The notes beneath the pieces are model-generated. The model was not told where the DNA came from. It searched no databases and saw only the letters and a list, made by a program, of their open reading frames with translations. 32,000 bases of DNA from Pyrodictium occultum (GTDB taxonomy: Archaea > Thermoproteota > Thermoprotei_A > Sulfolobales > Pyrodictiaceae). The stretch lies in the NCBI RefSeq assembly GCF_001462395.1, contig NZ_LNTB01000001.1, positions 420,001-452,000 of the forward strand, given 5' to 3'. Made by a program: the position numbers and the translations under genes. This document shows positions 1-32,000 of the stretch, in pieces (within the stretch, counting starts at the first letter, position 1; the number at the start of each line of letters is the position of its first letter).

Positions 1-225
1 CTTGAAGCGTGGGACCTTGCTGCCCACAAGCTTCCCTCGGAGCTTCTGCGCTATCTCCTCGGCCACCTCGAAGGCAACATCACTCTCGGCAAGACTCAAC
101 ACAAGCTCCTCTAGTATAGGCTCAAGCTCCTCCTCGCTTATCTCCTTGGTAGCTACAACCTCTGTGACATTGTCAACGAACTTCTTCAGCGCCTTCTTAA
201 GCCTCCCGAAGACCACACATACCAC
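1..225 (-). CDS. ftsY: Signal recognition particle receptor FtsY, N-terminal part (gene continues beyond the left edge of the window)
   Basis: My own minus-strand translation gives (V)VCVVFGRLKKALKKFVDNVTEVVATKEISEEELEPILEELVLSLAESDVAFEVAEEIAQKLRGKLVGSKVPRFK, a typical archaeal FtsY N-terminal helical region. Its position downstream of pfdA matches the conserved archaeal ftsY-pfdA-rplX-eif6 neighbourhood. The start is GTG at 225 or 216, with a T-rich TATA-like element (tcttttag) about 30-40 nt upstream. The listed + ORF 2..325 is its antisense shadow. Confidence 0.7.
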   Translation of the reverse strand, partial: MVCVVFGRLKKALKKFVDNVTEVVATKEISEEELEPILEELVLSLAESDVAFEVAEEIAQKLRGKLVGSKVPRFK

Positions 226-339
226 CCCGAGGGACAGCGCGCCGGCGTCTAAAAGAGAAGAGTGTGGCGCGCCAAGCCCAGGGGCAAGAGCCCTCCTGAG
301 CTCCGAGGGGACGGCTACGTGCTAGCGCCGCTGCCCTTC

Positions 340-798
340 TCAGCCACGAGCCCCCCTCTGCTGCTGGGCCGCCTGCAGAGCCTGCTCCACAGCCGAGCGC
401 AGAGCCACATAATGCTCGGTGAGCTTGGCCAGTTCCCTCCTATAGGCGTCAAGGAGCCTCGAGACTGATGCCCTCTCCTCCCTTAGAAAGGCCAGGGCCT
501 TATCCCGGGGAAGCTCGACGAACACATCGAGCCCAGCGTGAACTATGACCTGCTCCAGGGGCTTTACCGAGGCGCGCACAAGCACCTCGCCGCTGGTGTC
601 GAGAGGCACTAGGGCGTCTTCAGCACCATCATGAACATCCATAATGGCTTCCTCTACCGCAGAGAGCTGTGCCAGCCTAGACTCTAGCTCCGCTGCGGCC
701 GTCTGAAGCTGCTTTATCTGGCTCTCGAGGAGGGAGAGCTGCTCGATAGCCTCCTCAAGGGTTATAGCACGCTGCCCCTGCTGCCCGCCGGCACTCAA
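340..798 (-). CDS. pfdA: Prefoldin alpha subunit
   Basis: 152 aa with two long heptad coiled-coil arms (LEEAIEQLSLLESQIKQLQTAAAELESRLAQL ... LLDAYRRELAKLTEHYVALRSAVEQAL) flanking a beta hairpin core. It overlaps the LX gene by 4 nt, as in the conserved cluster. Confidence 0.85.
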   Translation of the reverse strand: MSAGGQQGQRAITLEEAIEQLSLLESQIKQLQTAAAELESRLAQLSAVEEAIMDVHDGAEDALVPLDTSGEVLVRASVKPLEQVIVHAGLDVFVELPRDKALAFLREERASVSRLLDAYRRELAKLTEHYVALRSAVEQALQAAQQQRGARG

Positions 799-1058
799 GG
801 CTTAACCCACCTGGTGAGCCTCGCCAGGGCTAGGAGACTGCGATCCGGAACCTCATCGGGGGGCACCTCGACAACGCGATCAATCTTTATATGGTACCTC
901 TTCAGCTTGTGGTTGCTGCCTAGCTCCGATAGCACCTTCTCCACAGCATGCTCCGGCTTCAGCGCACGAACGTACTTGCGGAACCTCCACCACTCCGGCA
1001 TCTTATGGGGCCGTATTAGCATCCTGCCCTCAACGAGGAAGAACTTAACCTCGCCCAT
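795..1058 (-). CDS. rplX: 50S ribosomal protein LX (L18Ae/eL20 family)
   Basis: 87 aa. KFFLVEGRM...FRKYVRALKPEHAVEKVLSELGSNHKLKRYHIKIDRVVEV matches the LX/L18Ae pattern. It sits between pfdA and eif6 as in other archaea. Confidence 0.85.
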   Translation of the reverse strand: MGEVKFFLVEGRMLIRPHKMPEWWRFRKYVRALKPEHAVEKVLSELGSNHKLKRYHIKIDRVVEVPPDEVPDRSLLALARLTRWVKP

Positions 1059-1088
1059 ACCGTGCCCCCGGGGGTCTGTGGGCCAGCG

Positions 1089-1766
1089 CTAGCCTCCAAG
1101 TCTTAAGGCTTGCTGGATCCTCATAAGCTCCGGGCCTGTAGTCTCGTCGCCTACGAGCGCTCCCTTGTTATTAGCCACGAGCCCTGCCTTCACGAAGTAG
1201 AGGCCAAAGTTGACGGTAGCTGTAGATACCTCCACGCGGAATATGTTGCTGAGAAGCTTCCTCTCCTCCTCGCTGACTCCCGGATGCACCACCCCGCCAC
1301 GATCCGTGACAACGATCATGGAGCCCACGGTAGGTATGTCTGCTAGATGCCTCTGGTAGACAGCCTCAACACCCAACACGTTCTTAATCTTCTCGAGAGC
1401 AGGCTTATCAATAGTGGGCGACACCAATGCGCCATAGTTGTTAGCCGCTATAAGGTTCCCGAGAGCCGTCTGCCTAATCTCGAGTATCTCCAGCCTAACC
1501 GCATCACCAATGTATTCCTTCAGCTCATCATACTCCTCGGGCTTTATAATCCTCGGGAGGAGGAGGCCCCGGTCATTCCCCGCCACCATGACGCCATTGA
1601 TAATCATGTCGGCTATCTTGACAGCGACCACTTCCACGCCGAGAACGTCGGCAACCTTCTTCCTATCCTTCTCAGTTATCGTAGGCGGGACCAGCGCTAT
1701 CTTATTGTTAGCAAATATGTAGACACCTATGTTCGGGTTCCCATGCACGTTCATGTATTCGATCAA
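1089..1766 (-). CDS. eif6: Translation initiation factor 6 (aIF6)
   Basis: 225 aa with a pentein-like repeat organisation and typical motifs: [63 protein letters not shown]. Confidence 0.95.
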
Positions 1767-1852
1767 TCAGCGTCCCCTGGGATCGCTGCTCCACGAGCCT
1801 AGGATAATTAGGAGTACTGCCTCAGGAGGATGAAGCGAGCCGGGGCAAAACT

Positions 1853-2152
1853 CTAGGCCTGGGCCTTGGCAGCCTCCTTCCTCCTGCGGAGGAGGAGAAC
1901 CTTAACCCTGCCGGTCTCCTCGTCCTTAACGGCCTTCACTGTTATGCGGCGTGGCGGCTTCTCTATCCCGCGAGACCATATGTACTCGTTGACGCTTGCA
2001 TGTATCACTACGTCAGACGGGTCTACGCCGAAGTGCCTAGCTATGAACCTCCGTAGAAGCTTTACCGCACGGGCCGCCCGGTTAACGCGGCGCCCCCAGT
2101 AGACGCGGGATAGGGGTATGGTGTATACCGCCTCCTTCTTATCCTTGGGCAC
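1853..2152 (-). CDS. rpl31e: 50S ribosomal protein L31e
   Basis: 99 aa. YTIPLSRVYWGRRVNRAARAVKLLRRFIARHFG...IWSRGIEKPPRRITVKA is the L31e signature region. Confidence 0.95.
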   Translation of the reverse strand: MPKDKKEAVYTIPLSRVYWGRRVNRAARAVKLLRRFIARHFGVDPSDVVIHASVNEYIWSRGIEKPPRRITVKAVKDEETGRVKVLLLRRRKEAAKAQA

Positions 2153-2176
2153 CGGGACGCACCCCCATCAGCGCTA

Positions 2177-2332
2177 CTAGGCCTTGAGCTTCACCCTCCT
2201 CCAGTGCCTGCGCTTCGGGTGGTCGCGGAACCTCCTGCTAGTCCTTATCACCACCCATATGGGCACTGCCCGGTTCTGCTTGAGTGCCCTGGCGAGCCTC
2301 AGCTTCTTACCCAGCGGCTTGAAGCGAGCCAT
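2177..2332 (-). CDS. rpl39e: 50S ribosomal protein L39e (not in the ORF track because it is under 60 aa)
   Basis: My own translation gives [51 protein letters not shown] (51 aa). ATG is at 2332 and TAG at 2177..2179. The basic L39e pattern is clear, and the position immediately downstream of rpl31e is the conserved one. Confidence 0.9.
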
Positions 2333-2366
2333 ACCACCTAGCCCCCGTGCATCACGGCCCCCGGGG

Positions 2367-2726
2367 CTACTTTCTTTTAATCTTTATACGCGGCTCGCGC
2401 CTCGTCCTCTCGTATATGGCCTCAAGGAGCCTCTTTACAACATCCTCGCCGACTGGCGGCTGCAGCTGTCCCGCCTGCACAAGCGCTATTATATTGTCCT
2501 CGACGGCTCTGGCTAGCTCGGGCCTCACGAGCTTCACGTTGGCGAGCCTCTCCCTAGCCTCCGGCGTCAGTATGTTGCGAAGGAGCGCCTCCCTCCTCGC
2601 GGCCTCCTCCTGCCGGCGGCGGCGCATCTCCTCCTCCATCTGGAGCCGGCGCTGCAGCTCCTCCAGCTTCTTCCTCTTGATAGCCTCGAGATCCTCGTCG
2701 TAGTAGTCGGACACTGCCCCACACAC
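2367..2726 (-). CDS. PDCD5/TFAR19-like double-stranded DNA-binding protein
   Basis: 119 aa. [15 protein letters not shown]...[43 protein letters not shown] is the archaeal PDCD5-family pattern. Confidence 0.85.
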
Positions 2727-2867
2727 CCCCCCGGGGCTTTTAGGGAGCAGGTTCTACTTAGGGTTTAGGGCTGAGACTATGCAGGCCCCGAAGTATCCTC
2801 CAGCCCCCAGAGGCTGCAGAGCCGCGAGAATGCTCTGAGGGCCTCTCAGGAAACAGGGATGCCGCCT

Positions 2868-3329
2868 CTAGGCGAGGTACTTGCGGAGGGCGGGGTTCTT
2901 CTCAGCAAGCTCCTTCAGTATCTCGTAGGCGGTGTTGTCGAGCAGGCTGCGGCCTCTGGGGCTTAGGCTGCGGCCCCTACCCCTCACCTTCACTACGAGT
3001 CCTGCGCGCTCGAGCTGCTGGAGTATCTTCCTCACCACGGAGCCGGAGCCCTTGGCGAAGTGCTCCGGGGCTACGCCGCGGTTCACCCTGCCGCCGTAGG
3101 CGGTGCGGAGCCTCTCAACGCCCACGGGGGTGCCACGCTTATAGAGCTTCCTGAGTATCGAGGCCGCGCGGTAGTACCACCAGTCGGGGTCCTCCGGGGG
3201 CCTCTCCTTGTGCACCCCGGTCTTCGCGTAGTAGGCCCAGACGGGGGGCCTTATCTGGGGCATCTGCTTCAGCTTCTGGGCCAAACGCTCTATGAGCAGG
3301 TCGGCTGGGACCTCTAGCGCTGTGACCAT
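2868..3329 (-). CDS. rps19e: 30S ribosomal protein S19e
   Basis: 153 aa. [36 protein letters not shown]...[29 protein letters not shown] is the S19e signature. Confidence 0.95.
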
Positions 3330-3682
3330 ACCGTCCTCCTCCCCACTGCGCCCCGCTCCCGGCTGGACCGTATTTTATTCCTTACATTAGCCTCTGGGCG
3401 CTCCCGCCGCGGCTCCGGCCGATAGAGGACAAAGGTGCGGCCCCTCACGTCGAGCAGCCGGGCCCCCAGCCTCTCGGCCACCCGACGAGCGAGCTCCCTA
3501 CGGTCTAGCCCCGTGACCTTTATGGCGCTCTTGAGGGCCTTAACCTTCACTATGCTCTTCTCCTTCAGCCGGCGGTCTATCTCGCCCAGCACGCCCTCGC
3601 TCAGCCCGTTCTTCCCTATGATCACGTCCGCGGGCCCCTGCTGAACCAGCTCCTTCAGCCTTGATAGATGCCCCCTCCGCAC
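3314..3682 (-). CDS. YhbY/CRS1 (CRM-domain) RNA-binding protein
   Basis: 122 aa with a GTG start. [40 protein letters not shown]...[27 protein letters not shown] carries the GKNG motif and the YhbY fold pattern. The 3' end overlaps the rps19e start by 16 nt. Confidence 0.8.
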
Positions 3683-4019
3683 GGCTCCTCCGGACCCTTA
3701 CGATATAGCGGTGCAGGTACCCGCATATAAGGCATGCCACGACCAGCCTCGTAACCCTCCCATCCCGGACGAGGCGGACACGCGCGGTGATGCCTGGGAC
3801 TAGCGGTGCACCACAGCCACGGCAGACACCGCGGCGGAGCACCCAGGGCTTGGGGAGCCGTAACCTCCTCCTCAGCTCATCCGCCTCCCTCACCAGTGCC
3901 CTGGCGTAGTCTACGTCGCCCCGCCTAGCAGCGTCTACAGCGAGCCTATAGAGCCTATGTACTGCCTGCATCGCTATGTCGCGGGCAAACTCCTTAGCGC
4001 TCCTCGGTCTCCGAGCCAC
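3540..4019 (-). CDS. rnp4: RNase P protein component 4 (Rpp21/Rpr2 family)
   Basis: 159 aa. An N-terminal helical region (IAMQAVHRLYRLAVDAARRGD...YARALVREADELRRRLRL) is followed by a zinc ribbon, CRGCGAPLVPGITARVRL...VVACLICGYLHRY. A long Arg/Glu/Gly-rich tail overlaps the yhbY-like gene by 143 nt out of frame. Confidence 0.85.
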   Translation of the reverse strand: MARRPRSAKEFARDIAMQAVHRLYRLAVDAARRGDVDYARALVREADELRRRLRLPKPWVLRRGVCRGCGAPLVPGITARVRLVRDGRVTRLVVACLICGYLHRYIVRVRRSRAEGASIKAEGAGSAGARGRDHREERAERGRAGRDRPPAEGEEHSEG

Positions 4020-4056
4020 GCTCTGGCCACCACCCCAGCGAGGTGCCCGGTGAAGG

Positions 4057-4764
4057 ATGCAGCGTAGCGGGGAGAAGCCCAGAGTTAAACTCGTGCTAGC
4101 CGAGGCGGCCCTGGAGACAGTGCCGAGGGAGATCTGGGGGCACCCCGCCGTCTACAAGAGCGCCAGGAGGAGAGGGAAGCCGCCGAGCAGCATCCTGCTC
4201 GACAGGAGCATTCACCACCAGGCAATGAAGAAGCTACCCGGCGCGGAGAAGAGGGGCAGGCCCGATATAGTCCACTTCTCTCTCCTCGAGGCGCTCAGCA
4301 GCCCCCTCAACCGGGAGGGGCTCCTCGAGGTATACGTGCACACGCTGAACGACTACGTAGTGTTCGTAGACCCCTCCACCAGGCTGCCCAGAAACTACAA
4401 CCGGTTCACGGGGCTTATGGAGCAGCTCTTAGAGCTGGGGCGGGTGCCCCCCAAGGGCAAGCCGCTCCTCTGGCTGAAGCCAATGAAGCTGGAGCGCCTC
4501 CTGGAAGAGGTGGGGGCCAGCTATGTAATACTGCTCTCCGAGGACGGGGAGCCGAGGAGGCTCCGAGAGGTGGCCGAGGAGGCTCTGGAGAAGGCCCCCA
4601 GAGCCGCCGTCGTTGTCGGCGCATTCCCCCACGGAGACTTCACCGAGGAGACCAAGAGGCTTGCCACGAGGATCTACAGCATATACCGTGGAAAGCCGCT
4701 GGACACGTGGACCGTTGTATCCCACTTCCTAGCCCTAGCAGCGGACATGCTCAACCTAATTTAG
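4057..4764 (+). CDS. nep1: Ribosomal RNA small subunit pseudouridine methyltransferase Nep1/Emg1
   Basis: 235 aa. LVLAEAALETVP, LLDRSIHHQAM, RGRPDIVHFSLLEALSSPLN and YVHTLNDYVVFVDPSTRLPRNYNRFTGLMEQLL are SPOUT-class Nep1 motifs. Confidence 0.9.
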   Translation: MQRSGEKPRVKLVLAEAALETVPREIWGHPAVYKSARRRGKPPSSILLDRSIHHQAMKKLPGAEKRGRPDIVHFSLLEALSSPLNREGLLEVYVHTLNDYVVFVDPSTRLPRNYNRFTGLMEQLLELGRVPPKGKPLLWLKPMKLERLLEEVGASYVILLSEDGEPRRLREVAEEALEKAPRAAVVVGAFPHGDFTEETKRLATRIYSIYRGKPLDTWTVVSHFLALAADMLNLI

Positions 4765-4835
4765 CTCGCCGGGCCCCTGGAGGGGCCGCAGCGCCTGGAT
4801 GGGGAGGCGCATCCCCCTTGGCATCCGCGCTGTAC

Positions 4836-5186
4836 ATGCTAATACCCAGCAGCACACTCGCTTTTATACAGGGGTTGGAGCTCTTCAACATAGTGCTCGT
4901 ACTCATACTAGTGGCCCTCGGCATAGCGCCGTCGCTGCGGAGGCTACTCCTTACAATCATAGCGCTGTTGCACGTGGCCTATGTGAAGGCCTACATATCT
5001 ACTTACGGCCTCCAGCTGGCCCTTAAGCCGGGCCTAGACGTCTTCGTTGATAGGAGGGGCCACGCGTCAGCTATGCTCGACCTCGCGCAGCTCTCGGCGG
5101 CAGGCTTACTGGTAGACCTGCTCTACGAGCGCTATCTTAGGGCGAGAAGGAGAACAATCAATATAAACCCCCAGGAGCCCTCTTAG
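4836..5186 (+). CDS. Small hypothetical membrane protein (start moved to the internal ATG)
   Basis: The ORF 4707..5186 overlaps nep1, and its first 43 residues are Pro/Gly/Ala-rich filler. From ATG 4836 the product (116 aa) begins with hydrophobic helices (MLIPSSTLAFIQGLELFNIVLVLILVALGIAPSL..., LLLTIIALLHVAYV). I recognise no family. Confidence 0.45.
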   Translation: MLIPSSTLAFIQGLELFNIVLVLILVALGIAPSLRRLLLTIIALLHVAYVKAYISTYGLQLALKPGLDVFVDRRGHASAMLDLAQLSAAGLLVDLLYERYLRARRRTININPQEPS

Positions 5187-5221
5187 CCATCAGCATGGAT
5201 GGAACGGCGGCTGCGCGGCGT

Positions 5222-5299
5222 GCCGCGGTAGTATAGCCCGGCCAAGTATGCGGGCCTCTCGAGCCCGTGACCCGGGTTCAAATCCCGGCCGCGGCACCA
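5222..5299 (+). tRNA. tRNA-Glu (anticodon CUC), CCA encoded
   Basis: A manual cloverleaf works: acceptor GCCGCGG/CCGCGGC; D arm GTAT-AGCCCGGCCAA-GTAT; anticodon stem CGGGC/GCCCG with loop CT-CTC-GA (anticodon at 5258..5260); 4-nt variable region; T arm CCGGG-TTCAAAT-CCCGG; discriminator A; CCA at 5297..5299. Confidence 0.9.
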
Positions 5300-5423
5300 C
5301 CCATAACCAACCCCCATGAGGCGCCGCATCGCGCATAGGTCTCCAGCGGCAAGGCCTACATTACATGTTCACGCCGTTACACTGGCGGGGGCTGGGTCCT
5401 CAGGAGAACATGCTGAGGGATCC

Positions 5424-5885
5424 TCACTTCCGGCCGCTGAGGGGTTTCACTGCTCTAAGCTTCGGGCCTCCCTCCATGAAGCCCTCGGGGAAGTACATGT
5501 CGGCTATACCGGTGAACCCATGGGCGGCTAGCATCCTGCCTATCCATGTCTCCTCGGGCCTGGCTCCCCTGTCTAGCAGCGTATCAGTGTCTCTGTCGCC
5601 GGCGTACTCTATGAACAATGTCTCGCCGGGCTCTAGAGCCCCAGAGGCTGCCTCTACAAGCTTCTCTAGCAGACCTTGACGGGCTCTGCTCCAGTCTATG
5701 CCGTAGATCTCGAGCCAGCCCCGGTAGTAGGGTGGGCGGCCCTCGAAGAGCCTTATGTATGCTAGGTGGTGGTTCTCGGCGAGTACTTCCACGTCGTGCA
5801 TCTCTCGTATCCTTGGCTTGCGGAGTGGCTGGGGCTTGAGGCCCATCCGCTTCAGGAGGGCTACCAGCGTCTCAAGCCTAGCCAT
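5424..5885 (-). CDS. Conserved archaeal hypothetical protein (possibly DUF1122-like, from memory only)
   Basis: 153 aa with non-repetitive, globular-looking composition (YIRLFEGRPPYYRGWLEIYGIDW..., ETLFIEYAGDRDTDTLLDRG...). No catalytic motif is recognised. Confidence 0.55.
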   Translation of the reverse strand: MARLETLVALLKRMGLKPQPLRKPRIREMHDVEVLAENHHLAYIRLFEGRPPYYRGWLEIYGIDWSRARQGLLEKLVEAASGALEPGETLFIEYAGDRDTDTLLDRGARPEETWIGRMLAAHGFTGIADMYFPEGFMEGGPKLRAVKPLSGRK

Positions 5886-6061
5886 TGCTGTCTACACCCC
5901 ACTCGTCTCATTCATCTCCCTTGGGGCTTGCGCCAGGGGGTCCTGGAGGGCCCCGATCTAATGGGGGTGGCGGTGTTTCATCTCCTGAAGAGCTTCTCAC
6001 AATCGATTATGCATTAACTGCCAGCCCCTCCTACACCCTTACCAGGCTACGAGCCTTGTTC

Positions 6062-6355
6062 ATGAAGCACCCGCTAGATGTAACAAGGGATGTACTCGCA
6101 GGCGGCGACCTGGCTGACGCCGTGCGCCTAGCTATTATAGCTGAGCTTGACGCTATAAGCTTCTACCTCCAGGTGGCGCGGCGCACCCAGGATAGAGCTG
6201 CGAGGAAGGTCTTCGAGGATGTTGCGAGAGAGGAGAAGACTCACGTAGGTGAGTTCCTCGCCCTGCTGAAGCGGCTTGACCCGGATCAGGCAGAGGAGCT
6301 CGAGAAGGGCTTCCGAGAAGTAGAGGAGATGCTTGAGGAGCGGAGAGAGTCCTAG
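6062..6355 (+). CDS. Small ferritin-like/rubrerythrin-family di-iron protein (EncFtn-like architecture, no targeting tail)
   Basis: From ATG 6062 the product is 97 aa. AVRLAIIAELDAISFYLQVA....FEDVAREEKTHVGEFLALLKRLDP gives the E...Y and EExxH helices of a half-ferritin. The region upstream of 6062 in the same ORF is Pro/Gly/Ser filler. An AT-rich box (cgattatgcattaa) lies about 50 nt upstream of the ATG. Confidence 0.7.
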   Translation: MKHPLDVTRDVLAGGDLADAVRLAIIAELDAISFYLQVARRTQDRAARKVFEDVAREEKTHVGEFLALLKRLDPDQAEELEKGFREVEEMLEERRES

Positions 6356-6499
6356 AGGAGCGCCCACCTCTGCTGGCCACTCTTCTCTGCTCCGGAGAGC
6401 CCTGCAGCACCCACCCACGGGGCCGGGGCCACACGCCCACCGGCTTTTATACCCATGTTAAAGCGGCTCCACCCCTGCACCCGGGGAGGCCTGGTAGCC

Positions 6500-6967
6500 G
6501 TGGTGCTTGAGCCCGGATCCGAGGCCCCGGTATTCGAGGCGGTCACGCACACCGGCTCCAAGCTGCGGCTCGACGAGCTCCGGGGCAGGATAGTGGTGCT
6601 CTACTTCTACCCCCGTGCCATGACACCGGGATGTACGAGGGAGGCTCAGAGGTTCAACGAGCTTCTCGACGAGTTCGAGCGTCTCGGCGCTGTGGTGCTG
6701 GGCGTCTCCACAGACCCGCCCGAGAGGAATCGAAGGTTCGCCGAGAAGCTGGGCCTGCGCTTCACCCTGCTTAGCGACCCGGAGGGCGAGATAGCCCGGC
6801 TCTATGGAGTGCTCAAGGAGGGTACCAAGAGGCCGAGCGCCCAGCGGGTGACATTCATAATAGACAAGGAGGGCAGGATAGTAGAGGTTCTGAAGAACAT
6901 AAGGCCGGCCGAGAAGCATGCCGACCTGGCGCTCGAGGCAGTGAAGAGGCTGGCTGGGGAGGGCTAG
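6500..6967 (+). CDS. bcp: Peroxiredoxin Bcp (thiol peroxidase, AhpC/TSA family)
   Basis: GSEAPVFEAVTHTGSKLRLDELRGRIVVLYFYPRAMTPGCTREAQRFNE...GVSTDPPERNRRFAEKLGLRFTLLSDPEG carries the PGCT peroxidatic motif. The listed ORF starts at ATG 6455, but the TATA-like cttttatac (6442..6450) is only 5 nt from that ATG. It lies about 50 nt from in-frame GTG 6500, which gives a canonical MVLEPGSEAP N-terminus, so I prefer 6500. Confidence 0.9.
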   Translation: MVLEPGSEAPVFEAVTHTGSKLRLDELRGRIVVLYFYPRAMTPGCTREAQRFNELLDEFERLGAVVLGVSTDPPERNRRFAEKLGLRFTLLSDPEGEIARLYGVLKEGTKRPSAQRVTFIIDKEGRIVEVLKNIRPAEKHADLALEAVKRLAGEG

Positions 6968-7046
6968 AGGGGGGAGAAGCAACCTTGGGGCTGGCGTTTC
7001 CCCTGCCGCCTGTCCTGGCCTAAAATAGCCGGTGGAGAAGCTGAGG

Positions 7047-7886
7047 CTACTCTTTCTGCTCCTTCTGCTCCCCGCCGGCCTCTTTGCCGGGCTTCTCGCT
7101 GCCCGCCTCGCCGCCGGCCTCCTGGCCCTGCCTGCCAGCGGTTGTTCCCTCCTTCTCGCCGGCCTCCCTCTCTTCTTCGGGGAACCTCATCCTCTCCACG
7201 AACTCTATAGCCTTTAGATCATTCTTCATGTACTTGTAGGCCTCCATTATCACTATCCGCTTAACCACCTGGAAGTCGTTTATCCCGAACACCTTCTCGC
7301 TGAGCTCTACCCTAGCTGTCTTCGCCTCGGCGTCGTAGCTCACTTTCACATCCTCCGGAGTTATAGAGGGTGGCGTGCGCCTCAGTATGAGGTGCTGGAG
7401 CTTCTCCTCCGGGCTCCTGAGCACCTTTACTACCTTGACTTTTGCTACTATGGTCTTCCCAGCCAGCGGGTGGTTGAAGTCAACTACCACTCTGCCGCCG
7501 GTCACACTCCTTATCACTGCCAACTGGCTGTTAATCTCCACTATCTTCCCCGGCTCGGGGAACACCCCGCTCTTTATGAACTGGCCCTTTGGTATTATCT
7601 TTATCTTCTCCGGGTCTCTCTTGCCGAAAGCCTCCTCGGGGGGTATCTCGATCTCCCTCTCCTCACCCTCACTCATCTCCCGGATTGCCTTCTCAAGCCC
7701 TGGTATGAGGCGGCCCTCGCCCACTATGACTAGGCGCGGCCCATACCGGTCCTTGGGATCGTATATGCCGGCCTTCCGCGCCTCCTCCTCACTGGTTGTG
7801 TCGACTACCCTACCAGTATCCTTGACCCGAAGCGTGTACTCGATGAGCGCGAAGGCCCCATCCTCTAGCGGCATCGCTGCCTTCAC
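7047..7886 (-). CDS. Long-type archaeal FKBP peptidyl-prolyl cis-trans isomerase with IF (flap) insert
   Basis: 279 aa. IEYTLRVKDTGRVVDTT...GPRLVIVGEGRLIPGLEKAIREMSEGEEREIEIPPEEAFGKRDP...VVVDFNHPLAGKTIVAKVKVVKV is the FKBP/SlyD pattern. There is a C-terminal domain and an acidic Gly/Glu/Lys low-complexity tail. Confidence 0.9.
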   Translation of the reverse strand: MKAAMPLEDGAFALIEYTLRVKDTGRVVDTTSEEEARKAGIYDPKDRYGPRLVIVGEGRLIPGLEKAIREMSEGEEREIEIPPEEAFGKRDPEKIKIIPKGQFIKSGVFPEPGKIVEINSQLAVIRSVTGGRVVVDFNHPLAGKTIVAKVKVVKVLRSPEEKLQHLILRRTPPSITPEDVKVSYDAEAKTARVELSEKVFGINDFQVVKRIVIMEAYKYMKNDLKAIEFVERMRFPEEEREAGEKEGTTAGRQGQEAGGEAGSEKPGKEAGGEQKEQKE

Positions 7887-8437
7887 ACCCCGCTTCTAAG
7901 GTACCAGCCAGCGTCCACTATGTTCTCGATATAAATTCTGTCGCGGCGTCTGCGCGACCGCCCCCAGCCGAGTGGCTCCATACGAGCGTTAGCCACGAGG
8001 ACGGGGTATCGGGAGCACTCTACTCCTGGCATCGGGGTGTAGCGGAGTATCGACTCGGGGAGCACGTCGCGGCCGTAGAGGAAGAGCTTCTCTCCCTTCT
8101 CCCCCACAACGGCTAGGCCGCGGCTGGGCCTCAGCCGGTGCCTAGCTAGGAGCGAGCAGAGGCCGAGAAGCGGGATGAGCCTCCCCTGGCGGAGCCTGGC
8201 TACATGCACACCCACCGAGGCGAGCGCCCCGCGGGCGGCGTCGGGCAGCCCCGCGAGCGCCGCGGCAAGGGGCCTTGACAGGGCGTAGATGTCCTCTACA
8301 CCGTTATCCCTTCTCCTGCAGAGCAGCCCCAGGCCCAGATCCTCGAGGCTCCTGGGTACGCCGAGGCAGCTGAGCAGCTTCTCTAGCTCCCCTCTGGCCC
8401 TGGGGCTGCAGGCTACCCAGTCTTCACCAGCCTGCAT
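7883..8437 (-). CDS. NIP7 homologue (UPF0113; pre-PUA plus PUA domain ribosome-biogenesis protein)
   Basis: SVGVHVARLRQGRLIPLL...VVGEKGEKLFLYGRDVLPESILRY...YPVLVANARMEPLGWGRS...IENIVDAGWYLR parallels the eukaryotic NIP7 C-terminal half (FLYG..VL...; PLGFG; D.GEY.R). I place the start at ATG 8437 (184 aa). The track start at 8485 would overlap the upstream methyltransferase by 72 nt. Confidence 0.75.
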   Translation of the reverse strand: MQAGEDWVACSPRARGELEKLLSCLGVPRSLEDLGLGLLCRRRDNGVEDIYALSRPLAAALAGLPDAARGALASVGVHVARLRQGRLIPLLGLCSLLARHRLRPSRGLAVVGEKGEKLFLYGRDVLPESILRYTPMPGVECSRYPVLVANARMEPLGWGRSRRRRDRIYIENIVDAGWYLRSGV

Positions 8438-9354
8438 ATAGTGAAGCCCTCCGTGCGGTGCCGGTGGGGGAGGAAGCGCCTGCACCTTGAAAGCGAGGGG
8501 TCGAGGCGGAGGCCGATGTAGCTAGTCACGCCTGGGTCCCCGGGCACGCGGGGCTCCTCCACCACGAAGTCCCCGCGGGCCTCTAGGAGGGTGTTGACCA
8601 CGTACTCGTTCTCCTCTACAGCTATGCTGCACGTGGCGTATACCAGTACTCCACCAGGCTCCAGGGCGTCGAGCCCTGCGTCGAGAAGCTGCAGCTGCAG
8701 CTCCACCCTGGAGAGTATGTCGCTGAAACTCCTCCTCCACCGGCCCCGGGGGAAGGGGAGGAGGCCCTCGCCGCTGCAGGGAGCGTCGAGGAGTACTGCG
8801 TCGAAACGCCCCAGCCCCGGGAGCCGCCTAGCGTCCATGTGGAGTGCTGCCACGTTGAATACCGCCAGCCTGCTCATATTGTTCTTCAATGCTAGCAGCT
8901 TCCTTGAATTAATGTCAAGGGCCAGTATAGGGGCCTCGGGGTTGTGCTGGGCTATCTGGCTAGTCTTAACGCCCGCGCCCGCGCACATGTCTGCTATCCT
9001 GCCCGCCTCCTCGGGCCGGAGGGCAGGCACCGCCATCATCGAGGCCGGGCCCTGGATAGTGTAGAGGCCTTGCATATATTCGTGGAGCGCACCTATGGAG
9101 TAGGGTGTCTCCTCGACGACGAGGCCGTACCATATGTATGGGTGGCGCCTGGTCACGACGCCCTTAGCGGCCAGCCTCTCCTCAAGCTCCTCAACACTGG
9201 TGAGCAGAGTGTTAACCCTTATAGTCTTCATCACGTCCTTCTCGCCTATGGAGAGGAGTCTCTCAGCCTCCCCGCCTAGGAGGGCTAGGTAGCGGAGGGC
9301 CTGGTGAATGTGGATAAAGCTGTACCTCGACGCCAGCTCCCTCGCCCGGGTCAA
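8413..9354 (-). CDS. NOL1/NOP2/Sun-family RNA (cytosine-C5)-methyltransferase (aTrm4-like)
   Basis: 313 aa. RVNTLL, Y.QG.ASM (LYTIQGPASMMAV), the SAM motif DMCAGAGVKT, DAPCSGEG, YATCSIAVEENE and the terminal LPHRHRTEGFTICRL are the family motifs, including both catalytic cysteines. Confidence 0.9.
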   Translation of the reverse strand: MTRARELASRYSFIHIHQALRYLALLGGEAERLLSIGEKDVMKTIRVNTLLTSVEELEERLAAKGVVTRRHPYIWYGLVVEETPYSIGALHEYMQGLYTIQGPASMMAVPALRPEEAGRIADMCAGAGVKTSQIAQHNPEAPILALDINSRKLLALKNNMSRLAVFNVAALHMDARRLPGLGRFDAVLLDAPCSGEGLLPFPRGRWRRSFSDILSRVELQLQLLDAGLDALEPGGVLVYATCSIAVEENEYVVNTLLEARGDFVVEEPRVPGDPGVTSYIGLRLDPSLSRCRRFLPHRHRTEGFTICRLVKTG

Positions 9355-9491
9355 TAGCTCCTCGTCCCGCTCCAGCCCCCTGAGCAGCGTCTCCAGCCTC
9401 TCCAGAGCCCTGCGGTAGACTGTTTTCCCGGCAGCCAGGACCGTGGCACCCCCAGAAGGGATCGAGGAGCCTTAGGGGCGGCCTGGCGCGG

Positions 9492-10025
9492 ATGGAGGCG
9501 GGGGCCTTGAAGCGCGGCCTCTTTGTCGGGCGCTTCCAGCCTCCCCATTGGGGCCATATAGAGGTTATAAAGTGGTGCCTCGACCGCGTCGACGAGCTGG
9601 TAGTGGTTGTTGGCTCGGCGCAGGAGAGCCACACGCTCCGAAACCCCTTCACCGCCGGGGAGAGGATCGAGATGCTGCGGCTGGGCCTCCGCGACGCGGG
9701 GGTCGACGCGTCGCGCATCATGATAATCCCGGTCCCGGACATCGCTATGAACCATGTATGGCCTAGGTACCTGGAGCTGCTCCTCCCGCGCTTCCACGTA
9801 GTGTTCACCAGGAACCCGCTCGTGGAGAGGCTCTTCACGGAGTACGGCTACCCGGTAGAGGCCCCGCCCGCCTTCAGCCGCAGGGAGTACAGCGCCACGA
9901 GGATACGGGAGCTGATGCTCATGGGCGACGAGTCCTGGAGGATGCTCGTGCCCCCGAGCGTGGCCAGGTTCATAGACGAGGTTAAGGGGGTCGAGAGGCT
10001 CACAACCATATCCAGGAGGGACTAG
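9492..10025 (+). CDS. nadM: Nicotinamide-nucleotide adenylyltransferase (archaeal NMNAT)
   Basis: 177 aa. GLFVGRFQPPHWGHIEVI (GRFQPxHxGH), VVVVGSAQESHTLRNPFTAGER and SATRIRELM (the ISSTxxR-like motif) are present. Confidence 0.92.
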   Translation: MEAGALKRGLFVGRFQPPHWGHIEVIKWCLDRVDELVVVVGSAQESHTLRNPFTAGERIEMLRLGLRDAGVDASRIMIIPVPDIAMNHVWPRYLELLLPRFHVVFTRNPLVERLFTEYGYPVEAPPAFSRREYSATRIRELMLMGDESWRMLVPPSVARFIDEVKGVERLTTISRRD

Positions 10026-10032
10026 GGCCGCC

Positions 10033-11118
10033 ATGGAGCCGGTTGTAATCGATGGCAGCATGGGGGAGGGGGGCGGCCAGATACTGCGGACCACCCTGGC
10101 CCTCTCAGCCCTCCTCGGCAGGCCCGTGAGGATAGTAAACATTAGAGCGAAGAGGCCCCGGCCCGGGCTCCAGCGTCAGCACCTCACCTCCGTGAGGGCC
10201 GTGGCAGAGGTCTCCGGGGCGAGGGTTGAGGGGCTCCGGCTGGGCTCTACGGAGCTGACATTCCTGCCAGGGGGGCTCCGGGGCGGCCGCTTCCGCTTCG
10301 ACATAGGGACGGCTGGGAGCATCACCCTGGTGCTCCAGGCCGTCCTCCCGGTCCTGGCCTACGCGCCTGGGCCGGTCGAGCTCGAGATAAGGGGAGGCAC
10401 CGACGTGCCCTGGAGCCCCCCTATAGACTATGTCAGGTTCGTGCTGTCCAGGCTCCTGGAGAGGATGGGCTACCGGTTCCGCGTCATCCTGCGGAGAAGG
10501 GGCCACTATCCCCGGGGAGGCGGGATAGTCGTGGTGGAGGTGCCGGAGCCCCCGGGGAGGCTCGCTGCGGCGAGGCTCGACCGCGCCGGGGCTGTGAAGG
10601 CTTTCGAGGGACTGAGCCACGCCGTCCGGCTACCGAGGCACGTGGCCGAGAGGCAGGCCAGGGCAGCCAAGAAGCTCATAGAGTCGAAGTACCCGGGTGT
10701 ACCCGTCAGCATCGAGACCGAGTGGTACGAGCCCGGCCGCGACCCACACCTGGGCCCTGGGAGCGGGATAGTGGTCTGGGCGTATACGGAGAACAGCGTA
10801 CTGGGAGGCGACTCTCTGGGAGCTAAGGGCAAGCCCGCGGAGAAGGTCGGCGGAGAAGCCGCGGAGAAGCTTCTCGAGGACCTATCCACCGGCATGGCGC
10901 TGGACCGGCACGCCTCTGACATGCTCATACCCTACGCAGCGCTGGCCTGTGGCGAGTCCATGCTAGGCGGCGCGAGGCTCACCATGCACGCCTGGACAAA
11001 CATAGAGGTCGTGAAGCGCCTGATTCCCGAGGCCCGCATGGAGCTAATGGAGGGGGGAGAGCTGGAGAAGCCCTTCCTCCTCCGAGTCGGTGGGATATGC
11101 TACCAGCGCAGGGGCTAG
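10033..11118 (+). CDS. rtcA: RNA 3'-terminal phosphate cyclase
   Basis: 361 aa. IDGSMGEGGGQILRTTLALSALLGRPVRIVNIRAKRPRPGLQRQHL, GTAGSITLVLQAVLP and DRHASDMLIPYAAL are present, including the conserved His region. Confidence 0.95.
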   Translation: MEPVVIDGSMGEGGGQILRTTLALSALLGRPVRIVNIRAKRPRPGLQRQHLTSVRAVAEVSGARVEGLRLGSTELTFLPGGLRGGRFRFDIGTAGSITLVLQAVLPVLAYAPGPVELEIRGGTDVPWSPPIDYVRFVLSRLLERMGYRFRVILRRRGHYPRGGGIVVVEVPEPPGRLAAARLDRAGAVKAFEGLSHAVRLPRHVAERQARAAKKLIESKYPGVPVSIETEWYEPGRDPHLGPGSGIVVWAYTENSVLGGDSLGAKGKPAEKVGGEAAEKLLEDLSTGMALDRHASDMLIPYAALACGESMLGGARLTMHAWTNIEVVKRLIPEARMELMEGGELEKPFLLRVGGICYQRRG

Positions 11119-12335
11119 CCGCCGAAGAGCCAGGGCGTCTTCGCCCGGAGGCAGCGCTGCACGACGTCGAGCAGCTCGCCGAGGCCCTCCCCGGTAACGG
11201 CTGAGATGAACAAGGGCCGGGGGGAGCAGAGGCTCGCGGACCCGATTCCTTGAAGCGCGCCCGAGACCGTGTCCAGGGTCTCCTCCAGCCACTCTCTAGG
11301 CGTGGCATCCACCTTGTTCACCGCTACCAGGAGGCCCGCGCCCCGGCCCTCCACTATGCCATGGTATATCTCCCTGAGGAGCTTCATCTGGCTCTCGGTG
11401 TCCTGCACCTTCTCGGGCGACGGGTCTACTAGGAAGAGCACTATGTCCGGGAGCGACTTGAGGGCGGCATAGGCCTTCCTCTCTATCTCGTTGTGCTGCT
11501 CCACCGGCCTCTCAAGTATGCCGGGGGTATCAACCATGTAGAAGTAGATGCTTCCCACACGAGCCTTCCCGACTATAACCGTCTTGGTGGTAAACGGGTA
11601 GGCCGCCACCTCCGGCTCCGCTGTCGAGAGGCGGCGGACAAGGGTGGACTTGCCAGCGCTGGGTATCCCCGCCACAACCACTATCGGGAGGCCCTCGGAG
11701 ACCACGTGGGTGCGCAGCAGCTCCCTCCTCACTCTCTCGAGGACCTCGAGCCTCCTCCTCAGCCTCCTGACCACGGAGAGGATGCGGCCGCTCCCCTCCC
11801 TCCTCAGCTGGGCCGCCTCCCGGGCGTCCTGGGAGGAGGCTATGAGGAGGCGGTACTGGTTCCAGAACTCCCTTATCACGCGGAGCGCCCTGCGCACAGC
11901 CTTCAGTGCTTCGTCATACTCATCCCCGACGAAGCTGAGCACCAGGGCCCGGTGGAACTCGCTCATCTCCCTGGTCGAGGGAAGGCGGGCCACCTGCACG
12001 AGGCGGGAGTAGGATACGTTGAACACCACCTCGAGCCTGCGCAGCTCCAGCTCTATCCTGCCCCGCAGCCCCCGGCGCCGCGGCTTGACACGCCGGTACC
12101 TCTCCCCCACAATCCTCACTATCTCCTCTGAGCTGTATACATGGGTCTCCCTGAGCCTCCTAACGGTCTCCACTAGCCGCTGCATCTCCCGGTGGCGGCG
12201 TAGCCACGGTAGCTCCTCCGGCTCCAGTGTTGACGCCACTAGGACCCCCACGGGGAGCCTAGGCTCCCCCGGGCCCCTTATCAAGAAGGAGGCCTTGAAC
12301 GGGAAGAGGGCACTGCAGGGAGGGGTCCCTATCAT
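11115..12335 (-). CDS. NOG1-family GTP-binding protein
   Basis: 406 aa. An N-terminal helical NOG1-type domain is followed by G1 AGIPSAGKSTLV, G2 YPFTTK, G3 MVDTPGILERP and G4 VAVNKVD. The exact start is uncertain. Confidence 0.85.
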   Translation of the reverse strand: MIGTPPCSALFPFKASFLIRGPGEPRLPVGVLVASTLEPEELPWLRRHREMQRLVETVRRLRETHVYSSEEIVRIVGERYRRVKPRRRGLRGRIELELRRLEVVFNVSYSRLVQVARLPSTREMSEFHRALVLSFVGDEYDEALKAVRRALRVIREFWNQYRLLIASSQDAREAAQLRREGSGRILSVVRRLRRRLEVLERVRRELLRTHVVSEGLPIVVVAGIPSAGKSTLVRRLSTAEPEVAAYPFTTKTVIVGKARVGSIYFYMVDTPGILERPVEQHNEIERKAYAALKSLPDIVLFLVDPSPEKVQDTESQMKLLREIYHGIVEGRGAGLLVAVNKVDATPREWLEETLDTVSGALQGIGSASLCSPRPLFISAVTGEGLGELLDVVQRCLRAKTPWLFGG

Positions 12336-12377
12336 ATCTGGTATCTGGATAGGAGCAGCGGTGACCGCCCCGGAGTG

Positions 12378-13697
12378 CTAGAGCCTCCTCCGGTCGATCA
12401 CCCTCTTGGCCTTGCCGCCCTCCTGGCGCGGCAGCTCGCCGGGGTCCAGTACCCGCACCCTCGGGTTTATCATGAGGACCTCGTGTAGCCTGTACTGCAG
12501 CTCCGAGGCCAGCCGCTGCTTCTCCTCCTCGCTCATCTTCCTGGCAGCCTCCACGAACACGTACATCCTGTCCAGGTTGCCCTCGCGCTCAACCACTATC
12601 TGGTAGTGGTGGTTCACCCGGGGCTCGCTGAGAAGCACCTCCTCCACCGCAGAGGGGAACACGTTCACACCATTAATCACAAGCATGTCGTCCGCCCTGC
12701 CCACTATCCTGCCTATACGCCTCATAGTCCTTCCACAGTCGCAGCTCCTGCTGTCATAGATGAAGGTTATGTCATTGGTCCAGTAGCGGAGGAGAGGCAT
12801 GGCATCGTGTGTGAGCGGGGTTACGACCAGCACACCCTTCTCCTCCGGCTCCACCGGCTCGCCGGTCTTCGGGTCCACGACCTCCACCAGGTAGTGGTCC
12901 TCCCAGACGTGGAGCCCGTCGTGAAGGTGGCACTCCATGGCTGTGCCGGGGCCGTAGAGCTCGCTCATACCATAGATATCGTAGCTGTCCATGTCCCACA
13001 GCTTGTTTATCCTCCTCCTAAGCTCCTCGCTCCACATCTCGGCGCCGAAGACCCCCGTCCTGGCCTTGGTGTCGCGGGCCGGGTCGACACCCATCTCGAG
13101 GGCTACCTCGGCGAGGCGGAGAGCGTAGTTGGGCACCGCCGCTAGAACCGTGGCGCCGAGGTCCCTTATCATCATCACGTGGCGCTGTGTGAACCCCGTG
13201 CCCGCCGGCACCGCTAGGGCTCCGAGCCTCTGGGCCCCATAGTGGAAGCCGAGGCCTCCGGTGAACCAGTGGTAGCCAAGCGCTATGTACACTATGTCCT
13301 CCCTCGTCACGCCTGCCGCTGCCAGGCTGCGGGCCATGAGCTCGGCCCAGTTGTCGAGGTCCCTCCTAGTGTAGCCCACAACGGTCGGCTTGCCCGTGGT
13401 GCCGCTGCTGGCATGCACCTCTAGGATCTCGCTGAGGGGGACTGCGAAGAGCCCGTAGGGGTAGTTCTCCCGCAGGTCGTTCTTCACTGTGAAGGGGAGC
13501 TTTCTCACGTCCTCCAGGCTCTTCACGTCCTCGGGGCGTACACCCGCCTCCCTCAGCTTCTTGCGGTAGAACGGCACGTTCTCGTAGGCCCTCTTCACGG
13601 TCTCCCGCAGCCGCTGGAGCTGGATCTTCTCTATCTCCTCCCGGCTGGCCCTCTCTATGGGATGCAGGATCCTCGGCTTCCCAGCCACCGCGACCAC
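12378..13697 (-). CDS. paaK: Phenylacetate-CoA ligase / coenzyme F390 synthetase family (aryl-acid adenylating enzyme)
   Basis: REEIEKIQLQRLRETVKRAYENVPFYRKKL, LPFTVKNDLRENYP and the AMP-binding motif HASSGTTGKPTVVGYT are present, with a C-terminal ACT-like domain. The listed ORF runs to 13913, but its first 72 codons are Ala/Pro/Gly filler. I prefer GTG 13697 (439 aa), which has AGGAG 9 nt upstream. Confidence 0.85.
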   Translation of the reverse strand: MVAVAGKPRILHPIERASREEIEKIQLQRLRETVKRAYENVPFYRKKLREAGVRPEDVKSLEDVRKLPFTVKNDLRENYPYGLFAVPLSEILEVHASSGTTGKPTVVGYTRRDLDNWAELMARSLAAAGVTREDIVYIALGYHWFTGGLGFHYGAQRLGALAVPAGTGFTQRHVMMIRDLGATVLAAVPNYALRLAEVALEMGVDPARDTKARTGVFGAEMWSEELRRRINKLWDMDSYDIYGMSELYGPGTAMECHLHDGLHVWEDHYLVEVVDPKTGEPVEPEEKGVLVVTPLTHDAMPLLRYWTNDITFIYDSRSCDCGRTMRRIGRIVGRADDMLVINGVNVFPSAVEEVLLSEPRVNHHYQIVVEREGNLDRMYVFVEAARKMSEEEKQRLASELQYRLHEVLMINPRVRVLDPGELPRQEGGKAKRVIDRRRL

Positions 13698-13760
13698 CGG
13701 GGCTCCTAGGCCGAGTGCTGGGGGGCTCCAGCCTAAATGCTTGCCCCCTGGAAGCCCACC

Positions 13761-13775
13761 GCTAAAACTTTTAGC
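13761..13775. promoter_or_regulatory. Palindromic AT-rich box GCTAAAACTTTTAGC, a candidate shared/bidirectional TATA element for divergent paaK and the symporter operon
   Basis: This is the only AT-rich element in the 13698..13812 gap. It is a perfect 7+1+7 palindrome. Its centre lies 45 nt from ATG 13813 (+), the same TATA-to-start spacing seen at other promoters in this window, and 71 nt from GTG 13697 (-). Confidence 0.4.
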
Positions 13776-13812
13776 ACTGCAGCCCGGCCCCTGGAGGCGT
13801 GGGGGCCGGGCC

Positions 13813-13953
13813 ATGGCGTTGCTTCTGGCAGCCCTCATAGCCGGGTTTGCAGCCGTCATAGCCGGGTTTGCGTACAGCCTCTCCGGCGGCGCCTCGGAGG
13901 CCGCCACAGGCATTATCGATGAGAGTAGGAGTAGGCGGGTAGAGGTGGAGTAG
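13813..13953 (+). CDS. Unlisted 46-aa single-pass membrane peptide immediately upstream of the symporter
   Basis: MALLLAALIAGFAAVIAGFAYSLSGGASEAATGIIDESRSRRVEVE is a hydrophobic helix followed by a charged tail. The stop lies 5 nt before the TTG start of the symporter, which is preceded by GGTGGAG. The promoter spacing is good. It forms part of listed ORF 13657..13953. Confidence 0.45.
   Translation: MALLLAALIAGFAAVIAGFAYSLSGGASEAATGIIDESRSRRVEVE
13828..13869. repeat. 21-bp tandem duplication (GCAGCC[C/G]TCATAGCCGGGTTT x2, 20/21 identical)
   Basis: Read directly from the sequence. In the + frame it encodes AALIAGF/AAVIAGF inside the predicted helix of the 46-aa peptide. Confidence 0.9.
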
Positions 13954-13958
13954 CCCCC

Positions 13959-15371
13959 TTGATCTCAGAGAGCGTTGTCGCGGCCTACCTGGCTGCCAGC
14001 CTAGCCCTCGGCGCCGTCTTCAAGTCCAAGGCGGATACGATAGAGGGCTTCCTGGTGGCTAATAGGGAGATAGGCGACTGGCTGCTAGCCTTCACCTTCG
14101 GCGCCACCTACTTCTCGAGCGTTGTTATAGTCGTCGGCGGCGCCTGGGCGTACATGTGGGGCCAGCCGAGCCTCCTGATACCCCTTTTCAATGTTGTGCT
14201 CGGTGCCCTAGCCACCTTCATGCTCCTGGGGCGCAGGATAAACACGCTGAGCCTGGAGCACAACGCCCTAACGGTGCCGGAGCTCTTCGGGAGGATCTAC
14301 TCGAGCAGGGGGCTGCAGAGGCTACTAGGCCTAATGGCCGCGGTAGGTCTCACGCTCTATGCCGCCACCGTGATAAGCGGCGCGGCGGCAATGGTTGGGA
14401 CCGTGTTCCACGTGAACCTGGCGGCCGCGGCCTTCGTGATAGCCGCCATAATGGCTGTCTACGTGGCCCTCGGGGGCATGTACAGCGTGGCGTGGACGGA
14501 CACCCTCCAGGGCGTGATAGTGGCCGCGGGCGTGGCTGTCCTGCTGGCGTTCTCCCTCGGGCATGCCGGGGGCCTAGCAGCCCTGGAGAACGCTAAGCCG
14601 GCGCTCCCGCCGAGTAAGATAAACCTTAGGCTCATATTCGACCTAGCGCTGCTGACCAGCATCGCTGTCTGGGGGCTGCCACAGCTGGTTAACAGGTTCT
14701 ACACCGCCCGTGGCCCTAGGGTTGTGCGCCGCGCCACGGGGATAGCAACCCTCTTCGCCTTCATAGTGACGTATGGCAGCTTCCTCTCCGGGCTGGCCGC
14801 GGCGGTCATCCTCCAGAGCCACCCGCCCTCGGACCCCTTGAAGGCTATACCAGCGCTGGCGAGCATTGTCATGGGGCCGGTGGGGGCTGCCATGTTCTCG
14901 GCGGCTGTGCTCGCAGCCGCAATGAGCACCGCTGACTCGATAGCGCTCACCGTAGGGAGCGCCGTGATATACGATGTGCTAGGTGTGAGGGATACCAGAG
15001 CCCTGCGTGCAGCCAGCTTCCTCTCAATGATAGTGGCCGCCGGCATAGCTGTGGCCACCCTCTCCCTGCCGAAGGAGCTGGCGAGCGCGGTTACAACTAT
15101 ATTCAAGACCGGGTGGACTCTCACAGCCGGCGCCTTCCTGGTGCCCGTTGTAGCCACCGTGATGGGGGCTCGTAGCAGGGCAGCCGTGGTGGCATCCTCG
15201 CTGGTGGGGGCACTGGTGGCGCTCGCCTACGGGGCTTCGAGGGCCGCCCACATTGCCGCACCGCTCGCAGACCTCAGCTTCGCCGTCACCATCGCTGCCT
15301 CGCTGGCGGCTTACATCGCGGCTAGCATCGCTGCCCCCTGCGGCCGGGCCCTATCCCGCAGAGGGGCCTAG
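13959..15371 (+). CDS. Sodium:solute symporter family (SSS) transporter
   Basis: 470 aa with about 12-13 hydrophobic helices, and SSS-like segments (FLVANREIGDWLLAFTFGATYFSS, GGMYSVAWTDTLQG). The start is TTG. Substrate is unknown. Confidence 0.85.
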   Translation: MISESVVAAYLAASLALGAVFKSKADTIEGFLVANREIGDWLLAFTFGATYFSSVVIVVGGAWAYMWGQPSLLIPLFNVVLGALATFMLLGRRINTLSLEHNALTVPELFGRIYSSRGLQRLLGLMAAVGLTLYAATVISGAAAMVGTVFHVNLAAAAFVIAAIMAVYVALGGMYSVAWTDTLQGVIVAAGVAVLLAFSLGHAGGLAALENAKPALPPSKINLRLIFDLALLTSIAVWGLPQLVNRFYTARGPRVVRRATGIATLFAFIVTYGSFLSGLAAAVILQSHPPSDPLKAIPALASIVMGPVGAAMFSAAVLAAAMSTADSIALTVGSAVIYDVLGVRDTRALRAASFLSMIVAAGIAVATLSLPKELASAVTTIFKTGWTLTAGAFLVPVVATVMGARSRAAVVASSLVGALVALAYGASRAAHIAAPLADLSFAVTIAASLAAYIAASIAAPCGRALSRRGA

Positions 15372-15508
15372 AGCCATTACGCCCCCGGGGGCCCGGTTCA
15401 CTGGCCAGCTGTTTTCCCGCCGGAGGGGTGTAGTGGCAGCGGCAAGCCCCTTAAACCTCCCACTTCTAGCCCCCTGCGGGACCCGTTCAAGGCCGAGACC
15501 CTAGCTGG

Positions 15509-17476
15509 GTGGAGGACGTGCCGCGCTACCTGGGTGTCACGGCGCCGCCTGGAAGGAGGCTGCTCATGCTGGGTAACGAGGCCATAGCCCGCGGCTTCCT
15601 GGAGGCCGGGGTCCAGTTCGCCGCCGCTTACCCGGGCACCCCGAGCACCGAGATAGTGGAGGCGCTGGCTGCGGCCTCAAGGCTCTACGGGGGCAGGCCG
15701 TACGTTGAGTGGAGCGTCAACGAGAAGGTTGCCCTGGAGGCCGCGCTGGGCGCCGCCATAACCGGTGCCAGGGCTATAGCCGCTATGAAGCATGTCGGCC
15801 TCAACGTGGCGGCCGACCCGTTCTTCAGCAGCGCCTACCTGGGGGTCGGGGGCGCCCTGGTTGTAGTCTCGGCCGACGACCCCTGGATGTGGAGCAGCCA
15901 GAATGAGCAGGACAATAGGTGGTACGGGCTCCACGCCTACGTGCCGGTGGTGGAGCCGACGGGGGCGCAGGACGCTAAGGAGGCGGCCCGGCTGGCGCTC
16001 GAGTACAGCGCCCGCTACCGGAGGCCCTTCCTCCTCCGCACCACCACGAGGATAGCGCACACCCGGGCGGCGGTGGAGACGGGGCCGGTGAGCATAGAGG
16101 CCCTGGAGCCCCGGGGGGAGTTCTCCAAGGACCCGGCCCGGTGGACGCTGGTACCAGAGTATGCCAGGAGGCACCGGCTGGAGCTTCTGGAGGACTGGGA
16201 CAGGCTTGGGAGGGAGCTCGCGGGGTTCCCTCTCAACCGCGTCGAGGGGGACGGGCCGGTGGCGATAGTGGCCTCGGGGATAGGCTACCGCTACGCCAGG
16301 GAGGCTGCAAGGATACTTGGCGCCGAGGAGGACGTGACCATCTACGCCCTGGCCACTCCAGTGCCGCTGCCTGGGCCCCTGGCGGAGAAGGCGCTCAGTC
16401 ACGACACCGTACTCGTTGTGGAGGAGGGCGACCCGGTTGTAGAGATCCAGCTCAAGACCGCCGCGGCCGAGCTGGGCTCCGGGGCCAGGATACTGGGCAA
16501 GCGTGGGCCCGAGAGGCTGCTACCCCGCCACGGGGAGCTGGGCCTGGGGGTGGTGGCGGCCGCGCTCGCGAAGCTCCTCGGCCGGGAGCCCCCCTCCTGG
16601 GCCGGGGGCGGGGCCTGGGAGCCCGGCGTCAAGCTGCCCCCGAGGCCCCCGGTGCTGTGCGCCGGCTGCCCCTACCGCAGCTTCTTCTACGCCCTGCGCC
16701 GCGCCGTGAACAGGCTGAGGCTCCGGCCAGTCTACAGCGGGGATATAGGCTGCTACAGCCTGGGCATACTCCCGCCCTTCGAGATGCAGGATATCATTAT
16801 AGACATGGGGGCTAGTATAAGCGCCGGCAGCGGCATGGCCCACACGCTCCGGGACGATAGGAGGGTAGTAATAGCCATCATAGGGGACTCCACGTTCTAC
16901 CACAGCGGGGTAACCGGGCTAATGAACGCTGTCTACAACCGGGCGCCCATGCTCGTGATAGTGCTCGACAACCATACCACCGCGATGACGGGGCACCAGC
17001 CCCACCCAGGGGTGGGTGTTGACGCGGAGGGCCACAGGGCGCCGGAGGTTAGGATAGAGGACGTGGCTAGGGGCGCTGGTGTAGAGAAGGTGTTGGTTAG
17101 CGACGCCTTCGACGTAAAGGACTCGGAGGCGAAGCTGCTCGAGGCGCTGCGCTACGTGGTCGAGGAGAGGAAGCCCGCGGTGCTGGTGGCGAGGGGTGCC
17201 TGCATACTAGTGGCGCTCCAGCAGGCTCGCCGCCAGGGGGTGAGGCCCCCTGTCTACTATGTGGACCAGGAGAAGTGCACCGGCTGCGGGATATGCTACA
17301 CTGTGTTCAACTGCCCCGCCATAATGAGGGGCGAGGGCGGCAAGGCTGTGATAGACCCTGCTCTCTGCACCGGCTGCGGGGAGTGCGTCCAGGTCTGCCC
17401 CTTCGGCGCCTTCAAGCCGAGCCATGAGCCTCCGGCGGAGTGGGAGAAGCTTATGAGGACAGCCAAGCCGAGCTAG
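15509..17476 (+). CDS. iorA: Indolepyruvate:ferredoxin oxidoreductase, alpha subunit
   Basis: 655 aa. LGNEAIARGFLEAGVQFAAAYPGTPSTEI, the TPP-binding region GDIGCY...IGDSTFYHSG, and two C-terminal ferredoxin motifs (CTGCGICYTVFNCP, CTGCGECVQVCP) are present. The start is GTG 15509 or ATG 15566. Confidence 0.92.
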   Translation: MEDVPRYLGVTAPPGRRLLMLGNEAIARGFLEAGVQFAAAYPGTPSTEIVEALAAASRLYGGRPYVEWSVNEKVALEAALGAAITGARAIAAMKHVGLNVAADPFFSSAYLGVGGALVVVSADDPWMWSSQNEQDNRWYGLHAYVPVVEPTGAQDAKEAARLALEYSARYRRPFLLRTTTRIAHTRAAVETGPVSIEALEPRGEFSKDPARWTLVPEYARRHRLELLEDWDRLGRELAGFPLNRVEGDGPVAIVASGIGYRYAREAARILGAEEDVTIYALATPVPLPGPLAEKALSHDTVLVVEEGDPVVEIQLKTAAAELGSGARILGKRGPERLLPRHGELGLGVVAAALAKLLGREPPSWAGGGAWEPGVKLPPRPPVLCAGCPYRSFFYALRRAVNRLRLRPVYSGDIGCYSLGILPPFEMQDIIIDMGASISAGSGMAHTLRDDRRVVIAIIGDSTFYHSGVTGLMNAVYNRAPMLVIVLDNHTTAMTGHQPHPGVGVDAEGHRAPEVRIEDVARGAGVEKVLVSDAFDVKDSEAKLLEALRYVVEERKPAVLVARGACILVALQQARRQGVRPPVYYVDQEKCTGCGICYTVFNCPAIMRGEGGKAVIDPALCTGCGECVQVCPFGAFKPSHEPPAEWEKLMRTAKPS

Positions 17477-17491
17477 GGAGGGGGTAGAGGG

Positions 17492-18115
17492 TTGGCTGGG
17501 AGCCTCAACATCCTTGTAAGCGGCGTGGGGGGCCAGGGCCTCATAACGCTCTCGACCATAATAGCGAGGGCGGCGCTGCGCCGCGGCGTGGACGCGCTGG
17601 TGGCGGAGACCCATGGGCTCAGCCAGAGGGGTGGCATAGTGACTGTCCACGTTAGGCTGGGCGACGTGGACGCCCCCCTGGTGCCCCGGGGAGCCGCGGA
17701 CGCGGTACTCTCCATGGAGCTTATAGAGGCTGTTAGGAGCCTAGCCTACCTCCGCCCCGGGGGCACGGTGGTGGTCAACGACTACCTCGTGCCCCCGCCG
17801 CTGCCCGGCGTAGAGGTGCCCCCGGCCCAGAGGCTCATAGAGGAGCTGGGGAGGAGGGCCGGCAGGCTGGTAGTCGTGCCGGCCACCAGCGAGGCCCTGA
17901 GGCTCGGCGACTCGAGGGTTGCCAACATGGTCCTCCTGGGTGCTGCCCTCGAGGCCGGGGTGTTCGAGGGCTATATTGACGAGGCAGCCGTGGAGGAGGC
18001 TATACGCGAGGCCTGGCCGCGGGCGGCGGAGATCAACCTGGCGGCCCTCCGAGCCGGCCGCGAGGCCGCGAGGAAGGCGCTGGAGGCGGTGGCCGCGGCC
18101 CCGAGAAGCCCCTAG
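17492..18115 (+). CDS. iorB: Indolepyruvate:ferredoxin oxidoreductase, beta subunit
   Basis: 207 aa. NILVSGVGGQGLITLSTIIARAA...ETHGLSQRGGIVTVHVRLGD is the gamma-domain pattern of 2-oxoacid:ferredoxin oxidoreductases. It lies directly after iorA. Confidence 0.9.
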   Translation: MAGSLNILVSGVGGQGLITLSTIIARAALRRGVDALVAETHGLSQRGGIVTVHVRLGDVDAPLVPRGAADAVLSMELIEAVRSLAYLRPGGTVVVNDYLVPPPLPGVEVPPAQRLIEELGRRAGRLVVVPATSEALRLGDSRVANMVLLGAALEAGVFEGYIDEAAVEEAIREAWPRAAEINLAALRAGREAARKALEAVAAAPRSP

Positions 18116-18147
18116 GAAATGGATAGCAGTAGCGCAGGGCCCCCGGG

Positions 18148-18801
18148 CTACTCCACTGGCACGAGCCGCCCAGACTCTATCCTGTATACCCTGAAGCCGG
18201 GGAGTGCATCCGCCACACCTCTCTGAGGAGAGGTGGCTACCACTGCGACTCCGCGGCGTAGCAGGCTCTCTAGAAGGCTGCTCAGCGACTCCGACGCCTC
18301 ATCGTCTAGGCCCGTGAAGGGCTCGTCTATGACCAGCGCCCTGGGCCTATGGAGCAGCGCGCGGGCTATGTTAGCCCTCTTCTTCCACCCGAAGCTCAGC
18401 TCCCCGGCCCTGGTGTCGAGATAGCGGTGGAGCCCGAGCACCTCTACCACCTCGTCGCCCTCCGGCTCGTAGCCCTCAACGCCGTAGAGCCTGGCGTAGT
18501 ACTCGAGGTTCTCCCGGACGGTGAGCTCGTCGTAGAGGAGGCTATGGTGGAGCACGACCCCGACGAAGCGTCTAGCGCCCGGGAGGCTGGGCGGCTGCCC
18601 CTCCACCAGTACCCTGCCGCGGCTCGGCCTGGTCAGCCCGACGAGTATACGTAGGAGCGTCGTCTTGCCAGACCCGTTGGGCCCGACTATCAGCACTCCC
18701 CCGCCCGCCCCGGCGCAGAGGTTCACCCCCCTCAGCACCCAGCCACGGCTCCAGTCATAGCGTTTCCAGACGTCTATGGCTTCCAGCACACAGGCTTGCA
18801 A
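18148..18801 (-). CDS. ccmA: ABC transporter ATP-binding protein, CcmA-like by context (haem export/release ATPase)
   Basis: 217 aa with Walker A GPNGSGKTT, a degenerate signature LSFGWKKR and Walker B LVIDEPFTGLD. The ABC ATPase call is secure. The CcmA assignment rests on the neighbouring ccmB/C/E/F genes. Confidence 0.7.
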   Translation of the reverse strand: MQACVLEAIDVWKRYDWSRGWVLRGVNLCAGAGGGVLIVGPNGSGKTTLLRILVGLTRPSRGRVLVEGQPPSLPGARRFVGVVLHHSLLYDELTVRENLEYYARLYGVEGYEPEGDEVVEVLGLHRYLDTRAGELSFGWKKRANIARALLHRPRALVIDEPFTGLDDEASESLSSLLESLLRRGVAVVATSPQRGVADALPGFRVYRIESGRLVPVE

Positions 18802-18843
18802 GGGGGATCCGCGCCCTCACGCACTCTAGGCCTGGGAGAAATG

Positions 18844-18863
18844 GGCCCGGGAGCTCCCGGGCC
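18844..18863. promoter_or_regulatory. Perfect 20-bp palindrome GGCCCGGGAGCTCCCGGGCC between an AT-rich box (18864..18875) and the ccmA start
   Basis: Read directly. On the minus strand the order is: stop of the monohaem cytochrome gene, CTTTTTAAATAA (T-run and TATA-like box), the palindrome, then ccmA ATG 18801. Confidence 0.4.
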
Positions 18864-18895
18864 TTATTTAAAAAGCCTTAAGTTCAGAAGGAGGC

Positions 18896-19528
18896 CTAGC
18901 GCCGGGCCCGGAGGAGAGCGACGGCGAGAGCCACTATGGCTATGACGAGCACTGCTATGCCTATCGGCAGGGCGGTGTTCACGAGTCCCTTGCTCTGCTG
19001 GGATGGATTAGGCGTGGCCACGCTGGGTAACGTGGTGTAGCTCGGGGTGGTCGCGGCTGTAGTGGTAGCGGCGGGTGCCTGCGTAGAGGTCGTAGTCGTT
19101 GCACTAGCGGTTGCTGTAGTAGATGTGGCAGAGGCCGTCGATATAGTAGTCGTGGCGGCCTGGCCCGCGCCAGCGCCCCTGGCGCTGTTGAATACGTGCT
19201 CGAAGTATGCCTTAAGCTCTGGAGTCATGCCCGGCTTCATGCTCATCAGCTGGTCCCATGTCTTAGCATTCTGGAACATCTTGAAGTGAGGGGCCTCAGA
19301 CTCTACAGCCTTGTCGAGGCTAGGGTACGTGGAGGCCCATTCTCTAATCTTCTTGACAACGCCCTCAAAGGTGGGTGCGAGCCCGCCGTTATGACAGCTG
19401 CTGCAGCCTTTAGATGCGAACTCCTGCTTAGCCTGCTGATCCGAGAGAACGCCAGCGGCGAAAACGGGTGAGGCAACGCCTATCAGTATTACCGCGACGG
19501 CTAGGGCTAGAGGGATAGCACGCCTCAT
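18896..19528 (-). CDS. Monohaem c-type cytochrome with signal peptide, Thr/Ala/Ser-rich linker and C-terminal membrane anchor
   Basis: 210 aa. The signal is MRRAIPLALAVAVILIGVASPVFAAG. There is a single CSSCH motif and candidate Met ligands (MSMKPGM). A linker of about 60 aa (ATTTISTASATSTTATASATTTTSTQAPAATTTAATTPSYTT) is followed by LPIGIAVLVIAIVALAVALLRARR. Confidence 0.8.
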   Translation of the reverse strand: MRRAIPLALAVAVILIGVASPVFAAGVLSDQQAKQEFASKGCSSCHNGGLAPTFEGVVKKIREWASTYPSLDKAVESEAPHFKMFQNAKTWDQLMSMKPGMTPELKAYFEHVFNSARGAGAGQAATTTISTASATSTTATASATTTTSTQAPAATTTAATTPSYTTLPSVATPNPSQQSKGLVNTALPIGIAVLVIAIVALAVALLRARR

Positions 19529-19565
19529 ACCCTCATACCCCGTGCTTCACCTATGGGTTTCCTAT

Positions 19566-19580
19566 GTGTATTTAATACTC
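19566..19580 (-). promoter_or_regulatory. Candidate BRE/TATA (minus strand GAGTATTAAATACAC) for the monohaem cytochrome gene
   Basis: This is the AT-rich box in the 169-nt gap after nrfD. Its centre is 46 nt upstream of ATG 19528. It is near-identical to the box upstream of ccmC. Confidence 0.45.
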
Positions 19581-19697
19581 TTGTACTCACTCTTTGTACC
19601 CACTTCACCCTTTGGGGGCAGAGCATACGGATGCGGGGGCATTGAAAAATCCATGAACTTTGCCGAGCCGGTAAACCGTCCCAGAGCAGGGGCCGGC

Positions 19698-20945
19698 CTA
19701 AGATGTCTTAAAGTAGTGGGCCATCACAGCCTTGAGGGTTGGCCTGGCGAGCAGCAGGTATACTAGTATGCCGAGGGCGTGCACGCCAATGGTTATACCT
19801 ATCTCTATCGGCGTCGGGTAGTATGGCCTCACCTCGCCCAGGGTGCTGGGCTCGAAGGCTGGCAGCACTATCCTCATAGTCTTCTCGGCCACGACAGCTA
19901 CTATCGTGAGCGATGCTATGAATAATATGCCCCTCTTAGTGCTGTGGATGCGCGGCAACAGGCTTAGTATGACAGCGGCGGCGCCTAGAGATATCCAGAG
20001 CCATGCCAGCACCGACACGTACGGCAGATGCTGCCCCAGGAACATCGTTGCTGCCTGTGCCTTCTTGAGGGGCTCTGTGGTGTACCAGAATATCTCCTGC
20101 GCATCGCTGAGGGTGAAGTAGAGGCCTACTACTAGGCCGCCCACTATAACGTAGAGCGTCCTTCTGTAGACCTGGACATCTATCTTGAACCCATCCACAT
20201 ATCTTTCAGCTATGTAGAGGGCTACCAGCAGTATGGCTGGACCGCTGGCGAACGCCGTGGCAACGTACTCGGGGGCCAACAGTGGACTGTTCCATATAGG
20301 CCTCGCTGTTAACGCCTGGGAGATGAATCCGGTTACCGTGTGTATACCTATGGCGAAGGGCGCTGCTATTGTTATGAAGGGCACTATGAACTTCTTGGGT
20401 AGCGGCTTGTCCTGGCGGTAGTAGTGGACCGATGCTAGCACCCCTATCAGGTTTATGGTGAGGTAGCCAGTTATCACTATGAAGTCCCAGTCGAGCATCG
20501 AGTGTAGGTTGGGCAGCTGGGGCATCAGTATGAGCGCGCGTATTGGCCTGCCGAGATCGACGACGATAAGCATTAGCACGGTTATGAGTGCTGCTACGGC
20601 TTGTACCTCACTTAACGGGGCTATCTTCTTGAACTCCTCGTCCCCGAACACATATGCAGCCAGGCCGAAGGCTATGCCGGCGGCGGCTACACCGACCCAG
20701 AATATGAAGAAGGATATGTAGAGCCCCCATGCAACGCTGTCATTCATTGCCGTTAGTATAAGCCCGCCCTTGTCGCTTCCAAGGAATATGGGGGCGTGCT
20801 GCACGAATATCCAGAGGTAGAGGCCGTAGATGGCTACCAGCAGCAGCCCCAGCCCCGCTGCATAGTAGCGCGGGTTGTCCGAGACCAGGGCCTCTCTCAC
20901 AATGTACTTTATTGTACCCCAGAGACTAGGGCTCTCCCTGCTCAC
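19698..20945 (-). CDS. NrfD/PsrC-family integral membrane quinone-interacting subunit (long, about 10-helix type as in ActC/DsrP/HmeC)
   Basis: 415 aa and highly hydrophobic. Family-like segments are present: SVAWGLYISFFIFWVGVAAAG, VVDLGRPIRAL, HSMLDWDF, PIWNSPLLAPEYVATAFASGPA. It overlaps the Fe-S subunit gene by 4 nt. Confidence 0.85.
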   Translation of the reverse strand: MSRESPSLWGTIKYIVREALVSDNPRYYAAGLGLLLVAIYGLYLWIFVQHAPIFLGSDKGGLILTAMNDSVAWGLYISFFIFWVGVAAAGIAFGLAAYVFGDEEFKKIAPLSEVQAVAALITVLMLIVVDLGRPIRALILMPQLPNLHSMLDWDFIVITGYLTINLIGVLASVHYYRQDKPLPKKFIVPFITIAAPFAIGIHTVTGFISQALTARPIWNSPLLAPEYVATAFASGPAILLVALYIAERYVDGFKIDVQVYRRTLYVIVGGLVVGLYFTLSDAQEIFWYTTEPLKKAQAATMFLGQHLPYVSVLAWLWISLGAAAVILSLLPRIHSTKRGILFIASLTIVAVVAEKTMRIVLPAFEPSTLGEVRPYYPTPIEIGITIGVHALGILVYLLLARPTLKAVMAHYFKTS

Positions 20946-21985
20946 GCGTGGCCACCCCCTACCTGCCCCTCGGCTGCAGCTTGCTTGCGTGGAGGCGTGC
21001 GGGCTGGGCCGAAGAAGTAGAAGAACCTGGGCTTGGTACCCGCCTCGGGCTTAAGCACGAAGGCGCCGTACTCCTCCAACACCCTTCGTATTGGGCTATT
21101 GGGGTCGTTGAGGTCTCCGAACACCCTGGCGCCGACGGGGCAGACTTCGACGCACGCCGGCACCCCGCCGTCACGGGTGCGCTGGATGCACCAGGTGCAC
21201 TTCTCCATCACGTGGGGCTGCCTCGGTATATTGCCGAGTATATGCATATTGGGGTTTAGCTCCGTCACCGGTATGTAGGGCTTGGCCCAGTTGAAGTGGC
21301 GGGCGCCGTAGGGACAGGCGACCATACAGTACCTGCAGCCTATACAGCGGTCGTAGTCGACCACCACTATGCCGTCGGGCTCCTTCCAGGTGGCCCGCAC
21401 CGGGCACACCATGACGCACGGCGGGTCCTCGCAGTGCATGCAGGCTATCGGCACGTACACCTTGTCCGGCTTCGGCGCATCGTTATAGTGCATGTTGGCC
21501 TCCGTTATCTCCATTTCCTTCCGGGGCATCTCGACTACTTTTATCCACTCTATGTGCAGGTTCCTAGCCTGGTTGTTCTCCATAACGCAGGCGTAGGCGC
21601 AGCGGCGGCAGCCAATACACTTATTGACGTCGAGCGCCATTGCGTAGCGTACTCCCTTCCGGGGCCCGGTGGCCTTAACCCTTATCATCGCGCAGCGTTT
21701 CCGCGCCTCCCTGCAAGCATCGGAGCTCTCACCCCTCGCCCTGCATATCTTCTCAGCCTCCGCGCTGCACCACCTCTTTATCTTGACCTCCTTCTCTCGC
21801 GCCCTCCTCTCCAGGGGCGAGCCTGCCTCGGCAGCCTCGGCGACCAGGTCCTCGATTTTGACCGGCACCAGTATCTTCCTTAGGTGGGACCTGTCGACAG
21901 CTATGAACGATACAGCTGAGGCGCCGGCCGCGAGCGCAGCCGCCTTGAGGAAATCCCTTCTAGACCTATCCACCCCGCCCGACAA
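20942..21985 (-). CDS. Tat-exported four-cluster [4Fe-4S] ferredoxin-type subunit (NrfC/PsrB/DsrO/ActB2-like)
   Basis: 347 aa with a twin-arginine signal (SRRDFLKAAALAAGASA). Four cluster motifs are present: CIGCRRCAYAC, CMHCEDPPCVMVCP, CIGCRYCMVACP and CTWCIQR...ACVEVCP. An extra N-terminal Cys-rich helical segment is also present. Confidence 0.9.
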   Translation of the reverse strand: MSGGVDRSRRDFLKAAALAAGASAVSFIAVDRSHLRKILVPVKIEDLVAEAAEAGSPLERRAREKEVKIKRWCSAEAEKICRARGESSDACREARKRCAMIRVKATGPRKGVRYAMALDVNKCIGCRRCAYACVMENNQARNLHIEWIKVVEMPRKEMEITEANMHYNDAPKPDKVYVPIACMHCEDPPCVMVCPVRATWKEPDGIVVVDYDRCIGCRYCMVACPYGARHFNWAKPYIPVTELNPNMHILGNIPRQPHVMEKCTWCIQRTRDGGVPACVEVCPVGARVFGDLNDPNSPIRRVLEEYGAFVLKPEAGTKPRFFYFFGPARTPPRKQAAAEGQVGGGHA

Positions 21986-22003
21986 GCCGAGACACCCCGG
22001 GAT

Positions 22004-22735
22004 TCAGGCTCCAGAGGAGTTCTTACGGGAGCGCTCATAGGGCAGAACGAGTGCTCCCAGGACGAGGATCAGGCCCCCTACAACCGCCGCTATGTTGCCA
22101 TAGGTGACGCTGCTCTCATTGGGGGGCGGCGGCCTAAAGGAAGGCTCCGGGAGTATGTTGAGGGCCTTGAGCACCGGGTTGTGGGGGTCGTGGCACTCGA
22201 CGCAGGCCCTCGCAGGCACCGTCTTCAGGTCCTTGTAGCTGGGGCAGATGTGGAAGTTGTATATGACGCCCTTGTAGCCCTTAACCTTAACCACCTTGCC
22301 GCCCTGGCATACGAACGTCTTATTGCCGTGGACCAAGTTGATGTAGTCCCTGTACTCGCGTGGATGGCAGACGGCGCAGACCTTGTTGGTCTCCATCAGC
22401 TTGTCCCGGCTATGGGGCCCAGGTATGTAGACCTTCGCACCCCCCACAAGGTTTATCATTGTAGGCGGCCGGTGGCAGTTGGAGCATACAAGGCCACGAT
22501 GGGCGCCCTTTGTAAGGTTTATACCGTGGAAGGGCACCACCTTACGGTTGCCCGGCAAGTTCATGGCAGCATGGCACTTTGTGCATGGGTATATCTGGTA
22601 GAGCTGCTGGCCAGCTTGCTCGGCGCCGGCCCTGGCTGCAAGGGCTAGCGACAACACGACCATGGACAACAGCATGAGGATGGCTACAGCCCTAGAGCCA
22701 CGGAGCCACCCGTTTCTCAACGCATTCACCTCCAT
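22004..22735 (-). CDS. Tetrahaem c-type cytochrome with N-terminal signal/anchor and C-terminal transmembrane helix
   Basis: 243 aa with CxxCH motifs at residues 51 (CTKCH), 84 (CSNCH), 120 (CAVCH) and 178 (CVECH), plus many distal His candidates. The C-terminal segment is IAAVVGGLILVLGALVLPYERSRK. Confidence 0.85.
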   Translation of the reverse strand: MEVNALRNGWLRGSRAVAILMLLSMVVLSLALAARAGAEQAGQQLYQIYPCTKCHAAMNLPGNRKVVPFHGINLTKGAHRGLVCSNCHRPPTMINLVGGAKVYIPGPHSRDKLMETNKVCAVCHPREYRDYINLVHGNKTFVCQGGKVVKVKGYKGVIYNFHICPSYKDLKTVPARACVECHDPHNPVLKALNILPEPSFRPPPPNESSVTYGNIAAVVGGLILVLGALVLPYERSRKNSSGA

Positions 22736-22777
22736 GATCTAGCCGCTACGCCAGACGCGCTCCGCCAGGCATTCTGC

Positions 22778-22791
22778 CATGATTAAATCTG
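22778..22791 (-). promoter_or_regulatory. Candidate TATA box (minus strand GCAGATTTAATCAT) for the tetrahaem-FeS-NrfD operon
   Basis: The AT-rich box has its centre 49 nt upstream of ATG 22735, the same spacing as the other island promoters. Confidence 0.35.
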
Positions 22792-23028
22792 CTAGGGCCG
22801 AGGCTTACAATAAGAATTAGCCCGAAAGAATTCCCTCCATACACGCCTGCCACAGGATGATAGAAGTTCCCGGAGGATCCTCCGCGGGTCCGCCAGGCCC
22901 CAGATGCGGAGAGGACCGGGGCTCTACGCGACCCAGCATCAGGAGACGTGCTTAGAGGAGGGGGACCAAGGGTTGCGTGAAAACTCTGAGAAGGGCTCGA
23001 GGATGTAACTGGATGGCGCCGCGCTGGT

Positions 23029-23577
23029 CTAGCCCTCAACCCTCCCAGCGGGCGCCTTATAGCTCTCGTGACAGCCCTCGAATATCTTGGACACTAGGAG
23101 CACACTATAGGGGCCGGCTACCCTGGAGCCTGTGGAGGGATCCAGGAGGACCGCCTCCAGGGCTGGGTCGTAGGTACCCTCTACCACTATCCTCGAGGAG
23201 ACTGCAGGGCTGCCGCCATAGAGGGTCTTGAAGGTCGTTGCACTGTATAGTGCTAGGATCTTTGTATGGCCATCCTGCCCCTCTAGTATGAACACTGCAT
23301 AGCTATCGTCGCTGCCGAAGCGGGGGCCGCTTACCCTGCTAGCCACGGCGTAGGAGCCATACCCCTTGACTAGGAATAGCGTGTCTCCCACCCGGAGCAG
23401 GTAGGTGCCGCTCAGGCTGACCGGCCGCCCCTTGACCGTAACGTAGGCCTTGTACTCGAGGTTCTTTAGACTCGATACATCCCGGTAGTCGGAGGATTTT
23501 ATGCCTACAAGCCCTATGGCGAAGAGAAGCGCGAACAAAACCCCTGCTAAGACGATGTATTTACCTGCTTTAACCAT
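23029..23577 (-). CDS. ccmE: Haem chaperone CcmE, archaeal/Desulfovibrio-type with CxxxY in place of HxxxY
   Basis: 182 aa with an N-terminal anchor (YIVLAGVLFALLFAIGLVGI), a beta-rich body and a C-terminal VSKIFEGCHESYKAP. The CHESY motif is encoded at 23059..23073, and I verified it codon by codon. This parallels the canonical ...AKHDENY.P. The gene lies directly downstream of ccmC. Confidence 0.75.
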   Translation of the reverse strand: MVKAGKYIVLAGVLFALLFAIGLVGIKSSDYRDVSSLKNLEYKAYVTVKGRPVSLSGTYLLRVGDTLFLVKGYGSYAVASRVSGPRFGSDDSYAVFILEGQDGHTKILALYSATTFKTLYGGSPAVSSRIVVEGTYDPALEAVLLDPSTGSRVAGPYSVLLVSKIFEGCHESYKAPAGRVEG

Positions 23578-23621
23578 ACAGACCCCATGCTGGGGGCTGG
23601 GCGACTGCGTTAGTATAAGAC

Positions 23622-24653
23622 TTACCTCGTAGAGTTACGGAGCCTAGATATATAGAGCATCAGTAGGCCTAGTAGAACCATGTACATAGCCGCGTTGAGC
23701 GCCACACTCCAGTGTATTACTATCTCCACGCTTCCTCCATTAAGCCTCACTATATGACCGATTATGCTGGGCTTGCCATCAACCACCTGCACGTGGAGCG
23801 GCTTGGCAAGCTTCACGTAGCCGCTCCCTGAGAGGTTGAGCGCCACCACGGAGCCGTTAACAAGCCTGGCACCTAGTACACGCTCCACGCCACCGGCGAG
23901 GTAGGGGGAGGCCACTATAAAGCCTATCACCATGCCAAGCATCACAAGGCCGGCGCCTACGTAGCGAAGACTGCGCGTAAACGGGATCTCCTCCCCCCGG
24001 AGGCGCTCCGCCAGTGTATAGCTCAGCAGCACCGCTATCACAGAGGCCATGAGGACCCTGGCTATAAATACTCTCAGCACGGCTGGCTGCTCCATGAAAT
24101 CCCTGAAGTTCTCCACGGTGGGGTGCAGGCTCGAGGCGGCTACACGGGGAGCCAGGAAGCTTATAGGCACCATGGAGTAGGCGGCGACAGCGTAGACTGC
24201 GCTTAGCCTGCTAGCCCTATCGGGGTCAGGTATACTGGAGCGGAGCACGAAGTAGAGGATGTATGCGAGGAGTAGGAGGAGCACACCGGTCTCCCTTGGA
24301 TCCCAGGACCAGGCTGCGCCCCAGGACTCGCTGGCCCACGCCATGCCGCTGACGAGCGTGAACACTGCGTAGAGGGATCCGGTAAGCACGAAGGCTCTCA
24401 CGTAGGCGTCTAGCTTCTCCTTCCCGCGTGTCAGGTAGAGTATGGCCGAGGCGAATGCTAGCGTGTAGAGAAGGTAGCTGCCCCAGGCCATGGGTATGTG
24501 TATGTAGATGTTCAGGTAGGCTGTGGGCGAGCCCAGGCTGACCCGCAGCGGGTAGGGGGCATGGTACACAGCATAGATCACGAGGCCAGCGTCTACGAGG
24601 GCTAGCAGCGCTAGGAGCGGCGCCGCGAGCCTTGCGAAGCCTCGTGGAGGCAT
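23622..24653 (-). CDS. ccmC: Haem exporter/haem-handling protein CcmC with a C-terminal extension of about 120 aa
   Basis: 343 aa. The first His loop is NIYIHIPMAW, the WWD motif is WGAAWSWDPRETG and the second His loop is SSLHPT. After the sixth helix come an extra helix, a beta-rich segment of about 60 aa and a final helix. Confidence 0.9.
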   Translation of the reverse strand: MPPRGFARLAAPLLALLALVDAGLVIYAVYHAPYPLRVSLGSPTAYLNIYIHIPMAWGSYLLYTLAFASAILYLTRGKEKLDAYVRAFVLTGSLYAVFTLVSGMAWASESWGAAWSWDPRETGVLLLLLAYILYFVLRSSIPDPDRASRLSAVYAVAAYSMVPISFLAPRVAASSLHPTVENFRDFMEQPAVLRVFIARVLMASVIAVLLSYTLAERLRGEEIPFTRSLRYVGAGLVMLGMVIGFIVASPYLAGGVERVLGARLVNGSVVALNLSGSGYVKLAKPLHVQVVDGKPSIIGHIVRLNGGSVEIVIHWSVALNAAMYMVLLGLLMLYISRLRNSTR

Positions 24654-24693
24654 AGCTGCTCCTTCACCAAGGGGTAATCGATGCGGTAAAAGG

Positions 24694-24706
24694 GTATTTA
24701 ATGCTC
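24694..24706 (-). promoter_or_regulatory. Candidate BRE/TATA (minus strand GAGCATTAAATAC) for ccmC-ccmE
   Basis: This is the AT-rich box in the 80-nt ccmF-ccmC gap. Its centre is 47 nt upstream of ATG 24653. It matches the box at 19568..19580 at 12 of 13 positions. Confidence 0.45.
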
Positions 24707-24733
24707 AAGCCCGACATTTCCGCAGGCACCTTG

Positions 24734-27700
24734 TCACCTGCCACCCTCCCTGTAGGCTGCGACTCTCGAGGCCGCGGCATAGACGGCTGCTAGCGCCATG
24801 ACCAGGGGGCCGAGCCATACAAGCCTGACGCCGGGTATCACCTTGACCTCTACGTGGAGGCCCTCCCTGGCTATAGTCGAGTTCGCAGGATTGAAGTTCT
24901 CGGCTAGAAGGTAGAGGTCCATAAGCGTGGCCTCGAGCTGCTGCCTCTCACTATTATCCACCACGCCGTCCCGGAGCACGTCAATATTGTAGCCAGCAGC
25001 CATGAGGGCTGCCAGCGCTAGGCGCTTCTCCGGCGGCAGCTGCTTAAACGCCTCGTGCAGGTAGTATATGAGCAGCTCGTGGTAAGCCGCCCTACCGCCA
25101 ATGTAGCCCTCCACTACAGGCGGGCTCACCACTACATAGACGTCGCCGAGCCCGTTAGCTATGGGTATGACTTTTGATACTAGGCCGTGTATACCCTGAA
25201 CCTCGCCGTAGGCCTCGAAGCGGATGCGCACCCTTACATCCCTGTGGGAGCTGCCCTGGTCGAGCCTCAGCTTCACATCAAGCCAGGCTGTCTCCGGCAC
25301 GAGCTTCGGGGCGGCGACATAGCCCATGCAGCTGTGGACTCCTCTCAGGCATTTTGGCGAGCTTATTACCGCCTCCAGCCGGCTCGTGTTCGTCAGTATG
25401 CTGTAGATCGATGAGTGCTCTATCAGCCGGATAACCCTGCGCATTGTAGGGTCTGCGGAGGCTACTATGTAGGCGCTGACCGCCTGCGGCAGCTGTGAGG
25501 GCACCTCGATGCCGCCGCCCCCCGGCGCCGCTATCGAGCCGTAGATGTAGAGGGCTGCGTCGCTCCCGCTAATGGTCCTCCCCTTCAGGTCTAGTGGTCT
25601 GCCCTGGCCCGCGAAGAGCAGGGCTTCGGAGAGCAGGGCGGCGCGGCTCACCGTTATGTTTACCCCGTCGACAGCTATGCTGAGGGGCTTGCCGGGCTCT
25701 ATGCCTATGAACCGGTGTATGCCTATTTTCTGCTCCAGTGGGGCCTTCCTAGGCAGCACTATGGCCAGGTTACCGGCTACCAGCAGCAGGTTTACACTCA
25801 TTATCCCCGTGTTGGGATTCATGTTCAGATTGATGTTTATTGATGCATTGCTGAGTATTATCTCCACGGGCTCGCCGCCAGCAAGTACTACTGTAGTATT
25901 TCTCTCTAGGTCGAAGAGCTTGAGCGTGGCATTGGCCTTTACTACGAGGGTCTTGTTGAGGGCCAGCGGGCTCTTTCTGGCAATGCCGAGAAGCCAATCT
26001 ATTGTCTTGTTCCTGGCTACCAGTTGCTTGCCCTGGTTGTAGAGGTTGAGGAATCTCACTATATCGCTCTTTATGTAGTTTATCGTGCTCCAGGCTAGCA
26101 TATAGGTGCTGCTCCTGCCCACGTAGTCTGTGTATATGTCTACGGTGGAGTTGCTTATCCCGTAGCTATAGCCCTCGAAGACTAGCCTAGCTCCTCCGGG
26201 CAGCTCTATCGAGTCGCCGGGCTTCAGCTGGTAGTACCAGGTGTACTTGGTGTTGAAGGCGTAGGTGCCGCTGAGCAGCACACCTATAACGGTGACGGCG
26301 AGGCCCAGGTGGAGCAGGGACACGCTGGTCAGCCGGTCTGCCAGCAGCCTCCGGGGACCGAGGCGCAGCTTGTAGGCGAGGTAGGCTAGCACGGAGGCGG
26401 CGGCCACGAGGGCCCATGGGAGGCCGAAGGCCATCATCGCGTTTGTCGCAAGCGGGCTGAGCGGGGCTAGGAGGTAGGTGCCGCGGTAGGCGGCCAGCCC
26501 GAAGGCTGTAGCCACTATAGCGGTCGATGCGGTGAGGGCGGCGTAGCCGCGCCAGCCCAGCCTGTCGCCGGTGAAGGCTAGCGGGATCGCCGCGAGGAGG
26601 ACGACCAGCATCGGGTATAGTACTGGGTGGAAGTAGCGGATGCCGCTCTCCATCTGCGGCACGCTTACCTCACGGCCGATGGCCGTCAGTATTGAGGGTA
26701 GGAAGAGGGTGCCGTAGACGTAGACCGCCGCGGCGGCGAGCACGAGGCCGGCTACCAGCAGCCCCACAGTGTAGGGCTGGCGGCGCCTGAGCACGGCAGC
26801 AGCCTCTGAGAGCGCCTCCCCGCCCCTTCTGGCGGCGAGGTAGACTGCGTAGGCTGCGGGGGTCAGGCCCGCGGCCAGCAGCACTAGAGCGCCAGCACTG
26901 GGGGCTGCGAAGCTGTGGAGCGGGCTGAGCCCTGTACGCGTGACATACATAGCCATGAACACTGAGCTCAGCAGCCAGGCGGAGTTGAACGCTGAGAGGC
27001 TTGGCAGGGTCATCAGTAGGTGGGGCAGCACTGTTGCCACAAGCCATACCATGAGCTCGCTCGTCTCTACAGGGTCCCAGGCCCAGTAGCCTCCCCACCC
27101 GAAGGTCTCGTAGCTCCAGTAGCCGCCAAGCATTATACCAATGGTTAACAGTGCCCAGCCTAGCTCATACACCACCAGGCAGCGGCGCCTCTCCCCCGTC
27201 AGCATCGCGGCCGCGGCCACTGCGAGGAGGGCATAGCCGCTGAAGGTGCTGAGTGGGTGAGGATAGAGCCAGGGGCTCTTCAGCAACGGGTTGAGCCCGG
27301 CGCCGCTGGCAGGGTGCCCCTGCATAGGTGTGAAGGCATCGTTGAGGAACGCGGCCGCCAGCCCGGCCAGCACTATGCTGCCCAAGAGCGCCTGGAAGCT
27401 GCGGCGCCTATGCCTCTGGAGCAGGTAGAGGCCGGCGAGAGAAGCCAGCACGGTGAAGAGGTAGAGGCTGCCTCCGCCGCCAGCCCAGGAGGAGGCTATC
27501 CTCATCCAGGCCGGCAGCCCTGGACTAGTCTCCCAGAACACCTCCTTCAAGCTGTAGTCGAGGCGGACAAAAGCAGAGACGTATAGCAGCCACCCCAGCA
27601 CCGCTGCCAGGAGGCCGTAGCGCAGCAGCCTGGAGCCGTCCCGCCGGCCTAGGGCAGCCGCCACCCCGGCGGCTACGAGGACCCCGGAGGCCAAGGGTAG

Positions 27701-27754
27701 CACGCCAGTATAGTGGAGCGGAAGCGCCATCTTACCCAACCTCTTCCCATCCAC
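24734..27754 (-). CDS. ccmF: Cytochrome c-type biogenesis protein CcmF (haem lyase component), unusually long
   Basis: 1006 aa. The polytopic N-terminal two thirds carry the WWD motif WGGYWAWDPVETSELMVW and flanking His residues. Canonical landmarks for the start and end of the outer-face domain are present: KPGDSIELPGGARLVFEG and EVKVIPGVRLVWLGPLVMALAAV. A large inserted region lies between them. The start could be the internal MALPLHY. Confidence 0.9.
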   Translation of the reverse strand: MDGKRLGKMALPLHYTGVLPLASGVLVAAGVAAALGRRDGSRLLRYGLLAAVLGWLLYVSAFVRLDYSLKEVFWETSPGLPAWMRIASSWAGGGGSLYLFTVLASLAGLYLLQRHRRRSFQALLGSIVLAGLAAAFLNDAFTPMQGHPASGAGLNPLLKSPWLYPHPLSTFSGYALLAVAAAAMLTGERRRCLVVYELGWALLTIGIMLGGYWSYETFGWGGYWAWDPVETSELMVWLVATVLPHLLMTLPSLSAFNSAWLLSSVFMAMYVTRTGLSPLHSFAAPSAGALVLLAAGLTPAAYAVYLAARRGGEALSEAAAVLRRRQPYTVGLLVAGLVLAAAAVYVYGTLFLPSILTAIGREVSVPQMESGIRYFHPVLYPMLVVLLAAIPLAFTGDRLGWRGYAALTASTAIVATAFGLAAYRGTYLLAPLSPLATNAMMAFGLPWALVAAASVLAYLAYKLRLGPRRLLADRLTSVSLLHLGLAVTVIGVLLSGTYAFNTKYTWYYQLKPGDSIELPGGARLVFEGYSYGISNSTVDIYTDYVGRSSTYMLAWSTINYIKSDIVRFLNLYNQGKQLVARNKTIDWLLGIARKSPLALNKTLVVKANATLKLFDLERNTTVVLAGGEPVEIILSNASININLNMNPNTGIMSVNLLLVAGNLAIVLPRKAPLEQKIGIHRFIGIEPGKPLSIAVDGVNITVSRAALLSEALLFAGQGRPLDLKGRTISGSDAALYIYGSIAAPGGGGIEVPSQLPQAVSAYIVASADPTMRRVIRLIEHSSIYSILTNTSRLEAVISSPKCLRGVHSCMGYVAAPKLVPETAWLDVKLRLDQGSSHRDVRVRIRFEAYGEVQGIHGLVSKVIPIANGLGDVYVVVSPPVVEGYIGGRAAYHELLIYYLHEAFKQLPPEKRLALAALMAAGYNIDVLRDGVVDNSERQQLEATLMDLYLLAENFNPANSTIAREGLHVEVKVIPGVRLVWLGPLVMALAAVYAAASRVAAYREGGR

Positions 27755-27778
27755 GGCCGAGTGGAGCTATACGCGGGG

Positions 27779-28861
27779 CTAGACGAGCTGGAGGGAGTAT
27801 AGCAGGAGGTAGACGCCGGCGGCTAAAAGCACCGCGCCACCAACACGGCTTAGCAGGTCATACCTGGCCATGATCCTGCTGACAACGCTGCCGCCCACAC
27901 GGCTCACCGCGTAGACAGCCGCCAGCGGGATGCTGATACCGGCCGCGAAGCTGCCCGCCACCAGGAGCCCCGAGGCCAGGTTCCCGGAGCTGGCCACGAG
28001 CAGCAAGGCGCCGACCACTATAGGCAGGTTGCACTGGACCGCCAGGAAGCCGTAGACCGTGCAGAACCCCGCCAACCCGCCGCGGCGAGTGCTTACAAGC
28101 CCCTCAAGCTCCACCGGGACGCCGAGGAGGCTAGCCACCCCGGCGGCCACGACCGCGGCTGCCACAACCGGGACTAGTATGCTCTGCAGCGAGGAGGCCA
28201 GGCTAGAGGCCAGGGCGAACACGAGCCCTATGGCTATAACGCCGGCGAAGGACGCGGCGCCGCAGGCCACGCAGCCTGAGGCGCTGACCCTTCTACCGGA
28301 GGCACCGACTACACTGACGTAGGTTGCCAAGAGCGGCAGCACGCAGGGGGAGAAGGCGACCACCACGCTGGCGGCGAGCGCCGCCAACGCGCTCACCGCG
28401 CTAGCCCCCGCAGTGCCGGCCTCCTCGAGAGGGCTCGAGGCGCCACGCACCGGGGCGGCGGTAGTGGTGTTAGCTAGCGCCCTGCGGCCCACTATCCTAG
28501 GGGCCGCCTTGCCCTCGAGTATCGCCGAGACGTAGTCGAGGAAGTAGGCTGCCCTGTCAATCTCGTAGGATGACAGGTCCGGGAGGTACTTCCTCATAGA
28601 CGCTACCGCCGCCATTAATTCTCCATAGCTGCCGTAGAGCTTGCGGAGCGTCATATTCTTCTCCAGAGCCTCCTTCATCTTCTCCGCCAGCAGGTCGGGC
28701 TGCCCGCTACGCGAGGACAGCCAGGCCTCCAGAGACGCCTTATCAAGACCCTTCACCTCCCCGTGGCAGGCCGAGCACCGCTCGTTGAACACGCGCAGCC
28801 CTCCTGAGCAAGCTTCTCTGGCTCCGATACCGTGGCGGCGCCCACGGAGAAGAGAGCCCAT
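27779..28861 (-). CDS. ccdA: Monohaem cytochrome c domain fused to a CcdA/DsbD-type thiol-disulfide transporter membrane core
   Basis: 360 aa as listed. The cytochrome c domain reads LRVFNERCSACHG ... SMRKYLPDLSSYEIDRAAYFLDYV. An Ala/Thr linker follows, then six hydrophobic helices carrying the two conserved Cys motifs FSPCVLPLL and VQCNLP. The 5' 109 nt overlap the thioredoxin ORF; see findings. Confidence 0.85.
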   Translation of the reverse strand: MGSLLRGRRHGIGAREACSGGLRVFNERCSACHGEVKGLDKASLEAWLSSRSGQPDLLAEKMKEALEKNMTLRKLYGSYGELMAAVASMRKYLPDLSSYEIDRAAYFLDYVSAILEGKAAPRIVGRRALANTTTAAPVRGASSPLEEAGTAGASAVSALAALAASVVVAFSPCVLPLLATYVSVVGASGRRVSASGCVACGAASFAGVIAIGLVFALASSLASSLQSILVPVVAAAVVAAGVASLLGVPVELEGLVSTRRGGLAGFCTVYGFLAVQCNLPIVVGALLLVASSGNLASGLLVAGSFAAGISIPLAAVYAVSRVGGSVVSRIMARYDLLSRVGGAVLLAAGVYLLLYSLQLV

Positions 28862-29334
28862 TCCAGCATAGCATTCGTTATGTTGCTGCCCCCGAAGGCG
28901 CCCACGTGCCTGGCCACAGGCCTACCGTTAACAAACACTATGAATGTCGGCGTGTCGGTCACATGGTACCGCATAAACACGTCCTGGGTGGCGGGGCTGA
29001 ACATGACGTGGAGGAAGCGTATGGGGAGCCTATCGCTCTCGTGCTCCAGCACCGCCCAGTAGGGGTACATCCTCTTACATACAGGGCACGTGGGTGACTC
29101 GAACATAACCGCTACAGGCTTTGATGACCCCAGCACAACTCTGTCGAACACACTGGAGCTTCTTATCGAGTACCCGCTTACGCTTAGATAGTAGTTAGCC
29201 ACGTGCATCTCATGCTCAATCAGCGCTGCCGTGAACGAGGCGGCGACTATAACCACGGAAGCCAGCAGCAGGCCGGCCCTCTTAGCCCGCTGGAAGCCGC
29301 GCAGGTCCAGACGCATCCTACGTGGACTTCTCAT
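28753..29334 (-). CDS. Membrane-anchored thioredoxin-fold thiol:disulfide oxidoreductase (CcmG/ResA-like role by context)
   Basis: 193 aa as listed. A basic N-terminus is followed by the anchor AGLLLASVVIVAASFTAALI. KPVAVMFESPTCPVCKRMYPYW carries CPVC at 29077..29088, and ...TPTFIVFVNGRPV is a Trx-fold cis-Pro region. The last 14 residues (CACSTSGARPATGR) look like out-of-frame read-through. Confidence 0.85.
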   Translation of the reverse strand: MRSPRRMRLDLRGFQRAKRAGLLLASVVIVAASFTAALIEHEMHVANYYLSVSGYSIRSSSVFDRVVLGSSKPVAVMFESPTCPVCKRMYPYWAVLEHESDRLPIRFLHVMFSPATQDVFMRYHVTDTPTFIVFVNGRPVARHVGAFGGSNITNAMLEWALFSVGAATVSEPEKLAQEGCACSTSGARPATGR

Positions 29335-29400
29335 ACCCGCTGCACCAGTAGCCCATACCCTCTAGGCCAACGATTGTGGCAAACCCATGGCTTCGTAGAA

Positions 29401-29430
29401 ATAGTCACAGCTAATTTACCTTGTGACTAT
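29401..29430. promoter_or_regulatory. 9-bp perfect inverted repeat ATAGTCACA / TGTGACTAT flanking a 12-bp AT-rich spacer (GCTAATTTACCT)
   Basis: Read directly. It lies in the 116-nt gap between the ccmB stop (29451) and the thioredoxin start (29334). It is either an operator around a TATA-like box or an RNA hairpin followed by TTTCT on the minus strand. Confidence 0.4.
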
Positions 29431-29450
29431 ACCTTTCGCCCCGGCTAGCC

Positions 29451-30122
29451 CTACACCTCCTCGAGCACATAGCGGGAGAGCCACACAGTCAGGCCGGCGA
29501 AGAGGAGAGCTGCAGCCGCGAGCCAGCCCACCTCTAGGAGCGAGACAGGGGAGCCGGCCAGCGCCGCCACAATGCTCGGCGCGGCTGACTGTATGTAGGG
29601 CAGCACGAGCACGAGCACCATAACCGGCATGAGCACTGCGCGGGCCTCGCTGAACACGAGTATCGCGGAGGTGAAGCTGGACACAGCGGCCAGGTACATG
29701 CTGGAGACCAGGGCTAGGAGCAGCACGACAAGCCTTAGAACGCTCACAATCTGCGCGAAGAAGCCCATTGACGCTAGGAACACCAGCGTCTGTAGAAGTA
29801 TCACAGCCATGCTGTAGATGAACTTCGCCATAAATACAGCCTCCGCGCCTATGGGGGCTAGGCGGAGCCCATCAAGGGTCCCCCGGTCGGCCTCACGCAC
29901 AAAGCTCGACAAGCTTCCGAACACCGCGAGAAACACTAGGACCAGCGTCAAGGCTATACTCGTGGCAGCCGCGTTGACGCCGGCAGCGCTCCTCATAACG
30001 TAGGCTGAGAGCAGGCCTGCAGAGACGGAGAAAACCAGCATAGAACCCGCCTCAACGCGCCGACGTATGTCGAGCAGTACATCCCGGTGTACTATGGCTA
30101 CTACAGCGCCCAGCACGCCCAT
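29451..30122 (-). CDS. ccmB: Haem exporter membrane protein CcmB
   Basis: 223 aa with six hydrophobic helices. HRDVLLDIRRR near the N-terminus and FVREADRGTLDGLRLAPI match the conserved CcmB loop (F..E...GTLE.L...P). Confidence 0.8.
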   Translation of the reverse strand: MGVLGAVVAIVHRDVLLDIRRRVEAGSMLVFSVSAGLLSAYVMRSAAGVNAAATSIALTLVLVFLAVFGSLSSFVREADRGTLDGLRLAPIGAEAVFMAKFIYSMAVILLQTLVFLASMGFFAQIVSVLRLVVLLLALVSSMYLAAVSSFTSAILVFSEARAVLMPVMVLVLVLPYIQSAAPSIVAALAGSPVSLLEVGWLAAAALLFAGLTVWLSRYVLEEV

Positions 30123-30169
30123 GAGCCCCCGAGGGGCTCTAGAGCACCGAACCCTTCTCCCTTCTTAGC

Positions 30170-30894
30170 CTAGCCGCCCCCAACCACCGGTTCTTCGACA
30201 CTCTCTCCGACACCCGCCTTCCCGCGCTTTAACCCGTGCTTGGAGCCTAGACGCTTCTCTACCACGTTCATCTGGTGCTCTCCCTGCAGCATCCTGCCTA
30301 CTAGGTATTGCGGAAGCTCGTGGCGTACGAAGGCGTCTATTATCTTTGATTCAGCTCTCCGGAGGAGCTCAGCCAGCGTTGACACCGAGAGCCCAAGGCT
30401 CTCCGCGAGCTGCTTGAGGCTTATCCTACGGGGAAGCTATAGTAGCCCATGAAGTAGGCGTATATTATCGCGAGCTCCTGCTTCTCCGTAAGCATATAGG
30501 CGTACTCGTCTATGCTATGACTGTGGATTATCTTGCAGCCCCATCTACGTAGCTCCTCGAGAGCGCTGCTGCGGGCTATTATGAACTCATACAGGATGCC
30601 TAGAGGCATGAGAACCACCGTCTTAGACATGGCCCCTATAGGGGCCGCTATTAGCGGGCACGCACTGCCCTCCGGCTCTGCCGCGCGTTTACTACAGTAG
30701 CTCCTCTTGGAGACGAGTATGCGGAGAATCCTGTTAAACTTAAACTTATTAGAATAGATCCGTAAATCCAGTGCCTCCGTCAGAGCCTTCATCGAGTTCA
30801 TGATGCCCGCCGAGCGAGGGGACGGAACTAATAGCCTTGAGCAATGGGCAGTCAATGTTACGTATACAATATATAACGAGCGGCTTGTTAGCAT
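30170..30894 (-). pseudogene. HTH_10 (Bat-type) family transcriptional regulator interrupted by a 1-nt frame disruption
   Basis: ORF 30421..30894 ends ...LTEKQELAIIYAYFMGYYSFPVG*. My translation of the -1 frame continues RRISLKQLAESLGLSVSTLAELLRRAESKIIDAFV, joining ORF 30170..30385. Together these give the complete HTH_10 motif (LT..Q...L..A...GY...PR...L.ELAE.LG.S..T..E.LRRAE.K). The break is at the C4 run (G4 on the + strand, 30430..30433). GC is lower than in the neighbouring genes. Confidence 0.7.
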
Positions 30895-30930
30895 GCATCC
30901 CTTAGCACCCCGGGAGCTCTAATACGGGCA

Positions 30931-31020
30931 TTAATTCTGGGGGCGGAATACGTAAATAAACAGAAATAAGCACAGAAATAAGCAGGGTATGAGGATGAGA
31001 GAGGATGAGAAGGGAAACAT
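30931..31020 (-). CDS. Speculative 29-aa hydrophobic micro-ORF (MFPFSSSLILIPCLFLCLFLFIYVFRPQN)
   Basis: My own translation runs from ATG 31020..31018 to TAA 30933..30931. A strong AT box (gtaattataaaatattac, 31062..31079) has its centre about 50 nt upstream, the same spacing as the other promoters here. Both tandem repeats lie inside it, and CLFL-CLFL comes from the 12-mer. It could equally be non-coding. Confidence 0.25.
   Translation of the reverse strand: MFPFSSSLILIPCLFLCLFLFIYVFRPQN
30961..31010. repeat. Two adjacent tandem duplications: CAGAAATAAGCA x2 (30961..30984) and GAGGATGAGA x2 (30991..31010)
   Basis: Read directly. All copies are perfect. They lie in the AT-rich 382-nt gap upstream of the regulator gene. 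Confidence 0.9.
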
Positions 31021-31276
31021 ACTACCAGCTCCACCCGCTTAGTCGCGTGTTATCGAGCATCGTAATTATAAAATATTACTGATGAGTGGCGTCGAGCTAT
31101 AGCGCTTGCCAGCGACACAGGCTACTAGGACCGTCTAGCTAGGGGTAGGCGAGAAAGCACAACGCCCAGTGCTACGCCCAGAGCGCCTGATACGATCCAT
31201 CCTGGTGCACTGGCGGGGGCGTGAGAGTGCGTTAGGACAGTTGCCCCGTGCGGGTTCTGGCTCCTCTCCGGGTTCT

Positions 31277-32000
31277 CTACTGGCACCGGGCTACCGGTGG
31301 TAACGTAGGTGGCATAGCCGGTGGACTTGTTGCGTGTAGTTTGCGTTCGTGGAGGGCTGCTTGCCGCGTCGCGGGGGTTGAGGCAGATGTGCTACTATTC
31401 TCGAAGACTTCTATATCTATGAATGGCCAGCTGTCCGCCCTGCTTGCAGCCGCTATGAGAGCCGGGCCTATGCTGGCTTTAAGCCTCTTCCTACACCCCG
31501 AGGGTGCTAGGGAGAGCATTGTTCTAATCAGGTCCAGCAGGCTTACGGGCTTACCGCCGCCCGCCAGCGAGCTGTTGAAGAGCTGGCGTAGGGCTCTCGT
31601 GTATAGGTCCGTGCCGCAGGCATGGACCCCAGCGTACCAGAGGGCGGCATTCATCCTCATCCAGGTGGCGTACGCGTCCCCGGCCTCTATGGAGCCACGC
31701 ACGTAGCTTACTGCCATGCTGTAAAGCCTGGGGTCCGCGTCGTGGAGGGCTTTCAGCGCCAGGAACTCGGTAGCCGCCTCCTCTAAGCTGAAGTCCCGCC
31801 GAGCAGCCCGCTGTTTAGCCACCCATGCACCGTCTCGTGGGCCGCTGTGTGCACGAGCCAGGGGAGATCCACCTGGAGTAAGCCCGTCTTAATGTAGACC
31901 ATTCCCCCAGTGCTATGGCCGCTCTTGGGGAGCTGCAGTGGCTGCCCCTCAGGGTCGACGAGCACCACTAGCACTGGGGAGCGGGGGCTAGGGCCCAGCC
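31277..32000 (-). pseudogene. HExxH zinc metallopeptidase-like gene (gluzincin-type spacing), frame-disrupted and truncated by the window edge
   Basis: The upstream frame is open to position 32000 and reads ...VYIKTGLLQVDLPWLVHTAAHETVHGW, with HETVH at 31825..31839. The -1 frame continues (V)AKQRAARRDFSLEEAATEFLALKAL, supplying a Glu 16-17 residues after the second His. The junction is at the G3 run (C3 on the + strand, 31822..31824). The C-terminal 45 residues of ORF 31277..31822 are Pro/Ser/Thr/Ala filler, so the true 3' end is uncertain. Confidence 0.5.

Follow-up and report, generated by a model that had tools for sequence, protein, structure and literature searches.

A probable System I* cytochrome c maturation gene set combined with a small respiratory module in Pyrodictium occultum

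Gene content and arrangement of the cluster

Positions 18148-30894 of the DNA analysed here, from the hyperthermophilic archaeon Pyrodictium occultum, a 32-kb stretch referred to below as the window, are occupied by an uninterrupted series of open reading frames (ORFs). All of them lie on the minus strand, as a previous sequence-only reading of this DNA had claimed, and the products match P. occultum proteins at 99-100% identity. The thirteen genes counted in that reading are reduced to 11, its thioredoxin and cytochrome c-ccdA ORFs being one gene and its two HTH ORFs another. The locus is very probably a single-strand c-type cytochrome gene cluster that includes a small respiratory module, with the following features:

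18148..18801, minus strand: ccmA-like ABC ATPase, 217 aa (Pfam ABC_tran, NCBIfam, synteny)
18896..19528, minus strand: monohaem cytochrome c, 210 aa, with signal/anchor, Thr/Ser/Ala-rich linker and C-terminal transmembrane (TM) helix (CSSCH motif, identity)
19698..20945, minus strand: NrfD-family quinone-interacting integral membrane subunit, 415 aa, ~10 TM, DsrP/ActC-like (Pfam, NCBIfam, PDB)
20942..21985, minus strand: Tat-exported four-cluster ferredoxin subunit, 347 aa, DsrO/PsrB/ActB2-like (motif, Pfam, NCBIfam, PDB)
22004..22735, minus strand: membrane-anchored tetrahaem cytochrome c, 243 aa, with N- and C-terminal TM helices and four CxxCH (motifs, TM helices)
22736..23028, minus strand: 293-nt spacer between ccmE and the respiratory module (four-locus alignment)
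23029..23577, minus strand: ccmE, divergent CxxxY-type haem chaperone, 182 aa (hhalign, OB-fold model)
23622..24653, minus strand: ccmC, long form, 343 aa (Pfam, E. coli CcmC structure match)
24734..27754, minus strand: ccmF, long form, 1006 aa (Pfam, NCBIfam, PDB 6zmq)
27779..29334, minus strand: tripartite membrane thiol reductase, one gene (homologues, invariant motifs, Pfam thioredoxin, CcdA profile)
29451..30122, minus strand: ccmB, ABC-2 type permease of the haem export/release complex, 223 aa, ~6 TM (Pfam, synteny)
30170..30894, minus strand: HTH_10-family transcription regulator gene, damaged here (partial Pfam HTH_10 match, orthologues)

The six CxxCH motifs reported earlier for three proteins were recovered (four in 22004-22735, one in 18896-19528 and one in 27779-28861), and no other was found in open frame segments of at least 80 aa in all six frames of the window. 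Likewise, ccmA and ccmB (18148-18801 and 29451-30122) are 10.65 kb apart, matching the ~10.6 kb given before, and the respiratory module plus the remaining ccm genes lie between them. No product matched CcmD, CcmH or CcmI models, so the reported lack of such ORFs holds for the cluster. Only two intergenic gaps, of 293 and 169 nt, could accommodate a small gene; in the 293-nt gap, the one that was checked, the ORFs are not conserved in P. abyssi. The gene cluster runs on past the end of the window, and the gene for an octahaem HAO-like cytochrome lies directly upstream, outside the window. The proposal that the module is the likely client of the maturation genes is thus partly retained: all CxxCH motifs of the window sit in the cluster, but the octahaem protein is another likely client.

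Linkage of the module to the ccm genes varies among relatives. The same 11 genes in unchanged order are found in P. abyssi and in locus L088, which belongs to a strain 98-99% identical to this one, and linkage in P. delaneyi can be read from locus-tag order (PMC5556600). On the other hand, Hyperthermus butylicus and locus L092 have a compact arrangement of HTH_10, fusion, ccmF, ccmA, ccmC, ccmE and ccmB without the module, while in Pyrolobus fumarii the module stands alone, apart from the ccm genes. Among the compared genomes, only those of the genus Pyrodictium have the module placed between ccmE and ccmA; the single co-inherited unit previously suggested therefore describes Pyrodictium and does not extend to these three relatives.

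The intact orthologue of the HTH_10 regulator in L088 has 296 aa, and the true ATG lies ~30 nt beyond 30894, at ~30925. Intact orthologues (266-296 aa) adjoin ccm genes in L088, L090, L091 and L092, and the L093 orthologue (232 aa) is on the opposite strand. Several intergenic gaps contain TATA-like elements, and the 11 genes probably form several transcription units. In the alignment of four loci, a block in the 3' half of the 293-nt spacer, upstream of the tetrahaem gene, is conserved across Pyrodictium; it includes a TATA-like element, which suggests that it is probably the module's own promoter.

Maturation proteins and their extra domains

Archaea and Desulfovibrio have a variant Ccm system, System I* (Allen et al., 2006; for a review see PMC3601427), whose CcmABCEF core has been tested genetically in Methanosarcina acetivorans (PMC3601427, PMC9084895). 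The maturation set in this cluster is very probably an archaeal System I*, consisting of ccmA, ccmB, ccmC, a CxxxY ccmE, ccmF and a thioredoxin-haem domain-CcdA fusion. Identification of the known CcmH-less variant, already named in the sequence-only reading, is borne out by C169-HES-Y173 in CcmE, where Cys replaces His, and by the lack of a CcmH-model match in the cluster. Also shared with System I* are the CcmA, B, C, E and F core, the absence of CcmI and CcmD (here from the cluster), a thioredoxin plus CcdA reductant path, and the WWD motif and haem-ligating His residues, conserved in both CcmC and CcmF. Unlike their scattered Methanosarcina counterparts, the genes form a cluster in P. occultum.

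The Ccm assignments were upheld: CcmC and CcmF by Pfam together with WWD/His, CcmE by alignment of profiles and a modelled OB-fold, CcdA by a profile match to 5vkv, and CcmA and CcmB by synteny in five loci. CcmA matches Pfam ABC_tran, its best NCBIfam model is TIGR01189 (ccmA; 119.3 bits, cut-off 131.6), and orthologues with 50-80% identity lie inside the ccm clusters of L090-L093. CcmB passes Pfam ABC2_membrane (29.6 bits) and scores 24.1 bits against Pfam CcmB (cut-off 24.9); one orthologue (alignment A6) matches the latter at 3.8e-9, and ccmB is present in every ccm locus compared. No PDB sequence match was obtained for CcmB. The predicted identities of these two proteins, just under the curated cut-offs, are supported by the conserved synteny in the five loci.

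After an N-terminal TM helix, CcmE has an OB-fold barrel into which hairpins are inserted, and the CxxxY motif lies in a flexible tail. Searches of Pfam, NCBIfam and PDB sequences gave no match, and the protein differs from usual System I* CcmEs in being too divergent for Pfam, with ~45-aa inserts, and in its motif (CHESY here and CHSGY at the C-terminus of the 136-aa Hyperthermus orthologue, versus CPSKY). Against canonical CcmEs from fetched loci, hhalign gave a probability of 91% (E 1.1e-6) over the full length with CxxxY aligned. For the AlphaFold2 model (pTM 0.71), the 50 Foldseek matches listed were OB-fold proteins only, all weak (E 5e-3 or worse), and a canonical CcmE was not among these 50.

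In CcmF, a haem lyase core is followed by an extracytoplasmic insert of ~450 aa (aa 520-975) ahead of the last TM helix. The protein matches Pfam Cytochrom_C_asm and CcmF_C as well as NCBIfam CcmF/NrfE (E 2.4e-38), the CcmF of PDB 6zmq aligns to aa 39-529 only, and six orthologues retain the WWD motif as well as all four His. The insert has no Pfam or PDB match. Of 1.84 billion representatives only 53 contain it, and the majority of these are ~850-1065 aa long and have it at the identical position. Such a ~1000-aa CcmF with a rare periplasmic insert, which differs from the F1/F2 split in Methanosarcina, was not found described in the literature searched. The same applies to CcmC (Pfam Cytochrom_C_asm, E 1.1e-24; E. 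coli CcmC 7f02_C, E 3.5e-9, aa 44-165), which is ~100 aa longer than the E. coli protein owing to a C-terminal extension made of an extra TM helix, a ~60-aa beta-rich loop and a final TM helix. Its length is 340-376 aa in all orthologues compared, and the extension also sets the P. occultum protein apart from other System I* CcmCs.

The thiol reductase comprises an N-terminal TM anchor, a thioredoxin domain (CPVC), a class-I cytochrome c-like domain (CSACH plus Met) and a 6-TM CcdA domain. In the window it appears as two ORFs, 'Trx' (28753-29334) and 'cyt c-ccdA' (27779-28861), overlapping by 109 nt, since the G run at 28801 is one base short. All 34 full-length homologues, including one of 519 aa at 98% identity, are single proteins of 477-587 aa covering 89-100% of the conceptual fusion, and CPxC, CxxCH, Met247 and both CcdA cysteines are invariant among them. 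The thioredoxin domain passes its Pfam cut-off, and the sole match of the membrane-domain profile is CcdA (PDB 5vkv, E 7.5e-7). Similar to the DsbD/ScsB/CcdA family, the reductase has a membrane core with two essential cysteines (TM1 and TM4), and, as in DsbD, extracytoplasmic redox domains are covalently joined to it. However, the core has 6 TM (CcdA type) rather than 8, and both soluble domains are N-terminal. The fusion of thioredoxin and CcdA with a cytochrome c-like domain between them is a further departure from System I*, and a CxxCH/Met domain of this class within such a fusion was not found described in the DsbD/ScsB/CcdA or other literature searched.

The extra domains noted earlier in CcmF, CcmC and the reductase are thus real components of these proteins. 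That they stand in for CcmD, CcmH and CcmI is speculation.

The respiratory module

The tetrahaem cytochrome c is 100% identical to a P. occultum protein, and its homologues include Pyrfu_1102 and a Hyperthermus butylicus protein; the family is cluster 06 of Kletzin 2015, together with Igni_0530 and Hbut_1391 (PMC4429474). The Fe-S subunit carries a twin-arginine motif (SRRDFLK), matches Pfam Fer4_11 and TAT_signal, and scores 198.8 bits against NCBIfam DsrO (cut-off 200); in the PDB its best match is PsrB (2vpw_B, E 2.3e-40), and ActB of Alternative Complex III (ACIII) is matched at E 1.1e-33 (6f0k_B). For the NrfD subunit, Pfam NrfD gave E 1e-32 and NCBIfam DsrP 211.7 bits (cut-off 350), and the only PDB sequence relatives are the ACIII ActC chains 6f0k_C, 6btm_C and 6lod_C. 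Two members of Kletzin 2015 cluster 30 resemble the monohaem cytochrome c: Hbut_1395 is 47% identical to it, and the haem domain of Aeropyrum pernix APE_1719.1 is 31% identical. The latter protein serves as the haem c subunit in the bc complex purified from A. pernix (PMC4429474).

The four-gene module has been catalogued before, as Igni_0528-0530 and under Kletzin clusters 06 and 30. Its direct homologues are Igni_0528-0530 of Ignicoccus hospitalis, Hbut_1391-1395 and Pyrfu_1102-1105; in the Ignicoccus, Hyperthermus and Pyrolobus genomes, however, the module lies outside a ccm cluster, and the Pyrolobus cluster 30 protein is dihaem rather than monohaem. The Ignicoccus genome paper gives only the NrfD, Fe-S and tetrahaem genes (PMC2614490).

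Two known complexes resemble the module. With ACIII (ActABCDEF; 6f0k, 6btm, 6lod) it shares a TM-anchored multihaem cytochrome c, a Tat Fe-S subunit, a 10-TM NrfD-type subunit related in sequence to ActC, and a membrane-anchored monohaem cytochrome c. It differs in having four haems instead of five in the multihaem subunit, no molybdopterin-like ActB1 domain, one NrfD-type subunit rather than two (no ActF) and no ActD; in addition, Pyrodictium is a strict anaerobe, and an oxidase partner is absent from the window. With DsrJOP of DsrMKJOP it shares DsrO and DsrP as the top-scoring curated models for the Fe-S and NrfD subunits and a small periplasmic multihaem cytochrome encoded alongside, but both scores are under the curated cut-offs, DsrM and DsrK are not found here, and DsrJ is trihaem whereas the module cytochrome is tetrahaem with two TM anchors.

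Gene breaks, competing explanations and proposed functions

Indels were assessed against locus L088/L089, from the different strain mentioned above (98 mismatches in 13 kb). Each of the six 1-nt indels is a base missing from the window at a C/G site, and in four cases the site belongs to a run of at least three; one is intergenic and two disrupt a neighbouring 495-aa gene. At 28801 the window has CCC where L088 has CCCC (plus strand), and with the extra base L088/L089 encodes a single 519-aa reductase protein. The HTH_10 gene is damaged twice: one base has been lost from a GGGGG run at 30433, and a further 161 nt are missing at 30742/30763. The six deletions carry the signature of assembly error, although they may be real mutations since L088 is a different strain. 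Either way, the breaks in the reductase and regulator genes are probably lesions of the assembly or strain, not features of the system; neither the separate 'Trx' and 'cyt c-ccdA' genes nor a regulator disrupted by design can be upheld, given the single-protein homologues and the intact L088 regulator.

A strain with a pseudogenised thiol-reduction gene and a crippled regulator, the loss being tolerated as a strict anaerobe in sulfide needs no periplasmic disulfide reduction, is unlikely. In its favour, single and double deletions of ccmG and ccdA in M. acetivorans left holocytochrome amounts normal under reducing conditions (PMC9084895), the 161-nt deletion is not a homopolymer artefact, and the homology matches include no intact P. 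occultum reductase protein, which suggests that the public record likewise lacks one. However, systematic sequencing error explains an all-deletion C/G pattern better than selection-blind mutation does, and the reductase gene is strongly conserved in all relatives. The sequence-only reading as a whole, namely thirteen genes with a free thioredoxin, a separate cytochrome c-CcdA protein and a degenerate regulator in an obligate co-inherited unit whose fusions replace CcmD, CcmH and CcmI, is largely refuted and very improbable. It agrees with the deposited sequence, with its overlapping ORFs and split regulator, and with the layout kept in P. abyssi and the near-identical strain; yet every full-length reductase homologue is one protein, the gene breaks coincide with homopolymer deletions, and in Hyperthermus, L092 and Pyrolobus the module is not linked to ccm genes. 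Moreover, the cytochrome c-CcdA ORF alone has no signal peptide or TM helix before its CxxCH, and its haem site therefore could not be exported.

Two further alternatives concern function. The CxxCH of the reductase middle domain might never be loaded with haem, acting instead as a dithiol relay or apocytochrome mimic that replaces the CcmH CxxC. CcmH is missing from the cluster, the domain sits directly between two thiol-redox domains, and its likeness to cytochrome c models is under the Pfam cut-off (PF13442, E 5.7e-5, in 13/15 members). However, that match spans the full model length, including the Met region, and the CxxCH His and a Met 56 residues downstream are invariant in 38 sequences, as expected of a His/Met-ligated haem and not of a pure thiol relay; the domain is also modelled as a compact helical unit (pLDDT 96-98). 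We consider this alternative unlikely. Quite unlikely is a Psr/Sre-type reductase of sulfur, polysulfide or another chalcogen, terminal in the H2:S0 respiration of Pyrodictium. The best PDB match of the Fe-S subunit is PsrB, Igni_0528-0530 were annotated as 'bacterial type polysulfide reductase' (Podar et al., 2008, PMC2614490), and the sulfur-reducing complex of Pyrodictium was reported to contain haem c, as cited in PMC4429474. Against this, the P. occultum, L088, P. abyssi and Pyrolobus loci have no molybdopterin catalytic subunit in or beside the module, the NrfD subunit matched the ActC chains and no PsrC sequence, and two c-type cytochromes do not belong to PsrABC.

The cluster is mostly a known kind of system, and its novelty, within the literature searched, is limited to the extra parts of three proteins. 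Seven genes would make up the System I* pathway, counting the HTH_10 regulator gene that precedes the set. From the functions of their families, CcmA and CcmB, as an ABC module, and CcmC would load haem onto Cys169 of CcmE, and CcmF, with its WWD motif and four conserved His, would hand it to the CxxCH motifs of exported apocytochromes. According to its predicted topology, the reductase fusion would pass cytoplasmic reducing power through the two CcdA cysteines to the external CPVC thioredoxin domain, which would keep apocytochrome cysteines reduced. With no molybdopterin catalytic subunit among the cluster products, the respiratory module would most likely be a quinol:cytochrome c (or cytochrome c:quinone) electron-transfer complex. 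As a small functional analogue of ACIII or DsrJOP, it would couple the quinone pool with cytochromes of the periplasm, for instance the upstream HAO-like octahaem protein.

The cytochrome c cluster and its reading frames

The region of Pyrodictium occultum studied here is a real c-type cytochrome gene cluster, as the sequence-only reading rightly recognised, and it belongs to the System I* kind, a variant Ccm pathway with a CxxxY CcmE and without CcmH. Most of the island is ordinary: the protein families, the pathway variant and the respiratory genes had all been catalogued before. What it truly contains is a reductase of three parts that carries a conserved haem motif, together with a long CcmF and a long CcmC, and this combination is a lineage-restricted variant which we have not found described. 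All long ORFs between 18148 and 30894 are on the minus strand, six CxxCH motifs fall in three products (four in 22004-22735, one in 18896-19528 and one in 27779-28861), and the ABC ATPase gene (18148-18801) lies 10.65 kb from ccmB (29451-30122), all of which agrees with the initial description. A six-frame scan of open segments of at least 80 aa gave no CxxCH elsewhere in the 32-kb window, and the concentration of the motif is therefore not a matter of chance. The source of the window is P. occultum or a strain almost identical to it, a known P. occultum protein being matched by the tetrahaem product at 100% identity.

Two of the thirteen genes originally counted are reading-frame artefacts, and the ORFs called "Trx" and "cyt c-ccdA" overlap by 109 nt. 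The Trx frame reads ...PEKLAQEG, after which the sequence goes on in the other frame as LRVFNERCSACHG; joined, the two give the N-terminal helix and haem motif typical of cytochrome c. The conceptual fusion, used as a query, matched 34 full-length homologues, each a single protein of 477-587 aa that covers 89-100% of the fusion; among them are PABY_02440 of P. abyssi, a protein of Hyperthermus butylicus and one of 519 aa with 98% identity. Taken alone, the cyt c-ccdA ORF offers no hydrophobic stretch before its CxxCH, so its export would not be possible. At the exact ORF junction, 28801, the window reads CCC against CCCC (+ strand) in L088, a strain 98-99% identical to it, and is thus one base short in the alignment. 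All six 1-nt indels between the two sequences are deletions in the window at C/G sites (28801, 29442, 30433, 31122, 31365 and 31797), four of them in runs of at least three. The extra domains claimed from the sequence do exist, in CcmF, CcmC and the reductase, but the fusions as described were partly misread because of these frameshifts.

The deletion at 30433 splits the HTH_10 regulator, and the next gene upstream is broken by two of the six. Two wrongly called genes are thereby put right, and the assembly shows signs of homopolymer errors, which the pattern suggests to be systematic; elsewhere in the genome record, too, ORFs may have been split falsely. The regulator is also short of 161 nt in its N-terminal half (window 30742-30763; L088 7138-7320) when set against L088 and L089, which are close relatives assembled independently, and this loss is either a real structural difference or a misassembly. 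Together with the base at 30433 it amounts to 162 nt (54 codons), and an N-terminally shortened regulator could be made from an internal ATG.

Maturation proteins and the fused reductase

The product assigned to ccmE (182 aa) has an N-terminal TM anchor (aa 8-26), a predicted OB-fold and a C-terminal CxxxY, ending in EGCHESYK. It has no sequence match in Pfam, NCBIfam or PDB, and only four close homologues, with 99% identity to P. occultum CF15_02425; exact-sequence look-up of the window CcmE, of P0001 and of P0050 gave no record. Its AlphaFold2 model is an OB-fold barrel, for which the best 50 Foldseek matches were generic OB-fold proteins only, CcmE itself not being among them. A profile of the product and its Pyrodictiaceae orthologues was compared by hhalign with canonical CcmEs from fetched bacterial and archaeal loci, and aligned over the full length (probability 91%, E 1.1e-6) with CHESY on CPSKY. 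Because the alignment is full length and sets CxxxY on CxxxY, the product is, as judged from its sequence, a divergent System I* CcmE, and it is very probably the CcmE that was reported as not found in the annotation of P. delaneyi (PMC5556600). For CcmA the ccmA model is the best match (119.3 vs a cut-off of 131.6). CcmB scores 24.1 against a Pfam cut-off of 24.9, with one orthologue at 3.8e-9, and has no PDB sequence or profile match. Orthologues of both are present in every ccm locus examined.

The fused gene (27779-29334) encodes a TM anchor, a thioredoxin domain, a cytochrome c-like domain and CcdA. Its N-terminal TM helix would place the thioredoxin and haem domains outside, the chain entering CcdA from outside, and such a topology is the one expected from the DsbD family. 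The membrane domain has six TM helices with Cys in TM1 and TM4. Its profile has a sole PDB match, Thermus thermophilus CcdA (5vkv, E 7.5e-7, full length), with which both invariant cysteines ("SPC" and "QC") align, and Pfam DsbD_TM matches weakly (4/17 members). Foldseek with a model of the haem domain plus CcdA yielded mostly unrelated helical transporters and 5vkv at probability 0.72; only CcdA was recognised, and the two-domain model was uninformative on the fold of the haem-like domain. The thioredoxin domain does not belong to the CcmG/DsbE (TIGR00385-type) family, matching generic PF00085 instead (E 3.2e-11), with a weak Redoxin match in 2/17 members. It carries an N-terminal anchor and CPVC, and so could act in the manner of CcmG while lying outside that family.

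Class I cytochromes c were taken to be defined by an N-terminal helix, CxxCH, a distal Met, a C-terminal helix and covalent haem. In the middle domain of the fusion, CxxCH, a Met 56 residues later, and Trp and Tyr residues are invariant among 17 aligned homologues, and the CxxCH, Met and Trp also across 38 sequences. The domain spans the whole PF13442 model at 23.8 bits vs a cut-off of 27 (E 5.7e-5, 13/15 members). Its PDB profile matches are nearly all cytochromes c, with only the helix and motif covered, and AlphaFold2 gives a compact helical structure (pLDDT 96-98). No description of a thioredoxin-cytochrome c-CcdA fusion was found in the searchable literature, nor did the part of the Kletzin 2015 supplement that was searched contain a match to sequence fragments of the protein. 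As a separate observation, hhalign sets the haem domain (28400-28810) against the cluster 30 monohaem cytochrome c (18896-19528) with probability 32% and E 5e-4, pairing CxxCH, the Met of "SM" and a Trp; they are perhaps paralogues of distant origin.

CcmC shows the WWD motif ("WGAAWSWDPRE") with its two flanking, haem-ligating His, in "YIHIPMAW" and "SLHPT", and matches PF01578 (E 1.1e-24) and E. coli CcmC (7f02_C, E 3.5e-9). It is ~100 aa longer than the E. coli protein, owing to two more hydrophobic segments and a ~60-aa loop, and this extra length is kept in all orthologues. CcmF likewise has the WWD motif and four haem-ligating His, of which two are periplasmic and two lie in TM helices, with matches to PF01578, PF16327 and PDB 6zmq (E 1.2e-21); six orthologues keep "YPHPL", "WGGYWAWDPVE", "LPHLL", "PLHSFA" and "LLHLG". 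The protein is 1006 aa long, with an insert at residues 520-975 that separates its last two TM helices. This insert has no match in Pfam, or in PDB by sequence or profile, and of 1.84 billion representative proteins, scanned in full, only 53 contain it, most of them ~850-1065 aa long with the insert at the same position. The fusion gene adjoins the long ccmF in all five ccm loci compared, and the database rarity of both is comparable. For the haem-like fusion domain, the long CcmF and the long CcmC, no description was found in the searchable literature.

One pair of cysteines in the CcmF insert, C802/C809, was considered as a mimic of the CcmH CxxC and rejected as a general trait, since the spacing is CxxxxxxC and the pair is missing in L093, one of the five loci. 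A contig search with CcmF was dominated by the universal WGGYWAWD, and the matches listed, at ~30% identity, include no Pyrodictium genome. Pyrodictiaceae can have a second ccmF, with only ~30% identity to that of the cluster (locus L001 of a Pyrodictiaceae MAG; PMC5556600). In P. delaneyi it is Pdsh_01745, whose tag is close to those of Pdsh_01720 and Pdsh_01730, the genes of a 12-haem and an 8-haem cytochrome (PMC5556600), and it could serve other multihaem clients as their dedicated lyase.

The respiratory module and its linkage

Genes of the respiratory module
22004-22735, minus strand: tetrahaem cytochrome c, two TM anchors
between ccmE and ccmA, minus strand: Fe-S protein, Tat-exported, 347 aa
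between ccmE and ccmA, minus strand: NrfD protein, 10 TM
18896-19528, minus strand: monohaem cytochrome c, C-terminal anchor

The module resembles several known complexes, and its subunits distinguish it from each. The best NCBIfam model for the Fe-S protein is DsrO (198.8 vs a cut-off of 200 bits), with PDB matches to PsrB (2.3e-40) and to ActB of Alternative Complex III (ACIII; 1.1e-33); for the NrfD protein it is DsrP (211.7 vs 350), and ACIII ActC chains are its only PDB sequence relatives. ACIII combines an ActB with a molybdopterin-like B1 part, ActC plus ActF, ActD and a pentahaem ActA, whereas the module has one NrfD gene, a tetrahaem cytochrome and a 347-aa Fe-S subunit that aligns only with the C-terminal part of ActB (6f0k_B 797-1027). 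DsrMKJOP does not fit either, as DsrO and DsrP stay below their cut-offs and DsrM and DsrK are not encoded in the cluster. A 2008 paper gave the related genes Igni_0528-0530 of Ignicoccus the name "bacterial type polysulfide reductase" (PMC2614490), but the module differs from PsrABC, where the catalytic molybdopterin subunit PsrA is encoded alongside PsrB and PsrC, in having no molybdopterin protein in the window, L088, P. abyssi (L090) or Pyrolobus (L094). Since a molybdopterin subunit is lacking in every locus, we read the module as a complex that would transfer electrons between the quinone pool and cytochrome c, a presumed functional analogue of ACIII or DsrJOP. The tetrahaem cytochrome is of Kletzin cluster 06 (Igni_0530, Pyrfu_1102, Hbut_1391) and the monohaem cytochrome of cluster 30 (APE_1719.1, Hbut_1395, Pyrfu_1105), and the cluster 30 protein of Hyperthermus and Pyrolobus, formerly an "orphan", now has its place in a defined four-subunit NrfD-type complex. 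The Fe-S subunit also carries, after its signal peptide, a charged insert of ~80 aa (21660-21900, aa 30-110) with four cysteines (CSAEAEKIC...DAC...KRC), preceding the region matched by the DsrO model (from aa 103) and PsrB (from aa 113).

In the window, L088 and P. abyssi the order is octahaem HAO-like cytochrome, a 495-520-aa protein, HTH_10, ccmB and the fusion, followed by ccmF, ccmC, ccmE, the module and ccmA; from locus tags, P. delaneyi is inferred to have the same order. Hyperthermus butylicus and L092, a further ccm locus, have a compact HTH_10, fusion, ccmF, ccmA, ccmC, ccmE, ccmB arrangement without the module, which in Hyperthermus, judged by locus tags, adjoins the HAO-like gene (Hbut_1389 to Hbut_1395). 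In Pyrolobus the module stands on its own. The proposal of one co-inherited unit holds within Pyrodictium only, and an obligatory module-ccm linkage is rejected in view of the separation in Hyperthermus, L092 and Pyrolobus. As the layouts differ among genera, the wrapping of maturation genes around the module is a genus-level rearrangement.

Two same-strand genes lie directly upstream, at 31122-32000 of the window and beyond its end (L088 2575-6786). The product of the first is exported, 495 aa long and marked by an HExxH motif; two homopolymer deletions break the 3' portion of this gene that falls inside the window. The second codes for an HAO-like octahaem cytochrome c of 856 aa, which has a C-terminal anchor as well as a coiled-coil tail and is, as is Hbut_1389, of the Kletzin cluster 04 type; L092 has a similar gene pair after ccmB. 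The octahaem cytochrome is likely a further client of the maturation genes and possibly a redox partner of the module. Convergent with ccmA, two + strand genes (15509-18115) encode a 655-aa TPP/Fer4 subunit and a 207-aa POR-gamma-like subunit of a 2-oxoacid:ferredoxin oxidoreductase, with the domain make-up of indolepyruvate:ferredoxin oxidoreductase IorAB; L088 and P. abyssi share this neighbour.

The tetrahaem gene is preceded by a conserved block that includes a TATA-like element, and similar strings are seen in further gaps, a distribution that suggests several promoters rather than one operon. One such string, ATTAAATAC, is present in both the ccmF-ccmC gap (24654-24733) and the nrfD-monohaem gap (19529-19697), and its repetition hints at internal promoters. 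Between the monohaem gene and ccmA, right after the TATA-like TTTTTAAATAA, there is a perfect 20-nt palindrome, GGCCCGGGAGCTCCCGGGCC (18844-18863), which could be a regulator site or a transcript-end hairpin.

Candidate replacements for CcmH, CcmI and CcmD

The sequence-only reading had noted no ccmD-, ccmH- or ccmI-like ORF in the cluster, and this stands: its products give zero matches to the CcmD, CcmH and CcmI models, and none of the three was found in the checked intergenic sequence of the cluster. Two intergenic gaps are big enough for a small gene. In the one checked, of 293 nt, a CcmD-like small ORF was rejected, since the 71-aa gene of P. abyssi and the 97-aa ORF of the window are not conserved, and both resemble translated non-coding sequence.

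Accounts of archaeal System I list CcmABCEF only, with separate CcmG and CcdA (PMC9084895, PMC4429474, PMC3601427), and Gupta et al. 2022 left open whether archaeal CcmD, CcmH and CcmI have been replaced by non-orthologous parts or dispensed with (PMC9084895). That Pyrodictiaceae and their relatives possess a distinct archaeal sub-type of System I, in which built-in modules replace CcmH, CcmI and CcmD, strikes us as an unlikely proposal. Under such a replacement, the covalent haem or CxxCH site of the DsbD-like fusion would help to prepare apocytochrome or haem, the ~450-aa domain of CcmF would handle apocytochrome or CcmE, and the two extra helices and beta domain of CcmC would take over the role of CcmD in the release of holo-CcmE.

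A heterologous-expression test has reportedly been carried out on the Ccm system of Desulfovibrio (Goddard et al. 2010). The Pyrodictiaceae cluster provides three concrete, conserved candidates for the parts that may replace CcmD, CcmH and CcmI, and these are open to heterologous-expression tests of the same kind.

Follow-up and report, generated by a model that had tools for sequence, protein, structure and literature searches.

Four adjacent genes on the minus strand of a 32,000-nucleotide stretch of the Pyrodictium occultum genome (the window) are predicted to encode one membrane complex, a quinol:cytochrome c oxidoreductase independent of Rieske protein and cytochrome b that would connect the (methyl)menaquinone pool with extracytoplasmic c-type cytochromes, a reading held at a probability of about 0.55. 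P. occultum is a strict anaerobe and grows on H2 and S0, conditions that offer no obvious acceptor for a His/Met cytochrome, which counts against this reading. In order, the genes encode a membrane-anchored tetrahaem cytochrome c (22004..22735, 243 aa, four CxxCH motifs; 238 aa from the start five codons later used by gene callers), a Tat-exported DsrO-like protein with four [4Fe-4S] clusters (20942..21985, 347 aa), a DsrP-like membrane subunit of the NrfD family (19698..20945, 415 aa), and a membrane-anchored monohaem class-I cytochrome c of c553/c555-like type (18896..19528, 210 aa, one CSSCH motif). On the best reading, the complex would act as a menaquinol:cytochrome c oxidoreductase and respiratory hub, with electrons flowing in the direction that we infer below.

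All four open reading frames (ORFs), their order, and the 4-nt overlap of the FeS and NrfD genes (20942-20945) were found as a preliminary description of this DNA had given them, and its claim that the window holds no catalytic gene was borne out by ORF sizes, CxxCH count, and Pfam and NCBIfam matches, with no catalytic-type subunit gene among the window ORFs. The only ORFs of at least 600 aa encode a CcmF-like protein (1006 aa) and the alpha subunit of an Ior-type 2-oxoacid:ferredoxin oxidoreductase (655 aa), and CxxCH is carried only by the tetrahaem and monohaem ORFs, plus a thioredoxin CxxC-H. The cluster is embedded in ccm haem-attachment genes. Directly upstream of the tetrahaem gene, as also in P. 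delaneyi, lies a cytochrome c maturation block (23029..27754, minus strand) with Pfam and NCBIfam matches, comprising the CcmF-like protein, a CcmC-like protein (343 aa), and a CxxxY-type CcmE-like protein (182 aa) with the motif EGCHESY in its translation; directly downstream of the monohaem gene, a CcmA-like ABC ATPase is encoded (18148..18801, minus strand; NCBIfam ccmA E=1.6e-34, 119 bits, short of the 131.6 cut-off). A TATA-like ATTTAAT (22782..22788, minus strand), roughly 50 nt before the ATG of the tetrahaem gene, was read from the sequence as a candidate operon promoter.

About 30 archaeal loci (Pyrodictium, Hyperthermus, Pyrolobus, Thermodiscus-like and other Desulfurococcales) share the order tetrahaem-FeS-NrfD-monohaem, and the arrangement is therefore not due to chance. 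Of 26 archaeal loci, 22 have the monohaem gene after NrfD, and the two genes overlap in 6 and overlap or abut in 8, which assigns the monohaem to the module. In P. occultum a 169-nt gap separates these two genes, and the promoter-like box noted earlier before the monohaem gene was recovered as TATA-like TATTAAATA (19577-19569, minus strand, 41-49 nt upstream of the ATG), a possible internal promoter. Gap and box together make separate transcription of the monohaem gene possible in P. occultum, which counts against a single complex; no gap of this kind was seen in 8 relatives.

The tetrahaem cytochrome has a hydrophobic N-terminus (residues 16-34) and a C-terminal helix (215-233), and among 20 orthologues its invariant residues beyond CxxCH are His 70, 79, 136, 162 and 185 and Cys 143 and 164. 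It is orthologous to Igni_0530 of Ignicoccus hospitalis (48% identity, E=1e-55), aligns with the tetrahaem cytochromes associated with bacterial DsrOhPh (hhalign probability 99.5%, E=2.4e-23), and gave no match to the DsrJ model in the NCBIfam search. The FeS protein carries an SRRDFLK twin-arginine motif and 16 Cys in four ferredoxin-type groups, invariant in 25 orthologues (Pfam Fer4_11 E=1.4e-19), and its archaeal N-terminal extension adds four conserved Cys (C73, C81, C91, C98). Against NCBIfam models it narrowly missed the DsrO cut-off (198.8 bits, cut-off 200) and fell below those of NrfC (126/377), HmcB (117/420) and QrcC (147/400). The NrfD subunit (Pfam NrfD E=1e-32) has 10 transmembrane helices (TMH) both by hydropathy and in an AlphaFold2 model (pLDDT 90.7); it scored 211.7 bits with DsrP (cut-off 350) and 57/570 bits with QrcD, and matched no NrfD equivalog model in the NCBIfam search.

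By sequence comparison, the FeS/NrfD pair belongs to the DsrO/DsrP superclade and does not group with ActB/ActC, Psr, Nrf or Qrc. In the NrfD tree the archaeal proteins form a clade with bacterial DsrPh and DsrP (100% bootstrap), and in the FeS tree bacterial DsrOh is the sister group (98% bootstrap); the closest relative of the pair is the bacterial DsrOhPh-tetrahaem (DsrOhPhCyt) module. Within the NrfD tree the archaeal clade is sister to DsrP plus DsrPh, not to DsrPh specifically, which counts against the main reading. The bacterial module occurs in cable bacteria, some Desulfobulbales, and Gamma- and Betaproteobacteria (PMC13047784, bioRxiv 10.64898/2026.08.25.746951); it has been speculated that it delivers quinol electrons to cytochromes in the periplasm, or that it is a 'candidate ACIII'. 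All three core subunits are homologous to the archaeal ones, the NrfD is likewise DsrP-like with 10 TMH, the FeS proteins have in common an inserted NMH(I/Y)LGN and a helical extension at the N-terminus, and the module also stands alone, without DsrMK or a catalytic subunit. The archaeal form differs in having the c553-type monohaem cytochrome, a tetrahaem cytochrome that is anchored to the membrane by its C-terminus and carries two invariant Cys in an insertion separating haems 3 and 4, and the four-Cys FeS extension, in lacking the cable-bacterial TMH1, and in its DsrP score, far under the cut-off at 212 bits against 360-397 for bacterial DsrOhPh proteins.

DsrO and DsrP of the DsrMKJOP complex are the best-matching curated families, both with scores below equivalog cut-offs, and the wiring, in which NrfD connects through a four-cluster FeS protein with an outer-face multihaem cytochrome, is the same, with a conserved quinol-site Asp; DsrM and DsrK, however, are absent from the window and the mapped archaeal loci, and DsrJ is a trihaem protein with a His/Cys haem whereas the archaeal cytochrome is a tetrahaem. 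The preliminary description had interpreted the genes as a stripped-down ACIII. Its account of a module with no catalytic subunit at the locus and built like a complex that couples quinone with cytochrome c, monohaem included, stands; the ACIII origin was rejected, as the pair falls in the DsrP/DsrO superclade away from ActC and its sister is the DsrOhPh-tetrahaem module (PMC13047784). ACIII (ActABCDEF) does the same job as proposed here, quinol:cytochrome c oxidoreduction without Rieske protein or cytochrome b, and also has one multihaem and one monohaem subunit, with ActC the best Foldseek match to the NrfD model among solved structures (TM 0.78-0.80); the archaeal module lacks the ActB1 molybdopterin-like domain, ActD and the second NrfD-like subunit ActF. 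ActC matched the window NrfD at E=1.7e-6 (phmmer) against 1e-64 for true ActC, and the ActC group HMM gave 108 bits against 233-237, with NrfD outside the ActC clade.

On alignment, the conserved quinol-site positions are present in NrfD as Asp130 and Ser149, a putative site sharing columns with E. coli NrfD His74/Ser92 and HybB Asp109/Ser129, which are listed as quinol-site residues (PMC8076601). Cryo-EM work on DsrMKJOP places menadiol on DsrP beside Asp107, a strictly conserved residue, at under 8 Å from one of the DsrO clusters; from DsrP the electrons go through DsrO to DsrJ (bioRxiv 10.64898/2026.08.25.746951). The position of DsrP Phe127 is Asp152 in the window NrfD. The site Asp is replaced by Asn in a Thermodiscus-like subclade, and solvent extraction found no quinones in I. 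hospitalis (PMC4429474), whose NrfD is longer (468 aa); both the replacement and the missing quinones count against the main reading. They favour instead a quinone-independent complex in which NrfD would only fix an extracytoplasmic wire of FeS clusters and haems to the membrane or conduct protons for it, much as proposed for a quinone-free Dehalococcoides complex (PMC10772276). This is given a very slight probability, since Asp130 and Ser149 are kept in Pyrodictiaceae and in Ignicoccus pacificus, and methylmenaquinone occurs in Pyrodictiaceae, being present in Pyrolobus, with a menaquinone methyltransferase expressed in P. delaneyi (PMC8105010).

The monohaem cytochrome has hydrophobic helices at both termini, a Thr/Ala-rich linker (stalk), and, besides CSSCH, a conserved Met in LMxxM. 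Its family profile matched 2zxy, a cytochrome c552 chain, as well as an engineered trimer of cytochrome c555, and its haem domain matched cytochrome c553 of Aeropyrum pernix (APE_1719.1, 31% identity, E=9e-12), with which it shares the layout of signal/N-terminal helix, class-I haem domain, Thr-rich stalk, and C-terminal helix. The Aeropyrum c553 is the only identified subunit of a purified cytochrome bc-c553 complex with measured menaquinol:cytochrome c reductase activity (PMC3062577), and this homology fits the earlier idea that the monohaem protein is the output carrier. In Aeropyrum the quinol oxidiser is taken to be Rieske/cytochrome b because haem B is present, whereas in P. occultum it would be the NrfD/FeS/tetrahaem module; Pyrolobus and Hyperthermus have the monohaem cytochrome and lack Rieske and cytochrome b (PMC4429474). 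The succession of a bis-His tetrahaem and a His/Met monohaem suggests that the potential increases in the direction of the monohaem, in agreement with flow from quinol to cytochrome c.

The same modular logic of multihaem cytochrome, four-cluster FeS protein and NrfD-like subunit is found in E. coli NrfBCD, MccCD, Qrc and Nhc (MccCD and Nhc likened by make-up), and NrfBCD serving NrfA and MccCD serving MccA are the models for a second reading, in which the module would be the quinol dehydrogenase dedicated to an octahaem reductase of the HAO family, the catalytic haem protein being encoded close by in some species and in another part of the P. occultum genome. A search for catalytic neighbours in relatives gave a divided answer: of 33 archaeal loci none has a molybdopterin gene nearby, but 9 have, no more than 10 kb away, the gene for an octahaem of the HAO family (PF13447) carrying a coiled coil at its C-terminus; it adjoins the module in L018, L025, L027 and L029 and is two genes off in H. 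butylicus. Some lineages therefore probably have a haem enzyme as partner. In P. delaneyi the region of the 'putative complex' also includes an octahaem, Pyrde_0496 (PMC8105010), and the tetrahaem weakly resembles NrfB and NrfA cores. This second reading is nevertheless judged unlikely: the octahaem was not found within 10 kb in most long-flank loci (L005, L008, L015, L017, L030, L032, Pyrolobus L062, P. delaneyi L060), the NrfC score and the lack of an NrfD model match speak against it, and a His/Met monohaem output suggests a general carrier, not a private wire. E. coli NrfCD and HybAB fall outside the archaeal clade in the trees.

Pieces of the complex have already been noticed in relatives, and it is partly anticipated in the literature. 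That no archaeal equivalent had been described, as first thought, does not wholly hold: Igni_0530 was purified from I. hospitalis membranes, where the tetrahaem-FeS-NrfD core is present and the monohaem absent. Igni_0530 and Pyrde_0485-0488 of P. delaneyi, the latter supported by gene order, are direct orthologues of the window genes, labelled 'possibly part of the sulfur reductase' or 'a putative membrane respiratory complex', without mechanism. In the accessible part of PMC8105010, two of the four subunit orthologues are named at the protein level, the monohaem Pyrde_0485 as more abundant on ferrihydrite and the NrfD Pyrde_0486 in a haem-stained band from nitrate-grown cells. Membership of a sulfur reductase or H2:sulfur oxidoreductase supercomplex, with NrfD/FeS as a Psr/Sre-like anchor and the catalytic subunit encoded elsewhere, would agree with the placing of Igni_0530 in sulfur reductase by Nass et al. 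2014 and with haem c in Pyrodictium H2:S0 complexes (Pihl 1992, Dirmeier 1998), as cited in PMC4429474, and with the 'polysulfide reductase' annotation of the genes. It is highly improbable given the molybdopterin count of 0/33, a pair lying outside the Psr/Nrf enzymes and other molybdoenzyme-associated NrfD/FeS groups in the trees, expression of the module in the non-sulfur-reducer P. delaneyi Su06 (PMC8105010), and its presence in Pyrolobus.

The same complex could run in reverse as a Qrc-like cytochrome c:quinone reductase, feeding electrons from hydrogenase-reduced periplasmic cytochromes to the quinone pool. NrfD/FeS/multihaem modules run that way in Qrc (PMC6303296), and octahaem Igni_0955 is reduced by the native I. 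hospitalis hydrogenase (PMC4429474). This direction is improbable: the Pyrodictium hydrogenase is of membrane-bound group 1g, proposed to reduce methylmenaquinone directly (PMC8105010), a His/Met class-I cytochrome would be a poor donor to low-potential menaquinone, the closest characterised relative, DsrP/O/J, oxidises quinol, and the QrcD score is low.

As a menaquinol:cytochrome c oxidoreductase, the four proteins would bind quinol on NrfD near the outer face at Asp130/Ser149, where it would be oxidised with release of protons outside. Electrons would then cross the Tat-exported subunit by way of its four [4Fe-4S] clusters, traverse the anchored tetrahaem along its four bis-His haems, and arrive at the His/Met haem of the c553/c555-type monohaem on its long, probably glycosylated stalk, which may hand them to terminal reductases under the S-layer, for example HAO-family octahaems or whichever reductases of nitrate, metals or sulfur compounds each species has. 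With a quinone-reducing hydrogenase taking up cytoplasmic protons, the complex would close a proton-motive redox loop. If this is true, the job of the bc1 complex would be done with different parts in a hyperthermophilic archaeon.

The module is encoded on the minus strand by four consecutive ORFs. The tetrahaem cytochrome c (22735..22004, 243 aa) carries four CxxCH motifs, a hydrophobic N-terminus and a C-terminal helix, and the Tat-exported FeS protein (21985..20942, 347 aa) carries an SRRDFLK twin-arginine motif and 16 Cys forming four ferredoxin-type groups. The NrfD-family protein (20945..19698, 415 aa), whose gene overlaps the FeS gene by 4 nt, has ten helices by hydropathy and also in its AlphaFold2 model (pLDDT 90.7), and the monohaem protein (19528..18896, 210 aa) has one CSSCH, a Thr/Ala-rich stretch and a hydrophobic helix at each end. 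Pfam backed the FeS and NrfD assignments (Fer4; NrfD), and the NrfD ORF matches a protein of the hyperthermophilic crenarchaeon P. occultum at 100% identity. Elsewhere in the window, a scan of all ORFs returned no haem motif besides a thioredoxin CxxC-H, and no window ORF had the family or the size expected of a molybdopterin, NrfA-type or sulfite-reductase subunit. The preliminary description, which had set out this four-gene anatomy and had found no catalytic gene in the window, was therefore accurate as judged by ORF size, family and haem-motif scan. The module genes carry the database label 'polysulfide reductase', yet with no catalytic subunit alongside, which is a warning for annotation.

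The module is embedded among cytochrome c maturation genes, with CcmF-like, CcmC-like and CxxxY-type CcmE-like genes upstream, a thioredoxin-domain gene and CcmB further up, and a CcmA-like ATPase gene downstream. The CcmE-like gene (23029-23577, minus) encodes a 182-aa protein with no Pfam or NCBIfam match, an N-terminal helix and the motif EGCHESY; its sequence suggests CcmE, the haem chaperone, in the CxxxY form used by archaeal System I, and its position beside CcmC is conserved in relatives. Compared with strain contig L001, to which it is 99.3% identical, the window lacks one nucleotide of a G-run at ~28,800. The loss splits the 519-aa thioredoxin-domain ccm-associated gene, intact in P. 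delaneyi, into two overlapping minus-strand ORFs (27779-28861 and 28753-29334), and reflects either an indel introduced by the assembly or true pseudogene formation. The single BLAST alignment between the window and this contig stops at window position 30742 (region 30421-32000), and the HTH_10 regulator, a 157-aa ORF in the window (30421-30894) versus 296-297 aa in the strain contig and P. delaneyi, may reflect a further indel or a difference between strains. In the interval that separates the monohaem stop from the start of ccmA, a T-run/TATA-like TTTTTAAATAA (18865-18875) is followed by a perfect 20-nt palindrome, GGCCCGGGAGCTCCCGGGCC (18844-18863). A two-subunit Ior-type 2-oxoacid:ferredoxin oxidoreductase (15509-18115, plus; 655 and 207 aa) is convergent with the ccmA end and unrelated to the module.

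Archaeal loci were gathered by scanning one genome per species with the NrfD subunit alignment, producing about 30 loci; these come from Ignicoccus pacificus and from Pyrodictium, Hyperthermus, Pyrolobus, Thermodiscus-like and other Desulfurococcales. Three complete genomes (P. delaneyi, H. butylicus and P. fumarii) carry the module, P. delaneyi also with the same ccm flanks. ORF maps showed the order tetrahaem-FeS-NrfD-monohaem throughout, with the monohaem gene following NrfD in 22 of 26 informative loci and overlapping (six) or abutting (two) it in eight; the monohaem gene thus belongs to the unit, despite the 169-nt gap with a TATA-like box that separates it from NrfD in P. occultum. The tetrahaem family is tiny, with 31 clusters (50% identity) at E<=1e-3 and 10 at 1e-10 among 1.84 billion representative proteins. 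In the H. butylicus record (CP000493; locus L061, 8908-9976), gene calling splits the FeS gene into two ORFs (206 and 154 aa), and the module there may be broken, or the record frameshifted.

In Psr, Sre and Ttr enzymes a molybdopterin subunit goes with the FeS/NrfD pair, whereas a check for such a subunit beside orthologous clusters showed no molybdopterin-type gene within 10 kb in any of 33 archaeal loci. The large neighbours scanned were CcmF, Ior, a peptidase, a helicase, HAO-family octahaems, coiled-coil proteins and proteins of no Pfam family; a 721-aa neighbour in Pyrolobus (L062) has no recorded Pfam hit. An HAO-family octahaem with a C-terminal coiled coil was found at nine loci, immediately adjacent to the module in four and two genes away in H. 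butylicus. In some lineages a haem-enzyme partner is therefore likely. The recurrence of the HAO-family neighbour suggests that it is one frequent client of the module. Coiled-coil octahaems stand beside the module in L018, L023, L025, L026, L027, L029, L033 and L061, and the octahaem is often paired with a membrane protein of ~715-740 aa without a Pfam family, which recurs in L022, L023, L027 and L029; a ~727-aa octahaem neighbour was considered as a haem-less HAO paralogue and rejected, as no similarity was found.

For both the NrfD and FeS subunits, neighbour-joining trees (200 bootstraps) were built from true DsrMKJOP sequences, stand-alone bacterial tetrahaem-FeS-NrfD loci, molybdoenzyme-associated pairs, ActC-like sequences, and E. 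coli NrfCD and HybAB, each sequence being classed from its gene neighbourhood or from its match to a solved structure. The trees are simple, their sample was labelled by context and included no curated QrcD, NhcC or MccD references, and both used E. coli NrfCD as outgroup, so its position is no test. The archaeal clade was monophyletic (100% bootstrap) and, in the NrfD tree, sister to DsrP plus the bacterial stand-alone DsrPh, the three together forming a 100% clade with the ActC and molybdoenzyme anchors outside. The FeS subunit was sister to bacterial stand-alone DsrOh (98% bootstrap). Group HMMs gave 237 bits for stand-alone bacterial, 233 for DsrP, 132 for Mo-associated and 108 for ActC with the NrfD subunit, and 329 for stand-alone bacterial DsrOh, 182 for DsrO, 204 for Mo-associated and 137 for ActC with the FeS subunit. 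The closest curated NCBIfam models were DsrO for the FeS protein (198.8 bits, cut-off 200) and DsrP for the NrfD protein (211.7 bits, cut-off 350), both below the equivalog cut-offs; QrcD (57 vs 570), QrcC (147 vs 400), NrfC (126 vs 377) and HmcB scored far lower, and the NCBIfam NrfD equivalog model gave no match to the window NrfD. Membership in ACIII, Qrc, Nrf, Psr/Sre or Hmc was rejected by these HMM scores and trees. The pair falls outside the Mo-associated clades rather than inside the Psr/Nrf enzymes, no QrcB-like molybdopterin ORF is present in the window, and the catalytic pentahaem NrfA of NrfABCD is likewise absent from it.

Alternative complex III, of which the module had first been read as a stripped-down form with the monohaem protein as output carrier, shares with it an NrfD subunit of ten transmembrane helices, a predicted ActC-like fold and a putative quinol site on the P side. 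A Foldseek search of the AlphaFold2 model placed ActC closest (TM 0.78-0.80), then ActF and PsrC; the matches from the PDB copy included no DsrP or QrcD structure. By sequence, the window NrfD matched only ActC chains among solved structures, and weakly (E=1.7e-6 to 1.3e-2), compared with E=1e-64 for a genuine ActC (L054). The components that distinguish ACIII are absent from the module: the 347-aa FeS protein matches only Fer4 and Tat in Pfam, with no fused ActB-type molybdopterin-like B1 domain, and the cluster contains one NrfD-family ORF, with no second NrfD-like ActF and no ActD. The ACIII pedigree was wrong: the module is DsrOP-like, its FeS and tetrahaem subunits group with those of the bacterial DsrOhPh-tetrahaem loci, and its NrfD lies outside the ActC clade. 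The reading in kind, as a catalytic-subunit-free quinone:cytochrome c module with the monohaem protein as output, appears sound on sequence grounds.

Among Dsr-type systems, the stand-alone loci are the closest relatives. DsrM and DsrK, components of DsrMKJOP, were found neither in the window, nor in the gene tables of P. delaneyi (L060), H. butylicus (L061) and Pyrolobus (L062), nor among ORFs mapped around the other archaeal loci. DsrJ is a trihaem protein with a His/Cys haem, in contrast to the four CxxCH and five invariant extra His of the archaeal tetrahaem protein, and no DsrJ-family model was among the NCBIfam matches of the latter. The archaeal tetrahaem protein is homologous to that of the DsrOhPh-tetrahaem loci (hhalign of the two families, 99.5%, E=2.4e-23, all four haem motifs covered) and the archaeal FeS subunit clusters with DsrOh over DsrO, the NrfD scores being equal for DsrPh and DsrP. 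Two features lacking in DsrO are common to the archaeal and bacterial stand-alone FeS proteins: a helical extension at the N-terminus and an insertion that contains an invariant His. The insertion reads NMH(I/Y)LGN, with His248 in the window protein, and occurs also in L035, L038, L040 and L042; by analogy with DsrO His148, His248 may supply an axial ligand to a haem of the tetrahaem protein. Within the extension (residues 60-105, predicted helical), C73, C81, C91 and C98 are kept in 23-25 of 25 orthologues and are specific to the archaeal clade; DsrO has no such region, and that of bacterial DsrOh contains no Cys. The archaeal extension could form a disulfide-stapled hairpin or an extra metal site. 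Single-sequence AlphaFold2 prediction of the FeS protein was unusable (pLDDT 35).

That the bacterial relatives are ordinary DsrMKJOP loci was rejected, as they are flanked by two-component regulators and by cytochromes of 13 to 16 haems rather than by DsrMK. At L035, L038 and L042 these cytochromes are NapC/NirT-fused, and L038 has two tandem NrfD copies. The DsrPh proteins of these three loci scored 360-397 bits against the NCBIfam DsrP 'equivalog', above the 350 cut-off and as high as true DsrP, so automatic annotation calls them DsrP even with no Dsr genes nearby. The bacterial module has already been named the 'DsrOhPh-tetrahaem' locus in cable bacteria and various sulfur oxidisers, with a speculated role in passing electrons from quinol to periplasmic cytochromes, and was earlier termed a 'candidate alternative complex III' (PMC13047784; bioRxiv 10.64898/2026.08.25.746951). 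No class of this kind is listed in a 2021 survey of NrfD-like subunits, which also recorded no crenarchaeal DsrP (PMC8076601), and no paper tying the archaeal module to DsrOP or ACIII was found in the literature searched. As judged from sequence, the archaeal module is a variant of DsrOP-like modules, partly anticipated by earlier literature.

The view that archaeal equivalents are undescribed was overstated. Igni_0530, 48% identical to the window tetrahaem protein, was purified from I. hospitalis membranes and tentatively placed in the sulfur reductase (cited in Kletzin et al. 2015, PMC4429474). The same paper groups Igni_0530, Pyrfu_1102 and Hbut_1391 in a tetrahaem cluster, and APE_1719.1, Hbut_1395 and Pyrfu_1105 in monohaem cluster 30; the position of Hbut_1395 and Pyrfu_1105 after NrfD was verified in the H. 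butylicus and P. fumarii genomes. In the P. delaneyi proteomic study, the monohaem protein Pyrde_0485 was more abundant on ferrihydrite and the NrfD protein Pyrde_0486 was detected in nitrate-grown cells (PMC8105010). A database search with the whole monohaem protein returned only itself and one relative, as the word index was swamped by the low-complexity linker, and a haem-domain alignment search gave no database matches. BLASTP against A. pernix APE_1719.1 gave E=9e-12, with 31% identity over the haem domain and the same domain layout. APE_1719.1 is cytochrome c553, the sole identified subunit of a menaquinol-oxidising, cytochrome c-reducing A. pernix complex (PMC3062577), and in this aerobic relative the quinol-oxidising partner of the anchored cytochrome is taken to be Rieske/cyt b. 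Pyrolobus and Hyperthermus have a c553-type cytochrome and no Rieske/cyt b, and an 'unidentified electron transport complex' has been suggested for them (PMC4429474).

Structures of DsrMKJOP show menadiol bound to DsrP towards the outer face, beside an Asp that is strictly conserved and with a DsrO cluster no more than 8 A away; electrons run from DsrP to DsrO to DsrJ (bioRxiv 10.64898/2026.08.25.746951). Asp130 and Ser149 of the window NrfD align with His74/Ser92 of E. coli NrfD and Asp109/Ser129 of HybB, columns that hold quinol-site residues family-wide (PMC8076601). Ser149 is invariant, and Asp130 is kept in Pyrodictiaceae and Ignicoccus and replaced by Asn in the Thermodiscus-like subclade (L022-L029), the loci that also have the monohaem-NrfD overlap and the adjacent HAO octahaem. 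All 16 cluster Cys of the FeS subunit are kept, the five invariant extra His of the tetrahaem protein are enough for four bis-His haems, and the monohaem protein, with its conserved Met, is similar to class-I c552/c555 cytochromes. On the most parsimonious view, quinol would be oxidised at the NrfD subunit, and electrons would next pass along a wire of four FeS clusters and four low-potential haems of the tetrahaem protein, ending at a higher-potential stalked monohaem cytochrome, which would serve each species' own reductases. We infer the four-protein assembly, the quinol substrate and the direction of electron flow. Methylmenaquinone is reported from Pyrolobus in the P. delaneyi study (PMC8105010); an objection to the quinol reading is that no quinones were extracted from I. 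hospitalis (PMC4429474).

The module occurs across species whose acceptors differ (sulfur, nitrate, Fe(III), O2), and is expressed in a P. delaneyi strain incapable of sulfur reduction (PMC8105010). Together with the position inside the ccm cluster, these observations point to a general respiratory hub over one dedicated enzyme. At a probability of roughly 40%, anaerobic respiration of Pyrodictiaceae at ~100 C would run through a 'complex III' composed of a DsrOP-type quinol-oxidising module, a tetrahaem wire and an Aeropyrum-like c553-type anchored cytochrome.

If true, this would give the widespread bacterial DsrOhPh-tetrahaem module a first physiological assignment, and its combination of DsrO-like, DsrP-like and tetrahaem proteins, found also in cable bacteria and sulfur oxidisers, a testable function. 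Nature would then have exchanged the quinol-oxidising engine while keeping the cytochrome c output, and one anchored cytochrome c would be served by two unrelated quinol-oxidising machines inside one archaeal order. For the Pyrodictiaceae, which are among the most heat-loving organisms known and use sulfur compounds, nitrate, iron or traces of oxygen as electron acceptors, it would identify the missing link between the quinone pool and their abundant c-type cytochromes.

Follow-up and report, generated by a model that had tools for sequence, protein, structure and literature searches.

Two overlapping open reading frames (ORFs) in the Pyrodictium occultum genome belong to a single conserved archaeal gene, the product of which is a membrane protein with a thioredoxin (Trx) domain, a haem-c-type domain and a CcdA core. 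The gene spans positions 27779..29334 (minus strand) of the 32,000-nucleotide stretch that we analysed, hereafter the window, and encodes 518 aa after the addition of one G at 28799..28801. It lies within an archaeal variant of the System I cytochrome c maturation operon, in the order CcmB, fusion, CcmF, CcmC and CcmE (CxxxY). The unity of the gene, the order of its domains, their invariant residues, the operon setting and the homology of each module are demonstrated, whereas the topology, the electron path, covalent haem and the role of the haem module are inferred. We consider it highly probable that the account as a whole is right, namely a single Trx-cytochrome c-CcdA gene, an erroneous loss of a G, a System I operon, a thiol relay and an accessory haem module.

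We recomputed the ORF coordinates from the window. The Trx ORF runs from 29334 to 28753 (minus strand, 193 aa) and the cytochrome c-CcdA ORF from 28861 to 27779 (minus strand, 360 aa). As described in the initial annotation, which was made from this sequence alone, the two overlap out of frame by exactly 109 nt (28753..28861, minus strand), and the haem motif CSACH is encoded inside the overlap (28777..28763, minus strand). The G3 run to which that annotation attributed the break is present as GGG at 28801..28799 (minus strand). Its reading of both frames upstream of the run was also accurate. There, the CcdA frame reads filler (MGSLLRGRRHGIGAREACSGG) without a hydrophobic signal, the ORF opening with 21 residues of Arg/Gly filler, and the Trx frame reads ...NAMLEWALFSVGAATVSEPEKLAQEG and later terminates in CACSTSGARPATGR at a stop codon. 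The true start of the gene may be Met7 (29316), as several homologues start at a conserved MRLDL.

Restoring a single G had been predicted to yield one tripartite protein of about 518 aa with the junction EKLAQEG-LRVFNERCSACHG. A protein similarity search with the restored 518-aa sequence revealed just such a protein in a sister strain. This protein (P0001) is a single ORF of 519 aa with 98% identity to the restored sequence (E = 0), reads ...EKLAQEGLRVFNERCSACHG as predicted, and contains the identical junction. At the nucleotide level (98.9% identity), the GGG of the window corresponds to GGGG in two independent assemblies of the sister strain. Of the 40 matches listed for the restored sequence, 32 were single ORFs that spanned 94% or more of it. 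This count and the 98%-identical P0001 indicate that the frame pattern is not due to chance. The initial annotation had also proposed an alignment of orthologues, and in at least 36 homologues (477-587 aa, including genome records of Pyrodictium abyssi and Hyperthermus butylicus) we found one gene rather than two or three. The invariance counts and topology statistics given below were taken over an alignment of 36 of these single-ORF homologues. The fusion architecture is real, but it is not unique to the P. occultum genome: public databases already contain it, with names as unspecific as 'thioredoxin fold domain-containing protein' or 'cytochrome c biogenesis protein'.

The loss of the G that splits the gene in the P. 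occultum draft is, on comparison with the sister strain, most likely a sequencing or assembly error and not biology. Over 8.2 kb, six single-base gaps were found in G/C runs, and the window was the shorter sequence in all six; the reference contigs in this comparison come from a different strain with about 1% divergence from the window. Three genes, each intact in the sister strain, fall across two to three reading frames in the window. The P. occultum genome paper reports 3,360 CDS in 1.6 Mb and an assembly from deep Illumina MiSeq data. Alternatively, the deletion could be genuine in strain PL19, leaving either a recent pseudogene or a gene expressed as two polypeptides, an anchored 193-aa Trx protein and a cytochrome c-CcdA protein initiated at an ATG or GTG within the gene. 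In the window as it stands, the run is indeed G3. Short homopolymers are rarely miscalled by Illumina, and a miscall of a 4-base homopolymer is not expected in a deep MiSeq assembly. Loss of the gene could also be tolerated, since under reducing conditions another anaerobic archaeon can do without CcdA and CcmG. However, a real deletion appears distinctly improbable to us: the six gaps all run in the same direction and also break two other genes, a pattern that resembles error and not selection, and all 36 homologues are single ORFs. The second ORF would, moreover, have to export a domain of about 150 aa without a signal sequence. The genome-wide count of 3,360 CDS in 1.6 Mb, which we estimate to be about twice the usual gene density, also argues against it.

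We also considered programmed recoding, in which -1 frameshifting by the ribosome, or slippage during transcription, would produce the fusion at the G run, possibly as a regulatory step. The frames do overlap, and a single-base shift at a homopolymer would suffice. Yet no relative needs such a mechanism, as the closest has an in-frame GGGG and all others have plain ORFs. The sequence there, A-GGG-CTG, does not form a slippery heptamer, and transcriptional slippage would need a longer run than three Gs. With the relatives in frame and the same kind of break in other genes nearby, we rejected recoding as extremely improbable. The PL19 draft most likely contains frameshift artefacts that split real genes, and its gene counts and pseudogene calls should be treated with caution.

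The restored protein begins with an Arg/Lys-rich cytoplasmic tail and a single membrane anchor (residues 1-39; 29218..29334, minus strand), as indicated by hydropathy, homologues and AF2. The anchor reads GLLLASVVIVAASFTAALI in the window, and in P0001 a V replaces the first A. The N-terminal tail contains a mean of 6.6 Lys and Arg residues over the 36 homologues, and the full-length AF2 model has a helix at residues 11-50. The anchor is followed by a thioredoxin-fold domain (approximately residues 55-165; 28840..29172, minus strand) that is predicted to lie outside the cytoplasm. This domain matched Pfam PF00085 with 43.6 bits (cut-off 23.5), and in Foldseek comparisons with classical thioredoxins its target-normalised TM-scores (TMt) were mostly 0.7-0.9. 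Foldseek with the full-length model returned only thioredoxins. In the active site CPVC (Cys83 and Cys86; 29077..29088, minus strand), C83, P84 and C86 are invariant in the 36 homologues, and T128-P129-T130 of the cis-Pro loop are invariant or nearly so. We detected no match to the Redoxin/AhpC-TSA families (PF08534 or PF00578) at E values up to 0.1 in Pfam. CcdA normally passes reductant to a separate CcmG/ResA thioredoxin. The Trx domain is anchored, predicted to face outward, and encoded between CcmB and CcmF, as would suit such a partner, but by Pfam and by fold it is a classical thioredoxin. The Trx domain of the fusion may therefore act like CcmG without belonging to that family.

The C-terminal part of the protein is a CcdA-type membrane core of six transmembrane helices (27782..28414, minus strand), as identified by hydropathy, a PDB match and the positive-inside pattern. 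It is preceded by a low-complexity, flexible linker (approximately residues 284-307; 28415..28486, minus strand) that varies in length among homologues. Here, pLDDT falls below 50 at residues 283-298 and 303-307 and the alignment is rich in gaps. In a phmmer search against all PDB sequences, the CcdA part had a single full-length match, Thermus thermophilus CcdA (5VKV; E 8e-4), and no others. The window ORF scored 13.6 bits against Pfam PF02683 (cut-off 27.1), and a homologue (P0044) scored 24.0 bits. Two cysteines are invariant in the 36 homologues and align with those of 5VKV: Cys331 in the SPC motif of TM1 (28343..28345, minus strand) with the TM1 Cys, and Cys435 in the VQC motif of TM4 (28031..28033, minus strand) with the second Cys. 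Loops 1, 3 and 5 contain on average 1.5, 2.3 and 3.8 Lys and Arg residues over the 36 homologues, and loops 2 and 4 contain approximately none. These positive-inside statistics agree with the topology drawn in the initial annotation, in which the anchor runs from inside to outside, Trx and cytochrome c are outside, and CcdA is entered from the outside. Both the Trx and cytochrome c domains would thus face outward, as would both termini of the CcdA core. The intact product is predicted to be a protein of 518 aa with seven membrane helices, one from the anchor and six from CcdA.

The domain between the thioredoxin domain and the linker (residues 166-283 of the restored protein; 28487..28839, minus strand) appears to be a divergent relative of class I cytochromes c, as indicated by AF2, hhalign and a profile search of the PDB. 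Its AF2 model is confident (pLDDT 94.4, pTM 0.88) and all alpha-helical, with seven helices, the order of which is compatible with class I cytochrome c. A helix at domain residues 7-21 leads into CxxCH. The haem-binding motif CSACH (Cys187, Cys190 and His191; 28763..28777, minus strand) is invariant in the 36 homologues, as are Trp205 (28721..28723, minus strand) and Met247 (28595..28597, minus strand), the latter a candidate for the sixth haem ligand. Met247 is located seven residues before a conserved LSxxE helix, and hhalign does not place it opposite the Met of the PF13442 template. The domain aligned with nine bona fide PF13442-type domains in hhalign with 96.6% probability (E 5e-10). Its profile matched almost only c-type cytochromes among PDB sequences, the best being CcoP, cytochrome c6 and mitochondrial cytochrome c. 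Like the middle domain, cytochromes of the Cytochrome_CBB3 type (PF13442, for example CcoP) have an N-terminal helix that ends in CxxCH. They are colinear with the whole middle domain, including its C-terminal LSxxE...YL helix, but the middle domain has an insertion of about 25 residues. The initial annotation had described the N-terminal helix as typical of cytochrome c. Class I homology holds by profile-profile comparison, but 'typical' was an overstatement: the domain missed the Pfam gathering cut-offs of both PF13442 (18.9 versus 27) and PF00034 (15.5 versus 21.3), and Foldseek found no significant match in the PDB, to a cytochrome c or to any other fold, despite the confident model (best E 3.3; CcoP with E 4.9 and TM 0.28). 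Overall, the profile comparisons support a divergent class I cytochrome c, to which haem would be expected to be covalently bound.

The full-length middle domain was found only within the fusion family. Precomputed Pfam families for the fusion proteins list thioredoxin only, so the haem module is unannotated in databases and is overlooked by annotators. We found no description of the Trx-haem-CcdA architecture in the literature searched, including a survey of archaeal cytochromes c.

The genes around the fusion encode components of System I. Upstream is a CcmB-like ABC-2 permease (29451..30122, minus strand) that is identical to P. occultum WP_058370375. Directly downstream is a CcmF haem lyase of about 1000 aa (24734..27754, minus strand), followed by a CcmC-like protein (23622..24653, minus strand) and a candidate archaeal-type CcmE (23029..23577, minus strand) with an N-terminal anchor and a C-terminal CHESY (CxxxY motif). 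Neither CcmH nor CcmG was identified among the genes examined. The fusion directly precedes the ~1000-aa CcmF in loci L001-L008 and L011-L013, and L009 and L010 are the exceptions among the loci that we fetched. Two proteins from related archaea (P0035 and P0040; 45-47% identity) have the same layout of anchor, Trx, linker and CcdA and retain the invariant Cys residues, but lack the CxxCH domain of about 120 aa. We asked whether presence of the haem module follows the ccm context, and this holds only in part: P0035 has neither the module nor the context, and P0040 lacks the module yet still lies directly upstream of CcmF. Because some relatives lack it, the module is interpreted as accessory and not as a core catalytic step.

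From this arrangement we infer a possible electron path. The CcdA Cys pair would receive reducing equivalents from a thioredoxin in the cytoplasm and deliver them at the outer face to the tethered Trx domain, which would take the role of CcmG/ResA. The tethered Trx would in turn keep the CxxCH of exported apocytochromes reduced, allowing haem attachment by CcmF and CcmE. The CxxCH module of the fusion itself is probably among these clients, which would place a His/Met haem c domain beside the thiol relay. There it could serve as an accessory one-electron redox module that couples or poises the relay against the pool of cytochromes outside the cytoplasm, whether by sensing redox state or by supplying electrons as a back-up. 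A haem with His/Met ligation usually has a potential much too high for the reduction of a thioredoxin disulfide, which counts against the supply of electrons. Methanosarcina acetivorans can do without CcdA and CcmG in the laboratory under reducing conditions (PMC9084895), so it is uncertain whether a strict anaerobe needs the pathway physiologically. A functional connection between a c-type cytochrome and the Ccm thioredoxin has a parallel in Shewanella oneidensis dsbD mutants, where NapB reduces CcmG (PMC8782879). NapB, however, is a separate dihaem suppressor protein, whereas the haem domain of the fusion is part of the same polypeptide and has putative His/Met ligands.

It is also conceivable that the CxxCH of the fusion is never loaded with haem. 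It could then act as a third redox Cys pair in a DsbD-like relay, from CcdA to Trx to CxxCH or in the reverse order, or as a CcmH/CcmI-like apocytochrome handler that fills the CcmH gap in archaeal System I. The fusion has three invariant Cys pairs, as does DsbD, and archaeal System I operates without CcmH and CcmI (PMC9084895). In the genome paper on Pyrodictium delaneyi, the orthologue is regarded as a protein that might replace CcmH functionally (PMC5556600). The missed Pfam cut-offs and the lack of a cytochrome c fold match in Foldseek would also be compatible with a haem-free domain. Against this, the invariant His, Met and Trp suit a His/Met haem pocket and would be left unexplained by a thiol relay, and at the profile level the domain shows homology to bona fide PF13442 haem domains. 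CcmH is a three-helix bundle with an LRCxxC motif, to which the middle domain has no similarity in sequence or fold; CcmH was absent from the Pfam, PDB sequence and Foldseek matches, and we rejected a CcmH-like reading of the CxxC. The relative that is encoded beside CcmF without the module indicates that the module is not an obligatory relay step. We thus regard a single fusion with a permanently haem-free CxxCH as quite unlikely, and prefer an accessory haem c module.

A more far-reaching possibility, which we consider unlikely although worth stating, is that archaeal cytochrome c maturation, which lacks CcmH, CcmI and a separate CcmG, uses the haem-c-type module as one of its functional parts. 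As a redox gate or feed, the haem would control the CcdA-thioredoxin relay in response to how reduced or oxidised the outer cytochrome pool is. In an apo form, a third Cys pair or an apocytochrome-like docking element would bring reductant to CcmF. Either version, if true, would mean that cytochromes c are made by a machinery that itself contains a cytochrome c domain.

Archaeal System I produces c-type cytochromes without CcmH, CcmI or CcmD, and the fusion bears on how apocytochrome thiols are handled in this system. An entire hyperthermophile clade, which includes Pyrodictium, Hyperthermus and their uncultured relatives among the Thermoproteota, has a different arrangement, in which the reductant channel and its thioredoxin partner are one protein with an invariant haem-binding module between them. 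If the module carries haem, a maturation factor would also be a product of its own pathway, and one-electron haem chemistry might be connected with two-electron thiol chemistry at the membrane surface.

The fusion resembles known CcdA systems in several respects. CcdA and its separate partner CcmG/ResA/CcsX (Systems I and II, including the adjacent ccmG-ccdA of Methanosarcina) likewise comprise a six-helix core with Cys in TM1 and TM4 and an outward-facing, tethered partner with a thioredoxin fold, encoded with the ccm genes. Their presumed shared task is to keep apocytochrome CxxCH reduced. In those systems the two are separate proteins, whereas here they form one chain with a haem c-type domain between Trx and CcdA, and CcmG is of the Redoxin/AhpC-TSA type, in contrast to the classical PF00085 Trx of the fusion. 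DsbD (alpha-beta-gamma), ScsB and DipZ also combine a DsbD/CcdA core with an extracytoplasmic thioredoxin-fold domain and several Cys pairs in one chain. DsbD has an N-terminal Ig-like alpha domain, an eight-helix beta core and a C-terminal Trx-like gamma domain. In the fusion this order is reversed: Trx is N-terminal and has an anchor helix of its own, and the core, of six helices, ends the chain. The Ig-like alpha domain is lacking, and the extra module is the CxxCH cytochrome-like domain.

The gene lies on the minus strand of the window (27779..29334) in two overlapping reading frames. A 193-aa ORF (29334..28753) encodes an N-terminal hydrophobic anchor and a thioredoxin (Trx) domain (Pfam PF00085, 43.6 bits vs. 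a cut-off of 23.5). A 360-aa ORF (28861..27779), whose C-terminal part is a CcdA-like membrane domain, starts with 21 residues of Arg/Gly-rich filler followed by LRVFNERCSACHG. It gave only sub-threshold Pfam matches, to Cytochrome_CBB3, Cytochrom_C, and DsbD_TM. The ORFs share 109 nt, read in different frames. Direct reading of the minus strand places the CSACH codons at 28777..28763 and a GGG run at 28801..28799, and all coordinates of the initial annotation (ORF ends, overlap, CSACH, and G run) were correct when rechecked. The residues MRLDL (7–11 of the restored protein; window 29316..29334, minus strand) are nearly invariant and several homologues begin there; the start codon may be the ATG at 29316, not the one at 29334.

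The initial annotation proposed that one G added at 28799..28801 restores a single tripartite Trx–cytochrome c–CcdA protein of about 518 aa. We searched for homologues using this restored 518-aa sequence as the query. Forty proteins matched, and 32 of them are single ORFs of 512–587 aa with at least 94% query coverage. Single-ORF homologues include Pyrodictium abyssi PABY_02440 (522 aa, on a 2.22-Mb contig) and Hyperthermus butylicus WP_011822655 / A2BMX6 (523 aa, on a 1.67-Mb contig). The best match was a 519-aa protein from a sister strain (P0001, 98% identity), where the junction reads ...SEPEKLAQEGLRVFNERCSACHG..., exactly as predicted after the one-G repair. In two independent assemblies (DRR667394 and SRR5453782), the P0001 gene shares 98.5% nucleotide identity with the window. 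Besides substitutions, its only differences are GGGG in place of GGG and an additional in-frame GGC codon near 27924. The intact homologues and the sister-strain GGGG bear out a single protein. The GGC codon missing from the window (~27922..27927, minus strand) encodes an Ala in CcdA TM5 (PLAAAVYA in the sister strain, PLAAVYA here), a position with a gap in none of the 36 aligned homologues. The missing codon falls within a GGC repeat and may reflect a further assembly slip.

Over 8.2 kb (23779..32000), an alignment of the window with the sister-strain contig (98.9% identical) showed six single-base gaps within G/C runs (31798, 31366, 31123, 30434, 29443, and 28802), four of them in coding sequence, and the window was the shorter sequence at all six. 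The sole gap in the opposite direction in this alignment falls within a T run. By tblastn, three genes, each intact in the sister strain, span two or three frames in the window: a 495-aa gene reaching from beyond the window end to about 31128, a 296-aa HTH_10 regulator (about 30173..30900), and the fusion. The 3,360 protein-coding genes reported in 1.6 Mb for this draft are about twice the usual gene density by our estimate, which suggests gene fragmentation throughout. The genome announcement, the source of this count, describes a MiSeq/SPAdes assembly followed by Geneious superassembly (PMC4767911). We consider the run of three Gs to be very probably an assembly error, a real strain-specific deletion being much less likely. 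Programmed frameshifting at the G run is very unlikely: no relative needs it, the site (A-GGG-CTG) does not form a slippery heptamer, and transcriptional slippage would need a run longer than three Gs.

Across 36 full-length homologues, C83, P84, and C86 and the cis-Pro loop residues P129 and T130 are invariant in the Trx domain (numbering of the restored protein), as are C187, C190, H191, W205, M247, and L266 in the middle domain and S329-P330-C331 and Q434-C435 in the membrane core. Hydropathy gives a single N-terminal helix (residues 21–39) and six helices beyond residue 308. In these homologues, Lys and Arg residues average 6.6 in the N-terminal tail, 1.5, 2.3, and 3.8 in core loops 1, 3, and 5, and about zero in loops 2 and 4. 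Because this charge pattern follows the positive-inside rule cleanly, we predict that the N-terminus is inside, the Trx and CxxCH domains are outside, CcdA TM1 is entered from outside, and the C-terminus is outside, which is the topology first proposed. The AlphaFold2 model built from the alignment has a mean pLDDT of 80; its domains are confident and its linker (residues 283–307) is disordered.

The Trx module resembles classical thioredoxins (Foldseek, target-normalised TM-scores mostly 0.7–0.9) and may act like CcmG/ResA. Membership in the CcmG/ResA family itself is ruled out by these fold matches and by the lack of a Redoxin or AhpC-TSA Pfam signal in the fusion ORFs. The CcdA part matched only one of all PDB sequences, Thermus thermophilus CcdA (5VKV, E 8e-4), with nearly the full length aligned and both cysteines matched, and did not reach the Pfam DsbD_TM cut-off.

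In the PDB, the matches to a profile of the middle domain (28 sequences) were nearly all c-type cytochromes (CcoP and cytochromes c6, c, and c1), mainly over the N-terminal helix and CxxCH. When 1.84 billion representative proteins were searched exhaustively with HMMER, the full-length domain occurred only in proteins of the same architecture. The remaining matches were multi-domain cytochromes, covering only the first 30 or so positions, and those checked are genuine PF13442 repeats. Profile-profile comparison with nine PF13442 domains gave 96.6% probability (E 5e-10). When the alignment threshold was relaxed, the domains were colinear over their whole length, including the C-terminal LSxxE...YL helix. 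Met247 is not firmly paired with the ligand Met in this alignment. The archaeal domain differs from the PF13442 domains by an insertion of about 25 residues. Modeled alone, it was predicted very confidently (pLDDT 94.4, pTM 0.88, seven helices). The initial reading of a cytochrome c domain is supported by the profile-profile match and the invariant CxxCH, Trp, and Met, but the domain did not reach the Pfam cytochrome cut-offs and its AlphaFold2 model had no Foldseek match in the PDB.

Judged from these sequences, the domain probably binds haem covalently, because the invariant Cys-x-x-Cys-His, Trp, and Met suit a His/Met haem pocket and are hard to explain otherwise. The main alternative, a haem-free CxxCH that serves as a third thiol pair or takes the place of the absent CcmH/CcmI, is unlikely. 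The haem module is also variable among homologues. Its identity to relatives is 30–48%, compared with 45–59% for the Trx part and 40–63% for the CcdA part; it evolves faster than its neighbours, with only the haem-pocket residues kept. Two relatives from related archaea lack it. One (P0040; L012 3760..4944 / L013 2370..3554) is directly upstream of CcmF despite the missing module, and the other (P0035; L009 6001..7263) is in an unrelated neighbourhood without ccm genes, beside a PAPS-reductase/ferredoxin-like gene. Given these two proteins, we interpret anchor–Trx–CcdA as the core design and the haem module as an accessory kept by most Ccm-linked members.

The fusion is inside an archaeal variant of a System I cluster, with all genes on the minus strand. 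Upstream are the HTH_10 regulator and a CcmB-like permease (29451..30122, identical to P. occultum WP_058370375 / KSW11698, CF15_02450). Within the regulator gene, 167 nt of the sister strain are missing at 30748..30763, beside a 6-nt indel, and a 10-nt repeat indel lies at about 31010; these may be real differences or assembly problems. Downstream are CcmF (24734..27754), CcmC (23622..24653), and a 182-aa CcmE candidate (23029..23577) with an N-terminal membrane anchor. The candidate ends in ...EGCHESYKAP, in which CHESY is the CxxxY motif known from CcmE haem chaperones of the archaeal type. It has no Pfam or NCBIfam match and is kept downstream of CcmC in three fetched loci (L004, L005, and L011). 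Every fetched related locus with the haem module (L001–L006, L008, and L011) has the fusion followed by CcmF. CcmF is about 1000 aa long in the window and in all relatives, against a usual length of about 650 aa. From about residue 520 to 1006 it matches no family, and this region ends with a membrane helix. Such a large conserved extension could provide functions that bacteria obtain from CcmH or CcmI.

DsbD, ScsB, and DipZ are known examples of CcdA/DsbD cores joined to thioredoxin-fold domains, and share this part of the design with the fusion. Separate CcmG–CcdA pairs are the norm, including in Methanosarcina (PMC9084895). In the literature searched, we found no description of a cytochrome c-type domain within a CcdA/DsbD–thioredoxin protein and, in agreement with the initial annotation, no matching Ccm/Ccs scheme. 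The protein family is already public. In the P. delaneyi genome paper, the orthologue, located between ccmF and ccmB, appears only as a 'CcdA superfamily' protein and is absent from that genome's list of CXXCH proteins (PMC5556600). A survey of archaeal cytochromes c treated members of the thioredoxin family that have an N-terminal helix as frequent false positives, and the portion of its supplements searched does not list the H. butylicus protein (PMC4429474). Database annotation assigns the homologues to thioredoxin families only. What is new is the recognition of the haem module and its conservation. The architecture is real and unusual, and bears on how archaeal System I works without CcmH/I.

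By analogy with CcdA–ResA/CcmG and DsbD, the membrane cysteine pair would bring in reducing power from cytoplasmic thioredoxin and reduce the tethered outer Trx domain, which would keep the CxxCH motifs of apocytochromes in reduced form for use by CcmF and CcmE. An obvious first client would be the CxxCH of the fusion itself, which is on the same chain at a distance of about 100 residues from the Trx active site. Once mature, the haem module might have an accessory one-electron role, poising or sensing the thiol relay against the outer cytochrome pool. A His/Met haem is normally too oxidising to be the electron donor for a disulfide; electrons might flow through the module in either direction. 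The cytochrome c NapB was shown to reduce CcmG in Shewanella (PMC8782879). We suggest the accessory role tentatively, because the module can be lost and is fast-evolving with its haem pocket kept, and because of the NapB–CcmG precedent. Directly beyond the ccm genes, the cluster continues with a membrane-anchored tetrahaem cytochrome c (four CxxCH, 22004..22735), a TAT-signal 4Fe-4S protein (20942..21985), and an NrfD-type membrane subunit (19698..20945). As a set (19698..22735), these resemble a quinone-linked respiratory module and probably serve as clients of the maturation system.
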